This document shows, one piece after another, positions 1 to 24,000 of a stretch of 24,000 bases of DNA. The notes under the pieces are model-generated. The model saw only the letters and a program-made list of their open reading frames with translations, did not search any database and had not been told where the DNA came from. Position numbers and translations under genes: made by a program. The DNA comes from Tissierella sp. Yu-01 (GTDB taxonomy: Bacteria; Bacillota; Clostridia; Tissierellales; Tissierellaceae), in contig NZ_CP120677.1 of NCBI RefSeq assembly GCF_029537395.1, positions 2,108,566 to 2,132,565 of the forward strand, in the 5' to 3' direction. Numbering within the stretch: the first letter of the stretch is position 1; the number at the start of each line of letters is the position of its first letter.

Positions 1-312
1 ACCTTTTTCAATCAATGTAGCTTTTAATTCATCTCTTAATTTCAAGCCTTCTTTAATAGATGCAAAGAATCTATCTTTATCAAAGTTTGCATTTGTAATT
101 GTCATAAATAAACCGTCTATTATAAATCTATCTAAACCAGGCATATTATATCCGATTTCATCAGCTTTAACGCCTAGAACAGAAATACCTTTTAATGTAT
201 AAATCATTAAGTCTTGTAAATTTGCTACTTCGCTTGTCTTACCACATACTCCAACTTTTGTACAACCTTTACCGCCAGCTGTTTCCTGGCATTGATAACA
301 AAACATACTCAT
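1..312 (-). CDS. hcp: Hybrid-cluster protein / hydroxylamine reductase, N-terminal 104 codons (gene runs off the window start)
   Basis: Hand translation of the minus strand from ATG at 312: [69 protein letters not shown]... The N-terminal Cys cluster [15 protein letters not shown] is the recognisable Hcp (prismane) signature. RBS AAGAGGAGGA is the complement of 321-330. It is absent from the ORF track. Confidence 0.85.
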
Positions 313-377
313 TTAGTAAATCCTCCTCTTATTCGTTTAATTATAGTCTTATTATATAGTCTTACTTGACATATGTC

Positions 378-393
378 GGTAACATGTGTTACC
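378..393. promoter_or_regulatory. Perfect 16-bp palindrome GGTAAC-ATGT-GTTACC, candidate CRP/FNR-family (HcpR-type) operator upstream of hcp
   Basis: Seen directly. On the minus strand exactly 21 nt separate the palindrome from a TATAAT hexamer (...GTTACC gacatatgtcaagtaagacta TATAAT). That geometry fits a class-II (about -41.5) activator site. A second copy of the same palindrome lies at 6083-6098. Confidence 0.55.
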
Positions 394-627
394 TTTTGAA
401 ATCAATTTAATGACTGATAATAAAATAACAATTATTATATCTTTTTAAACTTCCTTTAACTAGGTTGTTTAATATTAATTTATAGTAAATCCCTTATTTT
501 TAGTACTTTTGCAAAATTCACACTTTCCATAATAATGAATTTACTGTCGAATTATGTATAATTATGTATACTTTAAATTATCATAGTGATATAATTTTAA
601 CTAGAAATATATACACAGGGGGAAATC

Positions 628-2625
628 ATGACAATAAAAAAGAAGTTACTATTATCATCAAGTTTGCTAATCTTATTAGCATTTACTATTATTTTTATAT
701 TTGTTTTAACACAATTTATACAAAGTAATGAAAGGGAAGAATTTAAGTATCTAGATACTTTATCAACTTCCATAATGATGGATTTACAGACGCAGATGGA
801 CAATACTCTAATATCAGTTAAAAGTATGGCAAATAATCCTGACATACAAAGACTTTTTTATGAGCGTAATCGTGAAGGTCTTTCGGATTTATTACTACCT
901 GTATATGAAACAATTAAATCCGAGGTAGCACAATTTCAATTTCACTTACCTGACTCAACATCATTTCTTAGGCTTCATAGTCCAGCTAAATTTGGAGATT
1001 CCTTAAAGGACTTTAGAATCACTGTTAACACAGCTAACGAACAATTAGTTGATGCTATAGGTATTGAAGAGGGTGTTGCAGGATATGGTTTAAGAGTAGT
1101 TGTACCTATGTTTTATCAAGACCAGCACATCGGCTCAGTAGAGTATGGAAATGATTTTGGCACAAATTATGTGAATAATATTAAAGAAAAATTCGGACTT
1201 GAGAATTTTCTATATAGATATCCTTCAGACAATGTAGATGGTAATTCACTTTTAGCTTCAACAATGGAAAATGATGAATACCTGATAAGTGATGAAAATT
1301 ATAATAAGATCCAATTGGGTGAACCAATATTTGAAGTTACCAGGGATCCGAACATTGGTATACTACTGATACCAAATGCTGACTTTCAAGGCGAAATTAC
1401 TTCATATACAAAATTAATTATTGATCGTTCAGAAGTTGTAGCGAGCGCTAAAAACATGAGTACAAATCTATTTGTAATTTTCTTTATTTCACTAATTCTA
1501 ATGGTATTATTATTAAGTACTCTCTTGAATTTTAATGTTTTCAAGCCTATAGCCGCTGTTACTGCTATTATTAATAAACAATCCAATTTAGATTTTACAT
1601 TTGATGAAAAATCTGAGATGTCAAAATATATAAAGCGTGCAGATGAAATTGGTATAATGTCCACAGCTTTATATAAAATGAAAAACAGCGTTAGAGAATT
1701 TATTATTAAAACCTCTGATACCTCAGAGTTAGTTGCAGCTTCAGCAGAAGAGCTTAATGCAACTTCTCAACAATCTGCCATTGCATCAAATGAAGTTGCC
1801 AAAGCAATCGAAGAGATTGCAAATGGTGCAAGTGAACAAGCTAGAGATGCAGAAGTTTCCTTTTCTAATGTAGAAGATATGGAAACATTACTTGAAAAGA
1901 ATAGACAGTTTCTTGATGAACTAAATAATGCAACAGATAACATTAATAATCAAAAAGAAGCAGGATTTCAAATCCTTAAAGAATTAATACAAAAGACAAA
2001 TCAAAACAATGAAGCGTCTCAAATAGTTTATGAAACTATAGTTAAGAATAATGAAAGTGCTGAAAAAATTGAAGCTGCGAGTGAAATGATTAATAGTATT
2101 TCTGATCAAACCAATCTTTTAGCTCTAAATGCAGCCATAGAAGCTGCTAGAGCCGGTGAATCTGGTAAAGGATTCGCTGTAGTAGCAGAAGAAATAAGAA
2201 AGCTTGCAGAACAGTCGAATAGCTTTACTAATGATATAAAAGTAGTAATAGAAGAGCTTAAATCCAATTCTCAAAATTTATTCGGCAAAGTACAAGAAGT
2301 AGCGTCTATAGTGGATTCTCAAACAGAAAGCGTAAAAGAAACAGAGACAAAATTTATTTTGATAGCTGAAGCAATAGATTTAGTAAGATCAGTTATAGAG
2401 AAGCTTAATGACTCGGAAAAATTAATAAGTGAAAATAAAACTACTCTGTTGAATAATATACAGAATTCAACCTTAATCTCAGAAGAAAACGCAGCAGGAA
2501 CACAAGAAGCTTCAGCTTCCGTAGAAGAATTATCAGCAAATATTGTAGAGATATCTAATTCTAGTGAAGGATTAGCTAGTATAGCAGAAGATTTGCAAAT
2601 ACTGATACAGCAATTTAAGATTTAA
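628..2625 (+). CDS. Methyl-accepting chemotaxis protein (N-terminal TM, extracytoplasmic Cache-like sensor, second TM, HAMP, MCP signalling domain)
   Basis: 665-aa ORF. Two hydrophobic segments (about res 7-29 and 289-311) flank a roughly 250-aa sensor region. The C-terminus carries the conserved MCP hairpin motif [49 protein letters not shown] lies upstream. An extended -10 TGaTATAAT sits at 587-595. Confidence 0.92.
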
Positions 2626-2633
2626 TTAAATTA

Positions 2634-2656
2634 GCCCCCAACCTTTGGTTGGGGGC
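2634..2656. terminator. GC-rich hairpin terminator between convergent genes
   Basis: GCCCCCAACC-ttt-GGTTGGGGGC is a perfect 10-bp stem, followed by GTTTATT on the plus strand. It lies 8 nt after the MCP stop and 5 nt beyond the stop of the convergent minus-strand gene. Confidence 0.8.
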
Positions 2657-2661
2657 GTTTA

Positions 2662-2904
2662 TTAATAATCTATTCCTGCTGCCTTGATTCTTTCTGGATA
2701 GTTAACTGAACAAGGTGTTACTCCATATACCATATTGCAATGTGGACATTTTGTCTCTAAATGAGTCATTTCAAACTCCTCATCACATTCAATACATTTT
2801 ACCTTAACTCCTGGCGGCATAGGTCTAGTATTAAATCCCATCATTCTTATTTTATCTACTACTTGTTTTCCATCTCCAAAACTTCCTGTACAACCATCAT
2901 GCAT
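2662..2904 (-). CDS. Small zinc-ribbon protein (80 aa), unknown function
   Basis: The ORF track gives 2662..2937. I prefer the internal ATG at 2904 (MHDGCTGSF...) because AAGGAGGA sits 7 nt upstream of it. Two CxxC pairs (CIEC ... CPHC) suggest a zinc ribbon. Confidence 0.55.
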   Translation of the reverse strand: MHDGCTGSFGDGKQVVDKIRMMGFNTRPMPPGVKVKCIECDEEFEMTHLETKCPHCNMVYGVTPCSVNYPERIKAAGIDY

Positions 2905-2959
2905 TTTTATATTCCTCCTTATAATTTTAAAATTCACAGTTCACAATTAGTGAAGTCTA

Positions 2960-3040
2960 CCTGCAAGGTCATAAACTCGAGATTCCTCGACTACGCTCGG
3001 AATGACAGAAAGCTGTCATCCTGAGACGGACAGTATAATC
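2960..3040. repeat. REP-like structured intergenic element containing the cgctcggaatgac / gtcatcctgag motif
   Basis: Seen: ...gattcctcgactacgctcggAATGACAGaaagCTGTCATcctgagacgg... forms a 7-9 bp hairpin with no U-tract. This sequence type (translating as ..LDYARNDRK..) is familiar to me as a small dispersed repeat in many bacterial genomes. Only one copy is present in this window. Confidence 0.3.
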
Positions 3041-3062
3041 AATGCTTACAAAGGATCTAGGG

Positions 3063-4070
3063 TTAGTTATTCACTGATTTAAGTTGCTTTCCTGCTCTCA
3101 AGTCACTTCTCATACCTTGAATAATTGAATCCATCTTTTCTAATTCAGTTAATATGGATTTCTCTTCTTTACTTGTTTCAATTATCTTAGATATTCCACC
3201 ATTTTTAATTACAATTCTCTTATCTGCAATTAATGCTAATGTTGGGTCATGAGTAGCCATTAGAACTATCTTATCCTTGCTGACTAATAGGTCTAAAGCT
3301 TTCTTTCTATCTATACCTGCGTTTTCTATTTCATCTATAAGTACTATAGGTGATGAACTTAAAATGGCAGTATCTGCAATCATCAATGCTCTTGACTGAC
3401 CACCACTTAATGCAGTTACAGGTGTATCTAGATCAAACTTCTCACCAGCTAAATTATTGGCTGCTTCTATTATTTTCTGTGTAGTTTCTTCTACATCTTC
3501 AACTAATCTACTTTGAGCATGTAGTTCTAAGAACTCCTTTACAGTTAAATCCATTACAAAGTTCATATTTTGTGATAATTGTGCTACAAGCTTATTATTA
3601 GATGAGAATCTCCATTTCATATCTGGAACTTCTCCATTAATTAGTATAGTTCTACCAGTTGGTGTATCATTTTGAGCTGTCCATTCTATATCTGCTAGGA
3701 GCCTACTCTTACCTGAACCTGTAGGACCTACAATGGATATAATCTCAGATTTATTAATGATAAATTCCTTAAACCCCTCAGAATTCTTTGATTTATCATG
3801 GCCTGGTAGAATTGTTAAGGATTCAATCCCTACTTCATCCTTTATACCTAAAAATTCTTTCATTTGATTTATAAAAGCTTCAAGATCATCTTTTAATCTA
3901 TCTTTATCAATAGCCCAATCTTCAATATCTTCCTCAGAAAAATGATTTAGATACTCATCGAAAGTTTTTTCCTCGAAACCTCTTACATCAAGCTTATTAT
4001 CTTCAAAGTACGTCTCAACAAAAGGATATTTATTAATTAATTCATTAATAGTTAGATTATTCATAGTCAT
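3063..4070 (-). CDS. ABC-type ATPase (single nucleotide-binding domain) with an N-terminal extension of about 100 aa; no cognate permease nearby
   Basis: Walker A GPTGSGKS, signature LSGGQ, Walker B LIDEIE and H-loop ATHD are all present. The start is ambiguous (GTG 4073, ATG 4070, ATG 4064) and overlaps the stop of the upstream gene, implying translational coupling. Confidence 0.85.
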   Translation of the reverse strand: MTMNNLTINELINKYPFVETYFEDNKLDVRGFEEKTFDEYLNHFSEEDIEDWAIDKDRLKDDLEAFINQMKEFLGIKDEVGIESLTILPGHDKSKNSEGFKEFIINKSEIISIVGPTGSGKSRLLADIEWTAQNDTPTGRTILINGEVPDMKWRFSSNNKLVAQLSQNMNFVMDLTVKEFLELHAQSRLVEDVEETTQKIIEAANNLAGEKFDLDTPVTALSGGQSRALMIADTAILSSSPIVLIDEIENAGIDRKKALDLLVSKDKIVLMATHDPTLALIADKRIVIKNGGISKIIETSKEEKSILTELEKMDSIIQGMRSDLRAGKQLKSVNN

Positions 4071-4758
4071 CACCTAAATCCATCTTTCTTACATTACCCA
4101 TTTGGAAAGCTTCACCTATTCTCGTTTCACCAAGACAGTAAGAACACATTGCAGCAGGCATTGGGAATCTTAACTCCATACCTTGAACTGAATCAATGTC
4201 CTTCTCCTTATCAATTAGTAATGTACTTAGCTCAAATGCTCCTTGTCCAGTTAAACCATTAATATGGATTGTCATGGCTCTAGGATTTACAGAGCTTACC
4301 TTAGAAGCAAACACTTCTCTTTCAGCCTGGGAAACTATATCCCCTTTAGTAATGACTACAATATCAGCTGATTTTAACATCGGACCAATTTTCTTAGGTG
4401 TATTTATACCTGATAAATTATCTATAACACATACACCCTTGATTTCCTTAATATAAGGTGAACATCTATTACAAAGACCCGCCGATTCGGTTATTAACAA
4501 ATCTAAACCTAATTTTAAACCCCATTGTACAACTTCTTCAATATTAGATGCGAAGAAATGATCTGGACATAGGGCTCCTGATAAACCTTTCTTTACTGGT
4601 ATACCTGCCTTCTCATATAAAATATCATCATCTGTATAAAGGCAATCAAATTTTACTACACCTACTGAAATATTTCTTTGTTTTAGTGCATCTATTGTTT
4701 TTAATATAATTGAGGTCTTTCCTGATGAAGGAGGACCTGAAAATACTACTAAATTCAT
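4057..4758 (-). CDS. G3E-family (HypB/UreG/CobW-like) P-loop GTPase, putative metallochaperone
   Basis: 233-aa ORF with P-loop GPPSSGKT, an ESAGL switch-like motif followed by CNRCSP, and a TKGD (NKxD-type) specificity motif. Additional Cys pairs are present (CPDH, and a C-terminal CSYC). RBS AGGAGGAAAG lies upstream. Confidence 0.75.
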   Translation of the reverse strand: MNLVVFSGPPSSGKTSIILKTIDALKQRNISVGVVKFDCLYTDDDILYEKAGIPVKKGLSGALCPDHFFASNIEEVVQWGLKLGLDLLITESAGLCNRCSPYIKEIKGVCVIDNLSGINTPKKIGPMLKSADIVVITKGDIVSQAEREVFASKVSSVNPRAMTIHINGLTGQGAFELSTLLIDKEKDIDSVQGMELRFPMPAAMCSYCLGETRIGEAFQMGNVRKMDLGDDYE

Positions 4759-4770
4759 TTGTCTTTCCTC

Positions 4771-6009
4771 CTAAATAGCATCATGAAATAACTTTTCACT
4801 TTTTCTAATTAAACTTCCAATATCATTGTTATTTATATAATCCCAGCCAAGCCACATGAATTTTTGATCTTTCTCCAATCCATTATCAACCTCTGGATGT
4901 GTTGATGGGAAATGTCCATTTGATGAAAGTATCTCTCCAACTTCCTTAGAGAAAAAGAAATCAACAAATCTTTTTGTCCTTTCTTTACTAGATTTCTTAG
5001 AAAGAAGAAATATAGGGCTAATAATTGCTCCATCCTCTGGCCAAACAGTCTTTAGGGGGCTGTTACCTCTTGCCATCTTTGTAAAGAAATATGGCATAAT
5101 AGTTATGGCCGGTATCCCTGAGTTAGTTCTCTTAGTAGGTGACTTAACCATTTCAGCTGGATGCATACTTCTTAGAAGATTTCTACCTAAGCTTGTTATT
5201 CCGTCTTCACCATATCTTTGATGAAGGTGCAATAACAGTGCATTAAATAAATCTAAATCTCTCATTGGAAGTGATATAGAAGACTCAAATTCTGGTTTTA
5301 ATAAATCTTCCCAAGACTTAGGCATTTCTCTACCATTAAGCTCATCTACATTAACCATAAATACCGCTGGAACAACACCAATTATAGAGTATTGCTTTAA
5401 TGGGTCCTTCAAATCTATATAGTCATTATCGAAATCCTTATTTAATTTTTCTAGACCTGTAATATCTTCAAATACTCCTAATTCCTTGTATTTGCCCATT
5501 AACTCCTTATCAAAGAACAAGTCAAAACCTGCAGACATAAATAAATCTGATAAATCATCTGGATTACCAGTCTTTATTCTATCAACAATCCAGTCTAGAC
5601 CTAGATTAGCTGATTTTAATTCATAGTTTACAGTAAATCCAAAGCTATCCTTATTCTGATCCATCCAAGCATTGAATCCTTCTAATAAAGGTATCCTTAT
5701 GGGACATGGTAGTACTCCGTCTATTCTTATATCTCCGTCAATCTCCTGTTTTGATGCTGCCAATGCTTCATCTACTGAAACTCTATTTTGTTCTATTGAT
5801 TCAACTAATTTTTGTTCAAATAGTTCAAGGTTAACTTTCTTAGTTTTACATGCCATTTCAAGTGATATAGTCTTACCCATAAGCTTTCTCATCTTCTCAT
5901 TAGCAAGTTGTTCAAAACCGTTAGCTACAAATATACCCAATGTTTCTGGATATTTCTCTGTTATGTCAAATACTTTATCCTTTATATCAAAATATTTGTT
6001 CATGCCCAT
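4771..6009 (-). CDS. Fusion protein: N-terminal DUF1858 (hybrid-cluster-protein-associated domain) plus a periplasmic-binding-protein-like (ABC substrate-binding fold) domain, with no signal peptide
   Basis: Residues about 5-75 (FDIKDKVFDITEKYPETLGIFVANGFEQLANEKMRKLMGKTISLEMACKTKKVNLELF) look like DUF1858/ScdA_N. The remainder resembles class-II solute-binding proteins. There is no hydrophobic leader or lipobox. An alternative start is ATG 6003. Confidence 0.7.
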   Translation of the reverse strand: MGMNKYFDIKDKVFDITEKYPETLGIFVANGFEQLANEKMRKLMGKTISLEMACKTKKVNLELFEQKLVESIEQNRVSVDEALAASKQEIDGDIRIDGVLPCPIRIPLLEGFNAWMDQNKDSFGFTVNYELKSANLGLDWIVDRIKTGNPDDLSDLFMSAGFDLFFDKELMGKYKELGVFEDITGLEKLNKDFDNDYIDLKDPLKQYSIIGVVPAVFMVNVDELNGREMPKSWEDLLKPEFESSISLPMRDLDLFNALLLHLHQRYGEDGITSLGRNLLRSMHPAEMVKSPTKRTNSGIPAITIMPYFFTKMARGNSPLKTVWPEDGAIISPIFLLSKKSSKERTKRFVDFFFSKEVGEILSSNGHFPSTHPEVDNGLEKDQKFMWLGWDYINNNDIGSLIRKSEKLFHDAI

Positions 6010-6082
6010 CCTCCAATTTCTCCTTTTAAAATAATCCCGACTTATTTACTATATTATAATACAATAAAAGAAAAAAATAGTC

Positions 6083-6098
6083 GGTAACCAATGTTACC
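6083..6098. promoter_or_regulatory. Second perfect palindrome GGTAAC-CAAT-GTTACC, candidate HcpR-type operator for the 6009..3063 operon
   Basis: The half-sites and the 5' flank (gTCGGTAAC) match those at 378-393. On the minus strand it lies 21-24 nt upstream of TGTATTATAAT (-10) and about 80 nt upstream of the start codon. Confidence 0.55.
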
Positions 6099-6200
6099 AA
6101 CCAAAAAAATTGCCTCAATTTAAATAAGTATATCAAAAGACATAATAATGTGGACTTATGTAGATACTTTGTATATACTATATATGAGAGGTGATAAATT

Positions 6201-6440
6201 ATGTTTACTACAATTCAAAAGTGGGGTAATAGTCAAGCCGTTAGAATACCTAAGGCTATTCTAGAAATGGCTAATCTAAGGGAAAATGACAATGTAGAAT
6301 TAAGAGTTCATGAAGGCAATCTACTAATTATTCCTGTTAAAAAACATAAATCCCTAGAGCAACGAATTGCCGAATATGAAGGAGAATACCATTGTAGCGA
6401 ATGGGAAACTAGTGATCCTATAGGAAAAGAGGTACTATAA
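6201..6440 (+). CDS. mazE: MazE/PemI-type antitoxin (AbrB/SpoVT swapped-hairpin fold)
   Basis: The sequence MFTTIQKWGNSQAVRIPKAILEMANL... carries the classic KWGNS.A.RIP antitoxin motif. RBS GAGAGGTGA lies upstream. The stop overlaps the toxin start (TAATG). Confidence 0.9.
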   Translation: MFTTIQKWGNSQAVRIPKAILEMANLRENDNVELRVHEGNLLIIPVKKHKSLEQRIAEYEGEYHCSEWETSDPIGKEVL

Positions 6441-6772
6441 TGACATATATTCCAGAACAAGGAGATATTATATTTATAGAATTTAATCCTCAGGTCGGGC
6501 ATGAGCAAAAAGGTAAAAGACCGGCCTTAGTTGTAAGTAATTACACATTTAACAAATTCACTAAATTGGCAATGCTATGCCCAATTACCAATACGGATAG
6601 AAGCTTTCCTTTGCATGTTAAACTAGATGAAAGAACGAAAACTACAGGAGTCATCATGTGTGAACAGGTAAAATCCCTAGATTACAATGCCAGAGCAATA
6701 TCCTTTTATGAAAGATCACCAGAAGATATAGTAGCAGAAGTTAAAGATGTTTTACTTGGATTCATTGAATAA
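6440..6772 (+). CDS. mazF: MazF/PemK-type endoribonuclease toxin
   Basis: 110 aa: YIPEQGDIIFIEFNPQVGHEQKGKRPALVVS...CPIT...DQVKSLDY-like motifs align by eye with E. coli MazF/ChpB. Confidence 0.9.
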   Translation: MTYIPEQGDIIFIEFNPQVGHEQKGKRPALVVSNYTFNKFTKLAMLCPITNTDRSFPLHVKLDERTKTTGVIMCEQVKSLDYNARAISFYERSPEDIVAEVKDVLLGFIE

Positions 6773-6839
6773 TCATAGTTCCTAGAATTCGTTGCTTATG
6801 GAAATATTGGGGTATAATAAATTCCAAAGGAGTGATTTT

Positions 6840-7226
6840 ATGGAGATAACCTATGAAAAGTCAACGACTAAACTATTTGATGAAGCTATAGAAAGTATCA
6901 AGAAAGAACTTCAGGAAAGAAAATTTGGTGTACTTTGGGAATTAAACTTCAAAGAAAAACTTGCAGAGCATGGAATAGAATTTAAAAATAATTTTAAGAT
7001 TTTGGAAGTTTGTAATCCTCAAAAGGCTAATGAAGTTTTATCAAAACATATTGAGGTTGGATATCTTCTTCCATGTAAAATGGTAGTATATGAAAATGAA
7101 GGAAAAGTATTTATAGGAACTGCAAAACCTGAAAAGCTAATGGGAATGATGGGATATGCTGATCTAAGCAATATAGCTTCTGAAGTTGAGTGGATTTTAA
7201 TTGAAGCTATTGACGCAGCAGTATAA
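6840..7226 (+). CDS. DUF302 domain protein
   Basis: The ORF track starts at TTG 6792. ATG 6840 is preferred because AAGGAG lies 8 nt upstream. Size (128 aa) and motifs (FGVLWELNF...ILEVCNPQKA...LLPCKMVVYE) fit DUF302. Confidence 0.7.
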   Translation: MEITYEKSTTKLFDEAIESIKKELQERKFGVLWELNFKEKLAEHGIEFKNNFKILEVCNPQKANEVLSKHIEVGYLLPCKMVVYENEGKVFIGTAKPEKLMGMMGYADLSNIASEVEWILIEAIDAAV

Positions 7227-7260
7227 CAATAAAAACCGAGGAAACTCGGTTTTTATTGTT
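7225..7260. terminator. Bidirectional terminator
   Basis: AACAATAAAAACCGAG-gaaa-CTCGGTTTTTATTGTT is a perfect 16-bp palindrome with an A/T run on both sides, sitting between convergent genes. Confidence 0.85.
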
Positions 7261-7276
7261 ATATCTCTGAATTTAA

Positions 7277-8563
7277 TTAATTACCTAATTGATTATAGAA
7301 TTCTACAAAGCCATGCTCTAAATCTATAACCACAACATATTTCCATTGGCTATCTCCATAGGTTTCATGCTTATCTTCTTCATAAAGACTTGGGTATAAA
7401 TCAGGAGTTTTAATTAAATTAATATTCTCATCAACATATCTTTTTATAAAATCATTAGCCAATTTTAAAGCCTCATCTTGGGTTAATTTGTTTGTTTCTA
7501 AGTCATAACTATAATTCTTTAAATGGTATTGAATAAGTTTCTGATCATTATTAAATAATGCTTCCAACTTGATAAGAACCTCATCCTCATCTTTTACATT
7601 TCGTAAGTAAAATAAATTATAATCAGGATTTGGTTTTCTTAAGGTATAAATTTCATTACGGTTAAAAACATTCTCTGGTACATAATTGTCCAAAATATTA
7701 TTTAATATCCCAATTTCAGTTTTATAACTTTCCTTATCAATTAATATATTATCATCAAGTTTCTTAAAAGAAGCTAATACTCGTTGCCCTTCATTCCAAA
7801 TCTTAGTGTACGAATCCTTAGTCTCAGGGTAATACTGGAAGTCTAAATCAAATATAGCTTCTAAATAATTGCCACTCTCATAGTAGAGAATAAAATTAGT
7901 ATCATAAGGTATTGTAGCAATTACTGGATATTCACTATATCTGACTTCAAATACTGGCCCAAAACTGTTAAATCCATCTTCTATAAATTTCTCAGCGGAT
8001 TTCTTGTCATAAACGTACAAATTTCCGTCCTTTGTTTCAATTATGGCTTCTCCCTTCCATGAGTTAGGCATATTTAATGTATATCCATATTCATCATTTG
8101 TATAAATAAATGTGTTATCTGTTATGGCTTCGTCTTTATATTTTCCAACCATAGCTATTTGATTCTTCTGGTCCCATATAACCTCTTCACCAAGTCCTTC
8201 AGATATAAATCTCAATGGTACAAATGTCCTTCCATCCTTTATAAAGGTTTTTACATCCAATACTACCTCTTTCCCATCAACTTCTGCCTTATTTAAGGCA
8301 ATTGTAATAGCTATATTTATATCATCTTTAAGAATATTTATTGTCTTAGTTTCATCTAGGTACTCTACCTGAAAACCTAATTCTTCAGAGATGTATCTAA
8401 TTGGTACAGATACAACACCACTATCAAAAACAGGATCTACATCCATATAAAGAAACTTACCATTTACGCATATCTTAACTGAACTACTTTCTGCCATGGT
8501 CGGTGTGGTTATAAACATTATTAATATCATTAGAAGTATCATAAACTTACTTTGTTTTTTCAT
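7277..8563 (-). CDS. Secreted protein with a copper-amine-oxidase N-terminal (stalk) domain and an uncharacterised C-terminal region
   Basis: Signal peptide MKKQSKFMILLMILIMFITTPTMA. Two half-repeats (..VSVPIRYISEELGFQVEY.. and ..GRTFVPLRFISEGLGEEVIW..) are typical of the Cu_amine_oxidN1 domain common in Clostridia. Confidence 0.75.
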   Translation of the reverse strand: MKKQSKFMILLMILIMFITTPTMAESSSVKICVNGKFLYMDVDPVFDSGVVSVPIRYISEELGFQVEYLDETKTINILKDDINIAITIALNKAEVDGKEVVLDVKTFIKDGRTFVPLRFISEGLGEEVIWDQKNQIAMVGKYKDEAITDNTFIYTNDEYGYTLNMPNSWKGEAIIETKDGNLYVYDKKSAEKFIEDGFNSFGPVFEVRYSEYPVIATIPYDTNFILYYESGNYLEAIFDLDFQYYPETKDSYTKIWNEGQRVLASFKKLDDNILIDKESYKTEIGILNNILDNYVPENVFNRNEIYTLRKPNPDYNLFYLRNVKDEDEVLIKLEALFNNDQKLIQYHLKNYSYDLETNKLTQDEALKLANDFIKRYVDENINLIKTPDLYPSLYEEDKHETYGDSQWKYVVVIDLEHGFVEFYNQLGN

Positions 8564-8678
8564 ATAAATCCTCCTTTCTTTAAATACCTATTTCAATCAT
8601 ACCATAACCAATGTAATAACAATCCATTTTTGCAAATTGTAATATTATTGTAACTACTGGTCCATGTACACAAAATAA

Positions 8679-8710
8679 AGGGTAAATAGCAATACACTAC
8701 TATTTACCCT
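8679..8710 (-). terminator. Hairpin terminator downstream of the 60-aa membrane-protein gene
   Basis: AGGGTAAATAG-(10 nt)-CTATTTACCCT. On the minus strand it is followed by TTTATTTTG. Confidence 0.6.
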
Positions 8711-8726
8711 GTTATCTAACTATATT

Positions 8727-8909
8727 TTATTTTACTCTCTTAAGCATTCCTCTATATACCAATATTATAAATATATATACTATTATAACTATTAAAAGAG
8801 TTATCAATCTTTCACTCGTTACTCCATCAGCTAATAATATAGGTCCTATTCCAAAGAAGGTGACTAACCCAAGTAGGGAAATAAAAATTATATGAATTAC
8901 AGTCCTCAT
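8727..8909 (-). CDS. Small two-TM membrane protein (60 aa)
   Basis: A strong RBS GAGGAGGG lies 8 nt upstream. The protein has two hydrophobic helices and a basic C-terminus. Confidence 0.6.
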   Translation of the reverse strand: MRTVIHIIFISLLGLVTFFGIGPILLADGVTSERLITLLIVIIVYIFIILVYRGMLKRVK

Positions 8910-8935
8910 TTTATTTAACCCTCCTCAATTAAGAC

Positions 8936-8969
8936 TAAGGCTAAAAGGGACAGTTCCTTTTTAGCCTTA
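8936..8969 (-). other. Intercistronic hairpin between the DUF2249 gene and the small membrane-protein gene
   Basis: TAAGGCTAAAAGG...CCTTTTTAGCCTTA forms a 13-bp stem with one bulge. No U-tract follows on the minus strand, where the next RBS comes instead. This points to a stabiliser, processing site or partial terminator rather than a full stop. Confidence 0.4.
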
Positions 8970-8975
8970 TAGACT

Positions 8976-9218
8976 CTATTCGTTAGCAAAGTTTTTTGTT
9001 ATTGAAACCCTCCATACTTCAGGACCTTCCTCAAGGTATTCCCAGTTGAAGAAACCTTCTCTTTCAGCTTGGAATTGATAATATAATGGCTTTGGATCAT
9101 GGTCGTTTATCAATTCCATCTTTTCACCTTTGCCAAGGGAATCAAATGTTTCAAAAATTACTCTATGTTTATCTACTGGCTTATATTCTCTAGCATCAAC
9201 TGTTTTTGCAAATACCAT
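8976..9218 (-). CDS. DUF2249 domain protein
   Basis: 80 aa. The stretch ...HRVIFETFDSLGKGEKMELINDHDPKPLYYQFQAEREGFFNWEYLEEGPEVWRVSITK matches the DUF2249 pattern as I recall it (..G..l.l..dHdP.PL...l.......w.y...gP..w.v.i.k). RBS AAAGGAG lies upstream. Confidence 0.7.
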   Translation of the reverse strand: MVFAKTVDAREYKPVDKHRVIFETFDSLGKGEKMELINDHDPKPLYYQFQAEREGFFNWEYLEEGPEVWRVSITKNFANE

Positions 9219-9260
9219 TTAATCATCTCCTTTTCAAATTATTGTTTCCAGTTTGTTATA

Positions 9261-9304
9261 AAAAATCACTCCTGTATCATAATGATACCCTTGGAGTGAT
9301 TTTT
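9261..9304 (-). terminator. Strong hairpin plus U-tract ending the agrB transcription unit
   Basis: AAAAATCACTCC...GGAGTGATTTTT is a perfect 12-bp outer stem, with an inner GTATCAT/ATGATAC stem. On the minus strand it is followed by TTTTTTAT. Confidence 0.7.
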
Positions 9305-9379
9305 ATATAAACACAAATATTAAACTAATAAAGAATGATATTGTTGACGTAGTTGATTCTATTTTTCAACCTTTCCGAT

Positions 9380-9481
9380 TTAATATCTTTCTAATGATTT
9401 GTTCCAGTATAGAACTATTCCTTTTGCTATTGTACAAATAAATCCAGTACCTATTAATAGTACATCCAAAATTACGGACAT
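9380..9481 (-). CDS. Possible 33-aa hydrophobic peptide downstream of agrB (MSVILDVLLIGTGFICTIAKGIVLYWNKSLERY)
   Basis: Hand-found ORF in the position where agrD normally sits. The RBS is weak (AGGTTGGA). It lacks the AgrD C-terminal EP..P motif. Confidence 0.25.
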   Translation of the reverse strand: MSVILDVLLIGTGFICTIAKGIVLYWNKSLERY

Positions 9482-9558
9482 TAAATAATCCAACCTATTT
9501 GCGTTTTGCCTATCATTATATATCAACTCTAGTTTTAATTATACCATAAACCTACCAG

Positions 9559-10143
9559 TTATATGGTAGTTATTGTAACCTCATTACTTAGTTTCATATT
9601 TATTGCAATAGCCATCAATGAACAAGCTATCACAAAAAATGCTCTATATTCCTGTCCAAAAACTAATAGTAGAATTTCCAAAAATAAGACCAAGGTAATA
9701 ATTTCGTTTTTCTTTCTACTACACCTTTCTATTTCACTGGCTGTTTTAGGTCTGTTTATATTAACTATTGAATCTGTTAGATATATTTTGATGACAGAAT
9801 AAATTAGAGAAATTATTCCTATTATCAGTTGCATTTGCTTTGAAAATATTATCGCAGGAACTATAATAAGTATGTATACCAGCATTGTTAACATCAGGCA
9901 TTTACCATATGTTTTACAGTGGAATCCCCCCGTATATCTTTTTACAGATATAAAAACCACCATAAATATAATGGTAAACTCTATAGTTTCTAGTAAAGTT
10001 CCTGCGAGTAATAGCAACAATATAGTAATTAGATTATTTAACAGTAATTCTAATCCATAGGAACATATATCAATATCTTCCTTTTCTATTATCTGATTTT
10101 GTTCTAATAAAAAAACTATGCTATTTATAAGTTTCTTTAGCAT
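9559..10143 (-). CDS. agrB: AgrB-family membrane endopeptidase (AgrD-processing enzyme)
   Basis: 194-aa polytopic protein. The motif VKRYTGGFHCKTYGKC carries the conserved R..GG.H-x6-C catalytic His/Cys pair with the same 7-residue spacing as S. aureus AgrB H77/C84. RBS AAGGAGG lies upstream. Confidence 0.88.
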   Translation of the reverse strand: MLKKLINSIVFLLEQNQIIEKEDIDICSYGLELLLNNLITILLLLLAGTLLETIEFTIIFMVVFISVKRYTGGFHCKTYGKCLMLTMLVYILIIVPAIIFSKQMQLIIGIISLIYSVIKIYLTDSIVNINRPKTASEIERCSRKKNEIITLVLFLEILLLVFGQEYRAFFVIACSLMAIAINMKLSNEVTITTI

Positions 10144-10156
10144 CTTTGATGCCTCC

Positions 10157-10359
10157 TTAATTTATAAATAGCATAGCATATGTTTTATTTGTTTTTTGTT
10201 TTTATGTTAAACTGGTAGCTTTTTTGGTTAAACTCGTAATATGTAAATTAATTGTTCTTAAATATTTGATGAATCTAATAAATTTAAATAAAAATTCTAT
10301 TTATAAGTCATGTATCCCAGACCTATAAATAGCATAGAACATATCTCCCCAGCATTTAA
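10157..10359. repeat. About 203-bp repeat, copy 1 (promoter module plus upstream flank), paired with 11986-12189
   Basis: The two copies align by eye over their whole length with scattered mismatches. Each runs from just upstream of the downstream gene's RBS to the stop codon TAA of the preceding ORF. Confidence 0.8.
10206..10238 (-). promoter_or_regulatory. LytTR-type direct-repeat boxes (copy A) upstream of agrB
   Basis: Plus strand: GTTAAACTGGTA-gcttttttg-GTTAAACTCGTA. On the minus strand this reads TACGAGTTTAAC-N9-TACCAGTTTAAC, with a 21-bp period. The conserved extended -10 TGcTATGCT (complement of 10170-10178) lies 27 nt downstream. Confidence 0.65.
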
Positions 10360-10565
10360 TCCTGCTCACTGGAAGAATTCTTATTAATTGTTGCAATAAT
10401 AAAAATTAAGCTGCTAATATTTAGGGCAATTAAAAGGTAAAGCGAGTATACTAACATTGCAATATCACCTAGAGGTGATGTAATACTAGTCATTAATAAA
10501 AGCAAAATAAACGAAATAAAAAATCCAGTCAATAATGAAATAATTCCTAACATAAAAATTATCAC
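10356..10565 (-). CDS. Small membrane protein (69 aa, two hydrophobic helices)
   Basis: RBS AGAGGAGTG lies 8 nt upstream. A TATAAT hexamer (complement of about 10635-10640) sits between it and the upstream terminator, so it may have its own promoter. Confidence 0.55.
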   Translation of the reverse strand: MIIFMLGIISLLTGFFISFILLLLMTSITSPLGDIAMLVYSLYLLIALNISSLIFIIATINKNSSSEQD

Positions 10566-10656
10566 TCCTCTTGTTATGATCTTGCAAGAATTTGTTCAGT
10601 CATTGAATATCGATACGGTATTTCTACCACTAACATTATAATAGCATTTATGTAAT

Positions 10657-10693
10657 AAAAAGGAAACCCGTTTTAAAATAAGTTTCCTTTTTT
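10657..10693 (-). terminator. Terminator after the 312-aa gene
   Basis: AAAAAGGAAAC-(14 nt)-GTTTCCTTTTT, with T-runs on both strands. Confidence 0.7.
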
Positions 10694-10711
10694 AGTCAAT
10701 AGTAATTTTAT

Positions 10712-11650
10712 TTATCTTATTCTTACTCTTTCTCCATAATCTCTAGAATGAATATAATAATCATCTGGATTCATAGTTTTAACAGAGTGTACAGGCTCAA
10801 AACTTAACCCAAGATCATCAGGGCTTACTGATACAGACGGATGTGCGCTATAAGTTGAATGACCATATCGGATTACCATAGCCGCTTCTGGAACCCTACC
10901 TGATTTTGTAAATGCACAGTATGCTCTTCCTCTCATTGCATAATATGATCCCTCCCGTAAGTCAAATGTAGTTTCCATAGCATGAATTTCATCAGTTGGA
11001 TAGAAATCATATATTTCAGTATTTCGATCGTCATCGACATCATAGTAATAAATTCTATGATATGATAAGTCATCATCAAAATACATACCCTCACTTACTA
11101 CAGCACCAATGATATCCGTTTTTGTTACTACAGGCATCACATCCCATTCCCAGTCAAAGCGTACTCTAAATGTTGTTGTTCTATCATCTCGATCATATTC
11201 ATGTCTGCTAAAATGTACTTCGCAATATAAATCTGAAAATATTCCCTGAATTGACACATCAGTGCCATCGTAATCCTTAATCTTTTCAATTCTCTCTTTT
11301 GTATAACCAAGCATTTCTAATTCTTTATCGCTTTTATTTTTTAATTCAATTATTATATTATCAACATCAAACTCTTTAATTTTTTTTATATCAGCTGAAC
11401 TCAAACCTTGTTGTCTTAATGTAGCTTCGCTTTTTTTCTTCAAGTTCATTAAGGCATCATACTCATTCACCTTAAAACTGGTTATAAATTTGTCGTAACC
11501 ATTTTCTGCCGCAATTTCATCTTGTTTAATTAGCTCCTCTCGGCTTAGACTTTTTAATGTAGGCATGCTTTCTGCATAAGTAGTAACTGGTGTTGCAAAT
11601 ACTATTAACGTAAATACAGCTAAAAGTAAAGATAAGATTTTTTTCTTCAT
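10712..11650 (-). CDS. Secreted protein of unknown family (312 aa), cargo of the agrD1 operon
   Basis: Signal peptide MKKKILSLLLAVFTLIVFATPVTTYA/ES. An internal duplicated helical motif is present (QGLSSADIKKIKEFDVD / MLGYTKERIEKIKDYDGTD). The C-terminal half is rich in D, Y and R. The start lies 18 nt after the agrD1 stop, with RBS AAGGGAG. Confidence 0.8.
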   Translation of the reverse strand: MKKKILSLLLAVFTLIVFATPVTTYAESMPTLKSLSREELIKQDEIAAENGYDKFITSFKVNEYDALMNLKKKSEATLRQQGLSSADIKKIKEFDVDNIIIELKNKSDKELEMLGYTKERIEKIKDYDGTDVSIQGIFSDLYCEVHFSRHEYDRDDRTTTFRVRFDWEWDVMPVVTKTDIIGAVVSEGMYFDDDLSYHRIYYYDVDDDRNTEIYDFYPTDEIHAMETTFDLREGSYYAMRGRAYCAFTKSGRVPEAAMVIRYGHSTYSAHPSVSVSPDDLGLSFEPVHSVKTMNPDDYYIHSRDYGERVRIR

Positions 11651-11668
11651 AATAACAAACTCCCTTCA

Positions 11669-11830
11669 TCATTTGTTTTTAATGGGTAACTTATCAATCT
11701 TCTTCCTCAACTTCTCCGACATCTTTGGTTCATAAAAATAGAATACTGACATTGTATTTGGCGAAGTTGCTGCTGACTTTATTGATGCCTTTGCTACTGA
11801 TTCTAAAATGTTTTTTCTAAAGTTTTTCAT
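11669..11830 (-). CDS. agrD: AgrD-family autoinducing-peptide precursor, paralog 1 (53 aa)
   Basis: Hand translation: MKNFRKNILESVAKASIKSAATSPNTMSVFYFYEPKMSEKLRKKIDKLPIKNK. It has an amphipathic N-terminal leader, a short hydrophobic core and a YEPKM.EKL tail resembling the clostridial AgrD recognition motif. RBS GGGGGTGA lies upstream. It is below the ORF-track size cut-off. Confidence 0.75.
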   Translation of the reverse strand: MKNFRKNILESVAKASIKSAATSPNTMSVFYFYEPKMSEKLRKKIDKLPIKNK

Positions 11831-11985
11831 GCTATTTCACCCCCATTTTTATATTAATTGCAATAGCATTAATTAGTTTGCTATTACAAAAGCATATACT
11901 ATGTGCATGTCCAAATCTTAGGTAAATAAATTTATTAAATAAAAAAAGCTATTTTATAAGATTCAGCATCTTAGTCGATACTGCA

Positions 11986-12189
11986 TTAACTTACAAATAG
12001 CATAGCATGTATTTTCTTGATATTTTAATTTTATGTTAAACTGGTAGGTTTTTTGGTTAAACTGGTGATATGTAAATTAATTTCTCTTAAATATCGGATG
12101 TATCTAATAAATTTAAATAAAAAATGCTATTTATAAGTCATGCATTTCAAACATAAAAATAGCATAGAACATATCTCCCCAGCATTTAA
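11986..12189. repeat. About 204-bp repeat, copy 2 (paired with 10157-10359)
   Basis: See copy 1. It contains the promoter module for agrD1. Confidence 0.8.
12035..12067 (-). promoter_or_regulatory. LytTR-type direct-repeat boxes (copy B) upstream of agrD1
   Basis: GTTAAACTGGTA-ggttttttg-GTTAAACTGGTG with a 21-bp period. The extended -10 TGcTATGCT is conserved downstream. A leader of about 160 nt precedes agrD1. Confidence 0.65.
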
Positions 12190-12304
12190 CTTTGATTACT
12201 TAAACTATCTATCATTAAACACTTTAACTCATAAAAAAGATAGAATACTAACACTATATTTGGTGGAGATTCTACTTTATCTTTAATAAATAATTCTGGA
12301 AATA
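12188..12304 (-). pseudogene. Decayed third agrD copy
   Basis: The DNA aligns with agrD1 (tagaatactRacaYtRtatttgg...). The reading frame gives ...PELFIKDKVESPPNIVLVFYLFYELKCLMIDSLSNQS*. There is no start codon (an in-frame TAA lies just upstream), the ring Ser is replaced by Leu, and the EP motif is lost (YELK). Confidence 0.55.
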
Positions 12305-12308
12305 TTAG

Positions 12309-12600
12309 TTATTTTTGACAAAAACACCCATATGAGGTATATGCCAATACAATATTAAGGATGTAAGCTGCTTTTTCTAATAACCCACTTTCTTCTAGTT
12401 CATAACTCGCTTTCTCATTTCTTAAAATATATAGAGCAATTAACGTTAATACTACTATTATTTTAGAAATTATCGACACCCATAACTACAATGGCAGCAA
12501 GGTTTCCTAGTTCCGTCAAGTTTATCCTTGCTCCATATGATATGGCCAGATACAATACAAATGATGTCAGAATTACTGCAAAAATTGTTTTACCTATTAA
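12309..12600 (-). pseudogene. Frameshifted small membrane-protein gene lacking a canonical start
   Basis: A good RBS AAAGGAG is followed by TTAATAGGT with no ATG, GTG or TTG. The first frame (..IGKTIFAVILTSFVLYLAISYGARINLTELGNLAAIVVMGVDNF*) continues in the +1 frame (IISKIIVVLTLIALYILRNEKASYELEESGLLEKAAYILNIVLAYTSYGCFCQK*). Confidence 0.4.
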
Positions 12601-12624
12601 CTTATATCTCCTTTAAATTTGTAA

Positions 12625-12676
12625 CTTACAAATAGCATAGCATATGATTTAATTGTTTTTTTATGTTAAACTGGTA
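12625..12676 (-). promoter_or_regulatory. Truncated promoter module (copy C): conserved -10 region plus a single LytTR-type box
   Basis: acaaatagcatagcatatg...atGTTAAACTGGTAattc. The second box is absent, and homology ends at 12676. Confidence 0.45.
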
Positions 12677-13122
12677 ATTCATCCTTAGATTTAAGTCAGG
12701 AAGAAATAAATAACCTTTTGGTGGACTTAGGAAATGAAGTATTTGAGAATAAAGATTACGAGAATAATCTTGATTCAATAGTTGAAAAAGTCTTTAGAGA
12801 ATTTGGAATAGAAGGTTCTTCCAACTTGGATGCTGCAAAGTCTAGAATTAAGGTATCTAAATCTAATTTTAAATAGTAACGCAATTTTAAATTAACACAT
12901 TTATACTAAGAGCATGATTCTTTGTTTTATTTTGAGGAATGGGATACTAGAAGACAAAGGCGAAAACTGGTAACGATCTATCAACATCTTAGACATTGAT
13001 AGATAAAATTTGTATTCCATTTTGTTAGAGATTTTCAATTTACAATTGTTCTTTTTCATTATAATAGATAACGAATGAACCCATAACTGCAATAGCAGTG
13101 GGATTTCAGTAAGCGTTTAAAA

Positions 13123-13159
13123 TACAATATGCTCCCTTATTTTAGGAGAGCATATTGTA
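13123..13159 (-). terminator. Terminator of the agrD2 operon
   Basis: TACAATATGCTC-(13 nt)-GAGCATATTGTA, followed on the minus strand by TTTT. It lies 86 nt after the stop of the 88-aa gene. Confidence 0.55.
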
Positions 13160-13245
13160 GGTATATTTCACTTGTTTATTATATATGTAACTTGTTCTAT
13201 GACTCTTTATAAGAGCTTAGGATACTGCAGAAATGTCGTTGATAA

Positions 13246-13512
13246 TCAAGCAAGTATTAACAATGTTCCAATAATCCAAACTGCAGCAACTACAAGTAAA
13301 CTCTTTAAATTGACTTCATTTGATATAGTTCTCCGTTTTAACTCTGTAATAAAGATAATCCCCATCGTAGCTGAATAACTTATCAACTCATAAATATTAC
13401 TATATTTAATTATAAGCTCCTTTGATTTGTTGATAAATGTATCAAACCAAATAAAGTTTAATAACAAAGCTATTATTAAAATGAATATTAAAGAATTATA
13501 TGCTTTATTCAT
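13246..13512 (-). CDS. Small three-TM membrane protein (88 aa), last gene of the agrD2 operon
   Basis: RBS AGAGGAG overlaps the end of the upstream gene (stop at 13527), implying coupling. Three hydrophobic segments are present. Confidence 0.7.
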   Translation of the reverse strand: MNKAYNSLIFILIIALLLNFIWFDTFINKSKELIIKYSNIYELISYSATMGIIFITELKRRTISNEVNLKSLLVVAAVWIIGTLLILA

Positions 13513-13526
13513 ACATCTTCTCCTCT

Positions 13527-14192
13527 TTAATATCTACCATCCCACTCTTCCACTAATTTTCTGTACGAAGAATCTTCATAGATTCTTACCCAAGGTTTTA
13601 CTTCAGGTCTAGAAGTAGTTATAGGATCTTTATAATATTCACGTTTTACATACCAGTATTCATCTAAATAATTCTCAAGTATTCTTTCAGCAAATATTAT
13701 GAGTACTGGTGCTACAACACCTGAACCTAAAACCATGCCTAAAACTGTAACAATAGCCGTTAAATCGCGGACTTCAACAGCTACCCTACCTTGATCAGTA
13801 TTAAAAAGCACCCATTTATGCCCAGCGGCCAACCTATTACTCAATTCAAGGTTATTTAGCTCTTCATAAGTTCTTTCTGGAGATATTTTAGCAACAACAT
13901 CACCATTTAATGTCACAATACCGCTAACCTTATCATACTCAGTTATATAACTCTTAGCAATTGTTCTCCTTAATGTTGAGCTTTCGTAATATTCAAACTT
14001 AGTAGGTTCACCATCAATAAGCAGTACATTATATCCTATATACTCAAGTTTATTCGTTAGTTTATCTTTATCTACTATAGACAAATTACTATCTAATGTC
14101 AAATAATCATACTCATCAGAATTAGCAAAACTAGCAGGAACTAGCGTTAACATGATGCAAAAAGCCATAAATACCGATATAAATTTTTTCAT
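13527..14192 (-). CDS. Exported, C-terminally anchored protein of unknown family (221 aa), cargo of the agrD2 operon
   Basis: Signal peptide MKKFISVFMAFCIMLTLVPASFA/NS. A late TM segment (LTAIVTVLGMVLGSGVVAPVLIIFA) is followed by a Y/W/K/E-rich tail of about 50 aa. RBS GAGGGGGA lies upstream. Confidence 0.8.
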   Translation of the reverse strand: MKKFISVFMAFCIMLTLVPASFANSDEYDYLTLDSNLSIVDKDKLTNKLEYIGYNVLLIDGEPTKFEYYESSTLRRTIAKSYITEYDKVSGIVTLNGDVVAKISPERTYEELNNLELSNRLAAGHKWVLFNTDQGRVAVEVRDLTAIVTVLGMVLGSGVVAPVLIIFAERILENYLDEYWYVKREYYKDPITTSRPEVKPWVRIYEDSSYRKLVEEWDGRY

Positions 14193-14252
14193 TAAACTTC
14201 CCCCTCTTATAGTATGATATTGTTACTATTTAACATCCAGTTTTTCATGGTT

Positions 14253-14411
14253 CTATTGCCTTAACCTTGCACACTCTACCTCCTTCCTCAACTTCTCTGG
14301 CATTTTTGGCTCATAAAAGTAGAATACTGACATTGTACTTGGTGAAGTTTCTGCTACCTTTATTGATGCCTTTGCAACTGATTCTAAAATGTTTTTCCTA
14401 AGTTTCTTCAT
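14253..14411 (-). CDS. agrD: AgrD-family autoinducing-peptide precursor, paralog 2 (52 aa)
   Basis: Hand translation: MKKLRKNILESVAKASIKVAETSPSTMSVFYFYEPKMPEKLRKEVECARLRQ. It carries the full YEPKMPEKL motif. RBS AGGAGGTGA lies upstream. It is below the ORF-track size cut-off. Confidence 0.8.
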   Translation of the reverse strand: MKKLRKNILESVAKASIKVAETSPSTMSVFYFYEPKMPEKLRKEVECARLRQ

Positions 14412-14568
14412 GCTATTTCACCTCCTTTTTAACTTAGCAGCATGTCCAAGTATTGAAAAAACAAATTCAATAAATAGAAAATGCTACTTATAGGCCTCTG
14501 CATCTTAATTGATGCAGTTTTAAATTATAAATAGCATAGCATATGTTTTCTGAACTTTTTAATTTTAT

Positions 14569-14601
14569 GTTAAACTGGTAGGTTTTTTGGTTAAACTGGC
14601 A
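14569..14601 (-). promoter_or_regulatory. LytTR-type direct-repeat boxes (copy D) upstream of agrD2; the distal box overlaps the agrC stop codon
   Basis: GTTAAACTGGTA-ggttttttg-GTTAAACTGGC with a 21-bp period. The last agrC codons ..TTG CCA GTT TAA are themselves the distal box. The extended -10 TGcTATGCT is conserved downstream. Confidence 0.65.
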
Positions 14602-15913
14602 ATTCACCATTCAATGATACAGCCATATATAATTTAAACTCTTCATTTAAGACCTCATGATCAATAAATCCGTTATATTTATTTGCTACATCTTCTAAAA
14701 TAAATAGACCATATCCATGGCTATCTTTATCTTTCTTAGATGTAATCCCCCTACGAATTTGTACATCCTTGTTGATACTATTACTTATTTCAAAATTAAG
14801 ATAATCCTTCTTAGGGTTAATAACTATTTCTATCCTTCTCTTAGATTTGTCCTCTATCTTTAAACATGCCTCTATGGCATTATCTATGCTATTAAAGAGC
14901 AGGGAGCTAAAATCCGGTGGATTTATTGGAATATCAGGAGGAATCACTGCTTTTACTTTAAAGGCTATATCATTGTTTACAGCTTCAATTCTCTTTTGAT
15001 TTAAAACCATATCTGCTATTTCATTTCCTGTTCTTATGGTTATAGGAAAGTTATCCATATTCTCTATGATTACGTTGATATACTCATTTATTCTATTATT
15101 TGAACTAGTGGATGCCAGATTCTTAATATTTGCTAGATGATTGTTGATGTCATGTCTTATTTTCCTTATTTCTAAATTTGTCTCCTGATTCATTTTTAAA
15201 TATCTTCCTGTAGCCTTGTAGTGCATATCTAATATTGCTCTTTCTTTTTGTTTGATATAATGTTTGTTTAACTCTGTTAAAAACAGATATACCACCCCAT
15301 TTATAAATAGGAAGGTACCACTGATAAAAATCAAAAGAATATCTAAGCCTTCTACCTCACCAGCTACTCTATTTAGATCAAACAAAAATATCATGCTAAT
15401 AGCTGATATCATATAAATTAGCCATACAAAAAGATTGTATTTTCTGGGTAGAATATTTTTATGAGGCTTTACATACTCCGCTATTATTTTTATCAACTTA
15501 TATTTAATCAACTTAACAATAAGTCCTGTTATTAGTCTAGCTGTTCCGTGCAATAAAACCATTTCAGCAGCAGGTATTTTAAATATAAATCTTAGTAGAT
15601 TCATTGTCAGGATTTCAGCTGCTATTTGGATAAGATTAAATATCAGATTATAGAATATCTTATCATTCAAATTACCTTTAAAAAGTAAAGAATATACAAA
15701 ATATATACTAACTCCAATTACCATCCTATAGGATTGTCTAATTTCTAGGATTGTCAGTACAAAAACTACTATAGAAATTAAAAATGACAAAACAACATAT
15801 ACTTTTAACTTTATTTTTTCATTTAGTCCTAATATATGTTTAAAAAACATAGTAAATAATATGGCTTCTACAAAACACCAAAAATACTCAAATCCTAAAT
15901 AAAAATGTTCCAT
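14591..15913 (-). CDS. agrC: AgrC-like (HPK10 family) membrane sensor histidine kinase
   Basis: The N-terminal half of about 200 aa has 6-7 hydrophobic segments. H-box IRKIRHDINNHLANI, N-box LLFNSIDNAIEA and G-box SHGYGLFILEDV are present. There is no HAMP or PAS domain. Confidence 0.85.
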   Translation of the reverse strand: MEHFYLGFEYFWCFVEAILFTMFFKHILGLNEKIKLKVYVVLSFLISIVVFVLTILEIRQSYRMVIGVSIYFVYSLLFKGNLNDKIFYNLIFNLIQIAAEILTMNLLRFIFKIPAAEMVLLHGTARLITGLIVKLIKYKLIKIIAEYVKPHKNILPRKYNLFVWLIYMISAISMIFLFDLNRVAGEVEGLDILLIFISGTFLFINGVVYLFLTELNKHYIKQKERAILDMHYKATGRYLKMNQETNLEIRKIRHDINNHLANIKNLASTSSNNRINEYINVIIENMDNFPITIRTGNEIADMVLNQKRIEAVNNDIAFKVKAVIPPDIPINPPDFSSLLFNSIDNAIEACLKIEDKSKRRIEIVINPKKDYLNFEISNSINKDVQIRRGITSKKDKDSHGYGLFILEDVANKYNGFIDHEVLNEEFKLYMAVSLNGELPV

Positions 15914-15923
15914 CCTGTCCCTC

Positions 15924-16628
15924 CTATGAAGTAAAAAAGGCCTTTTTTACTTCAGATATCTTATATCTTGAAACCTGTAATACTTCCCCATTGTCTAGCT
16001 CAATGGTTTCCTTGTCTATCCTCTTTACAAAGTTAATGTTAACCATCATCCCCCTATAGATACTAACAAATCCTTTACTGGAGACTACTTTTTCTATTTC
16101 TTTGAAAACTGTTATAGTAGTTATATATGTATCTGTTAACGTTCTGATATTGACCCTTCTATTAACCATGTTAAAGTAAAGAATTTCTGAAATTGCCAAT
16201 TTTATAGTTCCTTCTTTTGTTTTAAACTCATATCTTGTACTATTTTCTTGTAACCTTTTTAAAATGTCTTCTAAAACTGCATATATTTCTTCATCAAAAT
16301 ATGATTTCCTGATAAATCTAAAAGTATTAAGTTCAAAGACCTTATATACTTCCTCATCTAAAGAAGTTAAAAATATAAGTATAAAATTATTATCTATTTC
16401 CCTAATTACCCTTGCTGCTTTGATGCCATTCAATCTTGGCATATCTATATCGAAAAATATCACATCATACCCAATACCATTACGTTTTGCTTCTCTAACT
16501 ATTTCTTCCCCATTGTTATATTCATCAATATCAACTTTATTTTGATTATCCCTAAAAAAGGAATTAACTTTTAATCTTAATCTCTCCATAAAAATATTAT
16601 CATCCTCACAAATTGCAACTTTTACCAT
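15924..16628 (-). CDS. agrA: AgrA-like response regulator (REC plus LytTR DNA-binding domain)
   Basis: REC motifs are present (VAICEDD, FFDIDMPRLNG). The C-terminal region of about 100 aa has the LytTR pattern (..ISEILYFNMVNRRVNIRT...FVSIYRGMMVNINFVKRID...LQVSRYK). RBS AAGGAGGGG lies upstream. An extended -10 TGaTATAAT is the complement of 16675-16683. Confidence 0.88.
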   Translation of the reverse strand: MVKVAICEDDNIFMERLRLKVNSFFRDNQNKVDIDEYNNGEEIVREAKRNGIGYDVIFFDIDMPRLNGIKAARVIREIDNNFILIFLTSLDEEVYKVFELNTFRFIRKSYFDEEIYAVLEDILKRLQENSTRYEFKTKEGTIKLAISEILYFNMVNRRVNIRTLTDTYITTITVFKEIEKVVSSKGFVSIYRGMMVNINFVKRIDKETIELDNGEVLQVSRYKISEVKKAFFTS

Positions 16629-16732
16629 ATATACCCCTCCTTATGGTAGAAATCATGTTGTTGTTCTAAATTACATTATATCATTTTTTTATCATCTTAA
16701 TTTTACCTGAAATTTTCCACAGAAATAGAAAA

Positions 16733-16753
16733 AAGCTGAGAAAATCTCAGCTT
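16733..16753 (-). terminator. ftsH terminator
   Basis: AAGCTGAGA-aaa-TCTCAGCTT, followed on the minus strand by TTTTTT. It overlaps the ftsH stop codon by 2 nt. Confidence 0.75.
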
Positions 16754-18686
16754 ATTCTTTACCTATATCTATTTTATTTTCTTCTTCAACAACATCTACT
16801 TTATCTTGATCGTCTATGCTATCTTGTATATCTTTATTTCCTTCACTGTCTTTCTTATCTTCTTTATTTAAAAGCTCCATAAATTCAGTTCCTGTTATAG
16901 TTTCTTTTTCAAGAAGATAATTTGATAACTCTATTAGCTTATCTTTATTTTCGGTTAATATTTCTATTGCCTTATCGTAACATTCTTTTACTATTTTTTG
17001 AACTTCTTTGTCTATTAAGGCAGAAGTCTCTGGGGAACAAGCTAGTGATGCATCTCCACCTAGATATTGATTTGTTACGGTTTCTAAGGCAATCATACCA
17101 AATTTATCACTCATACCAAGTCTAGTAACCATTGCTCTTGCAAGTCTTGTTATTTTTTCTATATCATTACTTGCTCCAGAAGTGACGGAACCAAACATAA
17201 CTTCTTCGGCTGCTCTACCACCTATTAAGGTAGTTATCTTATTTAATATTTCTTCCTTGGACATCAATACATTTTCCTGTTCCTCTACTTGCATTGTATA
17301 TCCAAGAGCACCTGATGTTCTTGGTATAATCGTAATCTTAGTAACAGGAGCTGAATCGGTCTGCTTAGCAGCAACAAGTGCGTGACCTATTTCATGATAA
17401 GCAATTATTTTCTTTTCCTTTTCCTGTATAACAGCACCTTTTCTTTGATATCCTGCAATAATAACTTCAACTGATTCAACTAAGTCTGTTTGGTTTACAA
17501 GATTTCTTCCCATTCTAACTGCTCTTAGGGCTGCTTCATTTATTATATTTGCAAGCTCAGCACCTGATGCACCTGCAGTCATCCTTGCAACTTCATTAAA
17601 GTCTATACTCTCTTCCATTTTAATCTTTTTAGCATGAACATCTAGGATAGCTTCTCTACCCTTTAAGTCTGGAAGGTTTACTGGTATCCTTCTATCAAAT
17701 CTACCTGGTCTTAATAAGGCTTTATCAAGTGATTCTGGTCTGTTAGTGGCAGCTAATATTACCACTCCCTTTTTACCATCAAAACCATCCATTTCAGATA
17801 GCAATTGGTTTAAAGTTTGTTCTCTTTCATCATTTCCGCCAAATCCAGCTCCATCTCTCTTCTTACCTATGGTATCAATCTCATCTATAAATACTATACA
17901 AGGTGCCTTATCCTGCGCTTGTTTAAATAAATCCCTAACTTTTGCAGCACCAAGACCAACAAACATCTCAACAAAATCTGATCCTGATATAGAAAAGAAA
18001 GGTACCTTAGCTTCACCAGCAACAGCCTTTGCCAACAAAGTCTTACCTGTTCCTGGTGGTCCAACTAATAATGCCCCCTTCGGCATTGTAGCACCGATAT
18101 CAGCATACTTCTTTGGATTGTGTAGGAAGTCAACTATTTCTACTAAAGCTTCCTTTGCTTCATCCTGACCAGCTACATCCTTAAAGGTCTTTTCATCCTG
18201 ATCCGCTGGAACATATACTTTTGCATTACTCTTACCAAAGGACATTGCATTTCCACCCATACCTTTGGTCATTCTTCTCATTAGCATAGGTCCTAATACA
18301 AAGAACAATACCATTGGAAGTCCTAATGAAAGGAAATAATATAGAAGCGGTGACATTTCTTCAGGTACTATCTTTGTTTGTTTAATGTCTTTCTCAAGCA
18401 AAATATCTACTAAAGCAGGATGATCCATCCTACCTGTTGAGTAATACTCTAATTCCCCACTTTCATCTTTAATTGAGAATTTTATTTCAGTCTCTGTAAT
18501 CTCTACTTCTTCTATATCATTATTTTCAACATGATTTATGAAAGTTGTATAATCTACTTCAGTTATCTTCTTTTGATCAAGTAAACTTGGAAATAAAAAT
18601 CTATTTAACATCATCAATACTACCAGCGATATTAGATAATAAAAAACTATGGGCTTCTTAGGTGTTTGTGATTTCTTCTGATTCAT
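16752..18686 (-). CDS. ftsH: ATP-dependent zinc metalloprotease FtsH
   Basis: Two N-terminal TM segments, AAA+ Walker A GPPGTGKT, Walker B IVFIDEID, the SRH region and the zinc site HEIGHA are all present. Confidence 0.95.
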   Translation of the reverse strand: MNQKKSQTPKKPIVFYYLISLVVLMMLNRFLFPSLLDQKKITEVDYTTFINHVENNDIEEVEITETEIKFSIKDESGELEYYSTGRMDHPALVDILLEKDIKQTKIVPEEMSPLLYYFLSLGLPMVLFFVLGPMLMRRMTKGMGGNAMSFGKSNAKVYVPADQDEKTFKDVAGQDEAKEALVEIVDFLHNPKKYADIGATMPKGALLVGPPGTGKTLLAKAVAGEAKVPFFSISGSDFVEMFVGLGAAKVRDLFKQAQDKAPCIVFIDEIDTIGKKRDGAGFGGNDEREQTLNQLLSEMDGFDGKKGVVILAATNRPESLDKALLRPGRFDRRIPVNLPDLKGREAILDVHAKKIKMEESIDFNEVARMTAGASGAELANIINEAALRAVRMGRNLVNQTDLVESVEVIIAGYQRKGAVIQEKEKKIIAYHEIGHALVAAKQTDSAPVTKITIIPRTSGALGYTMQVEEQENVLMSKEEILNKITTLIGGRAAEEVMFGSVTSGASNDIEKITRLARAMVTRLGMSDKFGMIALETVTNQYLGGDASLACSPETSALIDKEVQKIVKECYDKAIEILTENKDKLIELSNYLLEKETITGTEFMELLNKEDKKDSEGNKDIQDSIDDQDKVDVVEEENKIDIGKE

Positions 18687-18738
18687 TTAACATTCCTCCA
18701 TATCTTGGAACCCATTCTACATTTTAATTGTGAATGAA

Positions 18739-20043
18739 TTATGAAATAACTTTTTTGTTCAAAATTACACTTATCCTTGTTCCCTCACCTATCTTACTAT
18801 ATAATTCTATCTTACCATTGTGTAAATCTACTATCCTCTTAACAATTGAAAGCCCTAGTCCTGTCCCCTCTGTGCTTCTAGACTTATCAGCCTTGTAGAA
18901 TTTTTCAAAAATTCTCTCCTGATCCTCTTTGTTTATTCCTACCCCTTGATCCTGTATTATAAATTTACATTTATCTTTGTTTTCTTTTAATTCAAGGCTT
19001 ATTAAACCATTACTTGGTGAAAACTTTATGGCATTGTCCAAAAGATTAATCCATATCTGATTTATTAAACCCTTATTACCTTGAATCTTTACCTCTGCTA
19101 GTTGTAGATCTAGCTCTATATTTTTTAAACTCCATTTATTTTCTAATAGTAGCACTGATTTTCTTATCTGCTCATCAAGTCTAAATTCTTCACTGTTAAT
19201 GATATTTTCATTATCCAATTTATTTATAGTTAATATATTTGAAGCCATAGTGGATAACCTTTTTGTTTCCTGAAGAATAATATCTGTATATTCGTCTTTT
19301 ACTTCATCATCACTTGCTGCTAATAGTTTGGTATATCCTTCAATTGATGTTATAGGGGTTTTGAACTCATGTGAAATATCCGAAATAAAATCATTTCTCA
19401 ATATTTCAATAGAGCTCAAATCCCTTGTCATCTTATTAAAACTATCGATTAAATCACCAAGCTCATCTTCTCTTTTATTTTCTAATATTATGTTAAAGTC
19501 ACCTGTTGCAACCTTTTTAGTTGCATCAGTTATTTCTTTTATTGGTTTTACTATCATCTTACCTACGATTAAAAACATAATTGTACCCAATACTGTTGCA
19601 ATAGATGAATTAAGTGTAATTATTTCTCTAACTCTATTAAACATTGAGTGCCCACCAATATCCGATATTATATACATATCGTCAATCTTAGCAATGGCAA
19701 TGGGATACTTGTATAGATTATCTTCATTCAGAATTATACATTTACCAGAATTTATACTTTCCTCTTGTTCAGCTGTTAAATTGTAATTTTCTAAATAACT
19801 TGTGAACTTTATAGGAATTGTTTTATCTTCATATAAACTATTTAAATCACCTTGAGACATTCCATAATTCAAATATAGTTCTTTTGCTTCCTCTACTGAA
19901 GCAATTAAAACTTTTTTCATATCTGAAATAGTCGTCGTCTCAAAATTCATAGCAACAAATAAAGCAGTAAGGATATTACTTGCCAACAATACCAAAATGA
20001 ATATCAGTATTAGTTCTTTATATATTGTTTTTTTCATAATCAA
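18739..20043 (-). CDS. Sensor histidine kinase (2 TM, HAMP, HisKA, HATPase_c)
   Basis: H-box SHEFKTPITSI, N-box LLDNAIKFS and G-boxes DQGVGI / GTGLGLSIV are present. The start overlaps the response-regulator stop (ATGA). Confidence 0.9.
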   Translation of the reverse strand: MIMKKTIYKELILIFILVLLASNILTALFVAMNFETTTISDMKKVLIASVEEAKELYLNYGMSQGDLNSLYEDKTIPIKFTSYLENYNLTAEQEESINSGKCIILNEDNLYKYPIAIAKIDDMYIISDIGGHSMFNRVREIITLNSSIATVLGTIMFLIVGKMIVKPIKEITDATKKVATGDFNIILENKREDELGDLIDSFNKMTRDLSSIEILRNDFISDISHEFKTPITSIEGYTKLLAASDDEVKDEYTDIILQETKRLSTMASNILTINKLDNENIINSEEFRLDEQIRKSVLLLENKWSLKNIELDLQLAEVKIQGNKGLINQIWINLLDNAIKFSPSNGLISLELKENKDKCKFIIQDQGVGINKEDQERIFEKFYKADKSRSTEGTGLGLSIVKRIVDLHNGKIELYSKIGEGTRISVILNKKVIS

Positions 20044-20708
20044 TAAACTCCCTTATATCCTAAACCCCTTACTGTAACTATTTCAAATTGATCAAAGTCC
20101 TTGAATTTCTCTCTTAATCTCTTTATATGAACATCAACAGTTCTTTCATCTACTTCTGCATCATAACCCCATATATCATCAAGTAAATCTTGTCTTGTAA
20201 AGATTTTCTTAGGAAATGATAATAACTTATATAAAAGATAGAACTCTTTTTTAGGCAAGGATATTTCCTGTGTAGGAGTAATAACTTCTAGACTGTCATA
20301 GTCCAATACTATATCATTTACATATAGCTTTTTATCCTCATATATTCTTGCTCTTCTAAGAAGTGCCTTAACCCTTAAAACCAGTTCCTCCATATCTATT
20401 GGTTTAGTTATATAATCATCAATACCCAAATCAAATCCTTGCTTCTTATCAGGATAAGTATCCTTTGCAGTTACCATTAAAATTGGAATAATATATCCTG
20501 AATCCCTTAATTCTTTAGTAAGCTCATAGCCATCCATTATGGGCATCATAATATCTAAAACTATCAAATCTATTTTATGCCTATCTATTACATCTAAGGC
20601 CTCTTCCCCATCACCTGCATGAAAAGTATTGAAGCCTTCTCTTTTTAAATATATATCTACAAGTTTTCTGATATTTTCATTATCGTCTACTATTAATATC
20701 GTATTCAT
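20040..20708 (-). CDS. OmpR/PhoB-family response regulator
   Basis: REC domain (ILIVDDN, LDIMMPIMDG, TAKD) plus a winged-helix C-terminus (..VDVHIKRLREK....IVTVRGLGYK). Confidence 0.92.
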   Translation of the reverse strand: MNTILIVDDNENIRKLVDIYLKREGFNTFHAGDGEEALDVIDRHKIDLIVLDIMMPIMDGYELTKELRDSGYIIPILMVTAKDTYPDKKQGFDLGIDDYITKPIDMEELVLRVKALLRRARIYEDKKLYVNDIVLDYDSLEVITPTQEISLPKKEFYLLYKLLSFPKKIFTRQDLLDDIWGYDAEVDERTVDVHIKRLREKFKDFDQFEIVTVRGLGYKGVY

Positions 20709-20813
20709 AATATATTATCCTCCATATATTTACCCTTGTACTATAAGAATAAAGTATAAATGTGAAATTAATGTGAACAATGAAAAAACAATTCATACCC
20801 TTTCAATGAAATT

Positions 20814-21587
20814 TCACTTAATCAAAGACTTTAATAAAAAATCAAGTTCATCGTAAAATTTTAGTACATTTTCGCCATTCATATCATTACTATCCTTAGT
20901 TAAATTCTCTACATATAATTGTAAAATTTCTGATGTAGAGGAGTCTCTATTATCTTCAATTGTCTTTTTGTAAAGATCAAGTACTTCTTGTTTTATTCCC
21001 GAACTTCCATCTTCTGCATAAATATATTGATTACCTGTACCTACTATACTTCCTGTAATATAAGCTATATAATAATTCTTTATCCTATCGTATGTCTTCC
21101 CATTGGAATAGCTTAATAAGTGCCCTTCAGCCTTTAATGCCCTTCCTAGTAATTCTGACAAATCAACATTTAATCCTTCTCCGTCTGTAAACATATTTTG
21201 CTCTTCAATCTTTAATATATCTAAATAGGATTTTAACTCATTTGATGAATAATCATAATAATTAATCAGGATATCAATCTTTTCTTTAATTGAAATATTT
21301 ATCAAATTTAAATATTCTTCTAAGCTCATTAAAATTTCGTCAACATTCTCTTCATTTAACTTAACTACGTTTTCATCAATATACTCAATTATCTTTTCCT
21401 GATTATTGTCAGCAGTTAATAGATTATAATATCCTTTTAATACTTCTCTTTGTTCTTCCTCGGTTAACTCGACTACAGCTGGTTCTTCAATAGGAATTTC
21501 ACCAACTTGATTGATTGATTCTTCATCAGATTTTGTACAGCCTACTAGTAAAAAAATTATTAATAGTAACAAAGTATATATCTTCAT
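20814..21587 (-). CDS. Lipoprotein of unknown function
   Basis: Signal peptide with lipobox LLVGC (MKIYTLLLLIIFLLVGC). The mature protein is acidic and helical-looking. RBS AGGGGGA lies upstream. Confidence 0.75.
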   Translation of the reverse strand: MKIYTLLLLIIFLLVGCTKSDEESINQVGEIPIEEPAVVELTEEEQREVLKGYYNLLTADNNQEKIIEYIDENVVKLNEENVDEILMSLEEYLNLINISIKEKIDILINYYDYSSNELKSYLDILKIEEQNMFTDGEGLNVDLSELLGRALKAEGHLLSYSNGKTYDRIKNYYIAYITGSIVGTGNQYIYAEDGSSGIKQEVLDLYKKTIEDNRDSSTSEILQLYVENLTKDSNDMNGENVLKFYDELDFLLKSLIK

Positions 21588-21744
21588 AAAATTAATCCCC
21601 CTTTTTCCCCTACCTTTAATTTCATTATAATAGTTTTCTGCCTATTTATAAAGGAAACTATTCCAATATGGAATTTTTGTATGGAACTTGGATGAGTTTT
21701 TAGAATATTTTTAATTTATTTTCAATGATAACATTTTCCACCCA

Positions 21745-21773
21745 TTGACAGTTTTTAAAAGAGGTAATATAAT
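21745..21773 (+). promoter_or_regulatory. Consensus sigma-A promoter of the T-box leader
   Basis: TTGACA (21745-21750), a 17-nt spacer, then TATAAT (21768-21773). Both hexamers are perfect. Confidence 0.75.
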
Positions 21774-21779
21774 ACTCAC

Positions 21780-22070
21780 TATATTCAAAATTATCTAAAA
21801 GTTTTGAAGGAGATAAAAATACTTGATTACATCGGAAGAGAGCTGGTGGTTGGTGCAAACCAGTGTTGTATGGTATATAATAATCACTCCTGAACTGCAC
21901 AGCTGAAATTTTAGTAGGCAATGCCGGAATTATTTCGCCACCGTTATTAGGCTAGAATTATTTGTTGATTCGAAGAGTCAATTTACGTGAGTAAATTGAA
22001 AATTAGAGTGGTACCACGGATAATCCCCGTCTCTTAGGCTTAATGCTTTTGAGTCGGGTTTTTTTATAAT
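21780..22070 (+). promoter_or_regulatory. T-box riboswitch leader (tRNA-sensing transcription attenuator)
   Basis: Ordered conserved elements are present: AG-box AGAGAG (21837-42), distal-loop TTGGTGCAAA (21850-59), GAA-containing specifier region (21892-21900), AGTA box (21913-16), F-box CCGTTA (21941-46), and T-box AATTAGAGTGGTACCACGG (22001-19). The terminator is CCCGTCTC...GAGTCGGG plus T7 (22026-22066). Confidence 0.85.
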
Positions 22071-22110
22071 TATGCACTTTATTGGTGCAATCTATTAAAG
22101 GAGGAATAAT

Positions 22111-23304
22111 ATGGATAGTTTATTGGCTATTACACTAGTACTTGTTGTATTTGCATTAGGGGACTTTATATCTTTTAAGACTAAGTCCATAGTTTCAATG
22201 ATGTTTGTTGCATCGGTAGTATTTTTAGTAGGATTCTGGCTAGGTATGCCAGCAACTATATTCCAAGATGCTCAATTAACAGGATTCGGTGCACTCATGA
22301 TTGGTTTCTTAATTACACATATGGGAACTCTTTTAAGTTTCGAAGACCTAAAAAAACAATGGAAAACAGTACTTATTGCTTTAGCAGCAGTAGTTGGTAT
22401 AGGAATATTTTTACTATTAGTAGGCTCACCTATATTAGGTAGAGAATATGCAATATCAGCTGCACCACCAATTGCTGGAGGAGTTGTAGCAGCAATTATC
22501 ATGGGAGATGCTGCGGCAGCAAAAGGTTTAGAATCTATTGGGGTATATGTTACTCTTTTAGTAGTAGTTCAAGGTTTCTTTGGATATCCAGTAGCATCAT
22601 ATATGTTAAATAAGGAAGCTAAAAAACTACTTAAGAATTTTGATCCGAGTAAGGCAAAGGTAGCGGCAGTAGGAGCAGGTGCTGGAGTTGGAGTTGCCGA
22701 GCAACCTGTTAAAGCAAAGAAAAAGCTTATACCTACATTGTCAAAGGACTTACAAACACCATATATCCTTCTAGCAAAATTAGGATTAGTAGCTATTTTA
22801 GGCTTTAAATTAGCAGCCCTAACTAATGGAATAGTTCATCAATATGTAATGTGTTTATTTGTTGGAGTTATAGCAAGAGAAATAGGATTCTTAGAAGAAA
22901 ATATTATGACTAAAGCTAATGCTCAAGGCCTAGCAATGGTTGGACTTATGGCAGTAATATTTGGAAACTTAGCAACAGCAACACCAGAGATGATTGCTTC
23001 ACTAGCATTCCCACTTATAGGATCTTTGGTATTAGGTGTTATTGGCATAGGAATATTCGCTGGATTAGCAGGTAAATTATTAAAAATGTCTATTCCAATG
23101 GCAATTGCAATAGGTACTTCTGCTTTATTTGGTTTCCCTGGAACTTTCATTATTTCAAATGAAGTTGCTAATGCAAATGGTAAAACAGAGGAAGAAAGAC
23201 AAATTATACTTGATGAAATATTACCTAAGATGTTAGTAGCTGGTTTTATTACAGTAACAATAGCATCGGTAGTATTAGCAGGTGTTATGGCACCATTAAT
23301 TTAG
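22111..23304 (+). CDS. Polytopic membrane protein, probable amino-acid/metabolite transporter (family not recognised)
   Basis: 397 aa with at least 10 hydrophobic segments. It is Gly/Ala-rich with a central amphipathic linker (KKLLKNFDPSKAKVAAVGAGAGVGVAEQPVKAKKK). RBS AAGGAGGA lies upstream, and it sits directly downstream of the T-box. Confidence 0.75.
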   Translation: MDSLLAITLVLVVFALGDFISFKTKSIVSMMFVASVVFLVGFWLGMPATIFQDAQLTGFGALMIGFLITHMGTLLSFEDLKKQWKTVLIALAAVVGIGIFLLLVGSPILGREYAISAAPPIAGGVVAAIIMGDAAAAKGLESIGVYVTLLVVVQGFFGYPVASYMLNKEAKKLLKNFDPSKAKVAAVGAGAGVGVAEQPVKAKKKLIPTLSKDLQTPYILLAKLGLVAILGFKLAALTNGIVHQYVMCLFVGVIAREIGFLEENIMTKANAQGLAMVGLMAVIFGNLATATPEMIASLAFPLIGSLVLGVIGIGIFAGLAGKLLKMSIPMAIAIGTSALFGFPGTFIISNEVANANGKTEEERQIILDEILPKMLVAGFITVTIASVVLAGVMAPLI

Positions 23305-23324
23305 TGATTTAAGGAGGGTTTATA

Positions 23325-24000
23325 ATGACAGAAAAAAAATTATATAAAGGCTTTACATTAATAAACGGAACAGGTGAAACTCCTATTGAAAATGCATTTT
23401 TTATAGTTGAAGAAAAAAGAGTTGTTAAAATTGGTAATGCAGCTGATTTAGAGAATCATGATAATGTAGAAGTAATAGATTTAACAGGTAAAACTGTTAT
23501 GCCAGGACTTATAAATTCTCATGTTCATATAAATATGGAACCTGTAGGAGATCCTTTTGCAAGTAATGATTCAGATGCTAAAATCGCTTTTAGAACTGCT
23601 GCTAACCTAAAGAAACATCTATATGCTGGAACAACATTCTTTAGAGACTTAGGTGGCAATAGATTTATAGATATAGAAGCTAGAGATGCAGTAAATTCAG
23701 GCTTACTTGAAGGTCCAGAGTTTTTAGCAGCTGGTCAATGTATCTGCATGACTGGTGGTCACGGTTGGTCAGCTGGTGGGCGTGAAGCCGATGGTCCAGA
23801 TGAAGTTAGAAAAGCAGCAAGGGAACAGTTAAGGGCTGGAGCTGACTTATTAAAGGTCATGGCAACTGGTGGAGTTATGACAAAAGGAGTAGAACCTGGC
23901 AGTCCACAGCTTTCTGAAGAAGAAATGAGAGCAGCAATTGAAGAAGCCCATAATGTAGGAAAGAAAACTGCTACCCATGCACAAGGTACGGTTGGTATAA
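23325..24000 (+). CDS. Metal-dependent amidohydrolase-superfamily enzyme, N-terminal 225 codons (runs off the window end)
   Basis: Hand translation from ATG 23325: MTEKKLYKGFTLINGTGE...VMPGLINSHVHINMEP...DLLKVMATGGV...ATHAQG. It shows the HxH metal motif and a conserved Lys region. RBS AAGGAGGG lies upstream. It is not in the ORF track. Confidence 0.8.
   Translation, partial: MTEKKLYKGFTLINGTGETPIENAFFIVEEKRVVKIGNAADLENHDNVEVIDLTGKTVMPGLINSHVHINMEPVGDPFASNDSDAKIAFRTAANLKKHLYAGTTFFRDLGGNRFIDIEARDAVNSGLLEGPEFLAAGQCICMTGGHGWSAGGREADGPDEVRKAAREQLRAGADLLKVMATGGVMTKGVEPGSPQLSEEEMRAAIEEAHNVGKKTATHAQGTVGI

Follow-up and report, generated by a model that had tools for sequence, protein, structure and literature searches.

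In Clostridium, Bacteroides, Thermotogales, and Treponema, CRP/FNR regulators of the HcpR2 branch have GTAACnnnnGTTAC as their consensus operator (Rodionov et al. 2005, PLoS Comput Biol, PMC1274295). The Clostridium sites compiled in Table S1 of that study precede hcp, frdX, and a small number of hypothetical genes at 74-134 nt from the start codon, and the same motif is found 19-46 nt before the start codons of the hcpR genes. The HcpR motif of C. thermocellum is TGTTG-N6-CAACA (profile 5), and the residue at the position of Glu181 in CRP, proline versus serine, has been proposed as the specificity determinant (PMC1274295). HcpR of C. difficile is a NO-responsive activator of hcp, with an approximately 200-fold induction that is gone in the mutant (PMC12915319); HcpR of P. 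gingivalis is likewise reported to be a NO-responsive activator of hcp (PMC12750200).

The 24-kb stretch of Tissierella DNA analysed here (the window) contains two sites that match the HcpR2 consensus GTAAC-N4-GTTAC perfectly. The palindrome GGTAACATGTGTTACC (operator 1) is located at 378-393, with its core at 379-392, and the palindrome GGTAACCAATGTTACC (operator 2) at 6083-6098. Both are directly preceded by GTC on the plus strand; on the coding (minus) strand, both read GGTAAC-N4-GTTACC-GAC. The two sites and the elements that surround them are, in order of position:

1..312, minus strand: 5' part of hcp, encoding the hybrid cluster protein / hydroxylamine reductase; the remainder of the gene lies beyond the start of the window
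351..356, minus strand: -10 hexamer TATAAT of hcp, 22 nt past GTTAC; putative transcription start near 344
374..379, minus strand: weak -35-like hexamer CCGACA of hcp, overlapping the promoter-proximal edge of operator 1, with a 17-nt spacer to TATAAT
378..393, minus strand: operator 1, 16-bp palindrome GGTAACACATGTTACC on the hcp strand; predicted HcpR2-type CRP/FNR site, centred at about -41.5 from the putative start
2634..2656, not assigned to a strand: GC-rich hairpin of 10 bp, terminator-like on both strands
2662..2904, minus strand: gene 4 (probable), 80-aa Cys-rich zinc-ribbon protein; the true start is Met12 of the listed open reading frame
3063..4073, minus strand: gene 3, soluble ABC-type ATPase, overlapping gene 2 by 17 nt
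4057..4758, minus strand: gene 2, G3E-family GTPase resembling CobW/HypB/UreG
4771..6009, minus strand: gene 1, cytoplasmic protein with an N-terminal DUF1858 (5e-17) and a C-terminal SBP_bac_6 domain (1.2e-85) by Pfam
6056..6061, minus strand: most likely -10 hexamer of the operon, TATTAT, 22 nt past GTTAC; putative start near 6049
6079..6084, minus strand: weak -35-like hexamer CCGACT of the operon, overlapping the proximal edge of operator 2
6083..6098, minus strand: operator 2, 16-bp palindrome GGTAACATTGGTTACC on the operon strand; predicted HcpR2-type site in the same class II position

The pattern GGTAAC-N4-GTTACC has only these two matches in the window, even if up to two mismatches are allowed; shuffled windows yielded a mean of 0.33 matches at this stringency, and two matches were reached in 3 of 100 shuffles. 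There are no further perfect copies of the core GTAAC-N4-GTTAC in the window, and the sole match with one mismatch (at 11583) lies within an open reading frame. The frame 312..1 on the minus strand represents the N-terminus of Hcp, with matches to Prismane (6.7e-22) and to hydroxylamine reductase NF003658 (2.7e-34); the complete protein, encoded on a Logan contig of the same organism (L081), comprises 554 aa. These results bear out much of an earlier note on this DNA, which had described two identical perfect palindromes with a common 5' flank and no other copy in the window, had placed the first of them upstream of hcp, and had named GTAAC-N4-GTTAC as an HcpR motif, which is indeed the HcpR2 consensus of PMC1274295.

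The locus resembles the HcpR2 regulon described in 2005 in its core motif, in hcp as the principal target, in the link, seen in other lineages, between the motif and Pro181 of the regulator (see below), and in the distance of the sites from the start codons. The core of operator 1 lies 67-80 nt 5' of the hcp ATG at 312, and that of operator 2 lies 75-88 nt 5' of the start of the gene 1 reading frame at 6009. It differs in the position of the regulator gene, which in Clostridium usually adjoins hcp or frdX but is unlinked and was not located here. The HcpR proteins of C. difficile and, as reported, P. gingivalis are also NO-responsive activators of hcp from the CRP/FNR family, and it is on their account that the sites in the window are read as NO-inducible. 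Their operators, however, are unlike GTAAC-N4-GTTAC, namely GGAT-N-T-NN-A-N-ATCC in C. difficile and TGTCGC-N4-GCGACA in P. gingivalis.

Class II activators of the FNR and CRP type bind at about -41.5, where they stand in for a good -35 element. The two promoters in the window have the same layout, with a 14-bp dyad around a 4-bp centre at about -41.5 in place of a good -35; they differ from the classical cases in their half-site, which is GTAAC and not TTGAT (FNR) or TGTGA (CRP), and in that their starts are placed by the -10 hexamers alone. The edge of the palindrome is 21 nt from TATAAT in the hcp promoter and either 21 nt (TATTAT) or 24 nt (TATAAT) from the -10 in the operon promoter, and the 21-24 nt given in the earlier note are therefore correct. 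The alternative -10 of the operon (TATAAT, 6058..6053) overlaps TATTAT 3 nt further on; TATTAT at 6061..6056 is preferred because the spacing of 22 nt from GTTAC is fixed in 90 aligned promoters (see below). If transcription starts 7 nt past the -10, that is, near 344 in the case of hcp and near 6049 in the case of the operon, the centre of each palindrome would fall at -41.5, the class II position of CRP/FNR proteins. The flank GTC that both sites have in common on the plus strand is explained by the -35-like hexamer CCGACA, which overlaps the edge of operator 1.

The strongest evidence that the match to the GTAAC motif exceeds chance comes from related loci. A scan of species-representative genomes with gene 1 yielded 80 loci with 10-kb flanks (1.31 Mb in total), most of them from Tissierellia but including also Oscillibacter, Lachnospiraceae, and Pelosinus; the closest is that of 'Firmicutes bacterium FC7' (90% identity). 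The core GTAAC-N4-GTTAC occurs 92 times in this set, compared with about 1.5 copies expected from base composition. Counting as upstream a position within 400 nt 5' of a gene, 51 copies are located upstream of gene 1 and 40 upstream of hcp; the single copy elsewhere lies inside a coding region. With 91 of the 92 copies at these two promoters, the palindrome is not abundant at non-promoter positions, and the abundance there that the earlier note had named as contrary to its reading is not seen. A perfect core precedes 40 of the 41 hcp genes in the related loci and 51 of the 76 orthologs of gene 1, and the other orthologs have a GTTG-N6-CAAC motif at the same spacing.

Alignment of the 90 distinct hcp and operon promoters on the palindrome places the -10 hexamer, present at this offset in about 80 of them, at a fixed 22 nt past GTTAC, with its T, A, and final T conserved in 81, 80, and 80 of the 90 promoters, respectively. 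This fixed geometry across orthologous promoters substantiates the class II CRP/FNR-like position that had been proposed from the window. Both half-sites are invariant across the 90 promoters and show no compensatory changes, and the central four positions vary. The C, G, and A of the proximal flank are kept in 62, 83, and 86 promoters, and a distal T-T/C-G is also conserved; the sites of Tissierellia extend beyond the HcpR2 motif by a conserved TyG...CGA, the proximal part of which (CGA) is probably a vestigial -35 element.

The second target is closely tied to the first. In loci of the Tissierellia type, gene 1, the genes of the GTPase, the ABC ATPase, and the Cys-rich protein, and, 0-6 kb further on, hcp follow each other on one strand, with one perfect core before gene 1 and a second before hcp. 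The common operator and the conserved order identify the cluster as a syntenic partner of hcp. The earlier note had taken it for an unrelated three-gene operon, but the operon is syntenic with hcp in about 40 genomes of Tissierellia and probably comprises four genes, because the three are followed by the conserved gene of an 80-aa Cys-rich protein. This fourth gene, which encodes six conserved cysteines, is located downstream of the operon in most Tissierellia loci.

In Lachnospiraceae and Oscillibacter, the operator changes while the architecture of the promoter is kept. The 23 loci of Lachnospiraceae and Oscillibacter that do not have the GTAAC palindrome carry GTTG-N6-CAAC (TGTTG-N6-CAACA) before gene 1; the motif has 32 matches in these loci, compared with 7.2 +/- 2.1 in shuffled sequences, and each locus has one copy at -90 to -110. 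All of them (23/23) have an extended -10 element exactly 22 nt downstream of it. This is the HcpR motif known from C. thermocellum, which is absent from the window but precedes the orthologous operon in the 23 loci with the same 22-nt spacing. The replacement of GTAAC by GTTG-N6-CAAC is a case of motif turnover on a conserved promoter architecture.

The regulator genes that adjoin such sites differ in the same sense. A CRP/FNR gene is found beside the operon in two loci. In Pelosinus (L053), it is located directly upstream of the operon, with the GTAAC site in between; in Muricomes (L051), it is located directly downstream and is divergent from a gene encoding a DUF438-hemerythrin-PAS-DUF1858 protein, with a second GTTG-N6-CAAC site between the two. 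The CRP/FNR protein of Pelosinus and three others encoded beside perfect GTAAC sites in metagenome contigs (L094, L127, and L161) have the recognition helix RPSLSRE, with a proline at the position of CRP residue 181; the genes in L094 and L127 are divergent from hcp. The protein of Muricomes, encoded beside GTTG-N6-CAAC sites, has the helix RSSLTRE, with a serine at position 181. Proline with GTAAC and serine with GTTG-N6-CAAC is the specificity rule of Rodionov 2005 (PMC1274295). Because the residue in the helix tracks the type of motif, the sequence of the operator and the helix of the regulator change together, and the architecture of the promoter is retained.

Metagenomic data extend the set of genes associated with the operator. 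Perfect matches to the 20-mer TCGGTAAC-N4-GTTACCGA were found in at least 80 public metagenome contigs, and the 80 that were listed were examined. In 32 of these contigs, the site lies at an NO-related gene: in 29, the neighbor is hcp, the operon, the Cys-rich zinc-ribbon gene, or an hcpR-like gene, and in the other three, the gene of a single-domain globin of 146 aa follows the site at about 80 nt. In about 12 AT-rich contigs, a homolog of the Cys-rich gene is located directly across the palindrome from hcp, and it is divergent from hcp wherever the strand was recorded (e.g., L139), which suggests that the Cys-rich gene may be a member of the regulon in its own right. In L097, the gene beside the site itself encodes a 4Fe-4S (frdX-like) protein. 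Most of the remaining listed contigs are GC-rich and look like chance matches, an estimate made without a computed background. One contig (L138) carries two tandem copies of the 20-mer upstream of an alanine dehydrogenase gene, next to a sigma-54 activator, and the GTAAC 20-mer is therefore not exclusive to HcpR.

Taken together, these observations make it very probable that both palindromes are operators of one HcpR2-type CRP/FNR activator that drives hcp and the adjacent cluster under NO stress. A single dimeric activator, encoded elsewhere in the genome, would bind both sites, each of which has its centre about 41.5 bp 5' of the putative start and overlaps a poor -35 hexamer (CCGACA or CCGACT). 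With a site at -41.5 over a poor -35, the promoters probably require contact between the bound activator and RNA polymerase, as is the case at class II FNR/CRP promoters. Once the regulator senses NO or nitrite stress, hcp, for the reduction of NO, and the adjacent cluster would be switched on together.

The gene of the presumed activator was sought in the window and beyond. No CRP/FNR gene was detected in the window, neither by Pfam searches of all large open reading frames nor by phmmer searches in which E. coli CRP and two HcpR-like sequences were compared with all frames of at least 100 aa in the window and the 80 loci; the window thus has no regulator gene of this type, as had been stated before. 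On the Logan contig L081, which stems from this organism, there is no CRP/FNR gene within 10 kb beyond hcp, a region that encodes OsmC, an AraC-type regulator, and an iron-siderophore ABC system, and none was found within +/-10 kb in about 55 loci of Tissierellia. The recurring neighbors considered as candidate regulators include only DJ-1/PfpI, peptidase M23, a chromate transporter, and similar proteins, none of which is a regulator. Among the best 120 of the 464 and of the 3,300 database matches to the HcpR-like queries, there is no protein named Tissierella and none from the NCBI contig that carries the proteins of the window. These results lower the confidence that an HcpR2 ortholog acts at these sites in this organism, where the regulator is predicted from the operators, but they do not lower the confidence that the sites are operators.

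It is accordingly in the identity of the regulator that the main alternative lies. The operators could be genuine while the protein that binds them in Tissierellia belongs to another group, for example, a different family of dimeric helix-turn-helix regulators that took over the hcp regulon. Such a replacement would fit the lack of a CRP/FNR gene near hcp or the operon in every Tissierellia locus, the results of the database searches, and the sigma-54 activator beside the same 20-mer in L138. The absence of Tissierella from the best 120 of the 464 and of the 3,300 matches is weak evidence, however, and the motif, its 14-bp layout of two 5-bp half-sites around N4, and its position at -41.5 are those of CRP/FNR sites. 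Since, in addition, four independent CRP/FNR genes encoding the Pro-181 helix adjoin this exact motif in other Firmicutes, a takeover by another family is considered unlikely. A repressor that occludes the -35 region is a still less probable occupant of the sites. The overlap of the site with the -35 position would permit it, and the location of the Clostridium motif 19-46 nt before the hcpR start codons looks like autorepression (PMC1274295). The combination of a poor -35 with a good -10 is nevertheless the usual mark of activator dependence, the exact phasing at -41.5 is kept in 90 + 23 promoters, and HcpR of C. difficile activates hcp (PMC12915319).

Readings that dispense with a DNA-binding protein fare worse. 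On the minus strand, operator 2 and its flanks can form an 11-bp hairpin (-14 kcal/mol, z = -6.6) that is followed by a U-run and was flagged as terminator-like; in 15 of the related loci, a DJ-1/PfpI gene on the same strand ends just before the site. Nevertheless, a function of the palindromes as RNA hairpins or intrinsic terminators is very improbable: the window has no gene on the same strand upstream of operator 2, the nearest genes being on the other strand; a U-run is missing at operator 1, the copy before hcp; in 90 promoters, the half-sites never change, not even in a compensatory way, although the loop varies; and a terminator would not need the constant distance to the -10. A secondary role as terminator is possible in the 15 loci with DJ-1/PfpI. 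That the two palindromes are functionless products of chance has a negligible probability. Two matches also arose in 3 of 100 shuffled windows, but only at the level of two mismatches, whereas both matches in the window are perfect and the same sequence and spacing are kept at orthologous promoters in dozens of genomes; it is these data on conservation that exclude chance.

Under the preferred reading, in which an HcpR2-type activator controls both promoters, the site before hcp is an ordinary new instance of the motif predicted in 2005. The novelty lies in the second target, an uncharacterized four-gene soluble system that would belong to the predicted HcpR regulon in several families of Firmicutes and under two operator dialects. 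Neither the cluster nor the 80-aa Cys-rich protein is named among the Clostridium regulon members of Table S1, in a comparison that covered the members by name; the table also lists the hypothetical proteins CAC0362, CAC0758, and CAC0759. The direct targets reported for HcpR of C. difficile and P. gingivalis are only frdX-hcp or hcp, and the C. difficile study does not discuss the cluster (PMC12915319). It is also not mentioned in the literature that was searched for DUF1858, for HcpR together with ABC transporters, and for the locus tags given for Clostridium in Table S1 (RegPrecise was outside the scope of this search).

None of the four proteins has a curated family, an informative name, or a closely matching solved structure. 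Gene 1 belongs to a large family, with 2,594 database proteins at E <= 1e-10 and 60-90% identity among the matches listed. The AlphaFold2 model of its product (pLDDT 82.9) has its top PDB match in P5PA, a PLP-binding periplasmic protein, followed by the ferric-binding proteins FbpA/FutA/SfuA at about 15% identity; sugar-phosphate- and polyamine-binding proteins are also among the best structural matches. According to this model, the C-terminal domain has the fold of ferric-binding proteins.

A binding-protein-dependent ABC importer, in which a secreted or lipid-anchored binding protein and a membrane permease are encoded with the ATPase, was also considered for the operon. This possibility was rejected on account of the missing signal peptide, membrane helix, and permease: hydropathy analysis revealed no signal peptide or membrane segment in the four proteins (the maximum for gene 1 is 1.25, and its N-terminus is the DUF1858 domain), and no permease gene recurs with the cluster in the 80 loci, in which only the three soluble proteins recur. 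Gene 3 has an N-terminal extension of about 100 aa; a DUF1858-like domain in this region was considered and dismissed (27 aligned columns and a probability of 19% in hhalign; no match in Pfam). Soluble ABC ATPases without a membrane partner are known, an example being SufC, and the product of gene 3 resembles it in this respect.

The GTPase encoded by gene 2 is the most conserved member of the cluster, with 79-97% identity across all 80 loci, far above that of its neighbors. It has a superfamily match to cobW (3e-11), and it resembles the G3E metallochaperones HypB, UreG, and CobW in being a P-loop GTPase with cysteine and histidine at the metal site of UreG and HypB; in an alignment, its Cys-Pro-Asp-His falls on the Cys-Pro-His nickel site of UreG and on the Cys-His of HypB. 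It is neither HypB (51.5 bits versus an NCBIfam cut-off of 121.2) nor UreG (25.6 bits versus 204.2), with scores far below the cut-offs and, in contrast to these systems, no hydrogenase, urease, or suf genes nearby. The repair proteins RIC/YtfE/ScdA offer a further analogy for the products of the operon. DUF1858, the N-terminal domain of gene 1, also occurs in other genes that have a link to nitrogen-oxide metabolism.

Its mixture of domains, its predicted regulation of the NO type, and its syntenic position next to hcp suggest that the cluster is most likely a soluble chaperone or repair system for a metal, probably iron, or for a metallocluster, and that this system works alongside Hcp. A more specific version can be offered only tentatively: in anaerobic Firmicutes, the cluster may be an unrecognized cytoplasmic NO-inducible iron or metallocluster chaperone, under the control of HcpR through two or more operator dialects, that could serve to mature or repair either the hybrid cluster in Hcp or Fe-S proteins damaged by NO. 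A tie between the cluster and the defense against nitrosative stress would give a concrete assignment to a widespread family (more than 2,500 relatives of gene 1 at E <= 1e-10), and the predicted regulator would be common to the cluster and hcp in dozens of genomes from several families of Firmicutes. The promoters also represent a clean natural example of the co-evolution of a regulator and its operator, in which the architecture stays constant and the operator and the recognition helix switch together.

The only Rfam match in the window is an unrelated T-box. A chemotaxis-receptor gene located between the cluster and hcp was considered as a member of the regulon and rejected, since this arrangement is found only in the window and in the closest relative. 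The hairpin at 2634..2656 ends the cluster on the minus strand and the chemotaxis-receptor gene on the plus strand.

Beyond the hcp promoter and the operon of the DUF1858/SBP_bac_6 protein, G3E GTPase and ABC ATPase, the palindrome adjoins further genes in other organisms. In AT-rich (26% GC) metagenome contigs (L139, positions 9556-11638; L105, L134, L144, L153, L160 and others), hcp and the gene of a homolog of the cluster's 80-aa Cys-rich protein directly flank a perfect 20-bp palindrome, one on each side; the two genes are on opposite strands in L139 and are therefore divergent there. A single-domain globin of 146 aa follows the perfect 20-mer by about 80 nt in three other metagenome contigs (L086, 751-1269; L102, 6472-6993; L108, 708-1223) and is likely a further target of the same type of regulator. 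An unrelated regulator appears to use the same palindrome in metagenome contig L138, where two perfect copies of TCGGTAACTATAGTTACCGA, 43 bp apart (1365-1427), are located upstream of an alanine dehydrogenase gene and adjoin the gene of a sigma-54 activator.

The DUF1858 domain is also found beside the second motif, GTTG-N6-CAAC. In the Muricomes locus (L051, 12964-15431), a GTTG-N6-CAAC site separates an hcpR-like gene from a divergently oriented gene for a 502-aa DUF438-hemerythrin-PAS_10-DUF1858 protein; the latter is thus a second DUF1858-encoding gene for which an HcpR-type site is predicted. The GTPase of the operon (window 4057-4758, minus strand) shares 79-97% identity across Tissierellia, Lachnospiraceae, Oscillospiraceae, and Negativicutes, whereas its operon partners reach only 59-90% and 64-87%; these sequence comparisons indicate that the GTPase is under extreme constraint.

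The surroundings of the two palindromes in Tissierella sp. Yu-01 comprise the following features:

Window 628-2625, plus strand: dCache_3 chemotaxis-receptor gene, inserted between the cluster and hcp and divergent from hcp
L081 (Logan contig of the same organism) 6736-7461, plus strand: AraC-type regulator, with OsmC and an iron-siderophore ABC importer, just past hcp and left of the window
Window 6070-6110, minus strand: hairpin formed by the operon-side palindrome and its flanks (11-bp stem, -14 kcal/mol), followed by a U-run
Window 6201-6772 and 6792-7226, plus strand: mazE/mazF toxin-antitoxin pair and DUF302 gene, divergent from the operon promoter

The dCache_3 insertion is present only in the window and in the closest relative (L001). 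On the plus strand, a GATAAT lies 23 nt from the hcp-side palindrome and, as a candidate reading, could make this site bidirectional. The stretch of L081 just beyond hcp contains no CRP/FNR gene.

On the operon side, mazE starts 103 nt from the palindrome, an arrangement (including mazF and DUF302) for which the related loci show no conservation. In 15 loci (L003, 9311-9940, and 14 similar ones), the end of a DJ-1/PfpI gene, on the same strand as the hairpin and its U-run, lies about 10 nt upstream of the palindrome; the operator may therefore double as the terminator of this gene there.

Two other elements are located elsewhere in the window:

Window 9559-10143 and 14591-16628, minus strand: agr-like quorum-sensing set (AgrB, GHKL histidine kinase, LytTR response regulator)
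Window 21795-22037, plus strand: T-box leader (Rfam RF00230, 117.6 bits), preceding an ORF that spans 22111-23304

Follow-up and report, generated by a model that had tools for sequence, protein, structure and literature searches.

A permease-less operon pairing a solute-binding fold with a G3E GTPase and an ABC ATPase: a probable new metal-centre loading or repair machine

What might a solute-binding protein, a GTPase of a metallochaperone superfamily and an ABC ATPase do together when they are encoded as one transcription unit that has no membrane partner? The question arises from an operon in the 24,000-nucleotide stretch of Tissierella sp. Yu-01 contig NZ_CP120677.1 that was analyzed here (hereafter, the window). 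We examined its proteins, gene neighbourhoods and predicted operators, and we propose that the operon is probably a new machine that loads or repairs a metal centre.

The operon and its proteins

Pfam profile searches placed the three proteins on the minus strand, where the original prediction had put them, and the tight gene junctions that it described were also seen, with a 12-nt gap between the binding protein and GTPase genes and an overlap of 8–17 nt between the GTPase and ATPase genes. Its count of three genes needed revision: the trio stood, but a fourth gene, encoding a zinc-ribbon protein (ZNR), had been overlooked. A further correction is that hcp itself lies within the window, separated from the operon by a methyl-accepting chemotaxis protein (MCP) gene, and one terminator closes both the operon and this convergent MCP gene. 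The spacer between the ABC ATPase and ZNR genes contains the repeat TTGTGAACTGTGAAT, which occurs only once within the window.

Table 1 Features of the operon and its surroundings in the window
Feature	Position	Strand	Details
Operon	6009→2662	minus	Four genes: binding protein, G3E GTPase, ABC ATPase, zinc-ribbon protein (ZNR)
DUF1858 + SBP_bac_6 binding protein	4771..6009	-	412 aa; Pfam
G3E GTPase	4057..4758	-	233 aa; PF02492
Single-NBD ABC ATPase	3063..4073	-	336 aa; Pfam ABC_tran
ZNR, zinc-ribbon protein, fourth gene	2662..2904	-	80 aa; from sequence
Bidirectional intrinsic terminator	2634..2656	.	10-bp perfect stem with 8 G-C pairs, then T-rich tail
Predicted HcpR2-type operator of the operon	6084..6097	.	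Perfect GTAAC-N4-GTTAC palindrome
Second predicted HcpR2-type operator, hcp	379..392	.	Perfect match to consensus
hcp (hybrid cluster protein), 5' part	1..312	-	Translation; Pfam Prismane E 6.7e-22; continues past left window edge

The binding protein joins an N-terminal DUF1858 domain (PF08984; residues 9–64, E = 5e-17, 62.2 bits against a cut-off of 32.2) to an SBP_bac_6 domain (PF13343; residues 151–395, E = 1.2e-85, 287.3 bits against a cut-off of 24.6). Translation probably begins at the ATG at 6003, which would make the protein 410 aa long, because homologues have this length and begin with MNKYF. A signal peptide, transmembrane segment or lipobox was sought in its hydropathy and sequence, and none was found; the maximum Kyte–Doolittle mean over 19 residues was 1.25 for this protein and at most 1.5 for any protein of the operon, compared with 2.97 for the neighbouring MCP, and by this measure the operon proteins lack hydrophobic segments. 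The hydrophilic N-terminus corresponds to the DUF1858 domain, which the predicted structure (model pLDDT 82.7) renders as folded and helical, in line with the earlier claim of a cytoplasmic protein without signal peptide or lipobox. The closest folds in a Foldseek search were P5PA, FutA/IdiA, FbpA, AfuA and PotD (E about 1e-13, with 12–18% identity to the ferric-binding proteins), and ModA was absent from the top 50 matches. An invariant cysteine, Cys102, lies just past the first strand of the binding fold in an LPCP motif that is kept in at least 80% of 122 family representatives, and short family members begin right at this strand without a leader. Other putative pocket residues are those suggested by conservation among the sequences.

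The GTPase scored 43.7 bits against the cobW/HypB/UreG family (PF02492; cut-off 20.7). Marks of the G3E superfamily are a Walker A motif GxxxxGK[ST], a Glu in place of Asp in G3 (ExxG) and an NKxD-type G4 (PMC9164220, PMC11672702); all are found here as the P-loop GPPSSGKT, E91-S-A-G94 and TKGD, each conserved at 90% or more. Its cysteines at positions 39, 64, 96, 99, 110, 205 and 208 are all conserved and include two CxxC pairs (C96xxC99 and C205xxC208). The segment C64-P-D-H67 aligns with the CPH motif of UreG and the CH motif of HypB, and C96/C99 with the G3-loop Cys of HypB; in that alignment, C64/H67 correspond to C95-H96 of Methanocaldococcus jannaschii HypB and C96/C99 to the Cys in its ENVGNLICP. 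The earlier description of a HypB/UreG/CobW-like GTPase with Cys pairs was borne out, and the metal-ligand positions of UreG and HypB are kept. Scores against the named families fell far below their NCBIfam cut-offs: 51.5 bits for HypB model TIGR00073 (cut-off 121.2) and 21.5 for NF007775 (385), 25.6 for UreG model TIGR00101 (204.2), whose motif appears here as the variant C-P-D-H, and 16.4 for TIGR02475 of the COG0523/CobW group (332). That group is marked by a CxCC motif and a C-terminal CobW_C domain (PMC9164220), whereas our GTPase carries LCNRC and gave no Pfam match to CobW_C.

In the ABC ATPase, a single nucleotide-binding domain (NBD; ABC_tran, residues 104–248) with intact motifs (Walker A GPTGSGKS, LSGGQ, Walker B IVLIDE and an H-loop ATHD) follows about 100 extra N-terminal residues. 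Every NCBIfam ABC model scored far under its cut-off, and the SufC model was not among the best matches. The N-terminal extension had been called novel, and it gave no Pfam match, but hhalign aligned its residues from about 5 to 72 with the DUF1858 domain of the binding protein (probability 95.6%, E = 1.3e-8). We therefore reject a new domain; the extension is a divergent DUF1858 relative, outside the range that the family model scores.

The ZNR gene is preceded by a strong AAGGAGG ribosome-binding site and follows the trio in 43 of 80 related loci; its 446 homologues are nearly all exactly 80 aa long. The protein begins with MHDGC, and the invariant columns in 33 sequences comprise M1, H2, D/E at position 3 and C37xxC40-x12-C53xxC56, with the start M-H-(D/E)-G-C and Cys65 likewise invariant. 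HypA has an N-terminal Met-His-Glu metal motif and a CxxC-x12/13-CxxC zinc site, which ZNR resembles in its Met-His-acidic start and CxxC-x12-CxxC site. The two differ in profile score and in fold: the best ZNR family member reached E = 4.9e-5 with the Pfam HypA model, all members fell below its 28.9-bit cut-off and the zinc-ribbon part alone matched; a profile search of the PDB returned generic zinc ribbons only, and Foldseek gave no PDB match at E ≤ 0.001, HypA included. A true HypA is thus rejected, and the likeness stays a motif-level analogy.

Conservation of the trio and the search for a permease

A gene-neighbourhood analysis found the trio in the same order in every one of 80 related genome loci, of which 77 are complete and three are cut by contig ends. 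These loci span Tissierellia, Lachnospiraceae, Oscillibacter and Negativicutes at GTPase identities of 79–97%, and the trio recurs also in distant relatives. This conservation is far beyond chance. Other neighbours, namely Dps with SOD, sufCBDS, a FecCD iron-type importer, DUF2249 and DUF302, fit iron or redox stress, and hyp or hydrogenase genes were found neither in the window nor among the conserved neighbours of the 80 loci.

An importer permease of the trio was sought in the window and in more than 150 related loci, and none was found. In 64 of 78 loci the tight operon contains no membrane-protein gene, and the other 14 have only self-sufficient ABC exporters or ChrA upstream. A BPD_transp or FecCD gene tied to the trio was absent from the 78 close loci and from four of five distant places examined singly; in the fifth, and in some loci of a paralogous clade described below, a nearby FecCD or ModB belongs to a complete importer with its own binding protein and ATPase. 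These results uphold the non-transporter layout that had been proposed.

They also bear on the reading that the operon is an ordinary ABC importer, its permease encoded elsewhere and its binding protein exported by an unrecognised route. The Pfam families are classical, the NBD motifs are those of an importer, and source annotations label the first protein "ABC transporter substrate-binding protein" or a component of an "ABC-type Fe3+ transport system". Against this stand a folded DUF1858 domain in the place of a signal peptide, a leaderless binding protein that is neither exported nor lipid-anchored by any feature we found, the lack of a cognate permease, and a translationally coupled G3E GTPase gene between those of the binding protein and the ATPase. 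We reject the conventional importer on the missing leader, the missing permease and the GTPase inside the operon, and regard even the version with a remote permease as extremely improbable; the thousands of genes that carry these transport labels are probably mis-described.

Literature searches and NCBIfam models turned up no characterised system, paper or curated family of this composition, as the original prediction had supposed. A selenoprotein link was also considered and rejected, as the DUF1858 and CobW-like selenoproteins of two selenium reviews are other proteins, the genes here contain no in-frame TGA and the NF041053 match is only a weak P-loop one.

Predicted HcpR2 operators and a paralogous trio in mod and nif clusters

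The operator of the operon reads GTAACCAATGTTAC at 6084–6097 and, like the site at 379–392, is a perfect match to the HcpR2 consensus GTAACnnnnGTTAC (Rodionov 2005, PMC1274295). Its centre lies about 41–45 nt upstream of the likely transcription start (TATAAT at 6053–6058, minus strand), while at hcp the second site is centred about 41.5 nt from the inferred start and overlaps the promoter's −35 region. Of 76 related loci, 47 have a perfect operator at the same place ahead of the trio, with spacers that vary. Across 1.3 Mb of loci we counted 90 perfect GTAAC-N4-GTTAC sites, 48 preceding the trio and 34 preceding hcp (82/90). Furthermore, hcp lies directly downstream of the trio in 36 of 80 loci, and in one genome of an independent lineage the genes run Rrf2-cupin-trio-ZNR-cupin-hcp in one uninterrupted row. 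About 40% of loci (Lachnospiraceae and Oscillibacter) have no adjacent hcp and a different palindrome. The idea that hcpR lies near the operon was rejected: neither the window nor the conserved neighbour clusters contained a CRP/FNR gene. The hcp-type operator and the link to hcp and nitrosative stress, both anticipated by the original prediction, thus held at the level of operator sequence and synteny, and the operon is a predicted member of the NO-responsive HcpR2 regulon.

Membership in such a regulon could also suit a sensing or sequestering device, in which the binding protein binds nitrite, hydroxylamine, dinitrosyl-iron or free iron while the NTPases buffer or signal, for example to HcpR or to chemotaxis. 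DUF1858 and DUF2249 domains of unknown function recur in NO- and denitrification-responsive regulons, and an MCP gene separates the operon from hcp. In ATPases of the NrtC/CmpC type, cytoplasmic binding-fold domains have a regulatory role, and CmpC chains are among the NBD matches. We nevertheless consider this reading quite improbable: the trio has no output domain, its paralogues reside in biosynthetic and uptake clusters rather than regulatory ones, and an intact UreG/HypB-type Cys/His site combined with a complete ABC NBD is a hallmark of metal transfer and mechanical work, not of signalling.

Those paralogues form a trio of their own, embedded in molybdate-uptake (mod) and nitrogenase (nif) clusters; in 25 of the 51 loci with enough context it directly adjoins modE-modD-modABC and nifV/nifX/nifEN/nifB. 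Identities between the two clades are about 62% for the GTPase, with all of its Cys/His ligands conserved, about 52% for the ATPase and about 30% for the binding protein, so that a conserved engine goes with a variable binding protein in this family. Given this genomic setting, the family may be a general, cargo-specific engine of metal or oxyanion trafficking, not specifically a device for Fe-S repair, and because the paralogues adjoin molybdate-uptake genes its cargo need not be iron.

The same engine could accordingly handle oxyanion-derived Mo or W for a molybdoenzyme that is needed when nitrogen oxides cause stress, for example a nitrate reductase or a MOSC-type reductase of N-hydroxylamines or nitrite, with Hcp merely co-regulated. 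Besides the mod/nif paralogues and their shared GTPase ligands, this is favoured within the window's clade by the oxyanion transporter gene chrA directly upstream in about 10 loci, by MOSC and MoaD-like genes upstream in four, and by a trio ahead of modE-modD-modABC in loci L086 and L087. We judge it unlikely, however, as binding proteins only about 30% identical suggest different cargo, hcp neighbours (36 loci) far exceed Mo-related ones (about 4–5 loci) in this clade, ZNR and hcp are absent from the mod/nif clade, and the closest folds are ferric or phosphate-ester binders, with ModA outside the top of the list.

Proposed mechanism and comparison with known systems

Weighing this evidence, we give about an even chance to the proposal that the operon encodes an NO-induced, nucleotide-driven, cytoplasmic metallochaperone complex that loads or reloads metal into Hcp or similarly labile Fe-S enzymes; the complex, its cargo, its client and the direction of transfer are what we infer from composition and genomic context. 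HcpR would activate the operon and hcp from class-II-positioned operators. The binding-fold protein would take its cargo, a metal ion and most plausibly iron, into its cleft, where the invariant Cys102 may occupy the position of a metal ligand in ferric-binding proteins. A dimer of the GTPase could keep metal at an interface Cys/His site (C64, H67 and C96/C99) and release it on GTP hydrolysis, as in HypB and UreG, with ZNR, through its MH(D/E)GC start and zinc ribbon, perhaps a HypA-like partner for hand-over. The ABC ATPase dimer would use ATP to clamp a soluble partner where transporters have a membrane domain, the docking otherwise given by a permease being supplied by the DUF1858 domain of the binding protein and the DUF1858-like domain of the ATPase. 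To our knowledge, Escherichia coli and Desulfovibrio mature their Hcp in the absence of such genes, and the system therefore cannot be a universal Hcp maturase.

We lean against a bolder version: the trio would belong to a hitherto unrecognised class, a soluble 'inverted transporter' that captures cargo in the cytoplasm, in which the ABC ATPase dimer and a fifth G3E branch drive this cargo into complex metalloclusters and the variable binding protein sets cargo and client. The hcp version would then be the first factor found to be devoted to assembling or repairing the hybrid [4Fe-2S-2O] cluster, and the mod/nif version the missing Mo donor for FeMo-cofactor in diazotrophs without NifQ.

In anaerobes, gut and oral bacteria among them, Hcp has a central part in detoxifying NO and hydroxylamine, and we know of no accessory factor for building or repairing its hybrid cluster. 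The operon, with thousands of homologues across Tissierellia, Lachnospiraceae, Oscillospiraceae and Negativicutes, is a concrete and widely conserved candidate. If the proposal is correct, the G3E metallochaperones, of which four subfamilies are currently known, would gain a further branch and new partners, and an ABC ATPase and a solute-binding fold would be seen to cooperate without a membrane. The mod/nif paralogues also open to test a second, long-standing question, the route by which many anaerobic diazotrophs bring molybdenum to nitrogenase cofactor synthesis.

Each component has relatives in systems of known function. The binding protein shares its fold and Pfam family (SBP_bac_6, 287 bits) with FbpA, FutA/IdiA and other cluster-D proteins (AfuA, PotD and P5PA). 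It differs from the ferric-binding FbpA, FutA and IdiA (12–18% identity) in being cytoplasmic and leaderless, with an N-terminal DUF1858 domain and no cognate permease, and in having an invariant Cys where those carry His/Tyr ligands. ABC-type NBDs also work on soluble complexes without a membrane domain in SufBC2D, where SufC serves Fe-S cluster assembly, and in the PhnK/PhnL proteins of C-P lyase; the trio adjoins sufCBDS in a few loci. Unlike SufC, the ATPase here has a DUF1858-like N-terminus, and its gene accompanies those of a binding-fold protein and a GTPase, with no SufB/SufD-like partner.

HypA/HypB insert nickel into [NiFe]-hydrogenase and UreE/F/D/G into urease. Common to these systems and ours is a G3E GTPase with ExxG, TKGD/NKxD, and Cys-(Pro)-His and G3-loop Cys positions that bind Ni/Zn at the dimer interface in HypB/UreG (PMC11672702). 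Our GTPase has additional conserved cysteines (C39, C110 and C205xxC208) and no hyp or ure genes nearby, and its partners, a binding-fold protein and an ABC ATPase, are unknown in the Hyp and Ure systems.

The idea of an NTPase completing an unusual Fe-S-based cluster has an analogue in CooC/CooT/CooJ of Ni-CO dehydrogenase (CODH), and the putative client Hcp shares the Pfam family Prismane/CO dehydrogenase with CODH. The hybrid cluster of Hcp contains no nickel. Completion of the heterometal cluster of CODH depends on an NTPase of the SIMIBI class (PMC9164220). In contrast to the G3E GTPase here, CooC belongs to the MinD-type ATPases and has a deviant Walker A, and the Coo system lacks a binding-fold protein and an ABC ATPase.

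Iron-centre repair proteins of the YtfE/RIC/ScdA type offer another comparison. RIC proteins fuse an N-terminal ScdA_N domain, related to DUF1858, to an iron-binding domain. In many bacteria nitrosative stress induces them along with hcp (PMC1274295), as is predicted for our operon. If the ScdA_N relation is true, the binding protein would have an analogous architecture, a small helical domain joined to a metal-binding module, but this module is a periplasmic-type binding fold rather than a hemerythrin-like di-iron domain, and two NTPases have been added to it.

A four-gene operon and hcp with HcpR2-type operators

The operon runs from 6009 to 2662 on the minus strand and consists of four genes, all in the same direction, for a binding protein with an N-terminal DUF1858 domain, a G3E GTPase, an ABC ATPase and a zinc-ribbon protein (ZNR). 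The original prediction of a three-gene operon was borne out for the first three genes (the trio), but it overlooked the fourth. The tight junctions that it described are present, as a 12-nt gap and an overlap of 8–17 nt, and a 158-nt spacer separates the ATPase and ZNR genes. Homologues of the binding protein have 410 residues and begin with MNKYF, and because GGAGG lies 6 nt 5' of the ATG at 6003, this ATG is the likely start. The spacer holds a hairpin whose 13-nt arms (CTCGGAATGACAG and CTGTCATCCTGAG) have no T-run behind them and which may serve in RNA processing or stability; a TTGTGAACTGTGAAT motif near this repeat is present also 5' of the trio in another close-family locus (L011). A bidirectional terminator with a perfect, G+C-rich 10-bp stem lies 3' of the ZNR gene. 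No hydrophobic stretch of the signal-peptide or transmembrane type was found in the four proteins, with the neighbouring methyl-accepting chemotaxis protein (MCP) as positive control.

Features of the window around the operon and hcp
Feature	Position	Strand	Evidence or remark
Binding protein, gene 1	4771-6009	-	Pfam DUF1858, residues 9-64; SBP_bac_6, 151-395, 287 bits
G3E GTPase, gene 2	4057-4758	-	PF02492 above cut-off
ABC ATPase, gene 3	3063-4073	-	One ABC nucleotide-binding domain (NBD), residues 104-248; ~100 extra residues N-terminal to it
ZNR, gene 4, 80 aa	2662-2904	-	Strong AAGGAGG site 5' of gene
Inverted repeat	2996-3025		ATPase-ZNR spacer
HcpR2-type operator	6084-6097		5' of operon; equals HcpR2 consensus
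HcpR2-type operator, perfect	379-392		Overlaps hcp -35 region
hcp, 5' part (N-terminus of hybrid cluster protein)	312-1	-	Translation; Pfam Prismane, E 6.7e-22; runs off left edge
dCache_3 MCP gene	628-2625	+	Between operon and hcp
mazE/mazF (PemK) pair	6201-6772	+	Type II toxin-antitoxin
DUF302 gene	6792-7226	+	
DUF2249 gene	8976-9218	-	
agr-like set	9559-10143; 14591-16628	-	AgrB, GHKL histidine kinase, LytTR response regulator

Rodionov et al. (PMC1274295) obtained the HcpR2 consensus, GTAACnnnnGTTAC, from the regions preceding hcp in Clostridia, Bacteroides, Thermotogales and Treponema, and the hcp-type operator recognized earlier in front of the operon, GTAACCAATGTTAC, is identical to it. 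The window contains three HcpR2 sites with at most one mismatch against 0.5 expected, a number reached in none of 100 shuffles. Judging from a TATAAT at 6053–6058, the operator of the operon is likely centered ~41–45 nt upstream of the transcription start, which is the class II position of CRP/FNR activators. The second perfect site is accounted for by the N-terminus of hcp at the left edge, so that the window holds the operon and hcp with one HcpR2 operator each; this hcp and its operator were absent from the original prediction. The MCP gene is convergent with the operon and divergent from hcp. Since it shares the intergenic region of the hcp operator, which lies 236 nt 5' of the MCP start, this gene might respond to HcpR too. 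In the nearest relative (L001), an unclustered minus-strand ORF lies between the ZNR gene and hcp.

Directly beyond the operon promoter region, and divergent from it, lies the toxin-antitoxin pair, which together with the agr-like quorum-sensing set appears to be an insertion relative to L001, where FtsH, DUF2249 and the trio are closer together. DUF302 and DUF2249 genes, neither preceded by an HcpR2 site in the window, stand immediately 5' of the trio in 10 and 9 related loci, respectively. DUF2249 has been tied to nitrate/NO regulons in Thermus (DrpA/DrpB), and in Bradyrhizobium and Thermus, proteins with DUF1858 and DUF2249 are members of regulons for NO and denitrification.

Synteny and regulation in related genomes

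Relatives of the binding protein number more than 2,500 in the protein collection, with generic annotation throughout; the best match (90% identity, "Firmicutes bacterium FC7") belongs to a Tissierella-like clade. We compared 80 genome loci of the close family from Tissierellia, Lachnospiraceae (Lacrimispora, Hungatella, Anaerocolumna), Oscillibacter, Pelosinus and others. The order binding protein–GTPase–ATPase was found in all 80, three of them truncated by contig ends. Identity to the window proteins ranged from 59 to 90% for the binding protein and from 64 to 88% for the ATPase, and the GTPase was much better conserved than its partners across bacterial orders (79–97%), with almost all alignment columns at least 90% conserved. 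Such conservation, unusual for a G3E chaperone, suggests that the GTPase may be subject to many simultaneous interaction constraints.

The ZNR gene follows the trio in 43 of the 80 loci, and neighbor clustering placed hcp (Prismane, E 1.7e-181) just 3' on the same strand in 36. Of 76 testable loci, 47 have a perfect GTAAC-N4-GTTAC palindrome, whose spacer varies freely, within 150 nt 5' of the binding-protein gene. The loci, 1.3 Mb in all, hold 90 perfect sites, of which 48 are in front of the trio and 34 in front of hcp. In Lachnospiraceae and Oscillibacter (L042–L080), another conserved palindrome, GTTGT-N4-ACAAC (20 loci, −90 to −109 from the binding-protein gene), occupies the equivalent position where GTAAC-N4-GTTAC is missing and is probably bound by a CRP/FNR-type regulator whose specificity has changed. 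HcpR2 variants with altered motifs are described for some Clostridia (Rodionov et al., PMC1274295). Further recurrent neighbors were DUF2249, DUF302, DJ-1/PfpI, Dps with SOD, sufCBDS, a divergent FecCD-type importer, ChrA, glutamate-cysteine ligase and a CDF transporter.

A conventional importer would require a permease, and none of the importer type was found in the tight operon string of 78 loci. In 64 of these the same-strand string contains no membrane-protein gene, and in the other 14 the upstream neighbor is either ChrA or two paired ABC exporters, both full-length and with NBDs of their own; operator-bearing loci (e.g., L035, with a site at −77) carry the operator just 5' of the binding-protein gene, downstream of such membrane-protein neighbors. 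Short family members without DUF1858 have no leader and start a few residues ahead of the first strand. The earlier reading that this is not a transporter layout therefore holds, and we consider import by a conventional system very improbable.

Metal-ligand motifs and shared domains

The GTPase scored far below the cut-offs of the curated hypB, ureG and CobW models and is missing the CxCC motif of COG0523. In phmmer alignments with solved UreG and HypB, its C64-P-D-H67 aligns with the "CPH" and "CH" metal motifs, respectively, and C96/C99, right behind ExxG, with the HypB G3-loop Cys; these ligand residues form a nucleotide-coupled Ni/Zn site at the HypB/UreG dimer interface (PMC11672702). As it fits none of the four subfamilies into which G3E GTPases have been divided (PMC9164220), it appears to form a G3E branch of its own.

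In the ATPase, which approaches the cut-off of no curated ABC subfamily model, each of Walker A, LSGGQ, Walker B and H-loop is conserved. Its N-terminal extension, previously described as novel, proved to be DUF1858-like: a profile of these 100 residues matched that of the binding-protein DUF1858 domain over 67 columns (95.6% probability, E 1.3e-8). Small helical domains of one kind are thus present in both components, plausibly as a docking device in place of a membrane domain.

An AlphaFold model of the binding protein (pLDDT 82.7) shows a helical domain at the N-terminus, one long helix and a binding fold of two lobes, with P5PA, FutA/IdiA, FbpA, AfuA and PotD as the closest solved folds (12–18% identity). 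Its best-conserved features (122 representatives, 50% clustering) are LPCP, P231-x-W233, H283-P284, MPYF and WPxDGA; Cys102 of LPCP, right behind strand 1, is at what we take to be the metal-ligand position of ferric-binding proteins. The 446 ZNR homologues, almost all of exactly 80 residues, share invariant M1, H2, C5, C37xxC40-x12-C53xxC56 and C65. ZNR resembles HypA in its Met-His-acidic N-terminus and CxxC-x12-CxxC site, but its HypA scores are sub-threshold and Foldseek returned no HypA match, so the likeness is best treated as analogy rather than family membership.

Paralogues, proposed function and known systems

When 1.84 billion cluster representatives were searched exhaustively with HMMER, 649 clusters matched at E <= 1e-3, 168 of them at E <= 1e-30. 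Five distant members lay on contigs long enough to show neighbors. Three retain the trio, followed by ferredoxin-like or C_GCAxxG_C_C proteins and, in one, then by modE-modD-modABC; the fifth lies within an operon for a TonB/FecCD importer, next to nifH-like genes. The fourth (L088), from another lineage, has the trio with ZNR and hcp in a single string, Rrf2–cupin–DUF1858-SBP–cobW–ABC–ZNR–cupin–hcp; this module is hcp-linked yet adjoins a gene of the Rrf2 family, which includes NsrR.

With the short subfamily, which has no DUF1858, as seed, a scan of metagenomes yielded 80 loci. By strict ORF calls, 40 of the 69 loci that could be tested have a contiguous paralogous trio, an underestimate because an antisense ORF artefact hides some GTPase genes. 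Genes for molybdate uptake and regulation (ModA, ModB, ModE, ModD) and/or nitrogenase (NifH, NifEN/DK, NifX, NifV, NifB), annotations confirmed by Pfam, occurred in 25 of 51 loci with >8 kb of context; trio-modE-modD-modABC and modAB-trio-x-nifV were frequent orders. Paralogous trios without DUF1858 were seen also in distant members L081, L084 and L086/L087. Relative to the window, the paralogous GTPase is ~62% identical with all Cys/His kept, the ATPase ~52% with the N-terminal extension kept, and the binding protein only ~30%; hcp and the ZNR gene are absent from the mod/nif-linked clade. This combination of conserved NTPases, divergent binding protein and mod/nif context makes the family look like a two-NTPase engine with a swappable binding protein, deployed beside complex-metallocluster enzymes. 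The mod/nif-linked trio could be an unrecognized Mo-trafficking system for FeMo-cofactor synthesis.

We propose, at about even confidence, that the operon encodes a soluble metallochaperone complex induced by HcpR. Composition, location, conserved ligands, synteny and the shared operator are shown directly; the steps of transfer are inferred. The binding protein would hold the cargo, the G3E dimer would bind metal and release it under the control of GTP, the MH(D/E)GC ZNR may be its hand-over partner, and the ABC dimer would clamp on a soluble partner with ATP, as SufC and PhnK/L do; Hcp or similarly labile Fe-S enzymes would be the client. The mod/nif paralogues suggest the main alternative, a Mo or W cargo with Hcp merely co-regulated, which we consider unlikely. 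A sensing or sequestering role is somewhat less probable again, and functions outside these readings take up the remainder.

The four proteins go unnamed in the curated NCBIfam models, their source names are generic, and our literature searches brought up no description of the system. There is an appreciable chance, though one below even, that it is a new class and that its two clients are important ones. We found no characterized precedent for a cytoplasmic solute-binding fold combined with an ABC ATPase that lacks a permease, a G3E branch that appears to be new, and DUF1858-type domains on two of the components; nucleotide-dependent metallocenter assembly is itself a known kind of system.

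Follow-up and report, generated by a model that had tools for sequence, protein, structure and literature searches.

How might an agr-type quorum-sensing system operate when its genes are spread over several transcription units and its pheromone precursor is encoded twice, each time apart from agrB? The question is raised by the minus strand of Tissierella sp. Yu-01 between positions 9380 and 16628 of the window, the 24,000-nt stretch of DNA analysed here. Profile searches identified a response regulator with a LytTR domain, an AgrC-like kinase, two copies of AgrD and one AgrB on this strand, which carries all of the genes, promoters and hairpins of the locus described below, and the coordinates of every ORF were verified. 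An earlier note on this DNA had placed all four agr functions here in a non-canonical order, with agrD duplicated and unlinked from agrB; profile matches and coordinates agree with that order, gene positions confirm the duplication and unlinking, and the profile searches it proposed gave matches for AgrB, AgrD, LytTR and the AgrC-type kinase domain, with both agrD genes above the TIGR04223 cut-off. We consider it probable that the locus is intact though rearranged, a peptide quorum-sensing system of the agr type (fsr-like) that works by the mechanism proposed below.

The agrA-like response regulator (234 aa, 15924-16628) matches Pfam Response_reg (51.9 bits) and LytTR (52 bits), with a full-length but weak match to NCBIfam AgrA. 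The agrC-like histidine kinase (440 aa, 14591-15913) has a polytopic N-terminal half with hydrophobic segments, RKIRHDINNH as its H-box motif and an AgrC-type GHKL domain (HATPase_c_5, 64.3 bits), and is 59-75% identical to the kinases of related loci. Upstream of agrA, the region from 16629 to 16751 contains no CCAGTTTAAC-like boxes, and a promoter-like element with an extended -10, TGATATAAT (16675-16683), is predicted from reading the sequence, preceded by the ftsH terminator (16733-16753).

A different type of promoter is repeated before agrD2, agrD1 and agrB, consisting of two ACCAGTTTAAC boxes 21 nt apart and then an invariant TGnTATGCT. At up to one mismatch there are nine CCAGTTTAAC sites where 1.5 are expected, a number reached by none of 100 shuffles, and seven of the nine are inside the locus, six of them as three pairs with a 21-nt period and one single. 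The downstream motif ATGCTATGCTATTT, at up to two mismatches, has seven sites versus 0.72 expected. P(agrD2) (14529-14599) contains direct repeats at 14590-14599 and 14569-14578, the first of which overlaps the stop codon of agrC, and then ATGCTATGCTATTT at 14529-14542; P(agrD1) (11995-12065) contains two perfect boxes (12056-12065 and 12035-12044) and ATGCTATGCTATTT at 11995-12008; and P(agrB) (10166-10236) contains boxes at 10227-10236 (CGAGTTTAAC, one mismatch) and 10206-10215, ATGCTATGCTATTT at 10166-10179, and the agrB ribosome-binding site directly thereafter. When eight copies of the module from four organisms are aligned, both boxes and TATGCTAT are kept. The geometry resembles that of the AgrA sites upstream of S. 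aureus P2 and P3 (PMC4227749), and the LytTR boxes of the locus are real and non-random.

Both precursors score well above the TIGR04223 cut-off of 19 bits, agrD2 (52 aa, 14253-14411) at 42.9 bits and agrD1 (53 aa, 11669-11830) at 35.4 bits. The earlier note anticipated that automated annotation could miss them, but NCBI already names both 'cyclic lactone autoinducer peptide'. They share the core TMSVFYFYEPKM, and in AgrD2 a ring is predicted between Ser28 and Phe32 (SVFYF), followed by YEPKMPEKL. AgrD1 carries P38S, by which the second proline of the follower P-x-x-P motif is lost, and its processing may therefore be poor. Within the AIP-core codons 26-37 the two genes differ by three synonymous and no non-synonymous substitutions, and both copies are under constraint. 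AgrB (194 aa, 9559-10143) is a membrane peptidase/cyclase of family PF04647 (107.8 bits, cut-off 23), in which R69, G72-G73, H75 and C82 have the spacing of the essential S. aureus residues R70, G75, H77 and C84 (PMC10196373). Downstream of agrB is orf48 (9380-9526), a candidate gene with a TTG start and one hydrophobic segment, which is not AgrD-like.

Behind a LytTR box pair, agrD comes first in both units, as the earlier note had it, and the next gene, with no terminator between, encodes a protein with a signal peptide. The agrD2 unit continues with orf221 (13527-14192), which encodes a Sec-type signal peptide (…PASFA/NS) and an internal hydrophobic segment around residues 137-168, and ends with orf88 (13246-13512), whose small product has two hydrophobic segments. 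Folding of the strand revealed no hairpin in the 60-nt agrD2-orf221 gap and a terminator-like hairpin closing the unit at 13123-13159. In the agrD1 unit, an 18-nt hairpin-free gap separates agrD1 from orf312 (10712-11650), which encodes a signal peptide, then a domain of helical repeats and a beta-sandwich at the C-terminus. Both gaps are short and contain ribosome-binding sites, and within agrD2-orf221-orf88 and agrD1-orf312 no intergenic terminators were found, each of the two ending in a hairpin; the spacing is compatible with operons. An intrinsic terminator after orf312 (10657-10692) has a 13-bp stem and then UUUUUAUU (dG -12.3 kcal/mol, z-score -3.8). Behind it lies orf69 (10356-10565), a small two-segment membrane protein with its own putative -10-like element, TGCTATTAT (10638-10646), read from the sequence; because the terminator precedes it, orf69 is probably outside the agrD1 transcript, and its assignment to the agrD1 operon in the earlier note does not hold.

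None of orf221, orf88, orf312 and orf69 matched a profile family, and the sole match to orf221 among 5.8 billion proteins is itself. The AF2 model of orf312 (pLDDT 85.2) gave only generic Ig-like matches when compared with the PDB. The description of these exported proteins as of unknown family holds, but orf312 is not specific to the locus: its family is large and uncharacterised, with at least 895 clusters at E<=1e-3 across Bacillota. Neither its closest homologues nor four sampled distant family members have agr neighbours; the family is usually not beside agr genes, and the cargo is not a component dedicated to agr. Small genes 3' of the orf312 orthologues in two related contigs (L002 and L004) are 58-66% identical to orf69, and orf312 and orf69 form a mobile, co-inherited pair, found elsewhere without agrD.

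Between the two agrD units lie decayed cassettes (12189-13105); the 'debris' (12189-13245) and half-promoter of the earlier note are both real. The cassettes include a 3' piece of a second copy of the 54-aa gene (13040-13105), a single-box promoter (box at 12665-12674, -10-like motif at 12630-12643) that is a fourth copy of the module lacking exactly one 21-nt repeat unit, an orthologue of L008's 54-aa membrane gene whose start has changed from ATG to ATA (12463-12597, 77.5% identity to the L008 protein), orf56 (12309-12479), and an agrD remnant (12189-12308) with 78% DNA identity to agrD1 and an AgrD profile score of just 8.6 bits. The ribosome-binding site of agrB, with its start codon and first codons, survives in fossil form in the 5' leaders of the agrD genes. 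These fossils, the single-box promoter, the ATA-start pseudogene and the agrD remnant are footprints of recombination. One interpretation is that a canonical agr operon was scrambled through repeat-mediated recombination and that the whole locus is what remains of it, decaying and non-functional. The roughly 1 kb of fragments, with its start-codon-less gene, agrD remnant and single-box promoter, fits such decay, as do P38S in AgrD1 and a truncated kinase in the related L009. We nevertheless regard it as quite improbable, since the four core ORFs are full length with good profile scores and essential residues kept, both boxes and the -10 element are intact in three promoters, the AIP cores of the two copies differ only synonymously, and six AgrD variants from relatives share an invariant pheromone core.

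The design of the Yu-01 locus has counterparts in related Tissierella contigs, in a small comparison set made up of a few Tissierella MAGs and some short metagenome contigs, to which AgrC scans of GTDB representatives and JGI metagenomes added no further loci. The recurring order is boxes, agrD, a differing signal-peptide protein, a small membrane protein and agrB(AC). In L009 and L010, boxes and agrD are followed by proteins of 320 and 55 aa and agrB; in L011 and L012 by proteins of 335, 55 and 58 aa, agrB, agrA and agrC; and in L022 by a 224-aa protein, a terminator, a 52-aa protein, agrB, agrA, agrC and further boxes. L005-L008 have ftsH, agrA, agrC, boxes, agrD and boxes, and the junction seen at P(agrD2), in which boxes and then agrD come after the 3' end of agrC, is also present in L005-L007 and L009. 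Cargo proteins of different loci have no mutual similarity, and L009 and L011 have flanking genes in common with different cargo. In L009 agrB is fused to a kinase without a sensor domain, and with the decayed cassettes of Yu-01 this indicates that some members of the locus type are degenerating. The comparison the earlier note had proposed divides: the design recurs, while orf312 homologues without agr neighbours are what that note named as counting against a dedicated output.

The cargo genes could instead be incidental passengers, mobile two-gene modules for a secreted and a small membrane protein that recombined 3' of agrD and are co-transcribed by accident, without a selected link between signal and cargo. 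In L002 and L004 the orf312-orf69 pair indeed sits beside IS110 or other transposase genes with neither agrD nor boxes, distant family members are in unrelated contexts, and orf221 has no detectable homologue. Against this, a signal-peptide protein stands straight after agrD, behind the same boxes, in five independent cassettes from four genomes or more, Yu-01 included, orthologous sites hold differing cargo at a kept position, and the intergenic gaps are short with ribosome-binding sites, so that we judge accidental linkage unlikely. Another proposal is that the post-agrD proteins are not outputs but accessory factors for pheromone maturation or export, such as a missing leader protease. The locus does not encode an AgrD leader protease, and in S. 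aureus leader removal is reported to need a separate membrane protease, MroQ (PMC9388083). This role is very improbable, however, as loci with the same pheromone core have non-homologous cargo, neither family nor fold comparison gave a protease-like match for orf312, and the orf312 family is mostly found without agr genes.

A plausible mechanism for the intact, rearranged locus would begin with transcription of agrA-agrC from an ordinary promoter without LytTR boxes, and basal production of AgrB and both AgrD precursors. AgrB would cleave AgrD after Phe32, closing a Ser28-Phe32 lactone, and the leader would be removed by a protease encoded outside the locus. External peptide would activate AgrC and lead to phosphorylation of AgrA, which presumably binds the paired repeats about 30 nt upstream of the -10 element and turns on three units, agrD2-orf221-orf88, agrD1-orf312 and agrB. 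As the boxes are on the agrD and agrB units and not on agrAC, positive feedback would act on signal production and not on the receptor. Growth and decay of the array may proceed via recombination between copies of the promoter module.

Among known systems, E. faecalis fsr is like the proposed system in that an AgrB-family enzyme yields a serine-lactone pheromone and LytTR regulator sites precede both signal-production genes and adjacent secreted-protein genes (PMC5454873, PMC12312760), and the box-free agrA upstream region matches the constitutive fsrA promoter (PMC5454873). Neither has RNAIII, an Rfam search of the Yu-01 locus giving no match. In fsr, however, the coding sequence of the precursor accompanies fsrB or lies inside it, the kinase is inside the autoinduced operon, the gelE-sprE outputs have their own promoter with the precursor gene excluded, and the GBAP ring has 9 residues versus a predicted 5 in Yu-01, where agrD is apart from agrB, duplicated, and heads the putative output operons. 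The S. aureus agrBDCA/RNAIII system shares its four protein families with Yu-01, along with paired direct repeats of ~21-nt period upstream of a promoter that is autoinduced, or in Yu-01 predicted to be (PMC4227749), and the conserved essential AgrB Arg/Gly/His/Cys (PMC10196373), whereas Yu-01 has no single agrBDCA operon, no boxes governing receptor and regulator, no divergent RNAIII, a putative Ser instead of Cys as ring nucleophile, and, within 5 kb, three or four promoters of the AgrA type.

In clostridia, agr genes are likewise found in several units (C. acetobutylicum agrBD, agrCA and CA_C0082, the last an effector gene attached to the locus; PMC10301443), and in C. autoethanogenum (agrD1C1B1 and agrD2C2) two agrD depend on a single agrB (PMC8748961). 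There, in contrast, agrD is paired with agrB or agrC rather than with secreted-protein genes, a multiplied LytTR-box promoter module is not described, and the effector is LanM-like, cytoplasmic and located after agrA. In Rgg/SHP and lantibiotic (nisin-type) autoinduction a pheromone precursor gene heads an induced operon with output genes, the same logic as proposed here, with unrelated receptor and processing families (an RRNPP regulator in the cytoplasm, or else LanRK and a lanthipeptide). Class II bacteriocin regulons are induced by a linear peptide that has a double-glycine leader and leaves the cell through an ABC/C39 transporter, whereas the Yu-01 locus has no such transporter or leader, its signal is of the AgrD/AgrB type, and its cargo and that of its relatives are putative Sec substrates of 220-335 aa and not small peptides. 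Those regulons (pln, blp and spp type, under three-component control) are alike in having several operons in one locus, each behind LytTR direct repeats, and variable secreted products followed by small immunity-like membrane proteins in cassettes that shuffle between strains (PMC2714321, PMC7417737). That the cargo has antimicrobial activity is pure conjecture.

The contrast with described outputs is narrower than the earlier note claimed, because linked outputs (fsr gelE-sprE, PMC5454873; CA_C0082, PMC10301443) and agr loci that are split or incomplete, two agrD sharing one agrB (PMC8748961), have precedents, and the arrangement is an unusual though understandable variant of the well-known agr system. 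Placement of signal and output on a single transcript is supported by comparison, as related Tissierella contigs repeat the design, and every pulse of precursor mRNA would then also bring along a 'cargo' protein, either secreted or in the membrane. This cargo slot may be exchangeable, with relatives keeping the pheromone core and promoter while swapping in unrelated signal-peptide proteins, each with a small membrane protein.

Profile searches matched all four agr functions that the earlier note had placed on the minus strand between 9380 and 16628. An agrA-like regulator gene (15924-16628, minus strand; Response_reg 51.9 bits, LytTR 52 bits) is followed by an agrC-like kinase gene (14591-15913, minus; HATPase_c_5 64.3 bits) whose product has several N-terminal hydrophobic segments and the H-box RHDINNH, its polytopic sensor domain and HATPase_c_5 domain being of the HPK10/AgrC type. 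The precursor genes agrD2 (14253-14411, minus) and agrD1 (11669-11830, minus) score 42.9 and 35.4 bits with TIGR04223 (cut-off 19), and agrB (9559-10143, minus) scores 107.8 bits with PF04647 (cut-off 23). In translation, AgrB residues R69, G72-G73, H75, and C82 are spaced like R70, G75, H77, and C84, which are essential in S. aureus AgrB (PMC10196373). The genes are ordered agrA-agrC, agrD2 with its cargo (the proteins encoded after agrD, here orf221 and orf88), a region of decayed cassettes, agrD1 with its cargo (orf312), and agrB, all of them on the minus strand; the canonical agrBDCA operon is absent, and distances of 1.5 and 4.1 kb separate the agrD genes from agrB. A single agrBDCA operon with agrD beside agrB is a mark of the staphylococcal layout, not of the agr family. 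NCBI proteins of Tissierella sp. Yu-01 match the products of orf312, orf221, and the two agrD genes exactly, which places the window in this strain. NCBI already names both agrD products 'cyclic lactone autoinducer peptide', and the concern that annotation would overlook these genes therefore falls away; searching six-frame translations with an AgrD HMM gave no further agrD after agrB or beside other orf312-family genes.

The LytTR-type direct repeat CCAGTTTAAC, which we refer to as a box, occurs nine times in 24 kb with no more than one mismatch (1.5 expected), and seven of the nine are within the locus. Of these seven, six are paired at a 21-nt period, one pair preceding each of agrD2, agrD1, and agrB, and the seventh, at 12665-12674, is unpaired. 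A second element, ATGCTATGCTATTT, is found 30 nt downstream of every proximal box (seven matches with up to two mismatches, against 0.72 expected) and includes an extended -10-like element, TGnTATGCT. When eight promoter copies from four organisms are aligned, both boxes and TATGCTAT are conserved. The paired repeats are putative AgrA sites of promoters predicted to be autoinduced, designated P(agrD2), P(agrD1), and P(agrB), and the Tissierella module is similar in layout to the AgrA sites that precede P2 and P3 (PMC4227749). Upstream of agrA there is an ftsH terminator and a TGATATAAT element, and because no boxes precede this gene the kinase and regulator appear to be outside the feedback loop; fsrA is likewise reported to be outside the loop, with a constitutive promoter (PMC5454873). 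A generic sigma-70 scan gave 52 sites versus 51 expected and was set aside as uninformative in AT-rich DNA.

Every copy of the LytTR promoter also contains a 14-bp inverted repeat, GCTATTT(A/G)TAAGTT followed after 25-29 nt by AACTTATAAATAGC, which begins within the -10-like element and has another small hairpin inside it. The window copies are at 14490-14542, 11955-12008, and 10125-10179 (minus strand), and those in related Tissierella loci are at L005 9862-9926, L009 5577-5641 and 8481-8545, L011 7108-7172, and L022 761-825. Pairing is seen in 88.7% of cells, compared with about 40% when one arm is slid, and there are three covarying pairs (a score reached by 0 of 500 shuffles), although the covariation separates only two lineages. 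At P(agrB) the loop holds the agrB ribosome-binding site and ATG, and the 3' arm corresponds to codons 5-9. The repeat could act either in the RNA, as a leader structure, or in the DNA, as an operator. P(agrB) and P(agrD1) are in addition each preceded by one copy of a 91-nt direct repeat (10280-10370 and 12110-12200, 82% identical) that holds a box-less copy of the -10-like motif and inverted repeat (GTTCTATGCTATTT, 10327-10340 and 12157-12170), and this may be the relic of a promoter or a basal promoter from which transcription runs into the LytTR promoters.

Several other features of the window were recorded. A MazF/PemK-type toxin gene (6440-6772, plus strand; PF02452, 92.7 bits) contains a single box-like match, CTAGTTTAAC, on the opposite strand at 6617-6626, which is probably due to chance. 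About 1 kb downstream of agrB, a gene without upstream LytTR boxes (7277-8563, minus) encodes a protein of 428 aa that has a signal peptide and a domain of the copper-amine-oxidase N-terminal type (PF07833). A T-box leader (RF00230, 21795-22037, plus, 117.6 bits), the only Rfam match in the whole window, is upstream of a 397-aa ORF (22111-23304) and is unrelated to the agr locus.

Gaps of 18 nt and 60 nt separate agrD1 from orf312 and agrD2 from orf221, respectively, and in neither does folding exceed that of shuffled controls. Downstream of orf312 there is a stem of 13 bp with a U-tract (10657-10692, z-score -3.8), and a strong hairpin is present on the 3' side of orf88 (13123-13159). The assignment of orf69 to the agrD1 unit did not hold up: it is positioned downstream of the orf312 terminator and has its own promoter-like TGCTATTAT element, suggesting that it is probably a separate transcription unit.

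AgrD1 and AgrD2 are 71% identical and have the core TMSVFYFYEPKM in common, in which S28-V-F-Y-F32 is followed by the follower YEPKMPEKL, with a P38S substitution in AgrD1. Ser28 is the sole nucleophile giving a five-residue ring that ends immediately before the follower motif, and we therefore predict a pheromone in which Ser28 and Phe32 close a lactone ring, [SVFYF], that carries a short tail. Lactones formed through serine are documented in S. pseudintermedius, for E. faecalis GBAP, and for the C. difficile agr2 peptide (PMC12312760). Both agrD copies look to be under constraint, as there are three synonymous and no non-synonymous changes between them in codons 26-37. The P-x-x-P follower motif is thought to be what AgrB recognises (PMC8748961), and since P38S within this motif is unique to AgrD1 among six AgrD homologues, AgrD1 may be a weaker AgrB substrate.

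AgrD homologues with the invariant core SPxTMSVFYFYEPKMPxK were found in a few metagenome contigs and two uncultured Tissierella MAGs. A DNA pattern for the AgrD core matched only in two uncultured Tissierella MAGs, a search of GTDB representatives with AgrC recovered no relatives, and neither the pattern nor an AgrC alignment gave matches in JGI metagenomes. In L005-L008 the order is ftsH, a 174-aa gene, agrA, agrC, boxes and agrD, boxes and an agrB fossil, a 54-aa membrane gene, and further boxes. L009/L010 have boxes and agrD, a 320-aa protein with a signal peptide, a 55-aa protein, agrB, a kinase lacking its sensor half, and again boxes and agrD; L011/L012 have boxes and agrD, a 335-aa protein with a signal peptide, 55-aa and 58-aa proteins, agrB, agrA, and agrC; and L022 has boxes and agrD, a 224-aa protein with a signal peptide, a terminator, a 52-aa protein, agrB, agrA, agrC, and boxes before a short ORF. 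L009 and L011 have common flanking genes with different cargo. By these comparisons two features recur in the clade, namely a layout in which agrD comes first and is followed by genes for a secreted and then a small membrane protein, and a junction at which the 3' end of agrC meets boxes and agrD; which cargo is carried is not conserved. At L009 7161-8458, in an uncultured Tissierella MAG, agrB is directly followed and overlapped by a kinase gene reduced to its cytoplasmic half, and the regulator gene and sensor domain are missing, with agrB-agrA-agrC at the orthologous L011 site; this arrangement could reflect a variant blind to the signal or a chimeric assembly at the repeats.

The debris between the agrD2 and agrD1 units (12189-13245) contains recognisable pieces of such cassettes. 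The lone box corresponds to the two-box promoter of L005/L008 minus one 21-nt repeat unit, and the ORF that follows (12463-12597) shares 77.5% identity with the 54-aa membrane protein of L008 and has an ATA start codon in place of ATG. There is a 3' fragment of a second copy of this membrane gene (13040-13105) and a degenerate agrD (12189-12308), the DNA of which is 78% identical to agrD1 and which scores only 8.6 bits with the AgrD profile. A 52-aa putative ORF (12718-12876) is the only sizeable plus-strand ORF in the debris and has no family match. The ribosome-binding site, start codon, and opening codons of agrB persist in the 5' leaders of three agrD genes (agrD1, agrD2, and that of L005), and from these remnants we infer that the agrD promoters are copies of P(agrB) plus the agrB start. 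Short-read assemblies break at the promoter repeats, with L001 and L005-L008 all ending inside them.

The cargo proteins orf312 (encoded at 10712-11650, minus) and orf221 have N-terminal Sec-type signal peptides, with an additional internal hydrophobic segment in orf221, and orf88 and orf69 are small with two hydrophobic segments each. No orf221 homologues were found among 5.8 billion proteins, and one HMM match was rejected as it covered only the signal peptide. Only five close relatives of orf312 were identified; a profile search of 1.84 billion representatives yielded 895 clusters at E≤1e-3 and 617 at E≤1e-10, defining a family of at least 895 clusters (50% identity) across Bacillota. Members are all annotated as hypothetical, with no Pfam domain or NCBIfam model, and are found in Heliobacterium, Desulforamulus, Herbivorax, and Clostridia MAGs. 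The family layout of signal peptide, helical repeats, and beta-sandwich, with the motifs W..P.....D and YGH, is present in orf312. Residues E63, W169, P173, D179, Y202, G241, Y262, and H264 are near-invariant, the N-terminal repeats LxxxGYSxxxIxxIKxFD (x2) weakly match Topo V helix-hairpin-helix repeats, and family genes often precede a small two-segment membrane gene (L002, L004, L018/L019).

A confident AlphaFold model of orf312 (138 sequences; pLDDT 85.2, pTM 0.78) places a helical-repeat domain (residues 37-125) between the signal peptide and a C-terminal beta-sandwich. With this model Foldseek returned only generic Ig-like adhesin/pilin domains from the PDB (1amx, TM 0.42); matches to pore-forming toxins were discarded as noise (rmsd ~19 Å). 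The closest orf312 homologues, in L002 and L004 (46-47% identity), each precede an orf69 homologue (58-66% identity), have no upstream agrD or boxes, and adjoin transposase genes, and four sampled distant family members have no agr neighbours. By these comparisons orf312-orf69 is a portable two-gene module, captured behind agrD in Yu-01. The 320-aa cargo of L009 is probably a remote member of the family (hhalign probability 85%, E 6.5e-6 after trimming of the signal peptide); the 335-aa protein of L011 (probability 15%) and orf221 were rejected as members, and BLASTP among orf312, orf221, and the 320-, 335-, and 224-aa proteins of the relatives gave no significant similarity. We conjecture that a variable secreted protein with a better-conserved small membrane protein fits a toxin/immunity pair, and that the modelled Ig-like fold of orf312 would fit an adhesin or matrix role equally well.

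The nearest analogue in logic is fsr, with which the locus would share a constitutive regulator gene, a serine lactone, the lack of an RNAIII, and LytTR sites at both signal genes and adjoining secreted-protein genes. It differs in that fsr has its precursor in frame with or beside fsrB and a 9-residue lactone ring, neither of which is seen in Yu-01, where just one Ser is suitably spaced from the follower motif and predicts a ring of five residues. The divergent RNAIII of staphylococcal agr is absent, and no Rfam family reaches threshold in 9200-16800. Three-component class II bacteriocin regulons have a GG-leader inducer and a C39 ABC transporter, whereas within 9380-16628 there are no small ORFs with a double-glycine leader and no ABC/C39 gene; an ABC ATPase encoded at 3063-4073 has no connection with the locus. 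Clostridia already offer precedents for split agr loci, for a pair of agrD genes served by one agrB, and for effectors linked to the locus (PMC8748961, PMC10301443, PMC12312760). In a limited literature search we found no description of agrD detached from agrB and heading swappable secreted-protein operons, or of a multiplied AgrA-type promoter within one locus, which is absence of evidence rather than proof of novelty.

The best-supported reading is that the locus is a working, rearranged agr-type system; the arrangement reported in the earlier note is confirmed, and the interpretation placed on it is supported in part only. AgrA~P would activate three promoters, those of the two precursor-plus-cargo units and agrB, with agrAC expressed constitutively. 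This is not a new kind of system, as all component families and locus-linked outputs have precedents. A more speculative and rather unlikely extension is that the conserved pheromone, (x)TM-[SVFYF], is a common Tissierella signal, with exchangeable cassettes carried on the pheromone transcript (a secreted protein and its cognate small membrane protein, possibly toxin/immunity or adhesin/anchor), such that recombination at the multiplied LytTR promoters diversifies the effectors and strains still hear each other. If true, signal output would be stoichiometrically tied to effector output, giving an agr-type parallel to the bacteriocin loci blp and pln and a natural physical coupling of signal production to a secreted shared product.

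Should the model of a rearranged agr system hold for Yu-01, it would add a distinct wiring to the agr repertoire, with feedback on signal synthesis alone, a constitutive receptor, and output genes on the precursor mRNA. It would also provide directly testable predictions in Tissierellia, a class for which we found no description of agr in the literature searched, and a first regulatory handle on a secreted family of at least 895 clusters across Bacillota.

Follow-up and report, generated by a model that had tools for sequence, protein, structure and literature searches.

We find that the window, a stretch of 24,000 nucleotides of Tissierella sp. Yu-01 with a GC content of 31%, contains two precursor genes, agrD1 and agrD2, that would act as two functional AgrD copies in a dispersed agr system and specify one signal with the ring SVFYF. 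We give this reading, which is drawn from sequence comparison, a probability of about three in four. All genes of the locus lie on the minus strand in the layout agrA-agrC-P-agrD2-cargo ... P-agrD1-cargo ... P-agrB, with a decayed agrD between agrD2 and agrD1. Ser-type AgrD precursors are already known and are common among the close relatives, and the SVFYF system is thus a new example rather than a new kind. For Tissierella it supplies a specific signal, with the ring SVFYF, together with the full agr system that belongs to it, and it leaves current views of agr function unchanged.

Two intact agrD genes with a common core

The gene agrD1 (11669..11830, minus strand) was recognized by its open reading frame, its translation, a match to TIGR04223 and its ribosome-binding site, and encodes a 53-aa AgrD precursor (MKNFRKNILESVAKASIKSAATSPNTMSVFYFYEPKMSEKLRKKIDKLPIKNK). 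The gene agrD2 (14253..14411, minus strand) encodes a 52-aa AgrD precursor (MKKLRKNILESVAKASIKVAETSPSTMSVFYFYEPKMPEKLRKEVECARLRQ) with the core SVFYF and the canonical tail YEPKMPEKL. Both open reading frames are intact and start with ATG, and good ribosome-binding sites (GGGGGTG for agrD1 and AGGAGGTG for agrD2) are found 7-9 nt 5' of the start. Over 156 nt (11694-11849 versus 14275-14430), agrD1 and agrD2 are 87% identical in nucleotide sequence. AgrD1 can be divided into a putative amphipathic leader (residues 1-22), an invariant block (S23-M37) that includes the predicted ring (S28-V-F-Y-F32), and a tail (Y33-E-P-K-M-S-E-K-L41). Over leader residues 3-20 the hydrophobic moment is 1.1-1.35 on the KD scale and the mean hydropathy near 0, raw values that are compatible with an amphipathic helix.

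The open reading frames at these minus-strand positions lack Cys in the leader and core and, as described in the initial annotation, have the Cys-less core SVFYF in common. In both precursors Ser occupies the ring position and the core holds no Cys. The sole Cys of AgrD2 is C47 in the distal C-terminal tail, a part that AgrB would remove. The loss of the second tail Pro in AgrD1, noted in the same annotation, is equally real, as residue 38 is Ser in AgrD1 (TCG) versus Pro in AgrD2 (CCA), a P38S replacement.

AgrD1 and AgrD2 match the NCBIfam model TIGR04223 (quorum_AgrD, titled "AgrD family cyclic lactone autoinducer peptide") with 35.4 and 42.9 bits, respectively, above the curated cut-off of 19, and the open reading frames are therefore not chance occurrences. 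A Pfam search, which included the staphylococcal-type AgrD family PF05931, returned no family at E<=1 for either precursor, so that their AgrD membership rests on TIGR04223 and the alignment described below. The Pfam AgrD model falls short of the clostridial/Tissierella subfamily.

The block common to the two precursors exceeds the ring and extends over S23-P24-x-T26-M27-S28-V-F-Y-F32-Y33-E-P-K-M37, where residue 25 is Asn or Ser. Close relatives with an identical core come only from metagenome-assembled genomes (MAGs) labelled "uncultured Tissierella sp." and from a few metagenome contigs. All of their copies, including a second and a third copy within one MAG, read SP.TMSVFYFYEP(K/R)MP. Across eight coding copies from the window and these relatives, the block SP.TMSVFYFYEP[K/R]M varies at the protein level only at residue 25 and, once, through K36R. 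We further compared six full-length copies codon by codon, using the window together with three Tissierella MAG contigs. In the 15-codon block, copies differ by up to 8 synonymous and 0-1 non-synonymous changes, the latter always at residue 25, and in the 22-codon leader, window and MAG copies differ by 10-14 non-synonymous changes. AgrB, AgrC and AgrA of the MAG loci are 56-59% identical to the window proteins. Read at the codon level, the pattern is one of purifying selection on the block, not of recent copying. This agrees with the initial proposal that selection acts on one signal, since the block is almost free of non-synonymous change amid synonymous changes. Moreover, residue 25 is the sole variable position of the block, so that, if both genes give one signal, the mature peptide would start at T26 or later.

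A third agrD copy (~12186..12290, minus strand; frame translation ..VESPPNIVLVFYLFYELKC.. / ..KDKVESPPNIVLVFYLFYELKC..) belongs to the same repeat family (D6), in which it is 78% identical to agrD1, and has decayed. The ring Ser is replaced by Leu, one residue is inserted, the tail motif is gone and the start codon is absent. Upstream of this copy are a partial promoter module, in which only one AgrA box is present, and small membrane-peptide open reading frames at 12309-12479 and 12463-12555.

A dispersed agr system with repeated promoter modules

The only AgrB in the window is the 194-aa product of agrB (9559..10143, minus strand), which matches PF04647 at 5.6e-31. The gene adjoins neither agrD and lies 1.5 kb from agrD1. 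A BLASTP alignment with S. aureus AgrB (VKRYTGGFHCKTYGKC / IRRHAHGAHAPSSFWC; the numbering of the S. aureus sequence used fits PMC10482373) pairs H75 and C82 with H77 and C84, the catalytic residues of the S. aureus enzyme (PMC10482373). A PDB sequence search with AgrB gave no match. Since S. aureus AgrB is unable to process a Ser-containing AgrD (PMC10482373), the use of Ser in the window depends on an AgrB that is predicted to be adapted to Ser.

The agrC-like gene (14591..15913, minus strand) encodes a sensor kinase with a polytopic N-terminal half, as judged from its hydrophobic segments, and a HATPase_c_5 GHKL domain (PF14501 at 1e-17). This kinase is 59% identical to the kinase of a Tissierella MAG locus (L003). 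The agrA-like gene (15924..16628, minus strand) encodes a response regulator with a receiver domain (PF00072) and a LytTR DNA-binding domain (PF04397). The window thus holds an AgrB with a His/Cys dyad, an AgrC-type HPK10 kinase, a LytTR regulator and paired repeats, as expected of an agr system. The gene order FtsH..agrA-agrC-agrD is kept in three metagenomic relatives (L004-L006), in which the position of agrD2 is orthologous and the box pair described below for agrD2 is likewise found upstream of agrD.

The boxes consist of a 9-bp direct repeat with a 12-bp spacer, as in AgrA/LytTR sites. An exact pair, CCAGTTTAA-N12-CCAGTTTAA, is located at 14569..14599 (minus strand), ~160-190 nt upstream of agrD2, and falls within the promoter that the initial annotation had named at 14569-14601. 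A pattern scan and the alignment of promoter modules place an identical pair upstream of agrD1 (12035..12065, minus strand), and a pair with 1 mismatch is found upstream of agrB (10206..10236, minus strand). Three pairs in the window compare with 0.01 expected by chance. A single promoter-proximal box (12665..12674, minus strand; family D3) marks a fourth, partial module upstream of the small open reading frames and the decayed agrD.

These boxes are part of a promoter module of ~170 nt that is repeated at 10124-10294 (agrB), 11953-12123 (agrD1) and 14487-14657 (agrD2), with the partial module at 12622-12690. The duplicated unit comprises the promoter module and agrD to about residue 44, and a different signal-peptide protein is encoded behind each copy. 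A remnant of the agrB 5' end within the agrD1 and agrD2 modules was also considered and is not established, as the BLAST homology ends just before the agrB ribosome-binding site. A scan for consensus promoters and terminators was uninformative in this AT-rich DNA, with 54 promoter-like sites versus 52 expected. Two further features of the locus were noted. A 14-nt motif, TATGCTATTTATAA, occurs 9 times with up to 2 mismatches (1.8 expected), always inside the agr locus (10117-14538). Three of its occurrences are in inverted pairs ~30 nt apart, one pair bracketing the agrB start codon, and the motif could be an operator or a hairpin of the 5' UTR. The 5' UTR of agrD2 has a more stable fold than shuffled controls (z = -3.4).

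Directly downstream of agrD1 is a gene for a 312-aa signal-peptide protein (10712..11650, minus strand), which is followed by a 69-aa membrane peptide. Directly downstream of agrD2 is a gene for a 221-aa signal-peptide protein (13527..14192, minus strand) that is unrelated to the 312-aa protein. Family, PDB and fold comparisons gave no match for either protein. For the 312-aa protein these covered Pfam, NCBIfam and PDB, along with an AF2 model built from 6 sequences (pLDDT 62) that had no fold match at E<=0.001, and its only homologues are 5 metagenomic sequences. Apart from one weak match, neither protein is conserved at the equivalent place in the relatives. We presume that both are variable secreted cargo induced by the autoinducing peptide (AIP).

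Several other genes and elements were recorded around the locus. A MazF/PemK-type toxin gene (6440-6772, plus strand) and a DUF2249 protein (8976-9218, minus strand) flank it, as does a dCache_3 methyl-accepting chemotaxis protein (628-2625, plus strand). A second two-component pair of the OmpR type (18739-20708, minus strand) adjoins FtsH (16752-18686), and a T-box leader (21795-22037, plus strand; Rfam RF00230, 117.6 bits) is found upstream of an open reading frame at 22111-23304.

Ring nucleophile, cleavage register and end product

Profile searches of 1.84 billion representative proteins and of a 5.8-billion set yielded 108 usable AgrD relatives, which we aligned on the invariant x-[E/Q]-P-K tail. 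Column -5, which holds Ser28, is Ser in 63 and Cys in 42 relatives (105/108, 97%), and no other core column is restricted to Ser and Cys in this way. Because the sample is skewed towards the query, the 58% with Ser at -5 is no family-wide frequency. Among the 52 relatives without Cys within 12 residues of the cut, 50 have Ser at -5, and the Ser-type Cys-less cores include STFLY, SAFLY, SVFIF and SVFYF, among others. One of the exceptions is a C. acetobutylicum-like sequence, whose Cys is found at -6. Column -7 is Ser or Thr in 92% of the relatives, Cys-type ones included. Some relatives (P0016, P0017, P0024, P0031 and P0058 among them) combine Ser at -5 with a Cys in the ring (SIFCF, SFFYC, SRLGC, SLFCF), a combination that makes both the nucleophile and the size of the ring ambiguous.

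The tail columns are similarly constrained, with Tyr or Gly at +1, Glu or Gln at +2, Pro at +3 (108/108), Lys at +4 (107/108), Pro at +6 (103/108) and Leu, Val or Ile at +9. The charged tail in the window, Y-E34-P-K-M-(P/S)-E-K-L41, has the acidic residue at +2, the Pro and the hydrophobic residue at +9. AgrD1 lacks Pro at +6, as do only 5 of the 108 relatives, and may be processed more poorly. The initial annotation had placed Pro at +3 and +6 of the tail and Ser at the position of the ring nucleophile, and had proposed alignment to AgrD relatives as a check. The 108 sequences bear out both placements, with the ring position on Ser28 and the cut before the Tyr of YEPKM.

This register is further supported by characterized systems. 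In S. aureus AgrD, C28 is the nucleophile, the AIP ends with M32, and processing by AgrB requires E34 and L41 (PMC10482373). Residues S28, F32, E34 and L41 of the window precursors correspond to C28, M32, E34 and L41 of that protein, even in number (PMC10482373). In C. acetobutylicum the active peptide is R6T0, a tail-less six-residue ring, which implies cleavage immediately N-terminal to the Tyr of YEPKMPEEL (PMC10301443). Likewise, C. thermocellum has a Ser-cyclized pentapeptide, S25-F29, followed by Y30..P35, that was detected by LC-MS/MS (PMC5322536). It is thus probable, on the evidence of aligned positions, that AgrB cuts after F32 and closes the five-residue ring S-V-F-Y-F on the Ser28 hydroxyl.

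From these features we infer the following course of processing and regulation. AgrB, through its H75/C82 dyad, would recognize the tail Y33-E34-P-K-M-(P/S)-E-K-L41 and cleave after F32, and the acyl group would then pass to the side-chain oxygen of Ser28 to form a five-residue ester (lactone) ring, S-V-F-Y-F. Removal of the leader at or after T26 would release the same signal from both genes with an N-terminal tail of at most two residues. AgrC would sense this peptide, and AgrA would bind the CCAGTTTAA-N12-CCAGTTTAA boxes and activate agrB, agrD1 and agrD2 as well as the secreted proteins encoded after the latter two, resulting in positive feedback.

The end product need not be a lactone, however, and the base-lability test suggested in the initial annotation could therefore fail even with Ser28 as the nucleophile. 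In culture, tail-less clostridial AIPs are homodetic cyclopeptides that arise through a rapid S-to-N acyl shift, and not thiolactones (Molloy et al., 2021; PMC8251862). The transient thiolactone precursor has a half-life of 5.4 min, and a lactone and a lactam have the same mass and cannot be separated by MS/MS (PMC8251862). What becomes of Ser lactones that have no tail, the C. thermocellum (H. thermocellum) peptide among them, "remains to be clarified" (PMC8251862). Applied to the window, a leader cut directly before Ser28, followed by ester formation and an O-to-N acyl shift, would give the all-amide cyclo(S-V-F-Y-F) instead of a lactone. Rearrangement of Ser O-acyl isopeptides at neutral pH is fast when the amine is free. 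We regard this outcome as a serious possibility, though not as the expected one. The nearest characterized peptides, R5T0 (PMC5322536) and R6T0 (PMC10301443), are both tail-less, in line with such an outcome. On the other hand, oxygen esters donate acyl groups less readily than thioesters do, and the literature searched holds no report of a rearranged Ser-type AIP. In every SVFYF-type copy, T26 and M27 are conserved as strictly as the ring itself, which fits their membership in the mature peptide, and a lactone should persist where Met or Thr-Met is left on the N-terminus. That argument is weakened by column -7, where the Ser or Thr also found in Cys-type relatives may be a processing signal only.

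We put forward more tentatively a wider version of the rearrangement, in which tail-less Ser lactones of the Tissierella type would undergo the O-to-N shift, here to cyclo(SVFYF), and the signal would be encoded by several cassettes of AgrA box and agrD placed before different, fast-evolving secreted proteins. If true, this would be the first demonstration that Ser-type AIPs end as homodetic cyclopeptides, like Cys-type ones, and the cassettes would hard-wire signal amplification to the output genes.

A different nucleophile or register is very improbable. Thr26 could in principle close a seven-residue ring, T-M-S-V-F-Y-F, as the frequent Ser or Thr at -7 would allow, or a cut after Y33 could give the six-residue ring S-V-F-Y-F-Y, of a size known from the C. 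acetobutylicum group (PMC10301443). In the Cys-type relatives, however, Ser or Thr at -7 coexists with Cys at -5 and is not the nucleophile there, and the group with six-residue rings has its Cys at -6 and is still cleaved before the Tyr of YEPK (PMC10301443). The strict alternation of Ser and Cys is seen at -5 only, and we rejected both the Thr26 nucleophile and the six-residue ring on this column and on the cut before the YEPK Tyr. Least credible of all is that the Cys-less peptides stay uncyclized, as relics, decoys or precursors of linear peptides; the decayed third copy does show that agrD copies die in this locus, and AgrD1 has lost its Pro at +6, but the core and tail are under strong purifying selection in the six full-length copies compared above, the ribosome-binding sites and AgrA-box promoters are intact, as are AgrB, AgrC and AgrA, and the decayed copy itself illustrates the effect of lost constraint (Ser replaced by Leu, an indel, no tail).

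Comparison with known autoinducing peptides

A Ser28-closed five-residue ring, the structure that we favour for the AgrB product, has several counterparts. Lactone AIPs had initially been taken to be documented only for the S. intermedius group, and this view does not hold, given GBAP of E. faecalis (PMC12312760), the C. thermocellum peptide (PMC5322536) and about half of the sampled relatives. It is textbook knowledge that the bond which AgrB makes from the C-terminus to Cys or Ser is a "thiolactone or lactone" (PMC11953309). AgrDs of the Ser type, which presumably form lactones, are thus no staphylococcal oddity and are the majority state among the sampled members of the clostridial/Tissierella subfamily, in a sample biased towards the query.

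The AIP of S. intermedius/pseudintermedius has a four-residue exocyclic tail. It was reportedly the subject of work by Ji et al. in 2005. Like the ring predicted here, it contains a five-residue Ser lactone that is made by an AgrB/AgrD pair (PMC12312760, PMC10482373). It differs in its staphylococcal-type AgrD with another tail motif, in its compact agrBDCA operon and in its distant host. GBAP of E. faecalis (FsrD/FsrB) is also a Ser lactone formed by an AgrB homologue, as we propose for the window, but its ring has nine residues within an 11-residue peptide and its genes form an fsrBDCA operon (PMC12312760).

The C. thermocellum (Hungateiclostridium/Acetivibrio) precursor Clo1313_2818, whose product is R5T0 (Verbeke et al., 2017; PMC5322536), has Ser at the ring position, as here. 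Compared by published positions, S25..F29|Y30..P35 and S28..F32|Y33..P38 follow the same S-x-x-x-F|Y..P design (PMC5322536). The C. thermocellum peptide is a predicted lactone of which the cyclic pentapeptide was found by LC-MS/MS (PMC5322536). Its agrD is an orphan gene whose surroundings lack agrB, agrC and agrA (PMC5322536), in contrast to the full system and duplicated precursor in the window.

Two Cys-based clostridial systems are related in other respects. The C. acetobutylicum AgrD (P0019) has a tail, YEPKMPEEL, that is almost identical to the one in the window and is cut before the same Tyr, and its active synthetic peptide is tail-less. It carries Cys at -6 and forms a six-residue thiolactone ring, in contrast to Ser at -5 here. 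The cAIP of Ruminiclostridium cellulolyticum (PMC8251862) comes from the clostridial AgrD family, is tail-less, and serves as a model for a possible rearrangement after AgrB in the window. Its precursor uses Cys, for which the S-to-N shift has been demonstrated (PMC8251862), whereas the O-to-N equivalent at Ser is hypothetical. With its defined promoter, the complete system of the window would offer a convenient model for the question, raised by Molloy et al. (2021), of whether a tail-less Ser lactone persists or becomes a lactam.

The literature searched contained no relevant paper on the ring strings SVFYF, STFLY and similar ones, and no paper among those returned, by searches that did not name the genus, dealt with agr signalling in Tissierella. 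Within the genus, the AgrDs of Tissierella pigra and Tissierella sp. MB52-C2, known from annotation alone as "cyclic lactone autoinducer peptide", belong to the same subfamily. They are Cys-less with Ser at -5 and the tail YEPKAP, and their ring is STFLY versus SVFYF here. The agr genes of T. pigra (GCA_018917845.1) are dispersed as in the window: agrB is ~2 kb downstream of agrD, from which it is separated by the gene for an uncharacterized 401-aa protein, and agrCA is on the opposite strand. A closely related metagenome contig (L007) also carries two agrD copies, both with an identical STFLY core.
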